NCBI GenBank assembly: GCA_951406725.2
Contig: OX597829.1
Coordinates: 12,586,001 to 12,650,000, forward strand
Source of the DNA: Octopus vulgaris
Lineage: Eukaryota
Direction: 5' to 3'
Length of the DNA: 64,000 nt
Shown: piece after piece, positions 1-64,000 of the stretch
Layout of the letters: each line of letters begins with the position of its first letter
How positions within the stretch are numbered: the first letter of the stretch is position 1
Program-made: the position numbers and the translations under genes
The notes under the pieces: generated by a model
Databases searched by the model: none
Seen by the model: only the letters and a program-made list of their open reading frames with translations
What the model was told of the DNA's origin: nothing

Positions 1-2034
1 ATGGCTGTAAAGATCAACTAATGATTAATAAAGCCATAACTGAAGACAGCCACAGAAAGAAGAAAGGCCTCAGTATGGCCTGGATCGACTACAGAAAGGC
101 GTTCGATAGCATCCCCCACACATGGATCCTCGAAACACTAGCCATTAACAAAGTAGCACCAACAATCATAAAATTCATAGAGCACTCTATGAATAAATGG
201 CAAACAGTGCTACAGCTCCAAACAAAAGAGGGACTCATGAAAACCAAAGACATCCCCATTAGAAGAGGAATATTCCAGGGAGACACGCTCTCTCCACTCC
301 TTTTCTGCTTGGCACTGTCACCTCTATCTGATATTCTAAATAGAACTGGATGCGGATATAAATGTTACGGCAAAACGATCAGCCACCTTTTATATATGGA
401 TGACCTAAAACTATACGCTGCAAATGACAAACAGCTGGAAACACTATTAAAGACAGTTCATGGATTTACCAAAGAAATAGATATGAAATTTGGATTAGAA
501 AAATGCGCCAAAGTAACCATGAAAAGAGGAAAACTAGTTAAGAGTAACAACATCACACTTAGATAAAACCAATGAAATAAAAGAATTAGACCAAAGCCAA
601 ACTTACAAATACTTAGGAATCCATGAACTAGATAAGACACAACACACACAAATGAAAGAGGAAAATAAAAAAAGAATATTATAGACGAGTTAGATGAATA
701 CTAAACACAGAGCTCAATGCTAAAAACAAGATAATAGGTATCAACACTTTAGCTGTCCCAGTTATAAGTTACAGCTACAATATCCTTAACTGGACACGAA
801 ATGAACTGTCCAAAATAGATAGGAAAACAAGAAAAATACTGACAGGATCTAGGATGCATCACCCAAAATCTGACATAGAAAGACTATACAACGTATAGAA
901 GGTGGTAGAGGCCTTATACAGCTGGAAAACTACTATAAAATAACCACCATAGGACTGCAAAAATATCTACTTCAGAAGGAAGGAAAACTGATCCAGATAG
1001 CAGCAAAACACGAGCAAAACAAAAAACTGTTCTCAGTATTTAAGGAAGCTGACAAATACAAACAAGAAATCATACCACCTAATAAACACGAAGAAGAAGA
1101 AGAAGATGATGAAGAAACAACAAAAGCTATAAAACAAATGAAATCCAAACTAAAACTAGAACAGCAACGAACCATGATAAAACGATGGCAAGAAAAGCCC
1201 CTTCATGGTAAATACTGGACTAAACTAAACGCAAAAGAAATAGACAAAGAAAAATCCCAGCAATGGTTGAGAAGCTCAGGACTCAAAGCAGAAACAGAGG
1301 GATTTTTAATTGCAGCACAAGACCAAAGCCTCCCCACCAGAAATTACCAAAAACATGTAATGGAAAGAAATATTACAAGTAACTGCAGAATATGTGGAGA
1401 TGGTCAAGGAACAATAAATCATATTTCTCTAGCTGCCCAGTCCTGGCTAAGAAGGAATATATTCACAGACATGACAGAGTTGGAACCTACATACATTGGA
1501 AGCTATGCCAACATTATGGAATAACAACAGAAAAAAGATGGTATAGGCACACACCAGAAAAGGTCACAGAAAACGAGAAAGCAACCATACTCTGGGATAT
1601 GCCGATACACACAGATAGAGAAATTAAGGTCAACAGACCAGATATAGTTGTCAGAGATCATGAAGAAAAAAATGCTTTCTAATTGATGTATCAATACCGG
1701 CAGATGACAACGTGTCTCTAAAAGAAATGGAGAAACTCTCAAAATACAAAGACCTGGAAATAGAGGTAACTAGAATATGGAATCTGAAAACAGAAACAAT
1801 TCCTATCATAGTAGGTGCATTAGGCATGATAAAAAAATATTCAGACAAATACATAACAAAAACACCAGGACTTACAAACACATATAACATACAGAAAGAG
1901 GCACACATCCTACGCAGAACACTTTCCATACAATAACCATCAGAGCATCACAACAAATCACAGCACATACCCAAGGCACACAGAGCTGCGCTCGGTAGTG
2001 AAGTGAAAGCACGCTATAAAAATAAAACTACTGA

Positions 2035-2036
<2 letters not shown>
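1..2036 (+). mobile_element. R4/Dong-like RLE non-LTR retrotransposon, 3' part, frameshifted (RT, CCHC finger, RLE nuclease)
   Basis: ORF pieces show AWIDYRKAFDS, GIFQGDTLSPLLF, HLLYMDDLKL, CRIC..H..C, RHD, ILWD..I.TDR...NRPDIVV and EKLSKYKDL; the 3' UTR ends in (TAA)n. Confidence 0.92.

Positions 2037-2072
<36 letters not shown>
2037..2072 (+). repeat. (TAA)n tail/target of the Dong-like element
   Basis: Direct reading. Confidence 0.9.
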
Positions 2073-2074
<2 letters not shown>

Positions 2075-2128
2075 CATCAAAAAATACTTTAGGAATGAGA
2101 ACGCAGGTTTAAAATTTCCACAATATAT

Positions 2129-2161
2129 CTGATGAAGGCTGGAGGGTATATCAGCCGAAAC
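2129..2161 (+). ncRNA. Hammerhead ribozyme remnant (core and stem II; stem III/I side lost)
   Basis: CTGATGA-A-GGCTG(gagggtatat)CAGCC-GAAAC; no convincing NUH or stem I downstream. Confidence 0.5.
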
Positions 2162-2278
2162 ATAATCCCTCAACTCTAAAATATTGAACCATATCTAAGT
2201 TCTGTTGTTTATTTTCATATCCATGTGCTTACATACAATATATATATATATATATATATACACACATGTGCACATGAA

Positions 2279-2393
2279 AGGCGGGCAATGGCGGACGTCC
2301 GGAGGCGGGCGAAGGCGGACGTAGGCGGGCGAAGGCGGGCGAAGGCGGGCGAAGGCGTGCGTCGAAAGATGCGGGTAGAACGCAGCGTCTAAT
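2279..2393 (+). repeat. GC-rich 10-bp minisatellite (GGCGGGCGAA)n; possible Helitron 3' end
   Basis: About 5 imperfect units in an AT-rich background, ending near CTAA-T. Confidence 0.45.
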
Positions 2394-2479
2394 ATTGTAT
2401 GTAAGCATATGGATATGAAAATAAACAGATCAACATACAGACGGATAGGTACATAAGTTATAAGAACAGAGAAGCACAC

Positions 2480-2935
2480 GCAAATGAACACTGAAACACA
2501 TGCCCATATATACACACACACTTTACTCCACACAAGGACACATATGGAGACACGGGTCCACACATCCATACATACAAACATGGCACATAGTTGCAAAACA
2601 CACACACACACAGACATACACACACAAAGAGACAGAGATGCATACATATACAAACACACGCTCACACCCATATACATAGAAAATACACAAACGCAGACAT
2701 GCAAGTACATGAATATTCAGAATACATACATACAGATGCACACACATTCATATATACATATGTATACACACACATATATATACATACACACACATGCATA
2801 CATACATACATGCGTATATACACACATACATACATACGTACATGCATGCATAGGCACACACACACACACACACAGATACTCTCTGACCCCCACACACAGA
2901 CACTCTCTGACCCACACACATGCGCACAAACAAAC
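2480..2935. repeat. Degenerate (CA)/(TACA) low-complexity tract
   Basis: Direct reading; it explains the H/T/I and V/C/Y-rich ORFs. Confidence 0.9.
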
Positions 2936-3099
2936 AAAAAGTTTGGAAGACGCAACGAAAATTTTAGGAAAATAAAAATAAGTGGAAATTTTATCGGTGA
3001 GTGTGTTAAATTATAATGCACAAAAAGCAAATGACTCTCCCCAGACACAACAGAATATGCTTCAACACACGAACTCATGTAAAGAATCTTGCAAACCAA

Positions 3100-3460
3100 A
3101 TCCCAAGACGAAACATATCTAAGTTATTTAGGTTATATTCTCTCCAGCGCTACCGTGAGTCCTACATCATTTCCATAATGTAGAGTATATAGCACCAACA
3201 TTGCCTAAACGAGTTTAATGTTGAATTCAGGATTCATCCAAGGCTAGGGCCTCATGCAATACACCTCCTACAAAATTCCTGATCACAATATAATTTCTTT
3301 TCCTCAACAGGTCCTGCTCTATTTAACGTTATCTCAAAACATGTCAAAGGAAAAGATCCTTTGACCCACAAACGAAATCTGGACAAATTTCTTCGAGGGA
3401 TAGCAGATATAGCATCTATATCTGGATACAGCTGTCAACAACAACAACTCCCTATTTGAT
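3100..3460 (+). mobile_element. Decayed CR1/L2-like LINE 3' fragment
   Basis: Aligns by eye with 49985-50325 (e.g. ATAATTTCTTTTCCTCAACAGG.CCTGC.CTATTTAAC); also carries the GAAACATATCTAAG terminus seen at 50418. Confidence 0.7.
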
Positions 3461-4784
3461 ATCACAAAACTTGTTTCGGTGCGTCACGGGTGAGATGCTG
3501 TACAAGCAGTTATGGAGCATCATTGGAGCAGATGTGTCTCGTCAGATGACTTGTCAAAATGTACCTCCTTTTGTAATATCAGTTTCGCTTACTTCCATTG
3601 TAGTACCTCTTGTAAAGTTGTAGTTCGCTACTCATTTACACGAAAAACTGAGTTATAATGCAGAAATCTTCTTTTGAAGTGATTTATAAAGATTAGAAAA
3701 ATACCAAATATAATATAATATAAAACTAATTAAGTGTATAAATAATGTTTTACACTAATAAAGAAAAGCTGTTAAATTAAAACCATAAAACAACCATGCG
3801 ATAAAGATACAACAAAAACCACAAAGCACAAAACACAATCGGACATTCATATATGTGTGTATTTATATATTCTCCTTCCCCCTCTTTCTACTACTCACAC
3901 GTGATCTGTGACTAATATTCTCATCTCTCTGCCTTTCGTCGCTGGACGCTTAGCTTCCCGGTCAATATCTATCTCCTCTCTTACTATTTCTCTTTCTATA
4001 GCTATTCAGGATTTCTTGCAGCCGTTACCCACCATTCTCGTGTGTTTGACCGAAAGGCCGTATTTGTTCTGTCTTCGTCAATCGTTTTAAACTACATTTG
4101 TGTACTTTCGTACATCCATTCTGTATCGTTTTCTTTGCTCGAGCAAATTGTATGGGTGCCGCCGATATGAGAATGTGTATTAACATTTCGGTTGATAACT
4201 GAAGAATTAGGGTCCTTCTGTGACTGTCCTGTGTGTACGTTTTTTAGAATTTAATGCATTTCTCATTTATTGAGTAACTGAACGCCACGCATCCCGACTT
4301 TTGTTAAAAATAAGTTTACAAAGATCTTTTTTAGTTAATTATAGATCGATTTCTAGCTTAGAGATGTAAAATCCCCCAGTCGTCTTAAGTATAATATACC
4401 ACATAGTACATAAATGCAAATATTTATACATACCCATACGAATAATACATATCCACATGTATATATACATATATTCACACCTACACACGAGTCATATCTA
4501 ACTTATTCACCTCAACTACGTGCATTTACGACAAAAATAATCCCGAAGTGAATATAAATTGATCGGAATAAAAAAACATGTATCTATACATAATTAAGGA
4601 TAAAATCATTATAAAGATCCCATCAAGTGGCCAGCATATAATAAAAACCATAAAGGTAACAGCTAATACTAATATATAATTACAAAGATATTATAATAAA
4701 GGGTGTTGATAAACAACACCAACATGCTACAGATAGACGCCAAATGGGGCTAAGACCACATCTTGCATCTGGCTTATAATCCAA

Positions 4785-5011
4785 GCTGCAATTGTTTTCG
4801 TTTCAGCACACGATCTCAGATCAAATCACTTGCTATGCGAGTACATCTCCTATTCGTTTCAGCACACGATCTCAGATCAAATCACTTGCTATGCGAGTAC
4901 ATCTCCTATATATACATATATATTATATATATATATGTATATATAGGAGATGTACTCGCATAGCAAGTGATTTGATCTGAGATCGTGTGCTGAAACGAAA
5001 ACAATTGCAGC
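4785..5011. repeat. Inverted repeat around a TA core, with a 56-bp tandem duplication in the left arm
   Basis: 4797-4852 = 4853-4908; 4944-5011 is the reverse complement of 4785-4852. Confidence 0.9.
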
Positions 5012-5082
5012 GTAGAAGGTGTTTGTAAGCCATTTAAGAAAGACACAAAAGTCGTTCGATTCACTTCAACATTTAAGTTTAA

Positions 5083-5132
5083 TTTGTCAAAATATTTTCG
5101 TCGCTAAAATCCGCGACCTGTTCACTGACAAA
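5083..5132 (-). ncRNA. Minimal type-I hammerhead-like motif, G3:C8 core variant (mirror copy)
   Basis: Reverse complement of 5153-5202. Confidence 0.6.
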
Positions 5133-5152
5133 AATCCGTGCTGCATCTCTTT

Positions 5153-5202
5153 TTTGTCAGTGAACAGGTCGCGGATTTTAGCGACGAAAATATTTTGACA
5201 AA
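5153..5202 (+). ncRNA. Minimal type-I hammerhead-like motif, G3:C8 core variant
   Basis: Stem I TTTGTCA/TGACAAA; core GTGAACA plus G; stem II GTCGC(ggatttta)GCGAC; GAAA; palindromic AATATT stem III. Confidence 0.62.
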
Positions 5203-5226
5203 TTAAACTTAAATGTTGAAGTGAAT

Positions 5227-5600
<374 letters not shown>

Positions 5601-5674
5601 CAGTTCATTGTATTAATTTACTCAAAACAATACATTACAAAGTATTAATATATTTTCTCTGAAATAAGACACGG

Positions 5675-5845
5675 GTCTGGCAGAATTATTAGCTCTCCTG
5701 GAAGAATACTTAGCGACCTTCATCACGTTCTGAGTTAAAATTCCGTCGAGAACGCTTTTGCCTTTATTCCTTTTGGAGTCCTTCACTGGGATCGATGTAA
5801 TCGACTTACCCACTCCCCAGAAACTGCTGGCCAAAATTTGAAATC
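5675..5845 (+). mobile_element. Degenerate tRNA-derived SINE (family 1)
   Basis: TGGCAGAAT..TTAGC, GTTCTGAGTT.AAATTCCG, GCCTTT.TCCTTT shared with 9268-9497. Confidence 0.7.
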
Positions 5846-8800
5846 AGGGTTAAAGTTAGGGTTAGTGTTTGGATTAGGTTTAGAGTTAGTCGTAGTGTTT
5901 GGCATAAATTAGGTTACGTTGAGGGTTAGAGACAGGTCTACGGTTATGGTTAGTGTTAGTGCTAGGGTTATTGTTAGGGTTAGGGTTTTGGTTAGATTTA
6001 GTGATATGGTTAGATTTATGGTTAGATTTAGTGTTAGGTTGAGGGTTAGTGTTAGGTGTAGGGTTAGGGTTGGGGTTAGGGTTATGGTTATGTTTAGGGT
6101 TAGGTTTCAGGTTACTTTTAGTGTTGAAGTTAGGTTTAAGGTTAGCGTTAAGGTTAGGATTAAGGATAGGGTTAGGGATAGGGATAATAGTTTTTTGCGT
6201 CAGGGTTACGTTTAGGGTTAGGTTTAGTGTTAGGATTAAGGGTAGGTTTATGGTCAGTGTTGGGGTTAGTATTCGGCTTATGGTTATGGTTATGGTTAGG
6301 GTAAGTATTTGGTGTAGTGCATGTTGAGTTTTACAGTTAGGTTTAGGATGAGTGTTAGGGTTAGTGTTTTTGTTAGGGTTAGGTTTCGGGTTATGGATAG
6401 TGCTACAATTAGGGTTAGGGTTGTATTTAGGATTCGATTTAGGGTTAGTGTTAGGGTTAGGTTTAGAGTCACGTTTAGGGTTAGAGTTAGTGTTACAGTT
6501 ATCTTCATTGTTAAGGCTACTGTTAGGGTTAGGCTAGGTTTAGGGTTGGGGTTCGGTGTAGCTTTAGGTTTGGAGTTAAGGTTATGGTAGAGATAGAGAT
6601 AGGGTTAGTGTTAGGGTTAGGGTTTGGTTTATGGTCAGGGTTAGGCATAGGGTGAGGATGGGTGTTAGGGTTAGTTTTAGGGTTAGTGTTAGTGTTAAGC
6701 TTAGTGTTAGAGGTAGGGTTAAGATTAGGGTTAGGGTGAAGTTTTGCGTTAGGGCTACGCTTTGTTCTAGGGATAAGGTTATGGTTAGGTTTAAGGTTAC
6801 GTTTAGGTTCAGAATTAGGCGTAAGGTTTGGGTTAATTTTAGGGTTAGGGTTAGTGTTAGGGTTAAGATTAGAGTTAGGATTAGGGTTATGGTTAGTGTT
6901 ATGATTCGGGTTAGGGTTAGTGTTTGGTTTAGGATTGGGGTTAATTTCATGGTTAGCGTTAGGGTTAGGATTAGCGTTTTAGGTTAGGGTTATTGTTAGG
7001 TTGAAGGTGAGGTTAGGGCTAGGGTGAGGTTAGCATCAGGTTTAGGTTTATGTTTCGAGTTAGGGTTAGGATAGAATTAGTTTTAAGGTTAGTTAGTGTT
7101 AGTGTTAGGGTTAGGGTTAAGTTCAGGGCTAGGATTTGGGCTCGGGTTAGGTTAAAGTTAATGTTAGTGTTAGGTTGAGGGTTTGGGTTAACTTTAAATT
7201 TGGGGTTAGGGCTACATTTAATGTTAAGGTTAGTGTTAGTATTTGCGTGAAGGTTCGGGTTAGCTTTAAGTTTAGGGTTAGGGTTAAGTTTAATTTTAGG
7301 GTTAGTGTTATAGTTAGGGTTAGTGTGAGGGTTAGGGTTAAGGGTAATTTTAAGTTTAGGCTTAGGGTTAGAGATGGGTTAGTGTTAGGGTTAAGTTATG
7401 TTTAGGTTAGGTTTAAGTTTAATGTTATCTTTAGGTTTAAGTTTAAGTTTAGGGTTAGGTTTAGGGTTAGTGCTAGGTTTATTGTTAAGTTTAGGGTTCG
7501 GGTTAATAATAGGGTTAGGTTCATTCTTAGGTTCAGGTTTAGGGTTAGGTTTAGGTTTTGGTTCAGGGTTAGGGTGAAGGATAGGCTTAGGTTTAGTGCT
7601 AGGGTTAGTGTTGGTGCTAGAGATAGGCTTACAGGTCGCGTTAGCGGTAGATTTAGGTTTACGGTTATTGTTAGTGTTAGGTTTAGGGTTAGGGTTAAGC
7701 TTAGGGTTAGTGTTACGGTTAGGGATAGGTCGAGAGTTAGGTTATGTGTTAGGGTTATTGTTAGTGTTAGTGCTAGTGTTAGGGCTAGGGATAAGTTTAC
7801 AGTCAGGGTTGGGGTTAGGGTTAGGTTATGGTTAGGTTGAAGGATATGTTTAGTGTTAGTTTTAGGGTTAGGCTTTGTGATAGCGTTGTGGTTATGGTTT
7901 GGTTTCGGTTTAAGTTTTGGCTAGGATTAGAGTTAGGGTTAGTGCTAGGTTTATTGGTAGGATTAGGGTTAGGGTTAGTGTTCAAGTTAGGGTTAGTGCT
8001 CGGGTTAGGGTTAGGTTTCAGTTTAGTGTTAGGTTTAAGGTTATTGTTACGGTTACATTTATGGTTAGGTTTAGGGTTAGTGTTAGGGTTAGGGTAAGGT
8101 TTAGTATTAGGGTTAGGACTAGGTTAAGGTTGGGTTTATGGTTAAGTTTCGTTGTATGTTTACTGTTAGGGCTAGGTGTAGTGTGAGAGTTAGTGTGAGG
8201 TTGAGTTTTAGGGTTAGGTTTAGGTATTGGGCTAGGTTTGGTGTTATAGTTAAGGCTAGGGCTAGGGTTAGGGTTAGGCTTATGTTTAGAGATGGGGTTA
8301 GGGTTAGAATGAATGCTAGTGTGAGTGTTAGGGTATGGGTTAGGTTTCAGGTTAGCGTTAGGTTTAGTGTTAATTTTACGGTTAGGGATTACGTGAGTGT
8401 TAGGGTTAGCGTTAGGGTTTACTTTAGTGTCATGTCTAGATTTAGTGGGAGGGCTAGTGTTAGGTTTAGGTTTAGGCTTAGGCTTAGGTTAGGTTTGGGG
8501 TTAGGTTTGGTGTTAGGTTTACTGTTAGGGTTAGTTTTTAGGTTAGGGTTAGTGTTAGTGTTACGGTATGGTTAGGGTCAGGGTCAGTGTCAGGATTAGG
8601 GATAGGGTTAAGTTACAGTTTGGTTTAGTGTTAGGGTTAGATTTAGGTTAGGTTTAGTGTTGGGTTAGGATTATGTTTAGGTTTTAGTTTAGGTTTAGGT
8701 TTGGGGATAGGGTTAGAATTAGGTTTAGTGTTAAGGTTTGGGTTAACTTTAGAGTTAGAATTTGGTTGCGTTCTAGGGTTAGGGTTATGGCTAGGGATAA

Positions 8801-10205
8801 GGTTAGGGTTAGGGTGAGGGTCAGAGTTAGGTTTAGTGCTGTTGTTAGGTTTAGTGCTGTTGTTAGGTTTAGTGCTGTTGTTAGGTTTAGTGCTGTTGTT
8901 AGGTTTAGTTTTAAGCTGTGGGTTCGGGTTATGTTTAGGGTTAGATTCAGGGTTAGGATTAGGTTTGTTTTTAGTGTTAGTTTAGTTTTAGTGTTAGCTT
9001 CAGCGTTAGGGTGAAGTTTAGGGTTAGCGTTAGTTGTAGGGTTAGTGTTAGGCTTAGGGTTAAGATTAGAGTTAGAATAAATGTTAGGGTTAGGTTTAGG
9101 GTTAGGGTCAGGGTTAGGTTCAGGGTTAGGATTAGGATTAACGTTAGCGTTAGTGTTATGGTTCGAGTTAATATTAGGGTTAGGTTTTGGTTTAGGTCTA
9201 TTGTTAACTTTAGGTTTAGGGTTAAAGTTAGTGTTAGGGTTAGGTGTAGGTTTCGCGTAATGGTTAGGGTGAGCTGGCAGATACGCTAGCACGCTGGGCG
9301 AAATGCGTAGCCGTATTTCGTCTGCCGTTACGTTCTGAGTTCAAATTCCGCCGGGGTCAACTTTGCCTTTCATCCTTTCGGGGTCGATAAATTAAGTATC
9401 AGTTACTCACTGGGGTCGATATAATCGACTTAATCTCTTTGTCTGTCCTTGTTTGTCCACTCTCTGTGTAGCCTCTTGTGGGTAGTAAAGAAATAGGTTA
9501 GGGTGAAGTTTAGGGAAAGGACGATGGTTAGATTTCAGTTTAGTGTTAGGGTTAGTTTTACGTTTCGGGTTGGTGTTAGTTTGAGGGTTAGGATTAGGGA
9601 TAGGGTCAGAGTTAGGGTGAGGATCAGAGTTAGGGTGAGGATCAGAGTTAGGGCTAGTGCAGTTGTTAGCTTTATTTTTAAGCTGTGGATTAGGGTTAGG
9701 TTTAAGGTTAAAGTTAGGGTTAGGGTTAGGTTTGGTGTTAGTCTTAAGTTAGTTTTAGTATTAGCTTTAGGGTTAGGGCTAGTTTTAGGGTTAGAGTTAG
9801 TGTTATTGTTAGGCTTAGGTTTAGGGTTAGGGTTATGGTCAGGTTTAGGTTTACGGTCAGGGTTAGGGTTAGGATTAGGGTTAGTGTTATGGTTTCAGAT
9901 TAAAGTCATGTTAAGTTTAGGTCTAGTGTTAACTTTAGGCTTAGGGTTAGAGTTAATGTTATGGTTAAGATTAGGGTTAGTGTCAGGGTTAGAGTTAGGT
10001 TTAAGTTTCGTCTACGGGTTAGGGTGAGGGATAGGTTTGGTGTTAGCGGTAGGGTTAAGTTTAGCGTTAGGGTTAGTTTTAGGGTTAGAGTTAAGTTTTG
10101 GGTTAGGTTTAGGATTAGATTTAGTGTTAGGTTTAGGTATTGGGTTCAGTGTATAGTTATGTGTAGTGTTAAGTTAGTGTTAGGGTTAGCGTTAGATTTA
10201 GATTT
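5846..10205 (+). repeat. Degenerate telomere-like hexamer satellite (TTAGGG/TTAGGT/TTAGTG/TTATGG)
   Basis: About 4.4 kb of hexamer variants with the G-rich strand on +; the ORFs are VR/LG dipeptide artefacts. Confidence 0.93.
9268..9497 (+). mobile_element. tRNA-derived SINE (family 1, Meta-like core) inserted in the satellite
   Basis: GAGCTGGCAG A-box-like, GAGTTCAAATTCC B box, GCCTTTCATCCTTTCGGGGTCGATAAA core. Confidence 0.85.
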
Positions 10206-10481
10206 ATGTTTATGTATAAATATACGTGGACACAGACTGTGTATCGATATCTAGCTGGAAAAGATCTTTTCCTGGGGTTGCAACAACTGTACCAACGTCC
10301 TTTATAGAACTGCCACGGTATGTCTGCATAGAAACATTACTATTCGGTATTTACTGTATTTCGCTCTCTCAGATATTTAAAACACTCACACATATTTAAG
10401 TATAAATATATATATATATAATGATAAAAACGGTAAGACAACAAAAGAAAGAGACCTCGATATTATGTAAATCGAGGAATT

Positions 10482-10731
10482 TATCTGTAAGTGTATAACA
10501 TGTGACAATTATTCGGTAGCCATGATAAAACTCCGTGTTTCGGATGCCGAGGTGGAAATCCACGCCACCATCTCTTCAGCATTTCAAAATGCTATGAAAA
10601 AAATTTTTCATACCATTTTCCTGATGGCCAGATAACTGAAGAGATGGTGGCGTGGATTTCCAACTCGGCATCCGAAACTCGGAGTTTTATCATGGCTACC
10701 GAATAATTGTCACATATTACATTTACAGATA
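10482..10731. repeat. About 97-bp imperfect inverted repeat (Penelope pLTR-like) between TA tracts
   Basis: 10482-10579 vs 10636-10731. Confidence 0.88.
10631..10691 (+). ncRNA. Type-I hammerhead ribozyme motif
   Basis: Stem I GATAA/TTATC; CTGAAGA; stem II GATG..CATC; GAAAC TCGGA GTT with near-palindromic ACTCGGAGT. Confidence 0.75.
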
Positions 10732-11619
10732 TATATATATTACATACATACATATATATATATATATACATACATACATGCATCCATCCATCCATACATA
10801 CATACATACATACATACATACATACATACATACATACATACATACATACATACAAACATATATACATACTAAAAGGGTCATTAGCTTTCAACTACTCTCT
10901 ATCCCACATGTCTCCTCTTGTCCAGCTTATCTCATTTTGTCTTTCTATATTCTTTTATCCATTTATCTGTTTCAGTCATTTGACAGCCACCATTTTTAGG
11001 TGTTTTAGTCGAAGAATGGACCCCAGGACTCATTCTTTGTTAGCTTAGTACCTATTCAATACTTAAGTTTACGTTTTACTTCCTGTTTTAAGTTGGGAAA
11101 GAGTACGTTTCACGTATGATTATTGAAATTCATAATCTTTGTGGAACAACTTTTGGCGACGCAGACCACAGTTTTAGTCGGAATCTACTGTATATATTTG
11201 GTGCGATGTTTTATTTTTTCGCGCTTAGCGAACGGAAATACCAGTAGGAATGAGTGCTCTCCAGATTACCATGGCGAAAGGGGAGGAAGGTATCATCATA
11301 TCTGAGACCTGGTCCTACTGCTCGAAGCAGTGGACTCCATTAAAGTCATTCAATGTGTTAGATTGTGGAAACGTTAAATTGGGCGATGAGTTAATAAATC
11401 TCATACATAAGTAAGATACGGATAGATTTGAACATAAGACATGAAGAACTGACACGGGTACCACAAGCTATCTCGTCTAGTGCTGTAACGATTCTACATG
11501 ACCACCACTCTGTATTAATACTTTATTTATCAATCTTGGAAGAATGGAAAATATCAATCTTTGGGATATGAACTAAAAATGCAAAGCGCAGAAATATAAC
11601 GCTTCTAACTATTTTCCGC

Positions 11620-11900
11620 CTATTGCTTGCTTGATTGTTTGCTTACTTCCTTTGCTTGTTGGGGCAGGCGCCATCCTAAATTAGGGGACTCAGAAACGTC
11701 ATCCTGCGTAAAGCCGACCAGGTCCACCAGGGCTCTCCCTCTCTGATGGTCCCGTGCCAACCCTTCCGCGTCCTCCAAAGTAACATTGAGCCTCTGGAAG
11801 TCATCTTTAATGACGTCCAGCCATCTGATGCAGAGCCTGTCACGAAGCCTCCCAGTCCGTAGCTGCGGCGTCAAATGAGAGTAAAGCTCGGGTAGGATAA
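11620..11900 (-). mobile_element. RTE-like LINE 3' end fragment
   Basis: GR...RWLDVIKDD...AEGLARD.QR.RALV C-terminus and (AAGC)n-like tail; sister copy at 45285-45540. Confidence 0.65.
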
Positions 11901-11922
11901 TCTATCAATCAATCTATCAAAT

Positions 11923-12335
<413 letters not shown>

Positions 12336-12656
12336 GACGGACGTGTTGTCACCTCGGCTCCGAAGGTAATCATTTATTTTGACTATTTATAGCCCAATTT
12401 TTGTGTACATTTTTGTAAATAAGGTGTGTAAGGCACCCAACTTTCGTTTGAGTGCTTTTCGAAGAGAGGAATTCGCCCCTAGGGGCAGTTTCAACCCTAT
12501 TTAATTTGTGTATTTTTTTCTCGACATTTCGAAAATGTCGAGAAATTGTATTGTAGAACGCTGGTCGCGTTCCTTTATCGACCAACATTCTCCTAGTCTG
12601 GTAACGCTAGGAGAAGAAAAAAGAACTCATGCACGCAAAGTGCAAACCTAAATGAC

Positions 12657-14519
12657 ATGGCAGTGAACGCTGCAACCACTTGCGATAACAGCACTGTCAC
12701 CACCACCACTAACAACAACAACAACAAGACTACTACTGCTACCACCACCGCCTCCACCACCACCACCACCGCCACCTCAAATACTACCTCAACTACCAAC
12801 AACAACAACAATAACAATGACAACAAGAATAATAACATTTGCGCCACCATTTCGACATCTGCTGCCACGGCTGTCTCTTCTGCCACTGACACCACCGCCA
12901 ACAACAAAAACAACAATAGCAACAACAACAATCCCGTTCAGACCTTGTCTCCTCCAACAACAAGAACTGAAGGGAATAAACAAAAGACTGTGACCACCAA
13001 ACAAATTGACAAAAGCTGCTTGAATACAGGGATAAATTATGCAAGTAATTTTCCACCCCTTCCTACTTGCACAATCAAACCAAATACACCGATTTTACCA
13101 ACTGCAGCCAACAACAACATCACCACCAGCAACAACAATAACAAACCAACAACAAATTTCGCCGAGGAGATAAAAGAAAAAAAGACAACAGTATATTTTA
13201 CTGCACAACAAATAAAAGACACGAACATTTTAATAACAGAAGTAGATGGTATAGTAAAAATAAACATACCACAAGAAATATTAGAAGATGAAAAAAAAAG
13301 AACAATTATATATAAAATAATTAATAAGAAAACAAAAAATCCAGAGAAGGCTAACACAAGCAAAATCGAAAAATGCTTGAAACCCATCTGGAACTACAAA
13401 GAGTATGTGACCTGGTGGAACAAGTTCGCACACATACAAGTGGTCTTCTACACTGAAGAGTTGGCAAGACGTTTCTCAACGCTAACTCTTCATTCGGATG
13501 AACTTCAACTAACACCATGCTATCGTGGACAGAAAGTGACTAAGATCACTTTAAACAATGTCCCAAAAATAGCTAACAATCTATGGCTAGTAAAGGCCTT
13601 ATGTGTGAAAATGGAAGATTTCACAATTTTAGAAACCACGGTCACGGAGCACAAAAACTGGGTGGGAAAAAAAGTAGAATTTCTACTACATATAAACCAA
13701 GAGGACATAAAGAAAATACCCACCCAGATATGTGTATCAGAAGACCACAAGTTGTATGTGGTCGTCGATGGCAGAAGACCACGTTGCTACATATGCGGCA
13801 GTGAGCAACACCTAAAAAATGATTGCAAATCTGCCGCAAAAAAACAACAGCAACAACAACAGCAGCCGGAAAAAACAAATAAACCAGCTTTACTACCCAC
13901 ACCACGTTTTGCACGAACAGGACTAATCACAGAAAATCAACAAAAAACAAACCTCACCAACCAAACAACCACACCAACTGCACCAAGAACAGAAGCAACA
14001 CCACCAACAACAACAACCAAGAATAAACCAACTCCCAAACCAAGGACATCTGCCAAAAAGACACTCATCGAAAATGAAGAAACAATTACTACTCCAAATC
14101 CCCACAAAATTGATACCCCAAACAACACAACAATACCTACAATCACTCAAACACAAAATACCCACACCCCACCTCCAAAACCGCATACACCACAACCTAA
14201 CCCTCACCAACCAACACCAACAACAAAATCAACACAGTCTACAATAGACCCCAATATTTTCCCTCTTCCAAGCTCTGATTCTTCTGATTTGTCATTAGAC
14301 GAAGAAGACACAGAAGATTGGCAAATAGCCACAGGGGAGAGGGGAAAAAGGGGAAAAAAGAAAAGAAAAGATAACAAACAAAGCAGGAAGATTCACCACT
14401 CCCGAAACAAAAACATCCCCAGAAAACAAACACATCAACACAAACACACCATCATCAAACCCCCCAACAATGTTGACAGCCATAAACACAAACAACCACG
14501 ACCTAATGGAACACATTAG
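12657..14519 (+). CDS. LINE ORF1 (gag-like), 620 aa, CCHC zinc knuckle
   Basis: CYICGSEQHLKNDC knuckle; T/N-rich N-terminus and P/T-rich tail; lies upstream of the APE-RT ORF. Confidence 0.85.
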   Translation: MAVNAATTCDNSTVTTTTNNNNNKTTTATTTASTTTTTATSNTTSTTNNNNNNNDNKNNNICATISTSAATAVSSATDTTANNKNNNSNNNNPVQTLSPPTTRTEGNKQKTVTTKQIDKSCLNTGINYASNFPPLPTCTIKPNTPILPTAANNNITTSNNNNKPTTNFAEEIKEKKTTVYFTAQQIKDTNILITEVDGIVKINIPQEILEDEKKRTIIYKIINKKTKNPEKANTSKIEKCLKPIWNYKEYVTWWNKFAHIQVVFYTEELARRFSTLTLHSDELQLTPCYRGQKVTKITLNNVPKIANNLWLVKALCVKMEDFTILETTVTEHKNWVGKKVEFLLHINQEDIKKIPTQICVSEDHKLYVVVDGRRPRCYICGSEQHLKNDCKSAAKKQQQQQQQPEKTNKPALLPTPRFARTGLITENQQKTNLTNQTTTPTAPRTEATPPTTTTKNKPTPKPRTSAKKTLIENEETITTPNPHKIDTPNNTTIPTITQTQNTHTPPPKPHTPQPNPHQPTPTTKSTQSTIDPNIFPLPSSDSSDLSLDEEDTEDWQIATGERGKRGKKKRKDNKQSRKIHHSRNKNIPRKQTHQHKHTIIKPPNNVDSHKHKQPRPNGTH

Positions 14520-14816
14520 GTCAAACAGCAACATAACTGAAAACGACATAAAAACAAGTAACCACCCACGCACACCACCCCCACAACACATTAAAATAAT
14601 ACACGTAACCCAGAACACATACAGCACCTGAAATCTCTTTACTCTGATGCAGTAGGGAGATTTCAAAAGTATTCATCAAAGAAACTATACAAAAACCTCA
14701 TGGAAGAAGACTGTGAGGTGAAAAACAAAGGACTTTCGAACAACAAGTAACCTTTTCTCTCTCTCTTTCCTTTTTTGCACTTTCTTTTCGTGTGTAAAAC
14801 ACAATTTTATCGGAAC

Positions 14817-17800
14817 ATGCTCAGAATAGGCAGTATAAATGTACGTGGCTTGGGGTCGCCTTGGAAATAAGGCTACCTGTTAAATGACATCAAGTCACTA
14901 AATCTGAATATCATAGCCATCAGTGAGACCAGACTCCATAGCTTGCGGGCACTCCAGCACAGTTTCTGTACACATTTCAACATTTATTTTTCTCTGTGTC
15001 TACCGAGAATGGGCGGAGGTGGCACCGCGGTGCTTCTCCAGAAGAGTCTGGATCTCAAAGTAAGAGCAATTTTCATAGACCCGGAGGGTAGGCTGGTCGT
15101 TTTGGATGTCGATGGCAGCAATGAGTGTGCTTTTCGACTGATAACAGTTTATGCTCCGTCCTTGACAGGCCGACCAGATTTCTTTCGACGTCTAGAGTCT
15201 TTCATGGGAACGTCTCGTCCTTTACTTTTAGTGGGGGATTGGAATGCCACCCTGGACACGCATCTAGACTACGTGGGCAGAGATAGCAATAGAAGGGGAT
15301 GCAAATGCCTCAAAGACCTGCTCAGACGTTTCCAACTGTCTGACAGGTACCGACTGGACCACCCGAATGTGCCAATGTGGACATGGAGTAACCGCATCGG
15401 GTCGTCCAGATCATACTTAGAGTATTCTGCAGGACAATAGATAAAAATAGTGTAGGTTGTCCACAATTTCATATAGTCAGTTACACAGATCACAAGTTTG
15501 TGACTTGTACACTTGACTTAGATAAGACACATAGGCAGGGTCCTGGTTACTGGAAACTGAACGCGTCTTTTACAGCACGACAGGTTTACAGGGACCGGAT
15601 CAGCACATTAGTTAAGAGAGCTTTGACGGGTACCATCATCAACAACAGATGGTGGTATGCCTTAAAAAAAGCAATTAAAGCAGAATCAGTCAGATACAGT
15701 AAAGACCTAGCATTAGACCGAAATAGAATAGAGGGAGAATTAGTTAAGGTTTTAGAAGAGGCATTTAGAACTGGCATCGCGTCCACGTGCTGGCGGTGAG
15801 ATTGGCCCTCGACCAACACCTCAACGCCAAACATGAGGGATGCGTTGTCAGAGCTAGGATGCGTGCTCTGAGGAACGAAGGAGTTGGAGCCGCCCAAGAG
15901 GCCCGAGTGGTGGAGACGCAACGAGGCAACAGAGCCACCATCAAGTCTCTTATAGATGAACAGGGGCGCGAATTGCTTGAGCCTAAAAGGATGTGTGGGG
16001 CTTTTCAACAACACTTCACCCAACTGTTTGGGACAAGTGGTGGATCAGAACGCGGAGTGGACTTTAGTGCCTACCTGCATGCCTTGCCACGACTCTCAGC
16101 AAGAGAGGTGGAGTCTTGTGAAAGGCCTATCACAGCTGCGGACGTACAGGATGCGATGGAAGGCTGCGCGAGAGACAAGTCACCAGGCTTGGATGGTCTG
16201 CCCTGCGAACTTTATTTTCATATGCCAGACTTGTTTGGATGCGTCTTGGCAGCTGTCTACTGCAACTGGTAGCAAAACGGGAGTAGTCCTGCTTTTGTAA
16301 AGCGAGGAGCAGTGGCACTGATTAAGAAAGACCCAAACAAGTGGGACGTCATAGATCATTTCAGGCCCATCACTCTGCTCAACGCAGATTTCAAAATTTT
16401 GGCCAAGGTGTTAGCCGAGAGGTTGGCGCTTGTCATTAAGAAACTAATCGACAAGGCGCAAACATGCGCCGTGCCGGGTAGAAGTATTCATGACAACCTC
16501 CATCTGATGCGCTACATTATAGACAGGGTAGTTCAGAATCCTGGCATGGGTGGGGCGCTGATCAATTTGGATCAATCAAAAGCTTTCGATAGGGTAGACC
16601 ATCACTACTTGGAGGCTGTCCTTAAAGCGGCTGGTTTCGGTCCAGTTTTCCGCGGTTGGATCGCTGCCTTATACAGCGGCATCAGCTCAGTAGTTCGCGT
16701 AAATGGTCATCTATCCAGACCTTTTAACATCATGCGTTCGGTTCGTCAGGGATGTCCCCTCTCATCGCTGCTGTATGTATTGACTCTTGAGCCACTACTG
16801 CGGAAACTAACGACGCTGAGGGGCATCCCACGAAAGCTGGGATGCGGGAGGAGCGTGTCTGCATACGCGGATGACGTCACCATCATAGTGTCGAACTACG
16901 AGCACATCGAGCTGGTCGGCGAGACACTAAAAGAATACGAAGCGGTAACGGGAGCAAAAATTAACCGGGAAAAGTCAGTGGGCTTGCGGTTCGGCACCTG
17001 GAGAAGCAGGCCCATGCCTTCCAACAGCGTCTCCATCGTGGGACGCTGGACGGACGGACCGGTTAAATTGCTCGGGGTCTGGTTCGGTCGGGACCTCCAA
17101 ATGGAGAAGAACTGGGGCGAGATAACGACTAGTGTGGCTACTCTCACCCAGAAATGGGCTGAGAGAAATCTATCCCTAAAAGGTCGGGCGGAGGTGGCGA
17201 ACGCGTACATCGCATCCGTCATCGAGTATCGTCTGACCGTCGTGCCTTGTCCCGACCCTACCATCACCAAACTGGAATGTATACTCTTCCGCTTCTTGTG
17301 GAAGGGAAACGTTCCGACGGTTAGGCGATCCATTTGCTGTCAACACCCGCTAAATGGAGGGCTGGGCATGCCGTGGTTGATGATGCGCAGGCATGCGCTG
17401 AGACTGCGACATCTCCGGCGCTTCATAGACGACGGTGAACAGTTGTGGTCGCCTTTTGTGCGGCGCGCTTTCCCGCAGCTCGTCTCCTTGGACGAACTAC
17501 AGTCATGGATCAAGCAGAGACCGAGGCTAGGCGAATGGCACCGTGAGTGTCGCGTTGCTCTCAAGCAACCCTGCCGTCCGGGATCGAACTTGTGCGACTC
17601 CATCACAACAAAGGCATTCTATAGAGGATTAGTAGAGGGGAGGTGCGACGACGAACTCGGGCAGAGTCTGGGCGTCGACGAGGAACACCTGACCCGCCTG
17701 TTCAGGACAACTTTCGGGCCGGGACCTATGAACAATCACCAAAGATCCTTGGCCTGGCAGTGCTATGGAGAAGCATTACCTGTTCGGGATAAGCTCTACA

Positions 17801-18249
17801 GACACGGTTTCAGACACACTGGACCGACTTGCCCGAGATGCGGTCAGAGCGACGAAACCGTTCTGCACGCACTCGTGCAATGTCCAACCATTTCAGACCT
17901 GTGGGCTTATGCCGAACGGCTGCTGTCACGTGTGGGACGAATCCGCCTATCGGCCGAGTCTGTCGTGTGAATAGCTCCGCCCCCTTCCCTCAACCGGGAA
18001 GGCAAGGCAGTTTTCATCGTACTGGTGGCCATGGTGAAAGAATGTGTGTGGTGGACCCGAGCGAAAGGATTAGAGACAAACACTTACCTCTCTGGCCAGT
18101 CGCTCATCAACTTTTTCAAGTACCACTTGAAAAGGAAGGTGATAATGGAGAGGGAAGTTTTGTCTCGCGAAAGATTAAAAAAAAGATGGGTGAATGTTGC
18201 AAAGATGGTGCGTGCGAGTGACGAAACTATTTTGAGCATGATCCTGTAG
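14817..18249 (+). pseudogene. Disrupted ORF2 (APE endonuclease, RT, C-terminal Zn finger)
   Basis: MLRIGSINVRGL, VYAP, GDWN, YWKLN, KSPGLDG, FRPITLLNADFKIL, LDQSKAFDRV, RQGCPLS, YADD, CPRC..ETVLHAL..C; several stops and frameshifts. Confidence 0.9.
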
Positions 18250-18586
18250 ATCGTGAAAAAGAAAGAAAGTGAGCATTTTGATCTCATGTGGTTATTTCCT
18301 CCCTGACTGAGGTTCCCGTGGTCTTTTCTGTAGGCTTTTCTTCCCACGGATGAACCCAATCTTGTTTTATCAATGTTTTTATTATTATTTCTGTGATACA
18401 CGATTTCTTTTCTTTTTTTCCTCCTCTCGATCCCTTTTGATCGCAATCTTACATTTATTTTCTTTTTTTCCACCCTCGAAAAGAAAAGCTCTGCATATGT
18501 ATTTGTCCCCTCTGTATTCAGCCCTGTGTGGCTAATAAAAGAAAGTTATCTATCAATTTGTCTGTCTGTCTATCATCTATCTATCT

Positions 18587-21500
18587 CGATCGAAAGTATT
18601 CACTGACAGACCGGCTCCTAAGTCAAAACCTTTTTTTATTGTGTTTTTGAAAAAGTTTCGTGTCAACTTTTGCACATGGAGTGTGTAAGACACCCAGCTT
18701 TCGTCTGGGTGGGTTTTTCCGGAGGGGATTTTGCCCCTAGGGGCAATTTCAGCCTCGATTATATATCAAAACTTTTGATTAATAGCTTGTTTTCACACAA
18801 TGTCGCCGAAGCGTTCCTCATAACGCGTAGACGCTGTTCTTTCTCTCTCGTTTGCATCCATTTGTTTGCACTTTACATTTTCGGAGTTTTTCAACTTTTC
18901 AAACGCCCAACTTTCGTTTGGGTGTTTTTCAAATGTAGAATTCGCCCCTTGGGGCATTTTCATCAATTGATTTTTATTTTTCTAAAAAAAAAATGTCGAG
19001 AAATTTTATCGTAGAACAATATTCTACGATTTTTTCTAAAGAGGATTTCCCTGTTTTGGAAAAGACAGTCAACAAAGACGCTGATATAAAGAAAAATAAA
19101 ACTGAAATCAACACCACCACCACCACCACCAACATCAAAGCTACCATATCTGATAGAAATAACACTGACACAACAACCGTTAACAACAACAATAACAACA
19201 AAAATGAAGTAAATATAAATGTCCAGAATGTAACGATATCTGCTGCCACGGCTTTCGCTTCTGCCACTGACACCACCGCCAACTCCAACAACAATAACAA
19301 CAATAACAACAACAACAATTCCTTTCAGACCTTGTTTCCTCCAACACCAAGAACTGAAGGAGAGAGACAAAAGACCGCGACCACCAAACGAATTGCCGAA
19401 AGCTACTCAAACGCAGGGAAAAATTATGCAAGCAATTTTCCACCCCTTCCTACTTGCACAATCAAACATCAGACACCAAATACACCGAATTTACCAACTG
19501 CAGCCAACAACATCACCACCAGCAACAACAATAACAAAACAACAAATTTCGCCGAGGCGATAAAAGAAAAAAAGACAACAGTATCTTTTACTGCACAACA
19601 GATAAAAGATACCAAAACTTTAATAACTAAAGAAAATGGCAAAGTAAAAATAAACATACCACAACAAATACTAGAAAATGAAAAAAAGAAAACCATTATA
19701 TATAAAATAATCAACAACAAAACAAAAGTCCAGAAAAGGCGAACACAAACAAAATCGAAAAATGCTTGCAACCTATCTGGAATTTCAAAGAATATGTGAC
19801 CTGGTGGAACAAATTTGCGCACATACAAGTAGTTTTCCACACTGAAGAGTTAGCAAAACGACTCTCAACGCTATCTCTTCATTCGGATGAACTCACTATG
19901 ATACCTAGCTACCATGGACAGAGAGTAACTAAGGTCATATTAAACAATGTTCCACAAATAGCGGACACTCTATGGCTAACATCGGCCATATGTGTGGAAA
20001 TGAACGATTTTAACATGCTACAAACTACGGTCACTGAACACAAAAACTGGGTGGGAAAAAGAGTAGAAATTCTGCTACACATCGACCAAGATGCCATCAA
20101 CAAAATACCCACCCAGATATATATATCAGAAGACCACAAGTTGTATGTGGTCGCCGAAGGCAGGAGACCACGCTGCTACATATGCGACAGTGAGCAACAT
20201 CTAAAAAAAGACTACAAATCTGCCGCAAGAAAACAGCAGCAACAACAACAGCAGCCGGAAAAAACAAAAAAGCCAGCTTTATTACCCACACAACAGTTTG
20301 CACGAACAATAAAAGAACCGGTCAAAGAAAATCAACAAGAAACAAACCTACCCAACCAAACAACATCAACAGCAACAACAAAAGAGAAACCAACTCCCAA
20401 ACCAAGAACATCTACCAAAAAGACAAGCATCGAAAATAAAGAAGCAATTACTATTCCAAATGCCCCAAAACACACACCCCAAACACCACAACAATACCAA
20501 CAAAAACACAAACACAAAATACCCACACATCACCTCCAAAACCCATACATCACACCCTAACGCTCACCAACCAACACCAACAACAAAGTCAGCACAGCCA
20601 AAAATAGACCGGAATACTTTTCCCCTCCCACTCTCTGATTCCTCTGACATGTCATTAGATGAAGAAGACACAAAGGATTGGCAAATAGCCACAGGGGGAA
20701 GGGGAAAAGGGGAAAAAAAGAATAGAAAAGCTAACAAACAAAGCAGGAAGATTCACCACTCCCGAAACAAAAACATCCACAGAAAACGAACACATCAACA
20801 CAAACACACTATCACCAAACCCCCCAACAATGTCGACAGCCATAAATACAAACAATCACGACCTAATGGAATACATTAGGTCAAACACCGACATAACTGA
20901 AAACGATACAAAAACAAATAACCACCCACGCACAATACCACCACAACACATTAAAATAATACACGTAACACAGAACACACACAGTACCCTGAAATCTATC
21001 TACCCTGATGCAGTTGGGAGCTTTCAAAAATATTTATCAAAGAAACTTTAAAAAAACCTCATGGGAGAAGACTGTGAAGTGAAAAACAAAGGACTTTCGG
21101 ACAATAAGTAACCTTTCTCTCTCTCTTTTTTCTCATCTTCTTTTCGTGTGTAAAACACAATTTTTTATAGGAACATGCTCAAAATAGGCAGTATAAATGT
21201 ACGTGGCTTGGGGTCGCCTTGGAAACAAGGCTACCTGTTAAACGACATCAAGTCACTAAATCTGCATATCATAGCCATCAGTAAGACCAGACACCGCAGC
21301 TCGTGGGCACTCCAGCACATGTTCGGCACACATTTCAACATTTATTTTTCTCCGTGTCTACCGAGAATGGGCGGAGGTGGCACCGCGGTGCTTCTCCGGA
21401 AGAGTCTGGATCTCAAAGTAAGAGCAATTTTCCTAGACCCGGAGGGTAGGCTGGTCGTTTTGGATGTCGATGGCAGCAATGAGTTTGCTTTTCGACTGAT

Positions 21501-23259
21501 AACAGTTTATGCACCGTCCTTAACAGGCCGACCAAATTACTTTCGACGTCTAGAGTCTTTCATGGGAACGTCTCGTCCTTTACTTTTAGTGGGGGATTGG
21601 AATGCCACCTGGACACGCATCTAGACTACGTGGGAAGAGATAGCAATAGGAGGGGATGCAATTGCCTCAAAGACCTGCTCAGACGTTGCCAACTATCTGA
21701 CAGGTGCCGACTGGACCACCCGAATGTGCTGATGTGGACATGGAGTAACCGCATCGGGTCGTCCAGATCGTACTTAGATAGAGTATTCTGCAGGACAATA
21801 GATAAAAATAGTGTAGGTTGTCCACAATTTCATATAGTCAGTTACACAGATCACAAGTCTGTGACTTGTACACTTGACTTAGATAAGACACATAGCAGAA
21901 TCAATCGGGTACAGTAAAGCCCTAGATTTAGACCGAAATAGAATAGAGGGAGACTTAGTTAAGAGTTTAGAAGAGGCATTTAGAAATGGCATCGCGTCCA
22001 ACGTACTGGCAGCGAGGTTGGCCCTCGACCAACACCTCAACGCCAAACACGAAGGATGCGTTGTCAGAGCTAGGATGCGTGCTCTGAGGAATGAAGGAGT
22101 TGGAGCCACCCAAGAATCCCGAGTGGTGGAGACACAAAGAGGCAACAGAGACACCATCAAGTCTCTTACAGATGAACAGGGGCGCGAATTGCTCGAGCCT
22201 AAAAGGATGTGTGAGGCTTTTCAACAACACTTCACCCAACTGTTTGGGACAAGTGGTGGGTCAGAACGCAGAGTAGACTTTAGTGCCTACCTGCATGCCT
22301 TGTCACGACTCTCAGCAAGGCGGAGTCTTGTGAAAGGCCTATCACAGCTGCGGACGTACAGGATGCGATGGCAGGCTGCGCGAGAGACAAGTCACCAGGC
22401 TTGGATGGTCTGCCCTGCGAACTTTATTTTCATATGCCAGACTTGTTTGGATGCTTCTTGGCAGCTGTCTACTGCAACTGGCAGCAAAACGGGAGTATCC
22501 CTGCTTTTGTAAAGCGAGGAGCAGTGGCACTGACGGAGAAAGATCCAAACAAGGGGGACGTAATAGATAATTTCATCACTCTGCTCAACGCAGATTTCAA
22601 AATTTTGGCCAAGGTATTAGCCGAGAGGTTGGAGCTTGTCATCAAGAAACTAGTCGACAAGGCGCAAGCATGCGCCGTGCCGGGTAGAAGTATTCATTGC
22701 AACCTCCATCTGATGCGCTACATCATAGACAGGGTAGTCAAGAATCCTGGCATGGGTGGGGCGCTGATCAATTTGGATCAATCAAAAGCTTTCGATAGGG
22801 TAGACCATCACTACTTGGAGGCTGTCCTTAAAGCGGCTGGTTTCGGTCCAGTTTTCCGCGGTTGGATCGCTGCCTTATAAGCGGCATCCGCTCAGTAGTT
22901 CGCGTAAATGGTCATCTATCCAGACCTTTTAACATCATGCGTTCGGTTCGTCAGGGATGTCCCCTCTCATCGCTTCTGTATGTATTGACTCTTGAGCCAC
23001 TACTGCGGAAACTGGCACGCTGAGGGGCATCCCACGAGAGCTGGGATGCGGGAGGAGCGTGTCTGCATACGCGGACGATGTCACCATCATAGTGTCGAGC
23101 TACCAGCACATCGAGCTGGTCGGCGAGACACTAAAAGAATACGAAGCGGTAACGGGAGCAAAAATTAACCGGGAAAAGTCAGTAGGCTTGCGGCTCGGCA
23201 CCTGGAGAAGCAGGCCCATGCCGTCCAACAGCGTCTCCATTGTGGGACGCTGGACCGAC
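18587..23259 (+). mobile_element. Tx1/L1-clade LINE copy 2 (ORF1 18993-20879 frameshifted; ORF2 from 21175, broken off after RT)
   Basis: Collinear with copy 1; starts right after TATC/TGTC units; about 146-bp deletion near 21893. Confidence 0.9.
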
Positions 23260-25446
23260 AGAAGCGCCTACCTGACCGACCTGCCGCGGCTCTTGACAAG
23301 GGAAGCGGAGTGTTGTGAAAGTCCCATCACAGCCGCTGACGTGCGGGATGCGATGGCGGGCTGCGCGAGGGATAAGTCGCCTGGATTGGATGGTCTACCT
23401 TACGAGCTGTATTGTCAAATGCCAGACTTGTTTGGCGACCTCTTGGCATCAGTCTGCTGCAACTGGCAACAAAACGGGAGAATATCCGGTTTCGTGAGCC
23501 GAGGTGCAGTGACGTTGCTGAAGAAAGACCCAAACAAGGGGAATTTTATAGATAATTTCAGGCCCATCACTCTGCTCAACGCAAATTTGAAAATTTTGGC
23601 CAAAGTAATAGCCGAGAGGTTGACGCTTGTCATTGGTAAACTGGTCGACAGGGCGCAAACATGCGCCGTGCCGGGCAGAACCATACATGACAACCTCCAT
23701 CTGATACGCTACATTGTGGACAGGGTAGTTAAGGATCCTGGCATGGGTGGGGCGCTGATCAATTTGGATCAATCTAAAGCCTTCGATAGGGTCGACCATC
23801 GGTACTTGGCGGCCGTCTTCAGGGCGGCTGGCTTCGGTCCCGTCTTCCGCGGTTGGATCGCTGCCTTGTATAGCGGCATCAGATCGGTGATTCGGGTGAA
23901 CGGTCACCTGTCGAAACTGTTTGACATAATGCGTTCGGTCAGTCAGGGGTGTCCCCTGTCGGCGCTTCTGTATGTATTGACTCTCGAGCCGCTACTGCGG
24001 AAGCTGGCGACACTGTGGGGCATCCCACGGGAACTGGGTTGCGGGACGAGCGTGTCGGCATATGTGGACGATGTCACTGTCATAGTGCCGGGCGAAAAAC
24101 ACATCCAGATGATAGGCGAGACACTAAGAAAATACGAAACGGTGACGGGAGCGAGAATTAACGCGGAAAAGTCAGTGGGTTTGCTACTCGGAACCTGGAG
24201 AAGCAAGCCCATGCCGTCCGACTGCGGCTCAGTAGTGGGACGTTGGACGGACGGACCGGTTAAATTGCTCGGGGTCTGCTTCAATCCGGACCTCCAAATG
24301 GATAAAAACTGGGACGAGATCACGAGTAGAGTGGTCGCTCTCAGCCAAACATGGGCCGAGAGAAGGCTGTCTCTAAAAGGTCGGGCGGAGGTGGCGAACG
24401 CGTATATCGCATCCGTCATCAATTACCGCCTGACCGTCTTGCCTTGTCCCGACGCTACCATCACCAAACTGGAACGCATACTCTTCCGCTTTCTGTGGAA
24501 GGGTGGCGTTCCGATGGTGAGGCGGTCCATTTGCTGTCAACATCCGTTAAATGGAGGACTGGGTATGCCGTGGTTGATGATGCGCAGGCATGCGTTGAGA
24601 CTGCGACATCTCTGGAACTTCATCGATGACGGTGAACAGGTGTGGGCGCCGTTTGTGAGGCGTGCCTTCCCGCAGCTCGGATCACTGACGGAACTGCAAA
24701 CGTGGATCAAGAAGAGACTGAAACTGGGCGATTGGCACCGAGAGTGTCGTCAAGCTCTACAGCAGCTCTACCGTCCGGGCTCAAACTTGTGCAACTTACA
24801 AACGACTAAAGCGTTCTATAGAGGACTAGTGGAGGGGAGGTCCGACGACACACTCGGGGCAAACCTGGGCGTCGACGAAAAATTCCTAACCTGCTCTTTC
24901 AGGACGACGTTCGGGCCGGGGCGTATAGATAACTTCCAGAGATCCCTGGCTTGGCAATGTTATCGAGACGCACTACCCGTTCGAGAGAAGAGCTACAGGC
25001 ACGGTTCGAAAACTACCACCGGACCGACCTGCCCGAGATGCTGTCAGAACGACGTAACCGTTCTGCACGCACTCGTGCAGTGTCCAGATATTTCAGAGCT
25101 GTGGACCTTCGTCGAACAGCTGTTGTCGCGTGTTGGACGGGCCCGCTTATCGGCCGAGTCTTTCGTGAATATTGTTCCACCGCCTTCCTTTAAACGGGAA
25201 GGGAAAACGGTTTTCGTTACGCTGATGGCTATGGCGAAAGAATGTGTGTGGTGGACGCGTTTGAAAGGACTGCAAACAAACACCTTCCTCTCTGGTCAGT
25301 CTCTCGTCAACTTTTTCAAGTACCACAAAAGGAAGATGAGAATAGAGAGGAAGGCTTTGTCGAACGAATGTTTTAATAAAAGGTGGGTAAAAGTGGCAAA
25401 AATGGTCAGTATGAAAGACGACACTATTTTAAGCGTAAATCTGTAA
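23059..25446 (+). CDS. Chimeric 795-aa frame: end of copy-2 RT fused in frame to copy-3 RT and C-terminal domain
   Basis: Contains SAYADD at the start and a second complete RT (SAYVDD); junction VGRWTDR|SAYLTDLPRL. Confidence 0.8.
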   Translation: MSAYADDVTIIVSSYQHIELVGETLKEYEAVTGAKINREKSVGLRLGTWRSRPMPSNSVSIVGRWTDRSAYLTDLPRLLTREAECCESPITAADVRDAMAGCARDKSPGLDGLPYELYCQMPDLFGDLLASVCCNWQQNGRISGFVSRGAVTLLKKDPNKGNFIDNFRPITLLNANLKILAKVIAERLTLVIGKLVDRAQTCAVPGRTIHDNLHLIRYIVDRVVKDPGMGGALINLDQSKAFDRVDHRYLAAVFRAAGFGPVFRGWIAALYSGIRSVIRVNGHLSKLFDIMRSVSQGCPLSALLYVLTLEPLLRKLATLWGIPRELGCGTSVSAYVDDVTVIVPGEKHIQMIGETLRKYETVTGARINAEKSVGLLLGTWRSKPMPSDCGSVVGRWTDGPVKLLGVCFNPDLQMDKNWDEITSRVVALSQTWAERRLSLKGRAEVANAYIASVINYRLTVLPCPDATITKLERILFRFLWKGGVPMVRRSICCQHPLNGGLGMPWLMMRRHALRLRHLWNFIDDGEQVWAPFVRRAFPQLGSLTELQTWIKKRLKLGDWHRECRQALQQLYRPGSNLCNLQTTKAFYRGLVEGRSDDTLGANLGVDEKFLTCSFRTTFGPGRIDNFQRSLAWQCYRDALPVREKSYRHGSKTTTGPTCPRCCQNDVTVLHALVQCPDISELWTFVEQLLSRVGRARLSAESFVNIVPPPSFKREGKTVFVTLMAMAKECVWWTRLKGLQTNTFLSGQSLVNFFKYHKRKMRIERKALSNECFNKRWVKVAKMVSMKDDTILSVNL

Positions 25447-25731
25447 CCAAAAGAGACAACGAGAAGTAAGGTGACTTACTCATGTGTTCATTTTCGAACT
25501 GTCTGAGGTGACCTTGGTCTTTTTTGTAGGTTTTTCTTTCCAAGGCTACACCTAAACTGTGAACTTTATTTATATTGCTTTTTTATACACCACATAACCC
25601 ACAGATCCCTATTGATCGAACGTTTGTTCTTTGTGTGTCCCACCCATCCCACCTCGAAAAGAAAAAAAAACTCTACATTGTATTTCGTCCATTTTTTCTG
25701 TGTTTAGCCCTGTGTGGCCACAATAAAAAGT
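23260..25731 (+). mobile_element. Tx1/L1-clade LINE copy 3 (diverged subfamily, 5'-truncated)
   Basis: Open RT to C-terminus; 3' end GCCCTGTGTGGCCACAATAAAAAGT followed by (TATC)n. Confidence 0.9.
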
Positions 25732-25751
25732 TATCTATCTATCTATCTACA

Positions 25752-25837
<86 letters not shown>

Positions 25838-25850
25838 CCTATCTATCTAT
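25732..25850. repeat. (TATC)n microsatellite
   Basis: Direct reading. Confidence 0.95.
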
Positions 25851-26130
25851 ATAGAACTAAGAATGTGTGTCTGTCTGTGTTTCTGCCCGTATGCATGTGT
25901 GCATCACAAAAACTTGAGACTACCCGACCAATTTCATTCAAATTTTTATACATTCACTACATAGGGTCCAAGAGTGTCATGGGTCACACAATTGTTCAAC
26001 TTCTTACCTCATCTGAGCTCGGAGCAATCTCTTAGACGGTTTCGGTATTACGTGCCAAAGGTGAGGCAATAACATCTCTGTTTTAATGTGAGATAATAGT
26101 TTCAGTTTTAATAATTTCACTACTAATACT
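25845..26130 (+). mobile_element. Possible non-autonomous Helitron 5' end
   Basis: TCTATATA...GTGTGTCTGTCTG...ACTAC.CGACCAATTTCATTCAAATTT layout resembles invertebrate Helitron 5' ends. Confidence 0.35.
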
Positions 26131-26139
26131 TTCACTGTA

Positions 26140-26890
<751 letters not shown>

Positions 26891-26977
26891 ACTCTACTCT
26901 TCCAAATATGGGTACCATAATAGCTAGACTTAATAGTAAAAATATATAGTTAGCTAGAGATAGAATAAGTAGTAGCA

Positions 26978-27036
26978 ACAATAATAATGGTAATAATAAT
27001 AATAATAATGATGATGATAATAATAATAATAATAAC

Positions 27037-27076
<40 letters not shown>

Positions 27077-27087
27077 TCAATAACAAT

Positions 27088-27160
<73 letters not shown>

Positions 27161-27192
27161 TCAATAACAATATTAATAATAATAATAATAAT

Positions 27193-27269
<77 letters not shown>

Positions 27270-27270
27270 G
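26978..27270. repeat. (TAA)n microsatellite
   Basis: Direct reading; includes a duplicated ATCAATAACAATATT variant block. Confidence 0.95.
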
Positions 27271-27477
27271 ATTATCTCTGGTCGAACACAACTTCTCTAT
27301 TCACAAACAATACAGAACAGCCCTTCCTTAATTTTTCTTAAGCAGACATTTGAACTTTTTTTGACCAAAAAAAAAATAAAATAAAAAAATAAATAAAGAA
27401 ACATCACTGATGATGTGATGATGGTGATGATGATAATAATGATAGTAATAATGCTGATAATCTATCTATCTATCTAC

Positions 27478-30400
27478 ACACACCCACATACACACTCACA
27501 GAGTTCAGCCAACACAATCCTCACCTCGGCTCTTTAGATGTTAACCAAATATGAAAGTATTATTTGACAGGCAAGAATTCTGGCGTTGAAGACAGCCAGC
27601 CAGCCAGCCAACGAGACAGATAGACACTACTGTGGTGGTGATAATGATAAAAAAAAAACAAAACAAAAATAAGAATAATAAGATACTGCTGTGACTACAC
27701 ATAAAACAATATCATTGATGATGATGATGATGATGATGGTGATGATAGTAGTAGTGGCGATAATGATAATAGTGATAATAATGGTGATGATAATAACAAT
27801 AATAAGCCGACTACGGCTGCTATAATGGTACGATTATAATTGTAACGGCAATGATGGCCGTCTCCCCACGAGCCAATCAAAGCTAAAAAATGATAACATT
27901 ATCGTAGCACCAAAATGTTTTTTGGAAACTAAAAGGAAAACTAAATCAGTATACCAAATCGCTTGTGTTATGGATAATCTGGAAGCGCGTCCCCCAGGGA
28001 AGAGCCAGCCTGGGAACGAAAAGTCATCAACTGGCACAAACTCTTCTCCGAATACGGACATGGATGGTCACTTGAACGGGAAATTCCCCAACTCGAGCCC
28101 TCCAAGTTCACCACCACAACCACCACAGAAAGAAAAATGTAAGCGGAACAAATGGACCCGTGAAGAGTATAAAGAAGTAATATACGCTTATTACTATGCA
28201 TTAGGTCGGCCATCTCAAGAGAGACACACCGCAAACTCTTACAGTATATGGAGAACACGGAATCAAGACAGTAGGCCCTATTTGGACGAGAACAAATTGG
28301 CATATGTGAGGAGGGATATCCTTAGAAATAACAGACTCACAGACAGTGAAATAAGCGCGATCAAGCACGCAACGGAAAATGACATAAATATAAGACACAA
28401 AGGAAATGAAGAATCAGATGAACAGTATAGCCCGCCACGCGGCTTAATTGAAAGACTGCCATCTGACCAAAGTACGCAAAGGCCTGAAGATACAAGAAAT
28501 TCTATTGAACCTGTTAAAGATAGCCAGGAAAAGATAAAACAACAGTAACTGAAGATCTCGCATTTGCTGAAGAACACAGAGAGTCTATGGCAGAAATGAG
28601 GCAGAAAATCCTGAATACACTTGAAGTTGTAAGACATACAAGTATCAATGATAGAGAACCACTTCATAAACTCTCAAATACAAACCAAAATAAAAAACAA
28701 ATCCAAATTGGCAACTATGTAACAAATGAAATAATACGAGAATTAAAACCTGATTTTACTGAGTTAAATGAAATTATTTACGCTTCTACTAGGACAATTG
28801 AAACCAGCTGTATGCTCCCGAAAAAACAAGGAAAACAAAACCTGGGAAGAAATCAAACCTGGAGAAGTAAAATTGAAAAAGAGATTGAATTTATGAGAGG
28901 GGAAATATCAATATTAAATGAACTAATATGTGGAAATGATGTAAGATCCAGAACAGGAAGAAGGATGAAGAGAAAATTTGGATCCTCACCAAGAGAAGAA
29001 CTGATATCAATAAAAGAAACGCTGAAACAAAAAGTCCAAGCAAAAGCCCAAAGAATACGAAGATTTGAGAAGAGAAACAAGATTTACAAGCAAAATAAGC
29101 TGTTCACATCCAATGCCAAAAAATTCTACAGAGAAATAGGGAAGGAGAAAGTAACCGTTAAAGACCCCCCTCCCATGGAAGAAGTTCAAAACTTTTGGAA
29201 AAGGATTTGGAGTGACAAGAAGACGTACAACACAAATGCAGACTGGATTATACAAACTGAAGAATCCTACCAAAATTTACAGCAACAAGCATGGGAAGAC
29301 ATCAAAATAGCAGACCTAAGAAAGGCACTCACGAAGGTCCCATAATTCGAAATCCCCTGGTAAAGATAGGGTGCCGAATTTCTGGCTCGCATCGCTCCCA
29401 TGCGCACACGGTAAGCTAGTTCAGCTGCTCAATGGAATTATGAGAGACCCAAAGAAAACACCTGAATGGTTAGCAAGTGGTATTACCTACCTACTCCCAA
29501 AGAATAACGAAACCAACCTTCCAAAAAACTATCGGCCTATAACCTGTCTATCCACCATGTATAAAATCCTAACATCTATCCTGGCGGAGAAAACATATGC
29601 ATTCATGGAGAAGAACGATATTTTCCCCATTGAACAAAAAGGGTGCCGCCGAGGCTCATACGGATGCAAAGATCAACTGCTAATTAATCGTATGATCCTT
29701 GAGAACTGTCACAACAAGCGCAGAAATCTCAGCTCCGCATGGATTGACTATAAAAAGGCCTTCGACAGTATACCGCCTCCATGGATCTTGAGATCGCTGG
29801 ACATCTTCAAAATTTCCCCTGTGATTTCAAACTTCCTGAAGCATAATATGTCGTTGTGGAATACGAATCTCCAATTATATCACTCTAATGGAGTACTTGC
29901 CTCAGAAAATATAAACATCAACTGTGGAATTTTTCAAGGTGACTCACTTTCACGTTTAATATTCTGCATAGCCCTAATACCCCTTACAAGTGAATTAAAC
30001 AGAACAGGGTATGGGTATAAAATTGCCAATAAAAAAATAAGCCATCTATTTTATATGGATGACTTAAAACTCTATGGTAAAGACAATAATGAACTTGAAG
30101 GCCTATTGCGCACCGTGAAAGCATTCAGCGATGACATCGGGATGGAGTTTGGATGAGAAGTGTGCCAAGGCCACTTTCCAGAAAGGGAAAGTGAAGACCA
30201 CAAATTCAGTCGTGTTAGATGTTGACACAGTCATAAGAGAGCTTGAGCAAGAACAAACATACAAATATTTAGGGATAAATGAAGGCTTTGGTATTCAGCA
30301 TGCAAGCATGAAAGAGAAGATCAGGAAGGAATGTTATAGGAGAGTTCGTGCAGTCCTGAAATCTGAACTAAATGCATGTAACAAGGTGTTAGCTATAAAT

Positions 30401-31775
30401 TCCTTAGCAGTTCCAGTTGTTACTTATAGCTACAATGTGTTGAACTGGAATATGAGTGAAGTAAAGAATATAGATAGGAAAATACGCAAGCTGCTGAGTC
30501 GTAATAGGATGCACCACCCAAAGACAGACATAGATCGCCTTTACCTTCCCAGAGCCCAAGGAGGTCGAGGCCTGATCCAATTTGAACTAGCTTACAAAAC
30601 AACCACAATTGGACTGGCCAAATATCTCGAAATAACGAATGACTGGATGCTAAAGCTCGTGGAAAATCACGAGAGACGAAAGAAGCTTCATTCTATCATC
30701 AAGGAAAGCAAAAAATTTGCTATTGATCTCGTGCAGGATACCCAAACTGAACAACCCGAGGGAAGTACGGCAACTATTGTTGCAAAGAAGGTGAAAATAA
30801 TGGCAACGAAAAAAGCGCACGAGCAATTGGCTGATAGGTGGGAGGAGAAACCTCTGCACGGCAAATATGTGACCCGTAGCAAACAAGCTGATGTTGACCA
30901 GAAGCAAACCCATCAGTGGCTACGGAGCTCAGGGCTAAAAGCAGAGAACGAAGGTTTTATCCTGGCTGCTCAAGATCAAAGCGTATTAACCTGGAACTAC
31001 CAGGCCAATGTGATGAAAAATGGAGCAGACCCCAAATGCCGATTCTGCAATGACATGATTGAAACAGTGGACCACCTAATCTCTGGATGTAAAGTCTTAG
31101 CACCAGTGGAGTATAAATTAAGACATGACAGAGATGGCCAATATCTCCACTGGCTAATAAGTCGGCATTACAATATCAAAACTGCCGACAAGTGGTATAA
31201 TCACCACTCTGAAGCTGTAACTGAAGGCGAAAATGTAACGATTCTGTGGGACTTTCCAGTACATACAGACCGAACCATCAAAGCCAATAAACCAGATATT
31301 GTTGTGAAAGACCAAAACAATAAAGTTTGCTTATTGATCGACATGAGCATCCCCTGTGATCATAATATTTCGGCGAAAGAGTTTGACAAGCTCAGAAAAT
31401 ATAAAGACCTGCTCATTGAAATTGAGAAAATGTGGCATCTCAAGGCGGTTACAATACCAGTGATCGTAGGAGCACTAGGAATGATCAAGAAGGGAACCGA
31501 AAATTATATGAGAATGATCCCTGGCTTACCATCCCTGCAAGAAGTGCAAAAGATTGTCTTAACTGGTACATCACACGTATTGAGAAGAGCATTGTCGATG
31601 TGAGAGCTGTTACTGCCCATGTATTTTAATTTAACCTTAAAAAAGAAAAAAAATGAACGAACTATTTAGTTTGGTTTAATGGCCTACCAATGTATACTAT
31701 GAGTTTCTTTGCCCTAGGAGTCGGGAAGACGCTCGGCAAGAAATGGAAGCAAATTTGAAAGAAGAAGAAAAAAAT
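27478..31775 (+). mobile_element. Near full-length R4/Dong-like RLE LINE, copy A (ORF about 27922-31603, frameshifted)
   Basis: Myb-like KWTREE N-terminus, YRPITCL, QKGC, WIDYKKAFDS, YMDDLKL, CRFC..ETVDHL..C, RHD, KPDIVV..LIDMSIP, KLRKYKDL; ends in A-run and (TAA)n. Confidence 0.93.
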
Positions 31776-31784
31776 AAAATATTA

Positions 31785-31809
<25 letters not shown>

Positions 31810-31819
<10 letters not shown>

Positions 31820-33770
31820 TAACATTAATATAAATAGTGATAATGACAACATCAATGATACAGATAATAAAATAAAAATGTGGTATGTGAGGGAAGTGAG
31901 AATGGATTAATAACTAGCAACCCCAATTTACATAACAATATAACTACTGTTAGAGTAAATAACTCTAATACTAATAATAGCTCTAGTAAGGAAAATGAAA
32001 ATGGACTGTCCCTAAATAATACTAATACCATGAATTACCCCCCCCCAGCTGTAATTGTAGAATGAAATCGAATTGTCCGGTATCTGGCCGCCGTCTGGTC
32101 GAAAATATAACTTATAAACGTTCAGTAATAGCTGTCTTTATTTCGGTTGTTCGGTGGATCTAAAAAAACTTTTAAACAATCATTTTTTCTCCTTTAGGCT
32201 TAAACACAAGGCAGGTTGCACAACACTGTGCAGTAAAATTTGGGAACTGAAAAGAAATAATATAGAATTTAACCTGAAATGGGATATATTAAGGAAAGCA
32301 CGGCCTTATAAAAATAGTAGAGATGGTTGTGAACTTTGTTCTATGGAAACATTTGAGATTTTAAAACATAGGAATAATACAAATTTGTTAAATAACCGTT
32401 CTGAACTAGGAGAATCCTGCATACATCGCACAACCCATACGTTTAAATATTTTAAATAATAATATTGTGACCATTCCTAAATTTTCAAATTCTAATTATT
32501 TATAACTAAATAAGAATGTATATACCATACTAGCTTTTATTCAACATGCACAGATTGCTAAAAAAGCTTCATTACATATTTAGAATTAAATTTCTATTTT
32601 TCTGATAATCTCCTATATTAAATAGAAAAAATTCTATGTCTCTAAAGAAACTACTCAGTTCATCTTGATTACCTCAGTTCCATTTTTTAATATATTATTG
32701 ACCCTGGATATTTTTACCTAACTGATTAGTTTTTCTCCGCGAGTAGTAAATATTATGTCTATTAGATTCTTTAATTTAATTCATTAATTCATTAAATCAC
32801 CATCTTCTAAATCTAAGAAAATTACACTTCTTGATTACTTCCCTTCCTTTTAATGAATCACTATCAACTAAATCTAAGAAAATGACTCATCTTGATTACT
32901 GCTCTTCCGCTTTTTCTAATATATATTATTAACTCCTAATATATTCACTTAATTAATAAGACGTTTGTCCATAGTTATTGAATATTATGCCTACTCATAA
33001 TAAATGATAGGTTTTTTCTCCAAAATTTAATAAATATTAGATTTAAATTTCTCTTTTAATCCAACTTAAAATAATCAACACCTACTGGCCAAGTATAATC
33101 TTATATATTAAAGCGGGTGCATATTTGTGTATGTTTGTATAAGTGTAAAAGAATTTCTATAACTATTTAGTATATAGATGGTCATTGTGACCATCTAGCA
33201 TTGACCTAGTTTTCTTGATACAAAATCAGATTGCCAAATGGGAGGATACAGCCTCTAAGACAATATGACCCCCTTCCACTTTAATTTCTTTAGGAATAAC
33301 TTCTGACATTTATTTCACCCCTATCTATGTCTATAAATAGAAAATCTCTTTTGTCTCCATTCAACAGAATATCCCTCCCAACTTTCTAGCAGTTCAATAT
33401 AGCTTAAAGAAAATTCTTCAGTCAGAAGATAAATTCTATTACCTTAATGTTCTTAACATTCAAATCAACATCTCTGTCTATATATCTACCCTCTTTTTAA
33501 TGTTATCAATTAACATGAAAATAAGTATATGTATTGATGGAAAACCTCTATAAATGGCTGATGATAGCTCAACATTTTAAAACTGTTGTAATTCTTACAA
33601 TGTTTAATAAAATGATGTAGCGTGAAATGATCGTACCAAATTACCGAAGATATTCTTGTTGCTTATTTTGATTATAATCACCCCGTGGATTTATATGGAT
33701 AACACCGTACAAAATTCTGGTGCGTCTGACTTAAGTACCATATTCATTTGAATCTAAATTTTGCTGAACG
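31810..33770 (+). mobile_element. Penelope-like element 3' portion: Asn-rich linker, Cys motif, GIY-YIG remnant, long 3' region with hammerhead
   Basis: CNCRMKSNCPVSG near 32050; ORF 32154-32459 TTLCSKIWELK..LKWDIL..ARPY..GCELCSME..LLNNRSE..C.H; hammerhead at 33555. Confidence 0.75.
33555..33638 (+). ncRNA. Type-I hammerhead motif with long stem II
   Basis: TGG/CCA stem I; CTGATGA; extended hairpin GCT..CATTTTA..TTGTAA/TTACAA..TAAAATG..AGC; GAAA TGATCG TA. Confidence 0.65.
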
Positions 33771-33814
<44 letters not shown>

Positions 33815-34146
33815 GAGACTCCCTTTGGTCCCAAAGGACCATGGGATTGCACATAGAGATTTACCCTCCGAGGCACAATTCCGGGCAAAGTTATTTATGG
33901 AAACCAGCAGTCGCCCATACATACCAGGCGCCCTCTCCACCCCACCGATGTCATCCAAGGGAGAGGCAAAGGGACCGATACAGTTTGGGATCAGTGAATA
34001 GCAGCTCATTTCTACAGATGAGTGAGCTGGAGCAATGTGGAATAAAGTGTCTTGCTCAATAATGCCACATGCAGACCGGTCCGGGATTCGAACTCACAAC
34101 CTCACGGTCGTAAGCTCGTCGCTTTAGCCACTGAGTCATGCGCCTT

Positions 34147-34150
<4 letters not shown>
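33815..34150 (-). mobile_element. tRNA-derived SINE (family 3)
   Basis: Minus strand head GGCGCATGACTCAGTGG...GAGTTCGAATCCC with A and B boxes. Confidence 0.75.
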
Positions 34151-34177
<27 letters not shown>

Positions 34178-34439
34178 CATATATATAAAATTTAATAAGG
34201 GTAGAAATCGATATTAATCAATTAAATCCAGTGGCCTAGCATATTAAAAAGAAATCCGAAGATTAAAATATTTTTACATACAAAATTTAAAGGACAGACC
34301 ACTAAAAGTGGACGTTCAACATGCTATTTTCCAAATCGCTATTTTCCACAAAGAATGTGTCCTCAAATAAAAACCCAGCACGAACCAAAGCATTAAAAAT
34401 AAGCAAGACAAATGAAAATATATGAAATAAAATGATTAC

Positions 34440-34506
34440 CTATGTACCGATCAGTTTCGATTGTTATTATCCACGCATGTGGATACCTGCAATCTCATCA
34501 GCATAG
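34440..34506 (-). ncRNA. Type-I hammerhead ribozyme (mirror copy)
   Basis: Reverse complement of 34534-34600. Confidence 0.85.
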
Positions 34507-34533
34507 TCAGTCATATAGAAATACAATGACAGA

Positions 34534-34600
34534 CTATGCTGATGAGATTGCAGGTATCCACATGCGTGGATAATAACAATCGAAACTGATCGGTACATAG
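34534..34600 (+). ncRNA. Type-I hammerhead ribozyme, canonical core
   Basis: CTATG-CTGATGA-GATTG..(TATCCAC atgc GTGGATA)..CAATC-GAAAC-TGATCG-GTA-CATAG. Confidence 0.88.
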
Positions 34601-34812
34601 GTAATCATTTTTATTTCGTATATTTTCATTTGTCTTGCTTATTTTTAATGCCTTGGTTCGGGCTGGGTTATTATTTGAGAACATATTCTTTGTGGAAAAT
34701 AGTGACTTGACGTCTATATCTAGCATGTTGAACGTCCACTTTTAGTGGTCAGTCCTTTAAATTTTGTATGTACCTATATATATATGCACACACATATTCT
34801 ATATATATATAC

Positions 34813-34849
<37 letters not shown>

Positions 34850-34915
34850 CTATGTATATGTATATACATATATATATATACATACTTATATATTTACATA
34901 CATATATATGTATAT

Positions 34916-34946
<31 letters not shown>

Positions 34947-34991
34947 ATGCTATATACACATGCATATATACATGTATGCATAGAAATCTAT

Positions 34992-35062
<71 letters not shown>

Positions 35063-35099
35063 TACTTCTTTTTAAAGCAGCAGAAAATATAGCAAAAAG

Positions 35100-35137
35100 C
35101 TGTTACTCGGAGTCTCACGTTCCCGTTCATCGGACAG
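35100..35137 (-). ncRNA. Minimal hammerhead variant (U4C; GAAA mutated to GAGA)
   Basis: Minus strand CTGT-CCGATGA-ACG(GGAA)CGT-GAGAC-TCCGA-GTA-ACAG. Confidence 0.6.
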
Positions 35138-35215
35138 TTTTGTTCAGCGTATTATTCTCTGTCTGATATTTGAGTGCTCTTCTTTCCACCTTCTTCCCAT
35201 TTATGTGCTTAATCC

Positions 35216-35258
<43 letters not shown>

Positions 35259-35261
<3 letters not shown>

Positions 35262-35560
35262 GGTGATCACCGTGACCGATCAGGCTACCAGATGTTGCTA
35301 CACATCGCTGGTCACAATGCGCTTCGCATTGTTTTAGCCTTCAAATGACGCCTGGCTAAGCGAGCAGGTCAACAGAAGAAAGAATGAAAGAAAGTTGTGG
35401 CGAAAGAGTACAGCAGGGATCGCTACCACCCCCTGCCGGACTTCGTGGAGCTTTAGGTGTTTTTGGTCAATAAACACTCTCAACGCCTGGTCTGGGAATC
35501 GAAACCTCGATCCTACGACCGCGAGTCGGCTGTACTAACCACCGGGCCATTGTGCCTCCA
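35259..35560 (-). mobile_element. tRNA-derived SINE
   Basis: Minus strand head TGGCCCGGTGGTTAG...GGTTTCGATTCCC. Confidence 0.72.
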
Positions 35561-35573
35561 TACATACATACAG

Positions 35574-35663
<90 letters not shown>

Positions 35664-35669
35664 ATATTT

Positions 35670-35965
35670 AAATAATAAGGGAGATAAATTGAATATTAAT
35701 TTAATTAATATCAATTTCAAACCAGTAGCCTAGCATACAAAAATCTGAAGAATCAAAGAATTCTAATACATGTGCATATATTTAAAGGGCTAAAAGACCA
35801 CTATTTGATCGGCCATATGCTAGAAGTAGATCACCTGCGATCAAACTACAAAGAAAGGAATGTTCTCTAGAGAAAAATTCAGCGTACACCAGAAGAATAT
35901 GCGGGCAAGACAAATGAAAATTATATAAAAAAACAAGAATTAATCGCCGACCTAGGTTTCGCCTA
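35670..35965 (-). mobile_element. Relative of the 34190-34506 repeat with a half hammerhead
   Basis: Shares AATAAGGG, CCAGT.GCCTAGCATA, AGACCACTA blocks; minus strand GAAAC-CTAG-GTC at 35949-35960. Confidence 0.6.
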
Positions 35966-36273
35966 TTACCGAATGAATCTAAGACCAATTTATATTATTA
36001 CTTACCAATGATGCTATAATTAAATAAACAATAATTAATGTTCAAAGCCTTTGCAGACCAAGGACTAGAGTCGTAAAATAACATATTCTCATTTACATAT
36101 TTAAGATAAAACACTAAATTTTAGGCATAGAAACGACAGGAATACTACTAATGAATCTTAATAATAAAATGGTTGAATACAACATTCGAAAATCATAAAA
36201 TAGGGTACAATATATATTGAGTTTCAGTGTTGACTAAATCTAGGAAAATAATAAGAAAACCCTGCCTTATCGA

Positions 36274-36911
36274 CAGGGTCGGTGCTAGGAGGTGTGGGTT
36301 CTATTTTGAGAAATGTCAGTGGGATCCTTTAGTCTACAAAAGCTAGATTGATGTTTTATGATTCGTATCGTACGCCTTTCCCAGCCAAAATGGTTTGAGG
36401 GTTTCAGACTCCACCATTAGCCACAATGATATAATAAATTTTGAAAGCTCATATGAAAGTTTTAATGTTTTATTACAAGTCAAAATAATCACTGACTTAC
36501 AGTTTTGTGAAGAGTTCTTCTAAAAACAGACTTATTTATCTGAGAAGACTTTGAAAATCATTTCAAAGCTAATGGTTTTTATAATGTCATTTTCTATAGA
36601 TAACAGTGGCAAATCATTTAGTCTCTCTTGTGAAATTGTTGACCGTAGGTATGTTTTAATAAGTTTTAGGCTTGAAAAGCTTTTTTTACCTGATGCATCT
36701 GTTACGGGCATTGTTAAGTAAATGCTCAAAGCAATAAAAACATTAAGAAATGTTAGAAACATTAAGAAATATTAGAAATGCTAGTAAGAAATGTTAAGAA
36801 ATAAAAACATTAAGAAATTCATCATAGCGTCCTCCGCTCGAACGTGTGCATGGGTCCCTCTCTTGGGTCTCATTTTGACAAGCTTGCCGAAGTGGCTTAA
36901 AACCGGACCTG
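36274..36911 (-). mobile_element. hAT deletion derivative with C-terminal dimerisation domain (36532-36762)
   Basis: YLTMPVT.AS..KSFSSLKLIKTYLRSTISQERLN.L.LLSIE; TIR-like ends CAGGGTCGGTGCTAGG and CTTAAAACCGGACCTG. Confidence 0.8.
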
Positions 36912-36977
36912 TTCGTCCACACACACACACGGACGCGCGCACACACACGCTCTCTCTCTCTCACATACACACACACA

Positions 36978-37031
<54 letters not shown>

Positions 37032-37756
37032 AAGAAACGCAAAACCAGCAAACCACAGAATGTACTTCAGACAATGTAAAACACGAATTTCTATGTAAAC
37101 ATTTAAGTAGTAAAAATACGTATCTCAAACTGTTAGATCAAACACACAAACATGAGTTGTTCTCGTCGGTTAGCCATGCGTTTAACACGAAGAGCAATTA
37201 TAGCACATTGTAATATGAAAAAACAAATAAAAAGAAAACCCCAGAAAAAGCAGCAGTTGCTACCGCTATCATCATATTGATAATTTCAGAAACATAGACT
37301 GACTACGAAATCTTTATTAATAAAGTAGAAATCTACAATTTAACACTGCACATGCAAAATATACTACGGGGCTAACCGTCCTCCAACACAACTGAGATGA
37401 CATCTGATGCAAGTTCACCTTCGATTGCCTAGAGACATCAGTAGACCAACTTGGATTTTGAGAAATGGAAATCAACCGAGTCTTAGATGACAAATACAAC
37501 GGTAAAACTATTAAGTTTAAAACGTAGTATTGTTTTCATCTACAGTCCAACAATGATGAATTCAAATAATGAAAACACGGGAAAAATACATATATACGTA
37601 TCTGTTGAATGTGTTGAATATAAGTATATGCATTGTTGATAGAAACAAAACTCAATACTTGTGTAAAGTATAGTGATAAAAATTTAATAGAGATTTAAAA
37701 TAAATTTTGAGTGTATCTGGGTGAGTGTGTATGCATGTTTATCTTAGTTTTTGTAT

Positions 37757-38131
37757 ACTCTCTTTTACTCTTTTACTTGTTTCAGTCATTTGACTGCGGC
37801 CATGCTGGAGCATCGCCGGGACTTATTCTTTGGAAGCCCAGTATTCATTCTATCGGTCTCTTTTGCCGAACCGCTGAGTGACAGGGACGTAAACACACCT
37901 GCATCGGTTGTCAAGCAATGCTAGGGGAACAAACACAGACACACAAACGCATACACACACATACATATATATATATACATATATACGACAGGCTTCTTTC
38001 AGTTTCCGTCTACCAAATCCACTCACAAAGCATTGGTCGGCCCAGGGCTATAGCAGAAGATACCACGCAGAGGGACTGAACCTAGAACCATGTGGTTGGT
38101 TAGCAAGCTACTTACCACACAGCCACTCCTG
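37757..38131 (-). mobile_element. SINE family 2
   Basis: TGGCTGTGTGGTAAG head; CCAGCATGGCCGCAGTCAAATGACTGAAACAAGTAAAAGA tail. Confidence 0.85.
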
Positions 38132-38444
38132 TGTACATCTGTGTGTGAATGCAAGTGTATGTATGTGTGCGCGAGTGTTTGTATGCGTGTGCCTGTTTGT
38201 ATGTGTGTGCAAGTGTTTGTATGAGGGGAGTGTGTGTGCATGCGGTCGTTTGCGCGTGTTTTTGTGCGCGCGCATATATATACTCTAAACGATGGGACAT
38301 GATGAGAAATTAAATAAGTACACCAATTCGACGATGATATCGGTTGTTATGTCTAGCGGTTTACCTGTTTCTGGTTGTTTTGCGCAACCTTAAGAAAGCC
38401 TGGTAGAGTATAATAATGTATATACGCATATGTGTTTGTGTGAG

Positions 38445-38757
38445 TCGGTTACGACTACGATGGTTCCAGTTGATCCGACCAATGGAGCAGCCTGGTTGTG
38501 ATATTAACGTGAAAGTAGCTGAGCACTCCAGAAACACAGGTACTCTTAACGTAGTTCTCAGGGATATTCAGCATGACACAGAACGAGTCAAGGCCGTCCC
38601 TTGAATTACAGGTACAAATCATTTTTGACTGGTGAGTGTATTGGAGCAGCGTAAAATAAACTGTCATTAACTAGGACACAACGAACCGCCGGGCATCGAA
38701 CCCGCGACCTTACGATCAGGATTCGAATTTCCTAACTACTAAGCCACACGCCTTCAC
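38445..38757 (-). mobile_element. tRNA-derived SINE (family 3-like)
   Basis: Minus strand GTGAAGGCGTGTGGCTTAGTAG...GGGTTCGATGCCC; body shared with 52500-52695. Confidence 0.7.
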
Positions 38758-39018
38758 TATGAGTGTATATGTGAGTGTATATTGCGTGTATATCTGAGTG
38801 TACACTATGATTGTATATGCATGGCTGTGTGCTTGTGAATGTTTTACACATAATGCTGTTTATATGCTATGTATTTGGATATACATATTCATGAAATAAA
38901 TGCTGTCGATATACAAAACGACCAGACACAATGAAACAAATCATGCATAAAGAATGCCATTACATAATGTATAATATATAAACAGAACAAAATATTTACA
39001 TATATACATACATATACC

Positions 39019-39070
<52 letters not shown>

Positions 39071-40299
39071 TACATACATACATACACATATATATATATA
39101 TATATGTATATATATATGCTTAGATACACAAACATACATATACATACATACATATATACGGTATTTACATACATGCATAAATAATTTCTTTTGTTTGTTA
39201 GCCAGTGGCAAACAAAGGATGGGCTATATTTTTTGATCGTTTCACCGTCCACCTAGACAGAGCTATCGACTGCTGACGAGTGTTTTGCTGTCGGCACTCA
39301 TGGTTTTGTATTTTACTAGTTTACATATTATATATCTATATATTAGCGACAGAGGCAGTATAAATGCGGAGAGACAATATTTATCCCCACTTAAACAAGG
39401 ATATTATATTAAAACAAACTATACTCTGGTAGTTACCATAATAGAAAATTTCATATTGGCTTTTTGGTACAAAATACACTCTTGTTCATTTCATTAGCCA
39501 AGAGATAAATCCCCAGGTTAAAATTGAGGCTGGATAATCAACATGGCAGGGCTGTAGTTTGAACAGGTGGGAGTGATTAAATACCATGCCCTTGTATGTG
39601 TATGCGTGGGAATAGTCAACGTAGTGTAATATATTTGGATTGTCGGATATCAATGGCTTGGAGTTCATCAACAGGACATTCTTCTGAAGATAATTTATTC
39701 CTGTTGATACATACTGCAGGATGGTAGAGAACGTGTGATACTTCAGGTTTCTAGAGTATGTGCAGTATCGCGCAGAAACGGAGTTGTCAATGCGAGTGAA
39801 GACCAATTACGAGTGAAGATTGTCATTGATACTCCATTTGATATTGGGGAAGTTGTTCCGGTGGTTACTGAATCACAAGGTGAAGTGGGAAAGGGAGATG
39901 GAATTTTCCCTATCCCAGCACTCAACGGGTGTACTGTTTATAACATCGGCTGTTATGCCTGTGTTGTGTCTTGTATCCCATCAGATGTTGAGAGCGGGGT
40001 TGTATAAACAAATCTTTGAATGACAGAATCCTCCTAGATTGCAGGATGTGGAGTAGAGGTTCATATTCCATTGAAAGACGGATGAACTAAAAACCAGAGA
40101 CTGCTGTCGTTGGATATGCGATACCACATCTTTCCGGCAGAGTAGAAACAGCTTCATGTCAATATCTTCTCCAAGCAAGTGGGTCTACGAATAACGAAAC
40201 TAACAGTTGTTACTTCCAGAGCATTAAGTGCTAAGTTGACCAACAGAGGCCTAACATGCAGGTTGTCGAAAATGTAAAGATAGGTTATGGGCACCTCAC

Positions 40300-40352
<53 letters not shown>

Positions 40353-40479
40353 AATAAAAGGGAATTCTAACCTTGTCTGATTTTCACGTTTTATTTACAA
40401 TCTTATAATGATATAGTATAATATAATATAATATAATAAAATAAAATAAAATAATACAATGTTAAATGTTCATTCTGAT

Positions 40480-40524
40480 TGAACTAGTACTTTCATGCAT
40501 TAAATTATGCAATCTTCAGGTTCA
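40480..40524 (-). ncRNA. Minimal type-I hammerhead ribozyme
   Basis: Minus strand TGAAC-CTGAAGA-T-TGCAT(aattta)ATGCA-T-GAAA-GTAC-TA-GTTCA; palindromic AGTACT. Confidence 0.75.
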
Positions 40525-41015
40525 TGTAGTAGTGGTGACAATCATGCTTCACAATTTTTGACTGTAGCGAGATGGTTAAATCTGTGCCTTAAATACACCT
40601 GTGTAGGCTCCAGATTGCTAAGTTTTGCAAACTGTATTCTGACCAATCAGTGTGTAGCATCACTCAATTACTTAAGTTGATTGGTTTAGGCATCACGCTT
40701 TGTTGAAGATGTCAAGAGTCCTGTATCTTAACCCTGGCCGAGGCAGCAATTGTTGGGCTATTTTAGAAATGTTGTAAATAGCCTTTGTCAGGGATTTTTA
40801 TATTTCAATTGTCATCATCATCATTGTCAGCACCTTAATTATTGTTGCTAGTGGTGATGGTGGTGGCAATAGAACTTTTAACCCTAAATAAGATAATTTT
40901 CCTGCTATCTTCATCTTGATCACCTTTAGTATTGTTGTTGTTGTTAGTGGTCATGGTCGTAGCAGTAGAAGTAGTACCTCTAAGTATTATTATTATTGTT
41001 TTATATATATATATG

Positions 41016-41079
<64 letters not shown>

Positions 41080-41934
41080 CATACATACATACATACATAC
41101 ATACATGCATACATATATAAGCCACAATATATGGATTCAAGTAATCCGGTAGTACTCATTAAAAATGCTCCTTAATGTATCATTTTACAAAACATATAAT
41201 GAAACAAGAGAAAACACAAGGTATGTATAACACAGGGTGTGTATAAAGTCATAAATGATAGAGAAATACTTTAACATGACAAGAAAAAGGAAATGGAATT
41301 CACCAGACTATTATTCACTACGGTGATTTCGACCCATCGTACATCGGTGCCTCGCGGCTGAGATGCTGTAGGGACAGCTGAGGTGCATTATTCGGTGTGG
41401 ACGTTTCTCGTCTGGTAACTTTTCAAAAAGTATTTCGGTTTTATTTTCTGTTTATCTTATTTCGATTTCAAATCGTGTATACGAGTAGCGAACGACAACT
41501 ACCCAAATATATATATATATACATCCTAGTCGAAATAAGCGAAACGGAGATTAAAAACCGAAGTAACTTTTGACAAGTCACCTGAGGAGACACATTTGCG
41601 CAGAATGATGCATCTCAAATATTTGTTGAGCATCACAGCCGCGATGAGTAGAAACGATCGTAGTAATCAATAAAAGTTCTCGTGAATTCCATTTTGTCTT
41701 TCTCTCATGTGTTATGTAGTCGACGAACACAAGGAAATTCCTGAAGTAAATCCATACTGTTGACGACATCGAGTACCCAAATACAGTTAACGGCTTTAAA
41801 CAGCTTACAACAAGATGTATACCCAAATATAAAATTATTACGTACATACACACGCACGCACACACACACTCACACACACACATATAGGTAAGAATAATAT
41901 GGCTAGAAGAGACATTAAAAATTTTTTCAATCAG

Positions 41935-41994
<60 letters not shown>

Positions 41995-42099
41995 GTACAT
42001 ATATAATTATATATAGTTCAAATTTACAGACACAAACGATGAAGTCAGATGAGAGGACAAAAAACAATTGTATTGGTTTAATGATATGTAAGTATAGAT

Positions 42100-42533
42100 G
42101 GCGCAGGCATGACTGTGTGGTAAGAAGCTTGCTACCCAGCTGCATAGTTCCGGATACAGTGACACGGCCTGGCACCTTGGCCTTCTACTATAGCCTCGGG
42201 TCAACTAAATGCTTGTGAGTCAATTTGGTAGACGGACACTGAAAGAAGTATTTATGTGTGTGTGTGTGTGTGTGTGTATGTGTGTGTGTGTGTGTGTGCG
42301 TGTGTGTGTGTGTGTGTTATGTGTGTGTGTTTCTGTGGCTGTGTTTATCCTTCCAACACTGCGTGACAATCGGAATTTGTGTATTTACGTCACCGTAACT
42401 TGGCGGTTTGACAAAAGAAAGCGATAGAATAAGTACTTGGTTAACAGAAAAATATGTACTGGGAACGATTTTCTGGACCAAAATCCTTCAAAGCAGTGCC
42501 CCAGCATAACCGCAGGTAAATGACTGAAACAAA
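42100..42533 (+). mobile_element. SINE family 2 with internal (TG)n
   Basis: Same head, body and tail as 37757-38131. Confidence 0.82.
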
Positions 42534-42688
42534 CATGTGTGTGTACTCACACACACCAGTATATATATGCGTTTCAGTATACTGATATATATATGTGTGT
42601 GTGTTTGTGTGTATACATATATATATATATATATATAATGATGGTTCTCTACCATGGCCGAATTTAATAGCTAAAATGTAATAGACAA

Positions 42689-42750
<62 letters not shown>

Positions 42751-42861
42751 AAACAAATACATGTATATGTAGACAAACAGACGCACACATTTACGCGTAC
42801 ATAGATAATATTTATATATAAATATGTATATACATATATATATATATATATATACAGATAT

Positions 42862-42915
<54 letters not shown>

Positions 42916-45284
42916 CATATATATCTTACAAGCACACACATACAGATATATAAACACTCACATACGCACATGTATATAAAGATATTGTCAGAAGAGAGAT
43001 CTAATTAAAATAGTATACTGAAAACATAGATCTAATTGTGAATCATTTTATTGATGCAAAAGCGATGTTATCAGTGCAAGAGATTTACTGACCGAAAATA
43101 AATAAATAAAGACGGAGAAAGAAATAATGAAAAAGAAAAAAGAAAAATCGACACCAAAAAGAGATCATCAAATAAAATAGACAAAATCGAACGTGTAAAA
43201 AAGATATTAAAACAAAAACTCCCTTAATGTGAAATGGCAGTGACTGTTCAGTCTAGAATAAATATGCGACAGTGTTTATCCTGATTGTGTTGCTTTTGAA
43301 ACAAGGAACATTAATGAAGTTGTAAGCTAGTGCTTGATGTGGGCTATTGAGCAAGGAAAAAAAGCAGAGCTGACAGACCAAATAATACTAGAATAAATAA
43401 AACCTTATTTACCTATTCTGATAACCTATAACAGCATTGATTTTCAATAAAGTGTCGTTAAGAAGAATTAAAGTTAAAACAACTACAACAACAAAACCTG
43501 AGATAAAGTAGCATAATGATCGTTGATCGACCTGAGTAGCTCCTGAGATTGTTGCCATTGTTGTTGTTGTTTATTCCCGAGTTAACTTTGACGACGTGCA
43601 CCTATTCTGGAATCCGTTACAATCTCATGTTTATTCGGCCATAGTATTCCTGGAACTATATTACCTATTGTATTCTTTTTTCTCTTCTTAAAAGTGGCAG
43701 AGTGTGATTTAAGGGAGATTTGATTTGGTTGCTATTTCTAGCAAATCGATCGACCATGTGACACAGTTTCTACTTTAACACTGAAAACTTTCGGTAAACA
43801 ATCGGTGAATCGATCTTGCGCTGTTTGCGCATAGGATGGCTGTTCTCTTCCACTGTCCTCGATCAATTTCGTGCCCAGTATTCTTGTAAAGTCTTTTGAC
43901 ACCATAAAGTCCTTCTGAAAGTTTCAGTGCCATGTGACCCAGTATATTTCTCGTTTTCTCCTTCATCCTTTTGACGTCCGTCTCAATACTGTTTTATAAA
44001 TCGCAGGATCTTTTCAGTCGATCGCATCACATGTTCTGTAACACACAGCACTCTTCAAATTTCTTCAATTCTGATAAGATTAAGGAGGGAATTTTTCAGA
44101 ACTTTCTTCAAGAATTTAATCAAAGATCCGAAAATTGATTGTAATTTACACGTTTCATTGTGTCCAGATGTGCCTCGTCAGGTGACTTGTCAAAAGGTAC
44201 ATTGTTCTTTAATCCTCGCTTTGCTTATTTTCATTAGAATTAATTCTAGTATTTGCCTGTAGCTAGCTTTCGTGAGTCACCTAGAACAAAGGATGTTATG
44301 ATGAAATTTTAGTATACGAATCCCTGAACAATTTTGGACTGGGACTGGTTTACTACACGAAGCATATTACCTCGATCTTCAGTTTTTCAAGAGTAGAGGG
44401 CCCCACCGACAATTCTCTAATTGGGCTCCGCACTTCTAAGCACCAGCTCTGCTTATACGTATGTGTGCAAGAAACAATCCACATAATCATATATGATATA
44501 CAGATATACATCAAATGTACGAAACTAAATATGATTGACTAGTTTAAAGAAAGCAGGAATATTGTAACATGTACATCCTTGAGTCAATTTTAGATAAATT
44601 ATTGATTTTTATCCTATCTGAGTCATATAGACAAATAGAGACGGTTTCTCGGTTTTCTTTGAGTATATATTCCCCGCCTACATGGGACGCTATCCATCAC
44701 AGAAATACTCAGCATCTAACGGATAACTATGATATATATATGTATATACACACACATACACACACACAAACATACAGAAACATACAAACTCTCACAAACA
44801 CACATTTATATGTATGCGCGAGAGAGCACACACACACACTCATATATATATGCACAAACATAGAAACATACGCACACTCAGAAACACACACATAGGATAC
44901 ATATATGATACATATATATATATTTGCGTATATTTTCAGTTTCATCCGTTTAATTTGTTTGAAGCAGCAAGGAATCACTTCCTGATCGGTTGAACCTTCA
45001 AAAATAATAGTTAAACATCACTAAAATTACAGCGTGCATTTGAAATAGGAGTAAGAACATTTTGGACAATGTAGAGGTAAATGCATTGAGCCTGAAAAAA
45101 AACCTGCAAGAGTATCGACGACTTCGATAGCAGAGCCCTGAGAACCATCGAGAACATCCGAAAGTACCATCACGTTTCCAACAAAGAACTGCGTGCGCGC
45201 ACTCATCAGCCCGCAGCCTACTTACAGTTATCCATCGCATGCGCTAATTCGTACATATTCTCTGTCTCCTAGATCTTCTTACCA

Positions 45285-45540
45285 GGGCTTTACTCTTATT
45301 TGACGCAGCAGCTGCGTGACTCAGGAGGCCTCGTGACAGGTCCCGCACCAGATGGCTGGGCGAAATTGGGGCTCGACGTCACCTTGGGGGATGCAAAGGG
45401 ATTGGCAAGGGTCCGCCATCAACAGAGGGCACTAGTAGACCTGGTCAGCTCTACGGATGATGACGTCTCTGGTACCACAAACCTGGGATGACTCCAGTCC
45501 TATCAAGCAAGAGCGTGAAGCAACAAAAGCAGCAAACAAG
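45285..45540 (+). mobile_element. RTE-like LINE 3' fragment
   Basis: Homologous to 11620-11900 (DVTL.DA.GLAR...RALVDLV). Confidence 0.65.
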
Positions 45541-45808
45541 ATGTTTAGTATAGGAAATATCTCTGATCGTAGGTCCCATGGATGAGAGCTGATATCGAGT
45601 TTGACAAAGACATCATCATAAACACCTAAAAATCAACCTCTAAACTGATACAATAGGAACCAGGAATGCCGGCACCAGTATCACCATACAATAGTCGATA
45701 CCTGAGTCTATGTTAACGTGGAAAAGATAAAGAAAAACATTGCCCTTCCTTTGTTTGTTACAGGCTAACAAATAAAAGAAATGATTTATGTATGTATGTA
45801 AATACGTA

Positions 45809-45871
<63 letters not shown>

Positions 45872-46489
45872 GTTACTATTGTTGTATATATGTATAAAGG
45901 TACTTTGGAATGTTTATACATATATAGATATGAACAATGCATAAACATATATTATGAATGTGATCGTCCGCGAGTTTCATTGTCTTGTTTTGAGTTTGAG
46001 TATATATTGCTTATGTAGATATTCTTTCTTTGTATCGATGTTTCTGGATATGCGTTAGATGTAATGAATATATTGATCATATTGTCATCACCATTTAATG
46101 TATACGGACAGAAAGAGAGAGAATGAGAGAGAGGAAACGTTGTTTTCATAAAGATCTCGAGATTGTTGTTCACAAACAGCACTAAAGACCCACCAATTTA
46201 TACGATTGTTAGTGTAATCAGATTGATTAAATAATTGATTGCACTATTATAATCTGAATTAACGATAGCAAAATATTGCATTTTTTTACACATAAACGCG
46301 AGCAATGATAAATAAATAGATAGATAGATTGATAGATAGAGAGCATACACAAGTGGATTATAAATGCATAAATAATACATTTACACACGTGTGCTCACAC
46401 ACATATACATTTCCATACATGCATGCATACATACATACATACATACATACATACATTCATACATAAATACATACATACATATATATATA

Positions 46490-46553
<64 letters not shown>

Positions 46554-47027
46554 CGATATAGTGTATATTTAAACACATAGAGAATCCACTTATAGGAATT
46601 CTACGCTTTAGAAAGAACAGCTAAGTTCTATTACCACAAAAAATTGGGGACAAAATTGGACAGGAATAAATTTGGAAATGAAAAACATTTACCATCTTTT
46701 TTAGCTATAAATCCACTCACAAGGCTTTAATCGGCTTCCGTGTAGTGGGACTAAACCTGCGACTATGTGGTTGGGTAGCAAGTTTCTATATTTCATGAAA
46801 ATTGGCCATAAAGCCCTTACACAGAGGGAACAGCACAAGGTGGGGACAAAAGAAAAAAAAACGAAATGGAATGAATGAAATTATATGATGAAGGATGAAA
46901 TGAAGTCGCTCGGCCCCACCAACGGGCGACGTCATTGAACCCTTTGCAACACCATTTGAATTTTCATTTGCAACCAACTTTAGAATATAATTACACATTT
47001 ATAACACCGCGGAATTTTTCGCTCCAC

Positions 47028-47740
47028 TCAAACTTTCAAAAGAGTTTCACACACTAAGATATTTTCTTCCATCTTTTCCAGGTTCTCCTCCACAACATGT
47101 TCAAGTCTTTGTTCTCTCCAATTCCTTTGGGGCGTTATGTTGGCCTGCCGGACCACCACCTTTTCCTCCATATCCAGCAGTATGGCAGCCACCAACCAGG
47201 CTACATTCACTTCTGGTGGTATGTCTTCCACCCGAAACTTGGAAGGCTTCCCAAGGTACATGGGTAGAAGCACCACCTCATCTGTCTTCAACGGTGTGGC
47301 CGAGTACAGTTTAGCAGTTGCTATCTCTTTAAACTGCACCTCCACTGTTCCATATTTTCGTCATCTAGCAAGGCATGCTATCTCCTGCCAGACTGACTTC
47401 AGCGCCTTTTCCGCCTGTGCCTCCGACACTACTTCAGTTTTCCTTGTTGCTGTAGCGTAGGTTCTATAGACAATCGTCCTTTCTTCCTTGTCCTTTAATA
47501 CTTGGGGGGGGGGAGAACACTTTCACATCGTCCCCCTCCCTTTCAAGCATTCCCTTGAACTCACTCAACTCTTCTACGTCGATTTCTTCAATTTTTTCTC
47601 TAACCGCCGCTGCATAGTTCCTTTTCTCCATTTCCTTGTCCATCCTGTTTAATTATTCAACTAATTCCTCCTCAGACGAATCACATTCTAGGGAAGAATA
47701 ACTCAACTTCTCCCAACTTATCGCTCGACGCGCTTCCATT
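47028..47740 (-). pseudogene. Diverged Tx1-type ORF1 fragment
   Basis: V.F.....A..YS...L..DE..L.P.Y.G.....V..IP......WLV.A....ME...NW aligns with the ORF1 at 12657. Confidence 0.7.
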
Positions 47741-47846
47741 ATATTAGAGGAAGAGCCAAAGACACGTGTGTACCAAACAAATCCAACAATGCAACTGAAC
47801 AAACATAAATCGGAAGCAAGCTTCTTACCACACAGCCACTAATCCA

Positions 47847-47907
<61 letters not shown>

Positions 47908-47999
47908 TTAATGATCTCAAAATAGATTTCCAGTCGAAACCTTCTATTAGAATGATTTATCCTGCATTTGTACAGAATCACAAATCCATAATTGACAGA

Positions 48000-50964
48000 A
48001 TTGTCCCTTTGGTTAAGAATAATGTTGCATTACCTTTACGAAACTCTTTCCCTTAAAAATAAAATCCACTAGATTTATACAGTTGATATTTCGAATTACT
48101 ATTCGTCATTTCCCCTATTTTGCTTAACAAAACTTTAATATACACCCGTCGGGCATAGATATCATTCTGGCTGCAAGGACGAGCTTCATCAATTACGATG
48201 ATCAAAATTGGGTAAGGACTGATTCCACAGGCCTATTCGATATAATGATGGGATTGTCAAACTCAGCGCAGATTACGGATTTAGTGGGCTTGTATCTCCT
48301 CGAGAAAATAAAATGTAGCTTCCCTAATCTCTATGGGGATTTATATAGGGACGATATTAACTTCAAAGTGGCTAATTTCCTCGATGTAACGTTAGACTTG
48401 AACACCAAACTTTTCTACCCATACCGAAAACCAAATCAGTCCTTCTAACATATCAATGTTTCGTCTAATCACCCTAGCTCTACTATTAATAGCATTGTAA
48501 TTGCTATCTCTATTAGGGTGTCAAATCTATCCGCTAACGAGGAAATCTTCAATCAACACACCCCTATATATAATAATGCCTTGAAATTAAGTGGGTTTAA
48601 TAAAAGTATCTACTATATACCAGATACTAAATTAATATTGATCCTAACAATAGCATAGGTATAAGCAAACTAGGTCAATTAAATGATACTAGCATAAATC
48701 AACCGTATATTAAATGCTTTAGACCGAAAAATCATAGGTATCATAATAATCATAATAATTGTAAGTATAAACCTCCTACTGCCGAGACTTCTAATACAAT
48801 TAGAAAGTCTAAATCCAGAACATGTGAAGTTATTTGATTTGCTCCTCCTTTCTCACTTAGAGTTAAGAAAATACTTAGATTATTTTTTAAAATCCTACAA
48901 TCGAACTTCCCAAAGCATCACAAATATTACGCCATTTGTAATAAATCTACTGTAAAATTTTCGTACTCGGTAATGCCTAATTTGGGAACAATGATAGTTT
49001 TTATAAATAGGAGTAAAATTAAATGTATAATGAATAGGGTCAACACTAGGGTGACTGATGAGAATAATTTAGGGAAATGACTATGTACTAGTGAAATTAA
49101 GGATATAGCTAAAAACAAGGACAACAATAGTGCAACTAATAATAATGCTTTAGAACTAGCACTACGTACTAACGGAAGTAAGTGTAATGTTAAAGTATCG
49201 ACCTTAAATACTAACGCAACAAATAATAGTCATCAAACTTTAATGTATTTAAAATCAGGGACCTTTCCAGTGTCGTACATTACTGCAAAGTGAAAATATT
49301 TGCTGATGACACTAAGCTCCTGCAAATCATCAATGAAGAAGCAGACCGAGCTCAACTCCAGTCTGATCTATATGCTGTGAGTCAATGGGCAGACAGAAAC
49401 AAAATGCAACTGAACGAGGGAAAATTTGAGCTGATGCATTTTGGAAGAAATTCCTCACTAAAACATCCATACTATCTTCCTTCAAGGGAACCGCTCACAG
49501 CCTCTATCAATATCAGAGACCTGGGTGTAATTGTTGATGACGATCTCAGTTGGAGTGCACACATCAACAATAAGGTCGATATAGCTCGTAGGATGAGTTC
49601 CTGGATCTTAAGAACTTTCCGGTCCAGAGAACAAAGTGTCATCATACCACTTTTCTCTTCCTTTGTACGGCCACACCTCGAATACTGCTGCCCACTGTGG
49701 TCTCCCCATACAAGACAAAACATCTCGAGGATTGAATCACCCCAGGGGGCACTTACTAAACGAATTGGAGGCATGGTTTCTCTCGATTATTGGGACCGCC
49801 TTAAAGCCTTGGAACTCTACTCTCTCCAGCGTCGCCGTGAGCTGTACTGCTGCCCACTGTGGCCTCCCCATACAAGACAAAACATCTCGAGGATTGAATC
49901 ACCCCAGAGGGCACTCACTAAACTAATTGAAGGCATGGATGCTCTCGATTATTGGGACCGCCTTAAAGCCTTGGAACTCAACTCTCTCCAGCGTCGCCGT
50001 GAGCTGTACATCATTTGTACGATGTGGAGAATATACCGCCAACTTTGCCCAAACGACCTGAACATTAGCTCCAAGGTTCATCCAAGACTGGGATCACGGG
50101 CCATACATCCCCTGCCCAATTCAAGATCACATCATACATGTACACTGCAACATAATTTCTTTTCCTCAACAGGCCCTGCCCTATTTAACATTGTCCCGAG
50201 GGAGATCAAAGAGGAAAAGGATCCCATCAACTTTAAACGGAGTCTGGATAGATTCCTTCAAGGAATACCAGATAAGTCACCCATAATTGGATACAACTCA
50301 CCCAACAAAAACTCACTACTTGAATGGACCATAAACAAAACTAGACTTAAACAGGATTTAGATAATCTTATCAGGTGGTGCTATTAAGTTAGACATAGTC
50401 TGGACCAATCTTTGGTCGAAACATATCTAAGTTTTATCTAAGTTTACCATATCCCAATCTAATGATATTAATAATGTTAGTAATATAGATAATAGTAGTC
50501 GCCACTGAATAATATTTCTAACTTCAGAGCCCCCAAAACCTGTCCGCTTCCAGTATCATGTCTTCGATACAGTGTTCTGTATAAATGTATTGTTAGCGTA
50601 CCCAATAGACAAAACAAGATATATATATATAGGTTGTATGATAGATTTCAAAAGGAGATATAGGGCCCATCTAGATTCCTTTTCAAACCCTAATTATAAG
50701 AATTCCACTACCTTAGCGGCATATATAAATAAAATTAGGGATAGTAACTTGCCTTATGAACTGCCATGGTCCATAATTGCGAGGGCTCCCTCATATGGTA
50801 CTGATTCAGACAGGTGTACATTGTGTATAAGGGAATTATATATAATCCTTAAATTATATAACGCTAATATATTAAATAAGTTTTCAGACGCGATCCGTTA
50901 CTGTTGCTATGAATTTCACCCTACATTTCTAAAACCTGTAAAATTAGATCTACTAGCAAACTGA
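48000..50964 (+). mobile_element. Decayed Penelope-like element (RT 48000-48640, Asn-rich linker, GIY-YIG 50572-50964) interrupted by a CR1/L2 insertion
   Basis: FDIMMG...AQITDLVGLYLL, LYRDD, NFLDVTLDL...PYRKPN, SNHP; YIG...FKRRY..H...TTLAAYI...C.LC..E...ILNK. Confidence 0.8.
49260..50446 (+). mobile_element. 5'-truncated CR1/L2-group LINE (ORF 49290-50387) with a 162-bp in-frame duplication
   Basis: FADDTKL, LQSDL, RDLGVIVD..LSW..HI, VRPHLEYC...WSP, SLQRRR, FKRSLDRFL; tail ATCTAAGTTT repeated. Confidence 0.88.
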
Positions 50965-51319
50965 ATTAGAACAATGTTTGTTGTTATAATTACGATTCCC
51001 CAGAATTTGGATTCTTCCGCTCATAGCAAACATGGGATCATCTGCATACGAACTGTAAAACATTTTATTAGGAACTCTTGATTCTGCTTTAGGAGAATAA
51101 TGCTCGCCATCTTTCTGGTCAGTCGTTTTTGACCACAGTGTGATGGAAGGGGTTTGTGTTTTTCAGACTTGCTGTTATTACTACTGAAATCTGTTGTTCA
51201 AGCGACTTACACGTACTTGTTTTTGCTGTTTTTCTCGACAATTGTGGGTGAGAAAAAATTTAGCCTTTTCGGTATGGAGAGCTGTGCAAGGACCGCTGCG
51301 GCGAGGACAGCTTCGCCGC

Positions 51320-51535
51320 TGGAAGTGAGGCTGATGGAGGTTGAAATCGAGGAGGTTTGGGGAAGTGTGCTACTTCTGCAGAGGGAGGGAGACACTATGA
51401 AACTGGTCCCTCCGCAGGAGACGGTGTCACCGTTGCCCACATATGGGGGGAAGGCGCAGTGTTCGAGTTGGGGTTGCAAGAGTGCCACCCAAAATCAAGA
51501 CAGAGTGGTTGGTAGCAGCTGTTTTGTCTGCCACT
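51320..51535 (+). pseudogene. Second diverged Tx1-type ORF1 fragment
   Basis: LPTYGG, then after a frameshift VRVGVARVPPKIKTEWLVAAVL, matching the P.Y.G...VP......WLV.A motif. Confidence 0.55.
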
Positions 51536-52217
51536 GAAGACAAATCTTGTTTTTCTATGGTTTTCTCTATTTTCTAATTATTTGCATTGGTTCCTGATAA
51601 ACTTTTGTTTATCCTGTTGTCACCTGCATTCTACGTGTATGGTGTGACTGCACACCAATGCCCGGGGATATTACAGATAACAGATACTGATAGTGTATAC
51701 GGATATTTTATCACTTAGTCGGTTACTATAACCGCTAACTCTGTTTCTCTCTCTTCTCCTCTCACGTGACCGCTGGTCAACCAGCCTTTCAGCTTCTAAC
51801 CAGCGCCATGAGAACATCGTTGTCTTCGTCTGCCGAAAAAGGCATTTTTTCCAAATACGCCAGCTAAACTAAGTTGTACTGTCTATTAGTCGTAAGACAC
51901 CCGCTGTTTTTGTCCTGTTATTACTATTATTGTTTTTTGTATTTTATATTCGTGTGGCATCGTCCGTTTTTCTGTCTCTGTTTCGTATACATTCGATCCT
52001 TTTCCCAAGAAATCTAATGCTTTGTAGCTTAGTTTTTCCTTGGGGCTGGCCGGATCGGAGCGATCTCAAGATTAATCAGCCGAAATTGCGAGGATGATCC
52101 GGTTCTTGACTGAAGATTGAAGGCTTCGAATGTCCCTTCCGAGTTTTTTGTATCGTCTTCTAAATGTTTTACGTTCTTGTCCCAGTTTGTATTTTTCTAC
52201 ATTTAATATATATATAT

Positions 52218-52443
52218 TTTTCTCTACTATCCACAAGGGGCTAAACAGAGAGGGGACAAACAAGGACAAAGGGATTAAGTCGATTACATCGACCCCAGTG
52301 CGTAACTGGTACTTAATTTATCGACCACGAAAGGATGAAAGGCAAAGTCGACCTCGGCGGAATTTGAACTCGGAACGCAACGACAGACGAAATACGGCTA
52401 CGAATTTCGCCCGGCGTGCTAACGCTTCTACCAGCTCGCCGCC
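52218..52443 (-). mobile_element. SINE family 1
   Basis: Reverse complement of the 9268-9497 type. Confidence 0.85.
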
Positions 52444-52945
52444 TTTCATATAATATATATATATATGCATACACACAAACGCCACCGCCTGGCCCTCTGT
52501 TATGACGACGTGAGTTCAAATTGATCCAATCAACAGAACAAACTGGTCTTGCGGAGTGGCTGAGTACTCCATAGACATGCATACTCTTAACGTAGTTCTC
52601 ATGTGTCTTGCTCAAGGATGCAACACACTCTCATGAATCGAACTCTGTCCTTACGACCGTGAGCCATACACCCCACCCACTAAGCTACGGATCTGCATAT
52701 ATGATATAGCAGGCCAAAATCATAATAGCCATTCCAGTTTTTAACATCTCAGCATTTGCTTTGTTTATAATCATATTGCTAAATGTGTTCAATGAAACAG
52801 AGGAGTGTGACCTCAAGAAGATATGACTGCTATTTCTGGTAGCTCGAACAACCAAATAAAAGCTTCCTCATTAACGCATTCTTCGTGTACTCTTGTCTGT
52901 GTTCTTCTTGCTATTAATGTTATTATTATATGTTGCTGTTGCAAA

Positions 52946-53380
52946 GGCGGCGAGATGGCAGAATCGTTAGTATGCCGTGTTAAATGCTTAGCGGCATTTC
53001 ATCCTTCTTTACATTCTGAATTCAAATTTTGCCGTGGTCGATTTTGTCTTTCAACTTTTCGGGGTCAATAAAATAAAGTAAGTACTAGTTGAACACTGAG
53101 GAGTCGATCTAATCGACCTATCCTTTCCCCGGCATTCTTTTCCTTGTGCCAAAATTTGAAGCCAATATTAACGACCACTGAAACTGCAAGGTGCCAGAAT
53201 CGTTAGTACACCGGGCAAACTGCTTAGCGGCTATTTCCGTCTTTACGCTCTGAGTATAAATTCCGCCGAAGTCGACTTTCAACATTTCTGGTTTGATATA
53301 ATACGTACCAGCTGAGCACTAAGGGAGTGATCTAATCGATCTCATCTGAAATTGCTGGCCTTGTGCCACAAATTGAAAGC
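52946..53380 (+). mobile_element. Two tandem degenerate SINE family 1 copies
   Basis: GGCGGCGAGATGGCAGAATCGTTAG at 52946 and a second CAGAATCGTTAG at about 53195. Confidence 0.75.
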
Positions 53381-53792
53381 ATTACATGTTGGTGCTGTTA
53401 CTTTTGAAATTGTTGTTCTACATTATATCGTTGAAACAAGTCCTTTTTTCTTAGAACCACTTCTCTCTCTGTTTTTTCCCTTCTCTTCTTTGTCTCCCAC
53501 CTCTTTCTCTTACACAAACACGCACATCTTCAACGTTCAACGGAATGACTGATAACACGAAATAAAACCATCCACTTCCAAGTCAATACAATTCTTTGTA
53601 TTAAAACGACACTCTATACTATTGTTGTATTTGTCTAATTCCTTATTAGATATTATTTCTAATTTACTTCACCGTTATTGTCTTGTCTCTCTGAAGCTGT
53701 TTGTCTATCTGTCTGTCTGTTTACCTGTCTCTCTGTTAGTGTCTCTCTCTCTCTCTCTCTCAGTCTTTTCAATACAGTATGTGTATTTATAG

Positions 53793-53826
53793 TTCTTCTT
53801 CTTCTTCTTCTTCTTCTTCTTCTTCT

Positions 53827-53861
<35 letters not shown>

Positions 53862-53933
53862 TTCCTCTTCTTCTTCTTCTTCTCCTTCTTCTTCTTCTTC
53901 TTCTTCTTCTTCTTCTTCTTTTTCTTCTCCTTT
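53793..53933. repeat. (CTT)n microsatellite
   Basis: Direct reading. Confidence 0.95.
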
Positions 53934-53999
53934 TCATATACACACAATAGCTTAGACTGTTGAAGAAGAAAAAATCTTAACATCGGTCTACAAACAAGT

Positions 54000-55590
54000 T
54001 ACCTTAGATGCCAAGAACCCTCCTAAGTATACTAGCTGTCCCTAATAACACTATTTTCTGTAGCTGTACTAAACTGGGTTTTATGCCTGTTTGCCCTATC
54101 CATCTATTCAGATCTTCAGGAATAGTTCCCTATGTACCTATAACTACTAGAATACATTTTACCCGCACTTTCCATAGTCTCTATAATTCAATGGCTACGT
54201 ACTGGTATTTTGTCATTTTTTCTATACCTCTCATATTGCATTTTTCCATCATTTGGGACTGTAAAGTCATTTATCTGGCACTTTTATTCTCTTTAACTAT
54301 TACTACTAAATCAGTCATTCTAGCTTCTAATACTCTATAAATCAGAATGTTAAAGTCTCACAAAATCATGTATTTATTACTTTCTAGTAATTTACTAGGT
54401 TCTTGTTCATACCATTTATCACTATCTTAAAATCCTAGCTTTTTACATCACTCCCAGTGTATTACTCTCCCTAAGTTGTTATGTCTTTTCTTGTATTTGT
54501 TCTGTCAGCATTATATATATTCACTTACTATATGAGTAACGCTTTCCTCTTTTGATTTGCATAACCTCCATTGAGAATCTACTTAATTTTTCTCTTTCTC
54601 GGCTTTTAGTCAATTAATCCTTAATGTTTGATCTTGTGCAGCAACTAACAAACTTCCTGTCTCCCGCTTCAGTTTTCCTATCTACAAACATATTCATGTC
54701 TCACTAGTACTATTTGCTGCAACTATCCGTGGGAATCTACCATGCAACGCCTTCTCCTACCAGTCAGATAATTTCCTTTCTTTTTCTGGTTTTTAAGTTC
54801 GTTTGGGTTTTGGTTTCCATATGTTTTACTGTGATACTTGCAGCTTTCAATAAACTTTCTTCACTATTACCTATATAGGATTCTATATCCACTCTAGCTA
54901 GCTCCACGCAGTCTTCTACTGATATTAACCTTCTTCCACCTGGCTTTCTAGGTAAGTATAATCTTGCTACTCCTACCCTTGGATGGAGTCTTCCATTCAT
55001 ATTGAATTCGTTTCTAGTTCTGTCTAGCTTTGTCTAATCTACAAAACCTGCTGAATATCTAGTAATGATCCTTCCTAATTATTTACAGCCATTTAACTTT
55101 CAGACCATTTAACTTTGACTTCATTAGACTTCTCACCCTTCTGATGTACTCCTGAATTTTTGTTTTCATTTCTATAGTTAGTATTCTGTCAGATTCTGGC
55201 CATCTGATACTTTAATCATACTGCATCTCGATTATGTTTGGCTGGCTTATCCCAAATATTATTCCAGAACTTTCTGCATTAGGTTTCTCATCTTCAGTAC
55301 TTCATTCTCCACTATTTATGTGGTTATAAAATCTCCTCTGGTCTGTCTCAAATAATTTAGTCTGTTGATACTGATCTTTTATTTGCTGATTTCTGGAGAG
55401 TCATGCCACTCCTATGACTAGCATCTTGTGTTTCCTAATTTGTTCAGCTTCCAGGCTTCTGTTCTACTCAGACATTGTTTTAAAGTCTTCACTTTATTTT
55501 GTAGCCTCCTTTTCCACATTTGCTCTTTTTTAATCTTTCCCTGTTAAATATCTAATCTTGTGACTACTGCCCCACCTGCACAAATCAATA
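54000..55590 (-). mobile_element. Heavily decayed, internally deleted RLE (R4/Dong-like) LINE
   Basis: LHPR..V.RLYLPRK.GGR.LISVEDC, plus traces of LVAAQDQ and LLGTASIL. Confidence 0.7.
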
Positions 55591-55616
55591 AGGTTGTGTC
55601 TCTTATATCGTCATCG

Positions 55617-55702
<86 letters not shown>

Positions 55703-55721
55703 GTTGTTGTTGTTATTGTTA

Positions 55722-56497
55722 TATGAGCAGTTCCCATGAGCACTATCTTTTGAATTTCCAAATCTCACCCAGAGACCTCAAGAGACAACAGGTTGGATGT
55801 TCACGTTGTTGCCTAGTGTGCCATATATTTGGTTGTTTTTTGTGTTGTATTAGTGGATGTCTAAAAAAATATGTTTGTTTTAAACCTTGAGATTACATAG
55901 AAAGTATTTTGCGTAGGATATGAGCAGTTCCCATGAGCACTATCTTTTGAATTTCTGTCATTTTGGGGTTTCCTGGTATCTGAGTTAGGTAGCGATCAGC
56001 CCCTTTTGCTATCATTCCCAGGGCACCCTTGACAACAGGTATTGTTTTAGTCTTCAGGTTCCGCATTTTGCTGATTTCTATTTCCAGATCTTTATATTTG
56101 CTCAGTTTTTGGTAGGTCTTGACAGATACGTTTATATCGATTGGGACAGTCATATCAATGAGGAGGCATGTTCTTTGTCTGAAGTCTTTCAATATGATGT
56201 CTGGCCTATTTGCATCTATCTTTCTGTCAGTTTGAATGGTGAAGTTCCAGAGGAGTGAGATGTGGTCATTTTCAAGCACTGGAGGTGATTTGTGTTCCCA
56301 CCTCTGTAGGCGCTAGAAGACTGCACTTGGAGACCACATAATCAATGGTTTCATTTTGTTGCTGACACACACGACATGTTGGGCTACTGCCGATTTTTAA
56401 TATGTTGGCCTGGTAGTTTCTTGTTGGTAGGTATTGATCTTGAGCTGCTATGATAAACCCCTCTGTTTCAGATTTTAAGCCAGAGGCCATTAGCCAT
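55722..56497 (-). mobile_element. 5'-truncated R4/Dong-like LINE (family C)
   Basis: GLKSETEGFIIAAQDQ, CRVC, NRPDII...LIDMTVP, KLSKYKDL; microsatellites on both sides. Confidence 0.88.
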
Positions 56498-56517
56498 TAT
56501 TATTATTATTATTATTA

Positions 56518-59500
56518 CTTTTTTTTTCTTCTTTCAAATTTGCTTCCATTTCTTGCCGAGTGTCTTCCCGACTCCTAGGGCAAAGAAACTCATAGTATAC
56601 ATTGGTAGGCCATTAAACCAAACTCAATAGTTCGTTCATTTTTTTTTTTAAGTTAAATTAAAATACATGAGCAGCAACAGTTCTCACATCGACAATGCAC
56701 TTCTCAATACGTGTGATGTACCAGTTAAGACAATCTTTTGCACTTCTTGCAGGGATCATTCTCATATAATTTTCGGTTCCCTTCTTGATCATTCCTAGTG
56801 CTCCTACGATCACTGGTATTGTAACCGCCTTGAGATGCCACATTTTCTCAATTTCAATGAGTAGGTCTTTATATTTTCTGAGCTTGTCAAACTCTTTCGC
56901 TGAGATATTATGATCACAGGGGATGCTCATGTCGATCAATAAGCAAACTTTATTGTTTTGGTCTTTCACAACAATATCTGGTTTATTGGCCTTGATGGTT
57001 CTGTCTGTATGTACTGGAAAGTCCCACAGAATGGTTACATTTTCTCCTTCAGTTACAGCCTCAGGGTGGTGATTATACCACTTGTCGGCAGTTTTGATAT
57101 TGTAATGTTGACTTATTAGCCAGTGTAGATATTGGCCAACTCTGTCATGTCTTAATTCATACTCCACTGGTGCTAAGACTTTACATCCAGAGATTAGGTG
57201 GTCCACTGTTTCAATCATGTCGTTGCAGAATCGGCATTTTGGATCCTGCTCCATTTTTCATCACATTGGCCTGGTAGTTCCGGGTTAATAGGCTTTGATC
57301 TTGTGCAGCCAGGATGAAACCTTCGCTCTCTACTTTTAGCCCTGAGCTCCGTAGCCACTGATGGGTTTGCTTCTGGTCAACATCAGCTTGTTTGCTGCGG
57401 GTCACACATTTGCCGTGCAGAGGTTTCTCCTCCCACCTATCAACCAATTGCTCGGGCGCTTTTTTCATTGCCATCATTTTCACCTTCTTTGCAACAATAG
57501 TTGCCGTACTTCCCTCGGGTTGTTCAGTTTGGGTATCCTGCACGAGATCAATAGCAAAATTTTTGCTTTCCTTTATGATAGAATGAAGCTTGTTTCGTCT
57601 CTCGTGATTTTCCACGAGCTTTAGCATCCAGTCATTCGTTATTTCGAGATATTTGGCCAGTCCAATTGTGGTTGTTCTGTAAGCTAGTTCAAATTGGATC
57701 AGGCCTCGACCTCCTTGGGCTCTGGGAAGGTAAAGGCGATCTACGTCTGCCTTTGGGTGGTGCATCCTATTACAACTCAGCAGCTTGCGTACTTTCCTAT
57801 CTATATTCTTTACTTCACTTATATTCCAGTTCAACACATTGTAGCTATAAGTAACAACTGGAACTGCTGAGGAATTTATAGCTAACACCTTGTTACGTGC
57901 ATTTAGTTCAGATTTCAGGACTGCACGAACTCTCCTATAACATTCCTTCCTGATTTTCTCTTTCATGCTTGCATGCTGAATAGCAGAGCCTTCATTTATC
58001 CCTAAATATTTGTATGTTTGTTCTTGCTCAAGCTCTCTTATGACTGTGTCAACATCTAACACGACTGAATTTGTGGTCTTCACTTTCCCTTTCTGGAATG
58101 TGGCCTTGGCACACTTCTCAAGTCCAAATTCCATCCCGATGTCATCGCTGAATGCTTTCACGGTGTGCAATAGGCCTTCAAGTTCATTATTGTCTTTACC
58201 ATAAAGTTTTAAGTCATCCATATAAAATAGATGGCTTATTTTTTTATTAGCAATTTTATACCCATACCCTGTTCTGAAAAATTCCACAGTTGATGTTTAT
58301 ATTTTCTGAGGCAAGTACTCCATTAGAGTGGTATATTTGGAGATTCGTATTCCACAACGACATATTGTGCTTCAGGAAGTTTGAAATCACAGGGGAAATT
58401 TTGAAGATGTCCAGCGATCTCAAGATCCATGGATGCGGTATACTGTCGAAGGCCTTTTTATAGTCAATCCATGCGGTGCTGAGATTTCTGCGCTTGTGAC
58501 AGTTCTCAAGGATCATACGATTGATTAACAGCTGATCTTTGCATCCGTATGAGCCTCGGCGGCACCCTTTTTGTTCAATGGGGAAAATATCGTTCTTCTC
58601 CATGAATGCATATGTTTTCTCCGCCAGGATAGATGTTAGGATTTTATACGTGGTGGATAGACAGGCCGATAGTTTTTTGGAAGGTTGGTTTCGTTATTCT
58701 TTGGGAGTAGGTAAGTAATGCCACTTGCTAACCATTCAGGTGTTTTCTTTCAGTCTCTCATAATTCCATTGAGCAGCTGAACTAGGTTACCGTGTGCGCA
58801 TGGGAGCGATGCGAGCCAGAAATTCGGCACCCTATCTTTACCGGGGGATTTCCAATTATGGGCCTTCGTGAGTGCCTTTCTTAGGTCTGCTATTTTGATG
58901 TCTTCCCATGCTTGTTGTTGTAAATTTTGGTAGGATCCTTCAGTTTGTATAATCCAGTCTGCATTTATGTTATACGTCTTCTTGTCACTCCAAATCCTTT
59001 TCCAAAAGTTTTGAACTTCTTCCATGGAGGGGGGTCTTTAACGGTTACTTTCTCCTTCCCTATTTCTCTGTAGAATTTTTTGGCATTGGATGTGAACAGC
59101 TTATTTTGCTTGTAAAACATGTTTCTCTTCTCAAATCTTCGTATTCTTTGGGCTTTTGCTTGGACTTTTTGTTTCAGCGTTTCTTTTATTGATATCAGTT
59201 CTTCTCTTGATGAGGATCCAAATTTTCTCTTCATCTTTCTTCCTGTTCTGGATCTTACATCATTTCCACATATTAGTTCATTTAATATTGATATTTCCCC
59301 TCTCATAAATTCAATCTCTTTTTCAATTTTACTTCTCCAGGTTTGATTCCTTCCCAGGTTTTGTTTTCCTTGTTTTTTCGGGGGCATACAGCTGGTTTCA
59401 ATTGCTCTAGCAGAAGCGTAAATAATTTCATTTAAGTCAGTAAAATCAGGTTTTAATTCTCGTATTATTTCATTTGTTACATAGTTGCCAATTTGGATTT

Positions 59501-60717
59501 GTTTTTTATTTTGGTTTGTATTTGAGAGTTTATGAAGTGGTTCTCTATCATTCATACTTGTATGTCTTACAACTTCAAGCGTATTCAGGATTTTCTGCCA
59601 TATTTCTGCCATAGACTCTCTGTGTTCTGCAAATGCGAGATCTTCAGTTACTGTTGTTTTTTCGTTTTCCTGGCTATCTTTAACAGGTACAATAGAAATT
59701 CTTGTATCTTCAGGCCTTTGCGTACTTTGGTCAGATGGCAGTCTTTCAATTAAGCCTCGTGGCGGGCTATACTGTTCATCTGATTCTACATTTCCTTTGT
59801 GTCTTATATTTATGTCATTTTCCGTTGCGTGCTTGATCGCGCTTATTTCACTGTCTGTGAGTCTGTTATTTCTAAGGATATCCCTCCTCACATTTGGCAG
59901 TTTGTTCTCGTCCAAATAGGGCCTACTGTCTTGATTCCGTGTTTTCCATATACTGCAAGAGTTTGCGGTGTGTCTCTCTTGAGATGGCCTACCTAGTGCA
60001 TAGTAATAAGCGTATATTACTTCTTTATACTCTTCTCGGGTCCATTTGTTCCGCTTACATTTTTCTTTCTGTGGTGGTTGTGGTGGTGAACTTGGAGGGC
60101 TCGAGTTGGGGGATTTCCCGTTCAAGTGACCATCCATGTCCGTATTCGGAGAAGAGTTTGTGCCAGTTGATGACTTTTCGATCCCAGGCTGGCTCTTCCC
60201 TGGGGCACGCGCTTCCAAATTAACCATAGGACAAGCGATTTGGTATACTGATTTAGTTTTCCTTTTAGTTTCCAAAAAACATTTTGGTGCTACGATAATG
60301 TTATCATTTTTTAGCTTTGATTGGCTCGTGGGGAGACGGCCATCATTGCCGTTACAATTATAATCATACCATTATAGCAGCCGTAGTCGGCTTATTATTG
60401 TTATTATCATCACCATTATTATCACTATCATCATTATCACCACCATTACCATCATCATTATCATCATCACCATCATCATCAATGATATTGTTTTATGTGT
60501 AGTCACAGCAGTATCTTATTATTGATATTTTTGTTTTTTTTATCATTATCACCATCACAGTAGTGTCTGTCTGTCTCGTTGGCTGGCTTGGTGGTTGGCT
60601 GGCTGACTGTCTTCAACGCCAGAGTTATTGCCTGTCAAATAATACTTTCATATTTGGTTAACAATAGAGCTGAGGTGAGGTTTGTGTTGGTTGAACTCTT
60701 TGAGTGCGTATGTGTGT
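56518..60717 (-). mobile_element. Near full-length R4/Dong-like LINE, copy B (same family as 27478-31775)
   Basis: ORF pieces 58965-60275, 58256-58603, 57211-58287 and 56658-57254 are near-identical to copy A; (ATT)n at both ends. Confidence 0.93.
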
Positions 60718-60734
60718 ATTATTATTATTATTAT

Positions 60735-61286
60735 TGAGTGAGAGAGCAGTTCATGTCATCAAAGTGACACTGGGGTAAAATATACGAAGCCCAATATACC
60801 CATAATGACTACCCGTCTGATAAAGGTACACCAGGCACATGCATCACAACCATATGTGCGCGACATGGTGATCTCATATCAAGATAAACAGCACATGACC
60901 TTGCAGGTGGGGCCCAGTTAGAATTTTCTTCAGGTTGAGTAGCCCATCCCGCTCAAAAGTTCCCTGAATAAGGGTTGTTTAAGGATGTTGAAAGAACCAC
61001 CCATGTTTCCAGATTGAACTATTCAAACCCCAAAGAATCCCTCTCAACACATGGCTATGATGCTCCCCACTACTTCTGCTCGTGATCAGAGATGCAGATA
61101 TCGTCAGCCACTAAGGGACATGCTCAACTGGTTAAGGTCAACAACTGACAAGCAAATCTGTGGTATTGAGCAGAATATTTGCTGTAGCCCATCTTTTATA
61201 CCAAGACAAAACAATGTACATGATAACACTTCCAATCAGTTAAGATCAGAAGCTATGAGAGCCACTGCCTGGTACTGCATCAGGGC

Positions 61287-61290
<4 letters not shown>
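60735..61290. mobile_element. About 555-bp non-coding interspersed repeat bounded by (ATT)n, copy 1
   Basis: Collinear with 62550-63100. Confidence 0.8.
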
Positions 61291-61352
<62 letters not shown>

Positions 61353-61364
61353 CATTGTCGTTGC

Positions 61365-61407
<43 letters not shown>

Positions 61408-61454
61408 ATTGTTATTGTTGTTGTTGTTGTTGTTGTTGTTATTGTTATTGTTGT

Positions 61455-62054
61455 TGTTGTTGTTGTTGTTATTCCAAATACCTTTGCTGAGATGTTTCTA
61501 ACAGAAGGCACTGTCATATCAATTAACGTTTTTTGTCTTAGGTCTTTGATGACGTGTCTGGTATATTAACATTATTTGCTTGTCTGTATGTATCCCATAA
61601 TCTCATAGTATGGTAAAATATTTTCCCTCATGACTGTATCTGGATGGCGTTCATGCCAATTCTTAGGGTGCGGGAGGTCATTGTGATGACATATGCCCCA
61701 GTGCAAGTATTGACAACCCAATCACGCTTGGTTTTATATTTTGTGGGGGCAAGGACTGAGCAACCATATTCTCAAGCTTATTATATTAGAGTCTATAATT
61801 TGTGTCTACCACATTGTGTGTGATGTTCTCTTGATAGTTCTGGGCGGAGAGACTTTGATCTTGTTTCGGCTTTCAAACCAACATTCTACAGCCACTGATG
61901 GGTTTCTCTCATATCTACATCAGATTCTCCAGCTCGTCTGGGGTGTTGCCCAAGCAATAGTATTCCTTGTTACCATCTATATATTTCCTTCGAGCTTTCC
62001 TGTTTGGCTATTGTTTTACGCTTTTTTACTTCCCTAATGGGTGGTGCATCCTCC

Positions 62055-62102
<48 letters not shown>

Positions 62103-62107
62103 GTTAC

Positions 62108-62198
<91 letters not shown>

Positions 62199-62520
62199 GC
62201 CTTATTTCTTAGAACGCTCGTTCTTGTTTGCTCTGGTTAGTTGTGTAAGAACAGACAACAACCTCTTGTCATAGGTCTCACAGGGTCTATTTCCATTCAT
62301 TATATACTTTGATACTTAGTTGTTCATTATGGTGGAAGACATTCAACATCCAAGTACCAGTTTAAAAACCCTAGCTGTCCCAAGCAGAGCCTTTTGTTTT
62401 GGCTTGCTCTGCTCACATGTTAATTGAGATTTCTCTGACATAATTCTCGAACTTGGTTGTTAGTGCTCCGAGTGCCCAGACGACTACTGGGATGACAGAC
62501 ACTCTCATCATAGTCCACAA
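61455..62520 (-). mobile_element. Decayed RLE-LINE fragments separated by (ATT)/(AAT) tracts
   Basis: Traces of MHHP, QYLHW..C, VIPVVV.ALG and ALLGTARV on the minus strand. Confidence 0.55.
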
Positions 62521-62549
62521 CTTTGCATATTATTATTATTATTATTATT

Positions 62550-63100
62550 GAATGAGAGAGAAGTGCATGCCATCAAAGTGACACTGGGGTAAAATATACA
62601 AAGCCCAGTATACCCATCATGACTACCCGTCTGATAAGCATACACCAGGCACATGCATCGCGATATGTGCATCACATGGTCTCTAATCAAAATAGACAGC
62701 GCATGACCATGCAGGTGGGGCCCAATTAGTATTTTCTTCAGATCGAGTAGCCCATCCCACTCAAAAGTTCCCTGAATAAGGGTTGTTTAAGGATGTTGAA
62801 CGAAACACCCATGTTTCCAGAGGTGAATTATTCAAACCCCAATGAATCCCTCTCAACACATGACTATGATGCTCCCCCACTACTTCTGCTCGTGATCAGA
62901 GATGCACATATCGTCAGCCACTAAGGGAGATGCTCAACTGGTTAAGGTCAAACAACTGACAAGCAAATCTGTGGTATTGAGCAGAATATTTGCTGTAGCC
63001 CATCTTTTATACCAAGACAAAACAATGTACATGATAACACTTCCAATCAGTTAAGATCAGCAGCCATGAGAGCCACTTCCTGATACTGCATCACGGCATT
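62550..63100. mobile_element. About 550-bp non-coding interspersed repeat, copy 2
   Basis: Collinear with 60735-61290. Confidence 0.8.
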
Positions 63101-63190
63101 TGTTGTTGTTGTTATTATTATTATTATTATCATCATCATCATCATCATCATTATTATTATTATTGTTATCATCATCATCATCATCATCAA

Positions 63191-63225
<35 letters not shown>

Positions 63226-63319
63226 CCATCATCACTATCACCACCATCACCACCATCCCATGAGCACTATCTTTTGAATTTCTGCCATTTTGGGGTTTCC
63301 TGGTATCTGAGTTAGGTAG

Positions 63320-63538
<219 letters not shown>

Positions 63539-63544
63539 CATTAT

Positions 63545-64000
63545 TATATGTTTGACTTTTGCTTTATATTTGTACAAGTTGGCTCCAAATCTCACCCAGA
63601 GACCTCAAGAGACAACAGGTTGGATGTTCACGTTGTTGCCTAGTGTGCCATATATTTGGTTGTTTTTTGTGTTGTATTAGTGGATGTCTAAAAAAATATG
63701 TTTGTTTTAAACCTTGAGATTACATAGAAAGTATTTTGCGTAGGATATGAGCAGTTCCCATGAGCACTATCTTTTGAATTTCTGTCATTTTGGGGTTTCC
63801 TGGTATCTGAGTTAGGTAGCGATCAGCCCCTTTTGCTATCATTCCCAGGGCACACTTGACAACAGGTATTGTTTTAGTCTTCAGGTTCCGCATTTTGCTG
63901 AATTCTATTTCCAGATCTTTATATTTGCTCAGGTTTTGGTAGGTCTTGACAGATACGTTTATATCGATTGGGACAGTCATATCAATGAGGAGGCATGTTC
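63545..64000 (-). mobile_element. R4/Dong-like family C 3' end (runs off the window)
   Basis: Near-identical to 55758-56172; the 3' end abuts (ATT)n at 63321-63545. Confidence 0.9.

Follow-up and report, generated by a model that had tools for sequence, protein, structure and literature searches.

A hammerhead motif with a reversed 3:8 core pair in a Penelope-like retrotransposon family of Octopus vulgaris

In a 64,000-nt stretch of Octopus vulgaris DNA (contig OX597829.1, positions 12,586,001 to 12,650,000; hereafter the window), positions 5056–5229 hold an inverted repeat, each arm of which carries a hammerhead-like motif with G3 and C8 in place of the canonical C3 and G8. What kind of element does this motif belong to, is the swap a natural state or an accident of one locus, and would an RNA with such a core still cut itself? 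The locus comprises the following features.

5153..5202, plus strand: minimal type I hammerhead fold, predicted cut 5195/5196
5153-5159/5196-5202, plus strand: stem I, 7 bp (plus-arm numbering)
5160-5166, plus strand: core G3 (5160), U4, G5, A6, A7, C8 (5165), A9 (5166)
5167, plus strand: extra G between A9 and stem II
5168-5172/5181-5185, plus strand: stem II, 5 bp, with an 8-nt loop
5186-5189, plus strand: G12-A13-A14-A15.1
5190-5195, plus strand: AUAU (5190-5193), U16.1 (5194), U17 (5195)
5083..5132, minus strand: identical hammerhead fold, with G3 at 5125, C8 at 5120 and U17 at 5090
4946..5149, minus strand: main insertion, an approximately 204-nt pLTR copy of a Penelope-like family, 97.5% identical to the reference; its order is extra G (5149), inferred transcription start (5148), hammerhead, long 'tail' end
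4946..5033, minus strand: first ~29 codons of the element ORF, ATG (5033-5031) following the predicted cut by 56 nt
5135..5150, no strand: 16-nt spacer, which is the 5' end of the minus-strand copy and not unrelated DNA
5151..5231, plus strand: second pLTR copy, inverted and 5'-truncated, which begins in the stem I T-run and stops at about 5231
4907..4945, no strand: (TA)n microsatellite at the 3' junction, the usual target of the Penelope-like family
4780..4908, plus strand: two extra tail fragments of the same pLTR with a 56-nt tandem duplication, facing the main copy across (TA)n

Independent numbering of the plus-arm core placed the predicted cut after 5195, exactly where the preliminary description had put it, and each arm does carry a hammerhead with the G3/C8 core, as that description stated. 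The stems are arranged around the core in the type I order, and U4, G5, A6, A9, G12, A13, A14, the A15.1-U16.1 pair and H17 are present, each in at least 129 of 133 copies. The canonical identities of C3 and G8 are absent, and the G3 and C8 found instead form a Watson-Crick pair. Features of minimal Penelope hammerheads are present as well, namely the extra G at 5167, the G5168-C5185 pair and the palindromic AAUAUU (5189–5194) of stem III and loop 3. Stems I and II are the minimum free energy (MFE) structure of the 50-mer (-14.7 kcal/mol, z -3.4, with 1 of 200 shuffled sequences equally stable); this folding signal weakens as context is added (66 nt, z -1.68; 93 nt, z -0.53). In the monomer, 5.4 kcal/mol must be spent to close A15.1-U16.1, an intermolecular stem III duplex of 6 bp can be formed by AAUAUU at only -0.2 kcal/mol, and the cofold MFE differs from the active dimer. 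By these models stem III would be feeble even in a dimer, which counts against reading the motif as a cleaver. Rfam returned no hammerhead match at the gathering threshold, nor at E<=10, where only generic hairpin models appeared, in keeping with the earlier expectation that standard searches would miss the motif. Judged by the structural features tested, except for the identities of C3 and G8, the motif is a minimal Penelope hammerhead for which cleavage is predicted.

Published work is cited here for the accessible portions of each source. The minimal type I hammerheads of Penelope elements (Cervera and de la Pena 2014, PMC4209133) share with the motif their location in the pLTR, the extra nucleotide between 9 and 10.1, G10.1-C11.1, a short palindromic stem III and U17, and their elements likewise form massive numbers of truncated copies and pairs on opposite strands. 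These hammerheads cleave poorly in vitro, and they have in common with ours the weak stem III. The difference lies at positions 3 and 8: G3 occurs in 0 of the 56 motifs of their Fig. S3, most of which are C3-G8, with two U3-A8 and one U3-G8. U17 is common in Penelope hammerheads and the Crassostrea gigas motif of the same figure has UUU, so the UUU cleavage triplet, which had been called unusual, is not.

The identity of the element was approached through the genome. A DNA search with the motif gave 65 matches from 40 scored candidates, one of them at a locus with a GIY-YIG fragment upstream of the motif. With this fragment as the query, a hammerhead was found in the sense orientation approximately 0.8–1.3 kb downstream in 29 of 30 endonuclease loci; the 30 include the query locus, and at the single locus without a hammerhead the motif lies just past the locus edge. 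An ORF of 1025 aa (P0001) contains RT motifs, a CX3CxxC linker (residues 896–903) and a GIY-YIG domain recognized by Pfam at E 1.8e-5; no Pfam RT match was found at E<=0.01, and the RT was recognized by its motifs. The pLTR follows the ORF and, in tandem copies, also precedes it, with the ATG 56 nt past the predicted cut and the hammerhead wholly in the 5'UTR, outside the ORF. An inverted truncated copy, a tail and a microsatellite target are all present, and 189 aligned copies have their 3' ends at two places about 55 nt apart. The RT motifs, the linker and the GIY-YIG domain point to an EN+ Penelope-like element of the Neptune/Nematis type by the criteria of Craig et al. (2021, PMC8557442), an assignment made from linker and domains rather than from an RT tree. 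Neptune/Nematis elements likewise have the RT followed by a C-terminal GIY-YIG domain, a CX2-5CxxC linker, tandem and inverted truncated copies, a tail and (TA)n targets, although their tail measures 30–40 nt as opposed to ~55 nt here; among Penelope-like elements, inverted truncated copies are the norm, as are tails and microsatellite targets (PMC8557442). The PAc Penelope element of Anolis shares the tail signature and AT-rich targets (PMC11167929, PMC8495972), and its 'tail' has been tied to two reverse-transcription start sites (PMC11167929). By sequence, the swapped-core motif belongs to a large family of Penelope-like retrotransposons, as the hammerhead of their pLTR/5'UTR. We also considered coding constraint as an explanation of the core and rejected it: the ribozyme is in the 5'UTR with the ATG downstream, which leaves the core free of such constraint, and subfamilies do not share the short upstream frame.

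The arms of the inverted repeat (5056–5134 and 5151–5229) are 79 nt each and 100% complementary. The preliminary description had spoken of a perfect 79-bp palindrome; the complementarity is indeed perfect but the 16-nt spacer makes this an inverted repeat and not a strict palindrome. The plus-arm pLTR copy is ended at ~5231 by the start of another abundant repeat (the stretch 5226–5285 matches 64 of 325 loci). Inverted pLTR pairs are a pattern of the family, with 7 seen by eye among the first 100 matches listed, and since they are common, the 79-nt palindrome is best read as an ordinary insertion product of the Penelope-like element, formed by an inverted, 5'-truncated pLTR copy. For an RNA read through both arms, a hairpin of -129 kcal/mol is predicted, as opposed to about -15 kcal/mol for the ribozyme. 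The same fold does occur on both strands, as originally described, but this supplies no dimer partner because any single transcript holds only one sense copy. Given that single copy and the strength of the hairpin, the hammerhead at this palindromic locus is predicted to be masked and inert. A non-LTR retrozyme was rejected as a candidate for the locus, the window copy being an inverted pair and not a head-to-tail array of tandem units with hammerheads.

The window contains other features of interest. A second inverted pair (34429–34514 and 34526–34611, with outer arms at 34332–34432 and 34609–34709, 99% complementary) has a canonical C3-G8 type I hammerhead on each arm, and this pair (34429–34611) probably represents the pLTR of a further Penelope family. 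A 151-aa frame on the minus strand (50509–50964) resembles, by eye, a Penelope GIY-YIG endonuclease fragment of a different family. Degenerate (TTAGGG)n arrays occur inside the chromosome at 5846–9270 and 9540–10195 (~574 and 110 units). Broken retrotransposon ORFs, also recognized by eye, are found at 12597–25446, 27826–31603, 56658–60371, 874–1524 and 49230–50387, and we take them to be LINE-type ORFs of at least three kinds.

The swapped core is the consensus of the family. A tight family pattern has 6,483 matches in the genome, of which 6,137 have C8 and 346 do not; a reversed-pattern control has 0, and the matches are not due to chance. The genome search suggested in the preliminary description thus bore out GTGAACA as the family core. 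By eye, G3 is present in 97 of the first 100 family matches listed, and C3 was not seen among the first 100 non-C8 matches listed. The oldest subfamily has 241 matches; counted by eye, 90 of the 100 listed have C8, and 28 of 30 loci carry G3-C8, with a median identity of ~83% to young copies. We considered whether G3/G8 copies might be a surviving intermediate lineage and rejected this, as the position-8 spectrum is like that of a control and the oldest subfamily has C8. Substitutions at position 8 (T46:G34:A20 in the first 100 of 346 listed) do not differ from those of the cytosine of a control ACA (T51:G25:A24 in the first 100 of 196 listed; p=0.37, both counted by eye). G3/G8 copies would accordingly be compatible with ordinary decay, with the caveats that G8 stands on both arms in 3 of 5 inverted pairs and that such matches are in excess around one part of the assembly. 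This excess amounts to 123 of 223 G3/G8 matches from contig C16 of the genome (G000) onward, above the genome share and possibly due to local duplication.

The polarity of the swap can be judged from related families. In that of P0002 (57% aa identity), C3/G8 is found in 53 of 53 copies. This family (loci L130–L159) is young, with open frames of ~1,310 aa, and its C3-G8 hammerhead has C at position 9, again in 53 of 53. A pattern with the canonical core between the same flanks found 12 matches, as opposed to 1 for the control. The 10 that were retrieved all lie outside the query family, and several of them are hammerheads located before the start of a homologous ORF; these canonical-core relatives were chosen on identical flanks. 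Only two relatives came from a scan of metagenomes, and the pLTR was read for one of them (L294); a metagenomic relative with 41% identity has a clean C3-G8 hammerhead after its ORF. In an alignment of nine rows, column 3:8 pairs in 9/9 (CG 6, GC 2, GU 1), which in nine related rows amounts to one inherited event of covariation and not nine events. Across related families, 90.7% of cells in the stem pairs are paired, a value reached in 2/500 shuffles, again with related rows. The presence of C3-G8 at the homologous place in related Penelope families indicates that the swap is natural and derived, and the state of the subfamilies suggests that it is old and stable as well; the natural, doubly compensated core proposed at the outset is thereby upheld, being the consensus in this family beside C3-G8 in its relatives. 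A further locus (L115) has a minimal U3-A8 hammerhead, with the core at 4870 on the plus strand and again on the opposite strand, so that three types of 3:8 pair are found in this genome.

Which RNA is copied into DNA can be read from the 5' ends of the copies. One sharp 5' end, 23 nt before G3 and preceded by a purine, is shared by 1,047 copies. In 89 of the first 100 of them listed, an extra G stands in place of the C or T of the element, and the sequence upstream of it varies; in the window, position 5149 is the extra G of the main copy. This nucleotide is likely derived from a cap and marks the start of element transcription, which would be the A of the sharp 5' end, ~59 nt before the cut. 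Alternatively, a very short first exon could end in this G, given that the sequence before it looks like a branch point and a 3' splice site; no GT-AG joint was seen in the sequencing-run contigs examined. Copies that start exactly at the predicted cut are not enriched, with ~6 clean ones among the first 100 of 462 listed, like the neighboring positions (by eye). A footprint of cleavage among the 5' truncations was also rejected: 2 of 189 aligned copies start at the predicted cut, yet no peak is seen genome-wide. A sharp 5' end upstream of the ribozyme, together with the lack of enrichment at the cut, suggests that the copies were reverse-transcribed mostly from uncut, likely capped RNA, in agreement with unprocessed RNA being the main substrate of the PAc element (PMC11167929).

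The 3:8 pair positions the 2'-OH of nucleotide 8, and the swap keeps the pair. The explanation that we favor, with moderate confidence, is that the G3-C8 hammerhead of the pLTR is a slow, dimer- or protein-assisted self-cleaver in the RNA of the element and that the palindromic copy in the window would be inert. The element would be transcribed from its own pLTR, and the swapped hammerhead, placed close to the RNA 5' end, would cut slowly, needing a partner copy or an element protein, so that most RNA would escape cleavage. Reverse transcription would begin in the tail, downstream of the ribozyme, and copy mostly uncut RNA; the cDNA would be inserted into AT-rich targets, and a second, truncated cDNA joined in inverted orientation would give the palindrome. 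U17 may contribute by avoiding the G3-C17 pair that C17 would allow. For a G3-C8 variant, G17 has been stated to give higher activity than C17 ('data not shown', PMC3884650). In PAc, the C3G/G8C double mutant partly rescues the Penelope hammerhead and cleavage needs the element protein (PMC11167929).

It is also conceivable, if rather unlikely, that the swap killed or nearly killed catalysis in the same element and that the ribozyme is vestigial, persisting through a few master elements or through its overlap with the promoter and 5'UTR. The evidence for selection on the motif as a ribozyme is mixed. Among 133 copies, subfamily-level changes affect 4/8 positions of loop II and 1/42 positions of core and stems (p=0.0014), a test in which the positions were picked after the table had been viewed and the G8 minor allele (9/133) was set aside as decay or duplication; the sole change in core and stems keeps pairing, as U-G. 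Core and stems are nevertheless no better conserved than the downstream UTR (1/42 vs 4/50, p=0.37), which is what a dead ribozyme would show, as is the lack of copies starting at the cut. The C9 fixed in 53/53 copies of the sister family of P0002 points the same way, for it implies that Penelope cores of this kind can drift. In vitro, a different Penelope element does not need its hammerhead for insertion (PMC11167929), and Naiad elements thrive without canonical hammerheads (PMC8557442). Against loss of function, only two core changes separate the motif from the canonical consensus and they restore exactly the 3:8 pair, for which a rough, post hoc chance estimate is 1/66 x 1/3, and G3-C8 has been stable across subfamilies ~17% apart while loop II changed repeatedly.

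We consider it very improbable that the ribozyme is efficient in vivo, cutting at both pLTRs so that religation would yield circular unit RNAs as templates, as in the model of PMC4209133. Religation would restore the sequence, so intact copies are compatible with this scheme, and one head-to-tail array would suit it, but the 1,047 copies with a sharp 5' end upstream of the ribozyme, most of those listed with the extra G, indicate linear capped templates. The array (L093:1741–2970) consists of at least six hammerhead-bearing pLTR units of ~170–190 nt with (TA)n between them, a retrozyme-like arrangement found only at this locus among those examined. A DNA element of the MITE or foldback type, or a cassette dedicated to a two-strand ribozyme, with the palindrome as the functional unit, is hardly credible in spite of the perfect 79-bp arms and the many dispersed palindromic copies, for the arms are unequal and stop at different places, the two tail positions of the Penelope-like element, most copies are single, the unit is attached to an RT/GIY-YIG ORF, and a read-through hairpin would far outweigh the ribozyme.

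The family can be set beside several known systems. Natural U3-A8 variants (Perreault et al. 2011, PMC3088659; PMC4209133) are likewise compensatory 3:8 changes, but they keep a pyrimidine at 3 and a purine at 8 and require two transitions, whereas G3-C8 reverses the pair and requires two transversions through a mismatch. The engineered C3G/G8C rescue mutants, including that of PAc (PMC11167929, PMC8495972), have the same bases as the motif and regain cleavage in part; they are laboratory mutants, whereas G3-C8 here is the wild type of ~6,000 genomic copies. Another difference is that the PAc ORF starts inside stem II, whereas the octopus ribozyme lies wholly in the 5'UTR. The accessible portions of four further sources (10.64898/2026.07.22.740005, PMC6765202, PMC6155905, PMC11014351) report no G3-C8. 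The element, the ribozyme class and the palindrome are ordinary, and the natural G3-C8 state is the new part. In the literature covered, G3-C8 hammerheads were found as engineered mutants and not as natural ones, and none of the entries listed on octopus Penelope hammerheads concerns this element; outside that scope lies the largest survey, that of Lunse, Weinberg and Breaker in 2017, which reportedly takes in a very large number of Penelope hammerhead variants and could already record G3-C8.

A bolder proposal, that the motif is the first hammerhead from nature to combine a reversed G3-C8 pair with catalytic activity and that it was fixed since a slower ribozyme suits the element, seems doubtful to us. 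If it were true, cleavage would strip the mRNA of its capped first 59 nt, and a cut at the 3' pLTR would separate the start of reverse transcription from the ORF; the swap would have co-adapted with U17 to lower the rate of self-cleavage, helping the family reach thousands of copies, and GUGANCA hammerheads would be an entire class overlooked by descriptor searches.

Laboratory swaps were what established the 3:8 pair, and the natural covariation recorded for it in the literature covered is U3-A8. Having G3-C8 as a natural wild type, next to relatives with C3-G8 in one genome, would confirm the pair independently, from evolution, and would widen the descriptors used in ribozyme searches. For the role of Penelope hammerheads, related families in this one genome offer a comparison of C3-G8, G3-C8 and C9 cores.

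Follow-up and report, generated by a model that had tools for sequence, protein, structure and literature searches.

In Penelope-like retroelements (PLEs), excerpts from Craig 2021 (PMC8557442) describe inverted, 5′-truncated copies, a one-sided tail of 30–40 bp, and a bias toward microsatellites. Excerpts from Arkhipova 2013 (PMC3846280) report pLTRs inverted head to head, one shorter than the other, with an optional tail and micro-homology junctions, and contain a self-priming proposal; by the excerpted account of both papers, how PLEs build inverted ends is an open question. In the excerpted parts of Frangieh 2024 (PMC11167929), which treats the Anolis Poseidon element PAc, both strands are cleaved and extended, reverse transcriptase (RT) has two start sites, and uncleaved RNA is the main substrate. 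The hammerhead ribozymes of metazoan PLEs are presented in excerpts from Cervera and de la Pena 2014 (PMC4209133) as a dimer-dependent design that cleaves poorly in vitro; in Schistosoma, dual hammerheads lie on opposite strands 100–700 bp apart, and helix III is small and palindromic.

Here, we analyzed a foldback carrying two hammerheads in a 64-kb window, the window being the whole stretch of DNA under study (Table 1). The foldback is very probably an ordinary dead insertion of the pLTR of a PLE, or of its non-autonomous derivative, in a TA microsatellite. Anatomy, family data, and the published pattern all support the original prediction, which had recognized inverted, truncated terminal repeats of the Penelope type. 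As in the EN+ PLE pLTR insertions described in the excerpts from PMC3846280 and PMC8557442, two unequal copies stand head to head, a 3′ tail is found on one side, the junction shows micro-homology, the target is a microsatellite and AT-rich, and a hammerhead lies inside the repeat. Unlike those insertions, the present one has no ORF between or beside its arms, its tail measures ~89 bp rather than the 30–40 bp described for PLE tails, and any target-site duplication, an optional feature of PLEs, is unreadable within the TA runs of both flanks.

Table 1. Coordinates of the foldback, its two copies, and their features in the 64-kb window
Feature	Position	Strand	Basis
TA microsatellite, left flank of the insertion	34150..34187	.	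Sequence
Left copy: 3′ end of the family, 5′-truncated, bearing a hammerhead and a tail on one side	34186..34527	-	Family contigs, alignment
One-sided 3′ extension ("tail") of ~89 bp, missing from the right copy	34186..34274	-	Arm homology stops at 34275/34772; family cover
Left-copy private mutation: 6 nt (34327–34332) in place of the family's 12	34323..34348	+	Sequence, family loose ends
Type I hammerhead, left copy; core 34501–34495, predicted cut after 34445	34440..34506	-	Motif scan, fold
Hairpin loop ("spacer"), upstream part of the left copy	34515..34527	-	Family cover flat to 34527
Right copy: shorter, 5′-truncated, without tail, inverted partner	34526..34772	+	Alignment, BLAST
Type I hammerhead, right copy	34534..34600	+	Motif scan, fold, family variants keeping pairing
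Change private to the right copy: two substitutions plus loss of 1 nt versus the family form	34703..34707	+	Right arm versus family loose-end consensus
TA-rich microsatellite, right flank	34774..35065	.	Sequence

Aligned with each other, the arms (34275–34514 and 34526–34772) span 247 columns, comprising 227 matches, 13 mismatches, and 7 gap columns in 3 runs; arm against arm, BLAST returned 91.5% (E = 1e-98), and overall identity is ~92%. A foldback with arms of ~240 bp, as originally described, is therefore borne out. The same holds for the identity of the arms across the 67-nt ribozyme, which lies within a run of 80 nt without any difference (34429–34508 and 34532–34611); a single mismatch (34509/34531) adjoins the hairpin loop. 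The reported non-matching block is present, at 34326–34338 versus 34703–34721. Of the limits first assigned to the foldback (34275–34772), those of the arms stand, but the left edge does not: family contigs carry the element ~89 bp further, to ~34186. BLAST of the window found no further near-identical copy of the arm within its 64 kb.

To place the arms within their repeat family, contigs of four public runs (X1, X2, X4, and X11) were aligned with 34180–34540 at 80% likeness. Part of this interval is contained in 20 of the 24 listed runs, under four organism labels. Three presumed DNA runs (two organism labels) yielded 1,424, 1,286, and 1,781 contigs, and X11, guessed to be RNA, yielded 72; the X11 pieces listed are other copies of the family, with 6–17 differences. 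The family is high-copy and piled up at its 3′ end. Summed depth peaks in the tail (34206–34231) and is >100-fold lower at the ribozyme (34479–34517). Contig depth is not to be equated with the number of copies, and the 3′ pile-up is inflated by sister subfamilies that have a different ribozyme. A sister subfamily, visible as loose ends behind 34438, has the same downstream part joined to a different, shorter palindromic helix III, which suggests that ribozyme variants were swapped or diverged within the family. Pattern scans for the ribozyme and the tail retrieved 0 loci from metagenome contigs, and the tail scan retrieved 0 from viral contigs. A search of the open-access literature found no paper describing the hammerhead of this family.

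The same contigs define the limits of the left copy. They match it from ~34186–34193, where mixed AT-rich loose ends occur, through 34527, and the left copy therefore bears an extension of ~89 bp that is lacking in the right copy. Past 34527 the family goes on into other sequence, as seen in loose ends of 7 X2 contigs (agreement 0.98), and X4 record 32 extends 409 nt further upstream of the ribozyme; the 11-nt "spacer" thus belongs to the left copy. The two copies share 2 nt where they meet (34526–34527), and their 5′ ends precede core base C3 by 26 and 13 nt. In an end-motif alignment, a similar AT-rich motif opens both the tailed (34180–34200) and the tail-less (34275–34295) ends. A MITE or foldback DNA transposon was considered and rejected: the two ends differ by ~89 bp, and beyond the junction the family copies continue onward rather than reversing direction.

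A diverged relative of the element lies nearby on the minus strand (35660–36075), with ~63% likeness over 240–300 nt. It has the same orientation as the left copy, ends in a microsatellite, and retains the tail, a remnant of the palindromic helix III, and a GUC site near 35960–35948, with no recognizable CUGANGA core. The AT-rich end motif occurs in it twice, at 35660–35685 and 35766–35790, as two alternative copying start sites might.

The arms could instead be inverted monomers of a non-LTR retrozyme, a short hammerhead repeat spreading via circular RNA. Like the animal retrozymes in the excerpts from PMC7229834, the unit is non-coding, ~250–340 bp long, and low in GC, with a type I hammerhead, and excerpts from 10.64898/2026.07.22.740005 propose retrozymes as PLE-related pLTR derivatives. 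Two other joints are listed for the family, one between opposite strands and one of the go-back type (222 nt, in X1 and X2), the latter being in keeping with a retrozyme. In the excerpted descriptions, however, retrozymes stand in head-to-tail tandem arrays that give rise to circular RNA, whereas this locus holds an inverted pair only. Moreover, the family sequence that precedes the ribozyme is not the 3′ end of the element itself, and X4 record 32 continues into it for 409 nt. We thus regard a retrozyme origin as quite improbable.

Comparison with the family also indicates on which arm each difference arose; the contig alignment covered the left copy and 14 nt of the right, with right-arm alleles judged via the left reference. 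At 34296, at 34361, and in the block, the right arm agrees with the family form, as it mostly does at 34423 (53–97%). Changes private to the left arm are found at 34296, 34327–34332, and 34361, and those private to the right arm at 34703–34707. The replacement of 12 nt by 6 in the left copy creates an 11-nt direct repeat (34323–34333 and 34338–34348) and is likely one slippage or template-switch event; family loose ends fall at the edges of this block, behind 34326 and before 34333. The left form of the block was recovered in one X1 contig (0 differences over 34297–34404, depth 44.4) and in none from X2 or X4. The non-matching block as a whole thus amounts to about two local events, one per arm. 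Minority alleles at 34315, 34375, 34382, 34467, and 34479 are common to both arms and point to one donor lineage. In total, ~11 mutational events separate the arms over 240 bp, as neutral decay would give.

These private changes also bear on whether the foldback is an artifact of assembly or sequencing, produced by a fold-back read or by separate copies misjoined through the identical 80 bp. No contig bridges the center, and depth is 0 at 34531–34540 in all four runs, as an artifact would have it, but such holes in cover prove nothing. The occurrence of private changes on each arm, which is impossible for a fold-back read, argues against this explanation, as do the clean 2-nt overlap at the junction and the perfect X1 match to the private left block. 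An artifact is exceedingly unlikely.

The original prediction further described a gradient of identity and saw in it a hint of selection or conversion near the center. Across the 67-nt ribozyme, the arms show 0 differences against 2.4–4.5 expected. For 0 differences in this pre-chosen stretch, P is 0.005 with all columns counted, 0.027 or 0.038 with the block counted as two events or one, and 0.059 when point changes are considered by themselves. Under the same countings, 80 identical nt in a row at any position have P values of 0.02, 0.12, 0.17, and 0.25. A comparison of identity with distance from the center, proposed alongside the gradient, was run and gave a trend with P = 0.04 for all columns and 0.25, 0.33, and 0.37 for the other countings. 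Across tests and countings, P ranges from 0.005 to 0.37; the gradient is marginal and compatible with chance, although some homogenization may have taken place.

Conversion would retain the same origin for the two copies but have the center homogenized later by hairpin-templated repair or template switching, keeping the innermost 80 bp identical. The difference-free ribozyme, the length of the longest identical run, and the predicted folding of the central 200 nt as DNA at ~−105 kcal/mol are in line with such a process. However, a run of this length arises anywhere with a P of 0.12–0.25 once the block is treated as one or two events or omitted, no distance trend accompanies it on those countings, and the mismatch at 34509/34531 directly adjoins the loop. 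Conversion would also predict ~1.8–2.6 central alleles private to both arms, and none appears among the 40 of 62 variant rows listed, a weak observation (P ~0.07–0.16). The distal part of the arm is in addition richer in homopolymer runs of at least four (7 versus 1 in the proximal part). We consider conversion possible but doubtful, and neither it nor selection is needed for the center: with the block as one or two events, P is 0.03–0.04 for the pre-chosen ribozyme, 0.12–0.17 for the 80-nt run, and 0.25–0.33 for the distance trend. The identical center is best read as mostly chance combined with slippage-prone distal sequence.

Scanning both strands of the 64 kb for the motif gave two perfect type I hammerheads and no more, one on each arm and strand, reading outward from the center. 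In all of six locally shuffled windows, there was no core with 0 or 1 mismatches, and one match in total at 2 mismatches. Both arms carry the invariant core elements CUGANGA, GAAA, and UH in the correct order, with an open helix I, and the helices comprise 5 bp (I), 5 + 7 bp (II), and 3 bp (III). In the right motif, helix I pairs 34534–34538 with 34596–34600, the core CTGATGA occupies 34539–34545, and GAA lies at 34582–34584. Its helix II pairs 34546–34550 with 34577–34581 and, in the inner part, 34555–34561 with 34566–34572; the palindromic helix III (34585–34594) leads to GUA at 34593–34595, with the predicted cut after A34595. The fold confirmed two details of the original description, namely, the nested TATCCAC/GTGGATA hairpin in stem II and the self-complementary stem III, ACTGATCGGT, with its G–U pairs. 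The description of both hammerheads as canonical applies to the core and not to the periphery, and no Rfam hammerhead model was matched either at the gathering score or at E ≤ 10; the length and two-part build of helix II probably account for this. Rfam miRNA and snoRNA models scored the hairpin far below gathering, and a miRNA was rejected.

The motifs resemble the metazoan PLE hammerheads in the excerpts from PMC4209133 in being of type I, with a 5-bp helix I, a long helix II, a G10.1–C11.1 pair, and a palindromic helix III suited to dimers, and Schistosoma provides comparable close pairs on opposite strands. They depart from the hammerheads of those excerpts in that helix II is in two parts (5 bp, a 4 × 4 internal loop, and 7 bp), no unpaired base stands between positions 9 and 10.1, helix III spans 10 nt with G–U pairs, and the two motifs are only ~40 nt apart. 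Helix III is predicted at +1.5 kcal/mol as a monomer hairpin versus −12.2 kcal/mol as a two-molecule duplex. The predicted minimum free energy structure is an alternative fold, 5 kcal/mol lower, in which the core pairs with helix III.

Variation within the family is informative about the ribozyme. Among the 40 of 62 variant rows listed, none alters any of the 12 invariant positions of the core and cleavage site (C3–A6, G8, A9, G12–A15.1, U16.1, and H17), and N7 varies. At paired positions, 10 of the 11 listed variants keep the pair, either alone or with the variant of the partner. A divergent contig (X11 record 13) has three double changes in helix II that preserve its pairing, the linkage being deduced from depth and distance-to-end values; it also breaks the 15.2–16.2 pair, the sole pair-breaking change (at 16.2) among the listed variants. 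This pattern of substitution makes the ribozyme appear to be under selection in the family as a whole. At the present locus, it is likely a passenger, since the arms of a read-through RNA would pair to form the hairpin, and cleavage there is predicted to be unlikely.

Folding predictions bear directly on the products expected from the locus. Read-through RNA is predicted to fold at −366 kcal/mol versus −258 kcal/mol with the hammerhead forced. The penalty for forming the hammerhead depends on the start of the transcript, being 5 kcal/mol from 34510 inward, 14 kcal/mol at 34500, and 104 kcal/mol from 34400 outward. In transcripts that enter from either flank, the antisense arm emerges ahead of the ribozyme, and forming the hammerhead is then predicted to cost ~104–109 kcal/mol relative to the hairpin. 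The original proposal that a single transcript yields both a self-cleaving RNA and a long double-stranded RNA (dsRNA) was not upheld; the two are predicted alternatives, one RNA being dsRNA or self-cleaving, not both. Because the ribozymes are on opposite strands, no single RNA carries the two of them and no dimer can form in cis.

The same predictions can be set against the possibility that the locus is a functional hairpin gene, serving as an ADAR substrate or as a source of siRNA or piRNA, or else a selected, working pair of ribozymes. The 240-bp read-through duplex is predicted at ~−366 to −371 kcal/mol, both cores are intact, and small RNAs from PLE copies are reported for a rotifer in excerpts from PMC3846280. 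Against this, ribozyme and hairpin are predicted to be mutually exclusive for starts left of ~34500, and helix III is predicted to be favorable only between two molecules, with no partner in cis. Nearby ORFs that can be named are transposon pieces, with no host exon identified, and the mutational load of the arms is that of neutral decay. Either function is very improbable indeed. A literature search on Penelope with hairpin or siRNA gave nothing specific among the matches listed. Counts of A>G in X11 were not taken as a sign of editing, a reading that would call for matched DNA.

TA microsatellites flank the foldback on both sides, and the surrounding eukaryotic window is AT-rich and full of repeats. 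Nameable ORFs in the window are pieces of transposons, including non-LTR RT and endonuclease fragments at 14.9–30.2 kb and 57–59 kb and a hAT fragment at 36.5 kb. Over ~19 kb of the plus strand (12597–31603), same-strand pieces of non-LTR retroelements follow one another, with three RT-bearing regions and further fragments. A tblastn search with 150 PLE-like proteins returned a best E value of 0.48 within 33.3–37 kb and no PLE ORF joined to the arms; the search thus revealed no link between the foldback and an ORF, relics elsewhere in the window included, and its assignment to the PLEs rests on architecture. A 76-aa antisense frame of the right arm was rejected as a protein, with no homologue and only a weak Pfam match (E = 0.03).

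Such relics include decayed RT and C-terminal GIY-YIG-like sequences on the plus strand at 32118–32459 and 48119–50964. The ORF at 32118–32456 has 2,590 relatives at E ≤ 0.001 in a HMMER search; 4 of 11 longer relatives match Pfam GIY-YIG, one above the cut-off, and in two long relatives an RT-like YRDD motif precedes the endonuclease. With these relatives as queries, tblastn matched 32136–32312, 48119–49059, and 50581–50904. Word-based protein searches with the two endonuclease-like ORFs retrieved nothing, whereas the HMMER search did match. The relic at 48–51 kb is interrupted by a 385-aa ORF (49230–50387), which we take to resemble the C-terminus of a LINE RT. The order of RT-like followed by GIY-YIG sequence in the window relics is presumably PLE-type. 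For reading this order as PLE architecture, excerpts from PMC8557442 provide part of the basis.

Several further repeats are found close to the foldback. Just 3′ of the GIY-YIG-like ORF, 32660–32993 holds short direct repeats (~60 and 107 nt, spacing 61 and 227) and no hammerhead. A third, degenerate hammerhead with 2 core mismatches (35133–35104) belongs to another repeat family (35066–35215, minus strand) and lies between TA runs. Judging by their box motifs, we presume that 33812–34150 and 35255–35560, both on the minus strand, are tRNA-like SINE copies; these putative SINEs flank the foldback beside the TA runs, the right one facing it, and ARAGORN found no tRNA. The flanking SINE sequences suggest a cephalopod host. 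A bacterial promoter scan gave matches at shuffle level, the bacterial model being irrelevant to this eukaryotic host.

Returning to insertion of a PLE pLTR, the following course of events would account for the anatomy of the locus. A PLE enzyme combining RT and GIY-YIG activities may have nicked the AT-rich target, and two copies of the element's 3′ end would then have been made from a single donor lineage, through either two-strand priming or fold-back self-priming. The first would have begun at the outer 3′ end and the second at the inner site; both would have halted just past the ribozyme, with micro-homology sealing the junction. Both copies hold the whole ribozyme, which suggests that the template was likely uncleaved RNA. 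This scheme has a counterpart in PAc, for which excerpts from PMC11167929 describe tailed and tail-less 3′ ends, an AT-rich target, and copying of the whole, uncleaved ribozyme. In those excerpts PAc is autonomous, with an ORF that starts inside the ribozyme, whereas the ATGs here reach stops within 11–17 codons.

A more elaborate version of the PLE origin can be formulated for the family. It would be a high-copy, PLE-derived family with two motif-marked 3′ start sites ~89 bp apart and a tendency to stop at the outer edge of the ribozyme; foldback centers would be kept identical by hairpin-templated repair, and read-through would both lock the ribozyme and supply dsRNA for editing or small-RNA pathways, through which the whole family would be silenced. 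We consider this combination very unlikely.

As a single locus, the foldback matters little, being one more case of a described PLE insertion pattern. The family offers more: with many copies, a long tail, and mapped junctions, it could separate fold-back self-priming from two-strand priming, and the same family could test the homogenization of palindrome centers.
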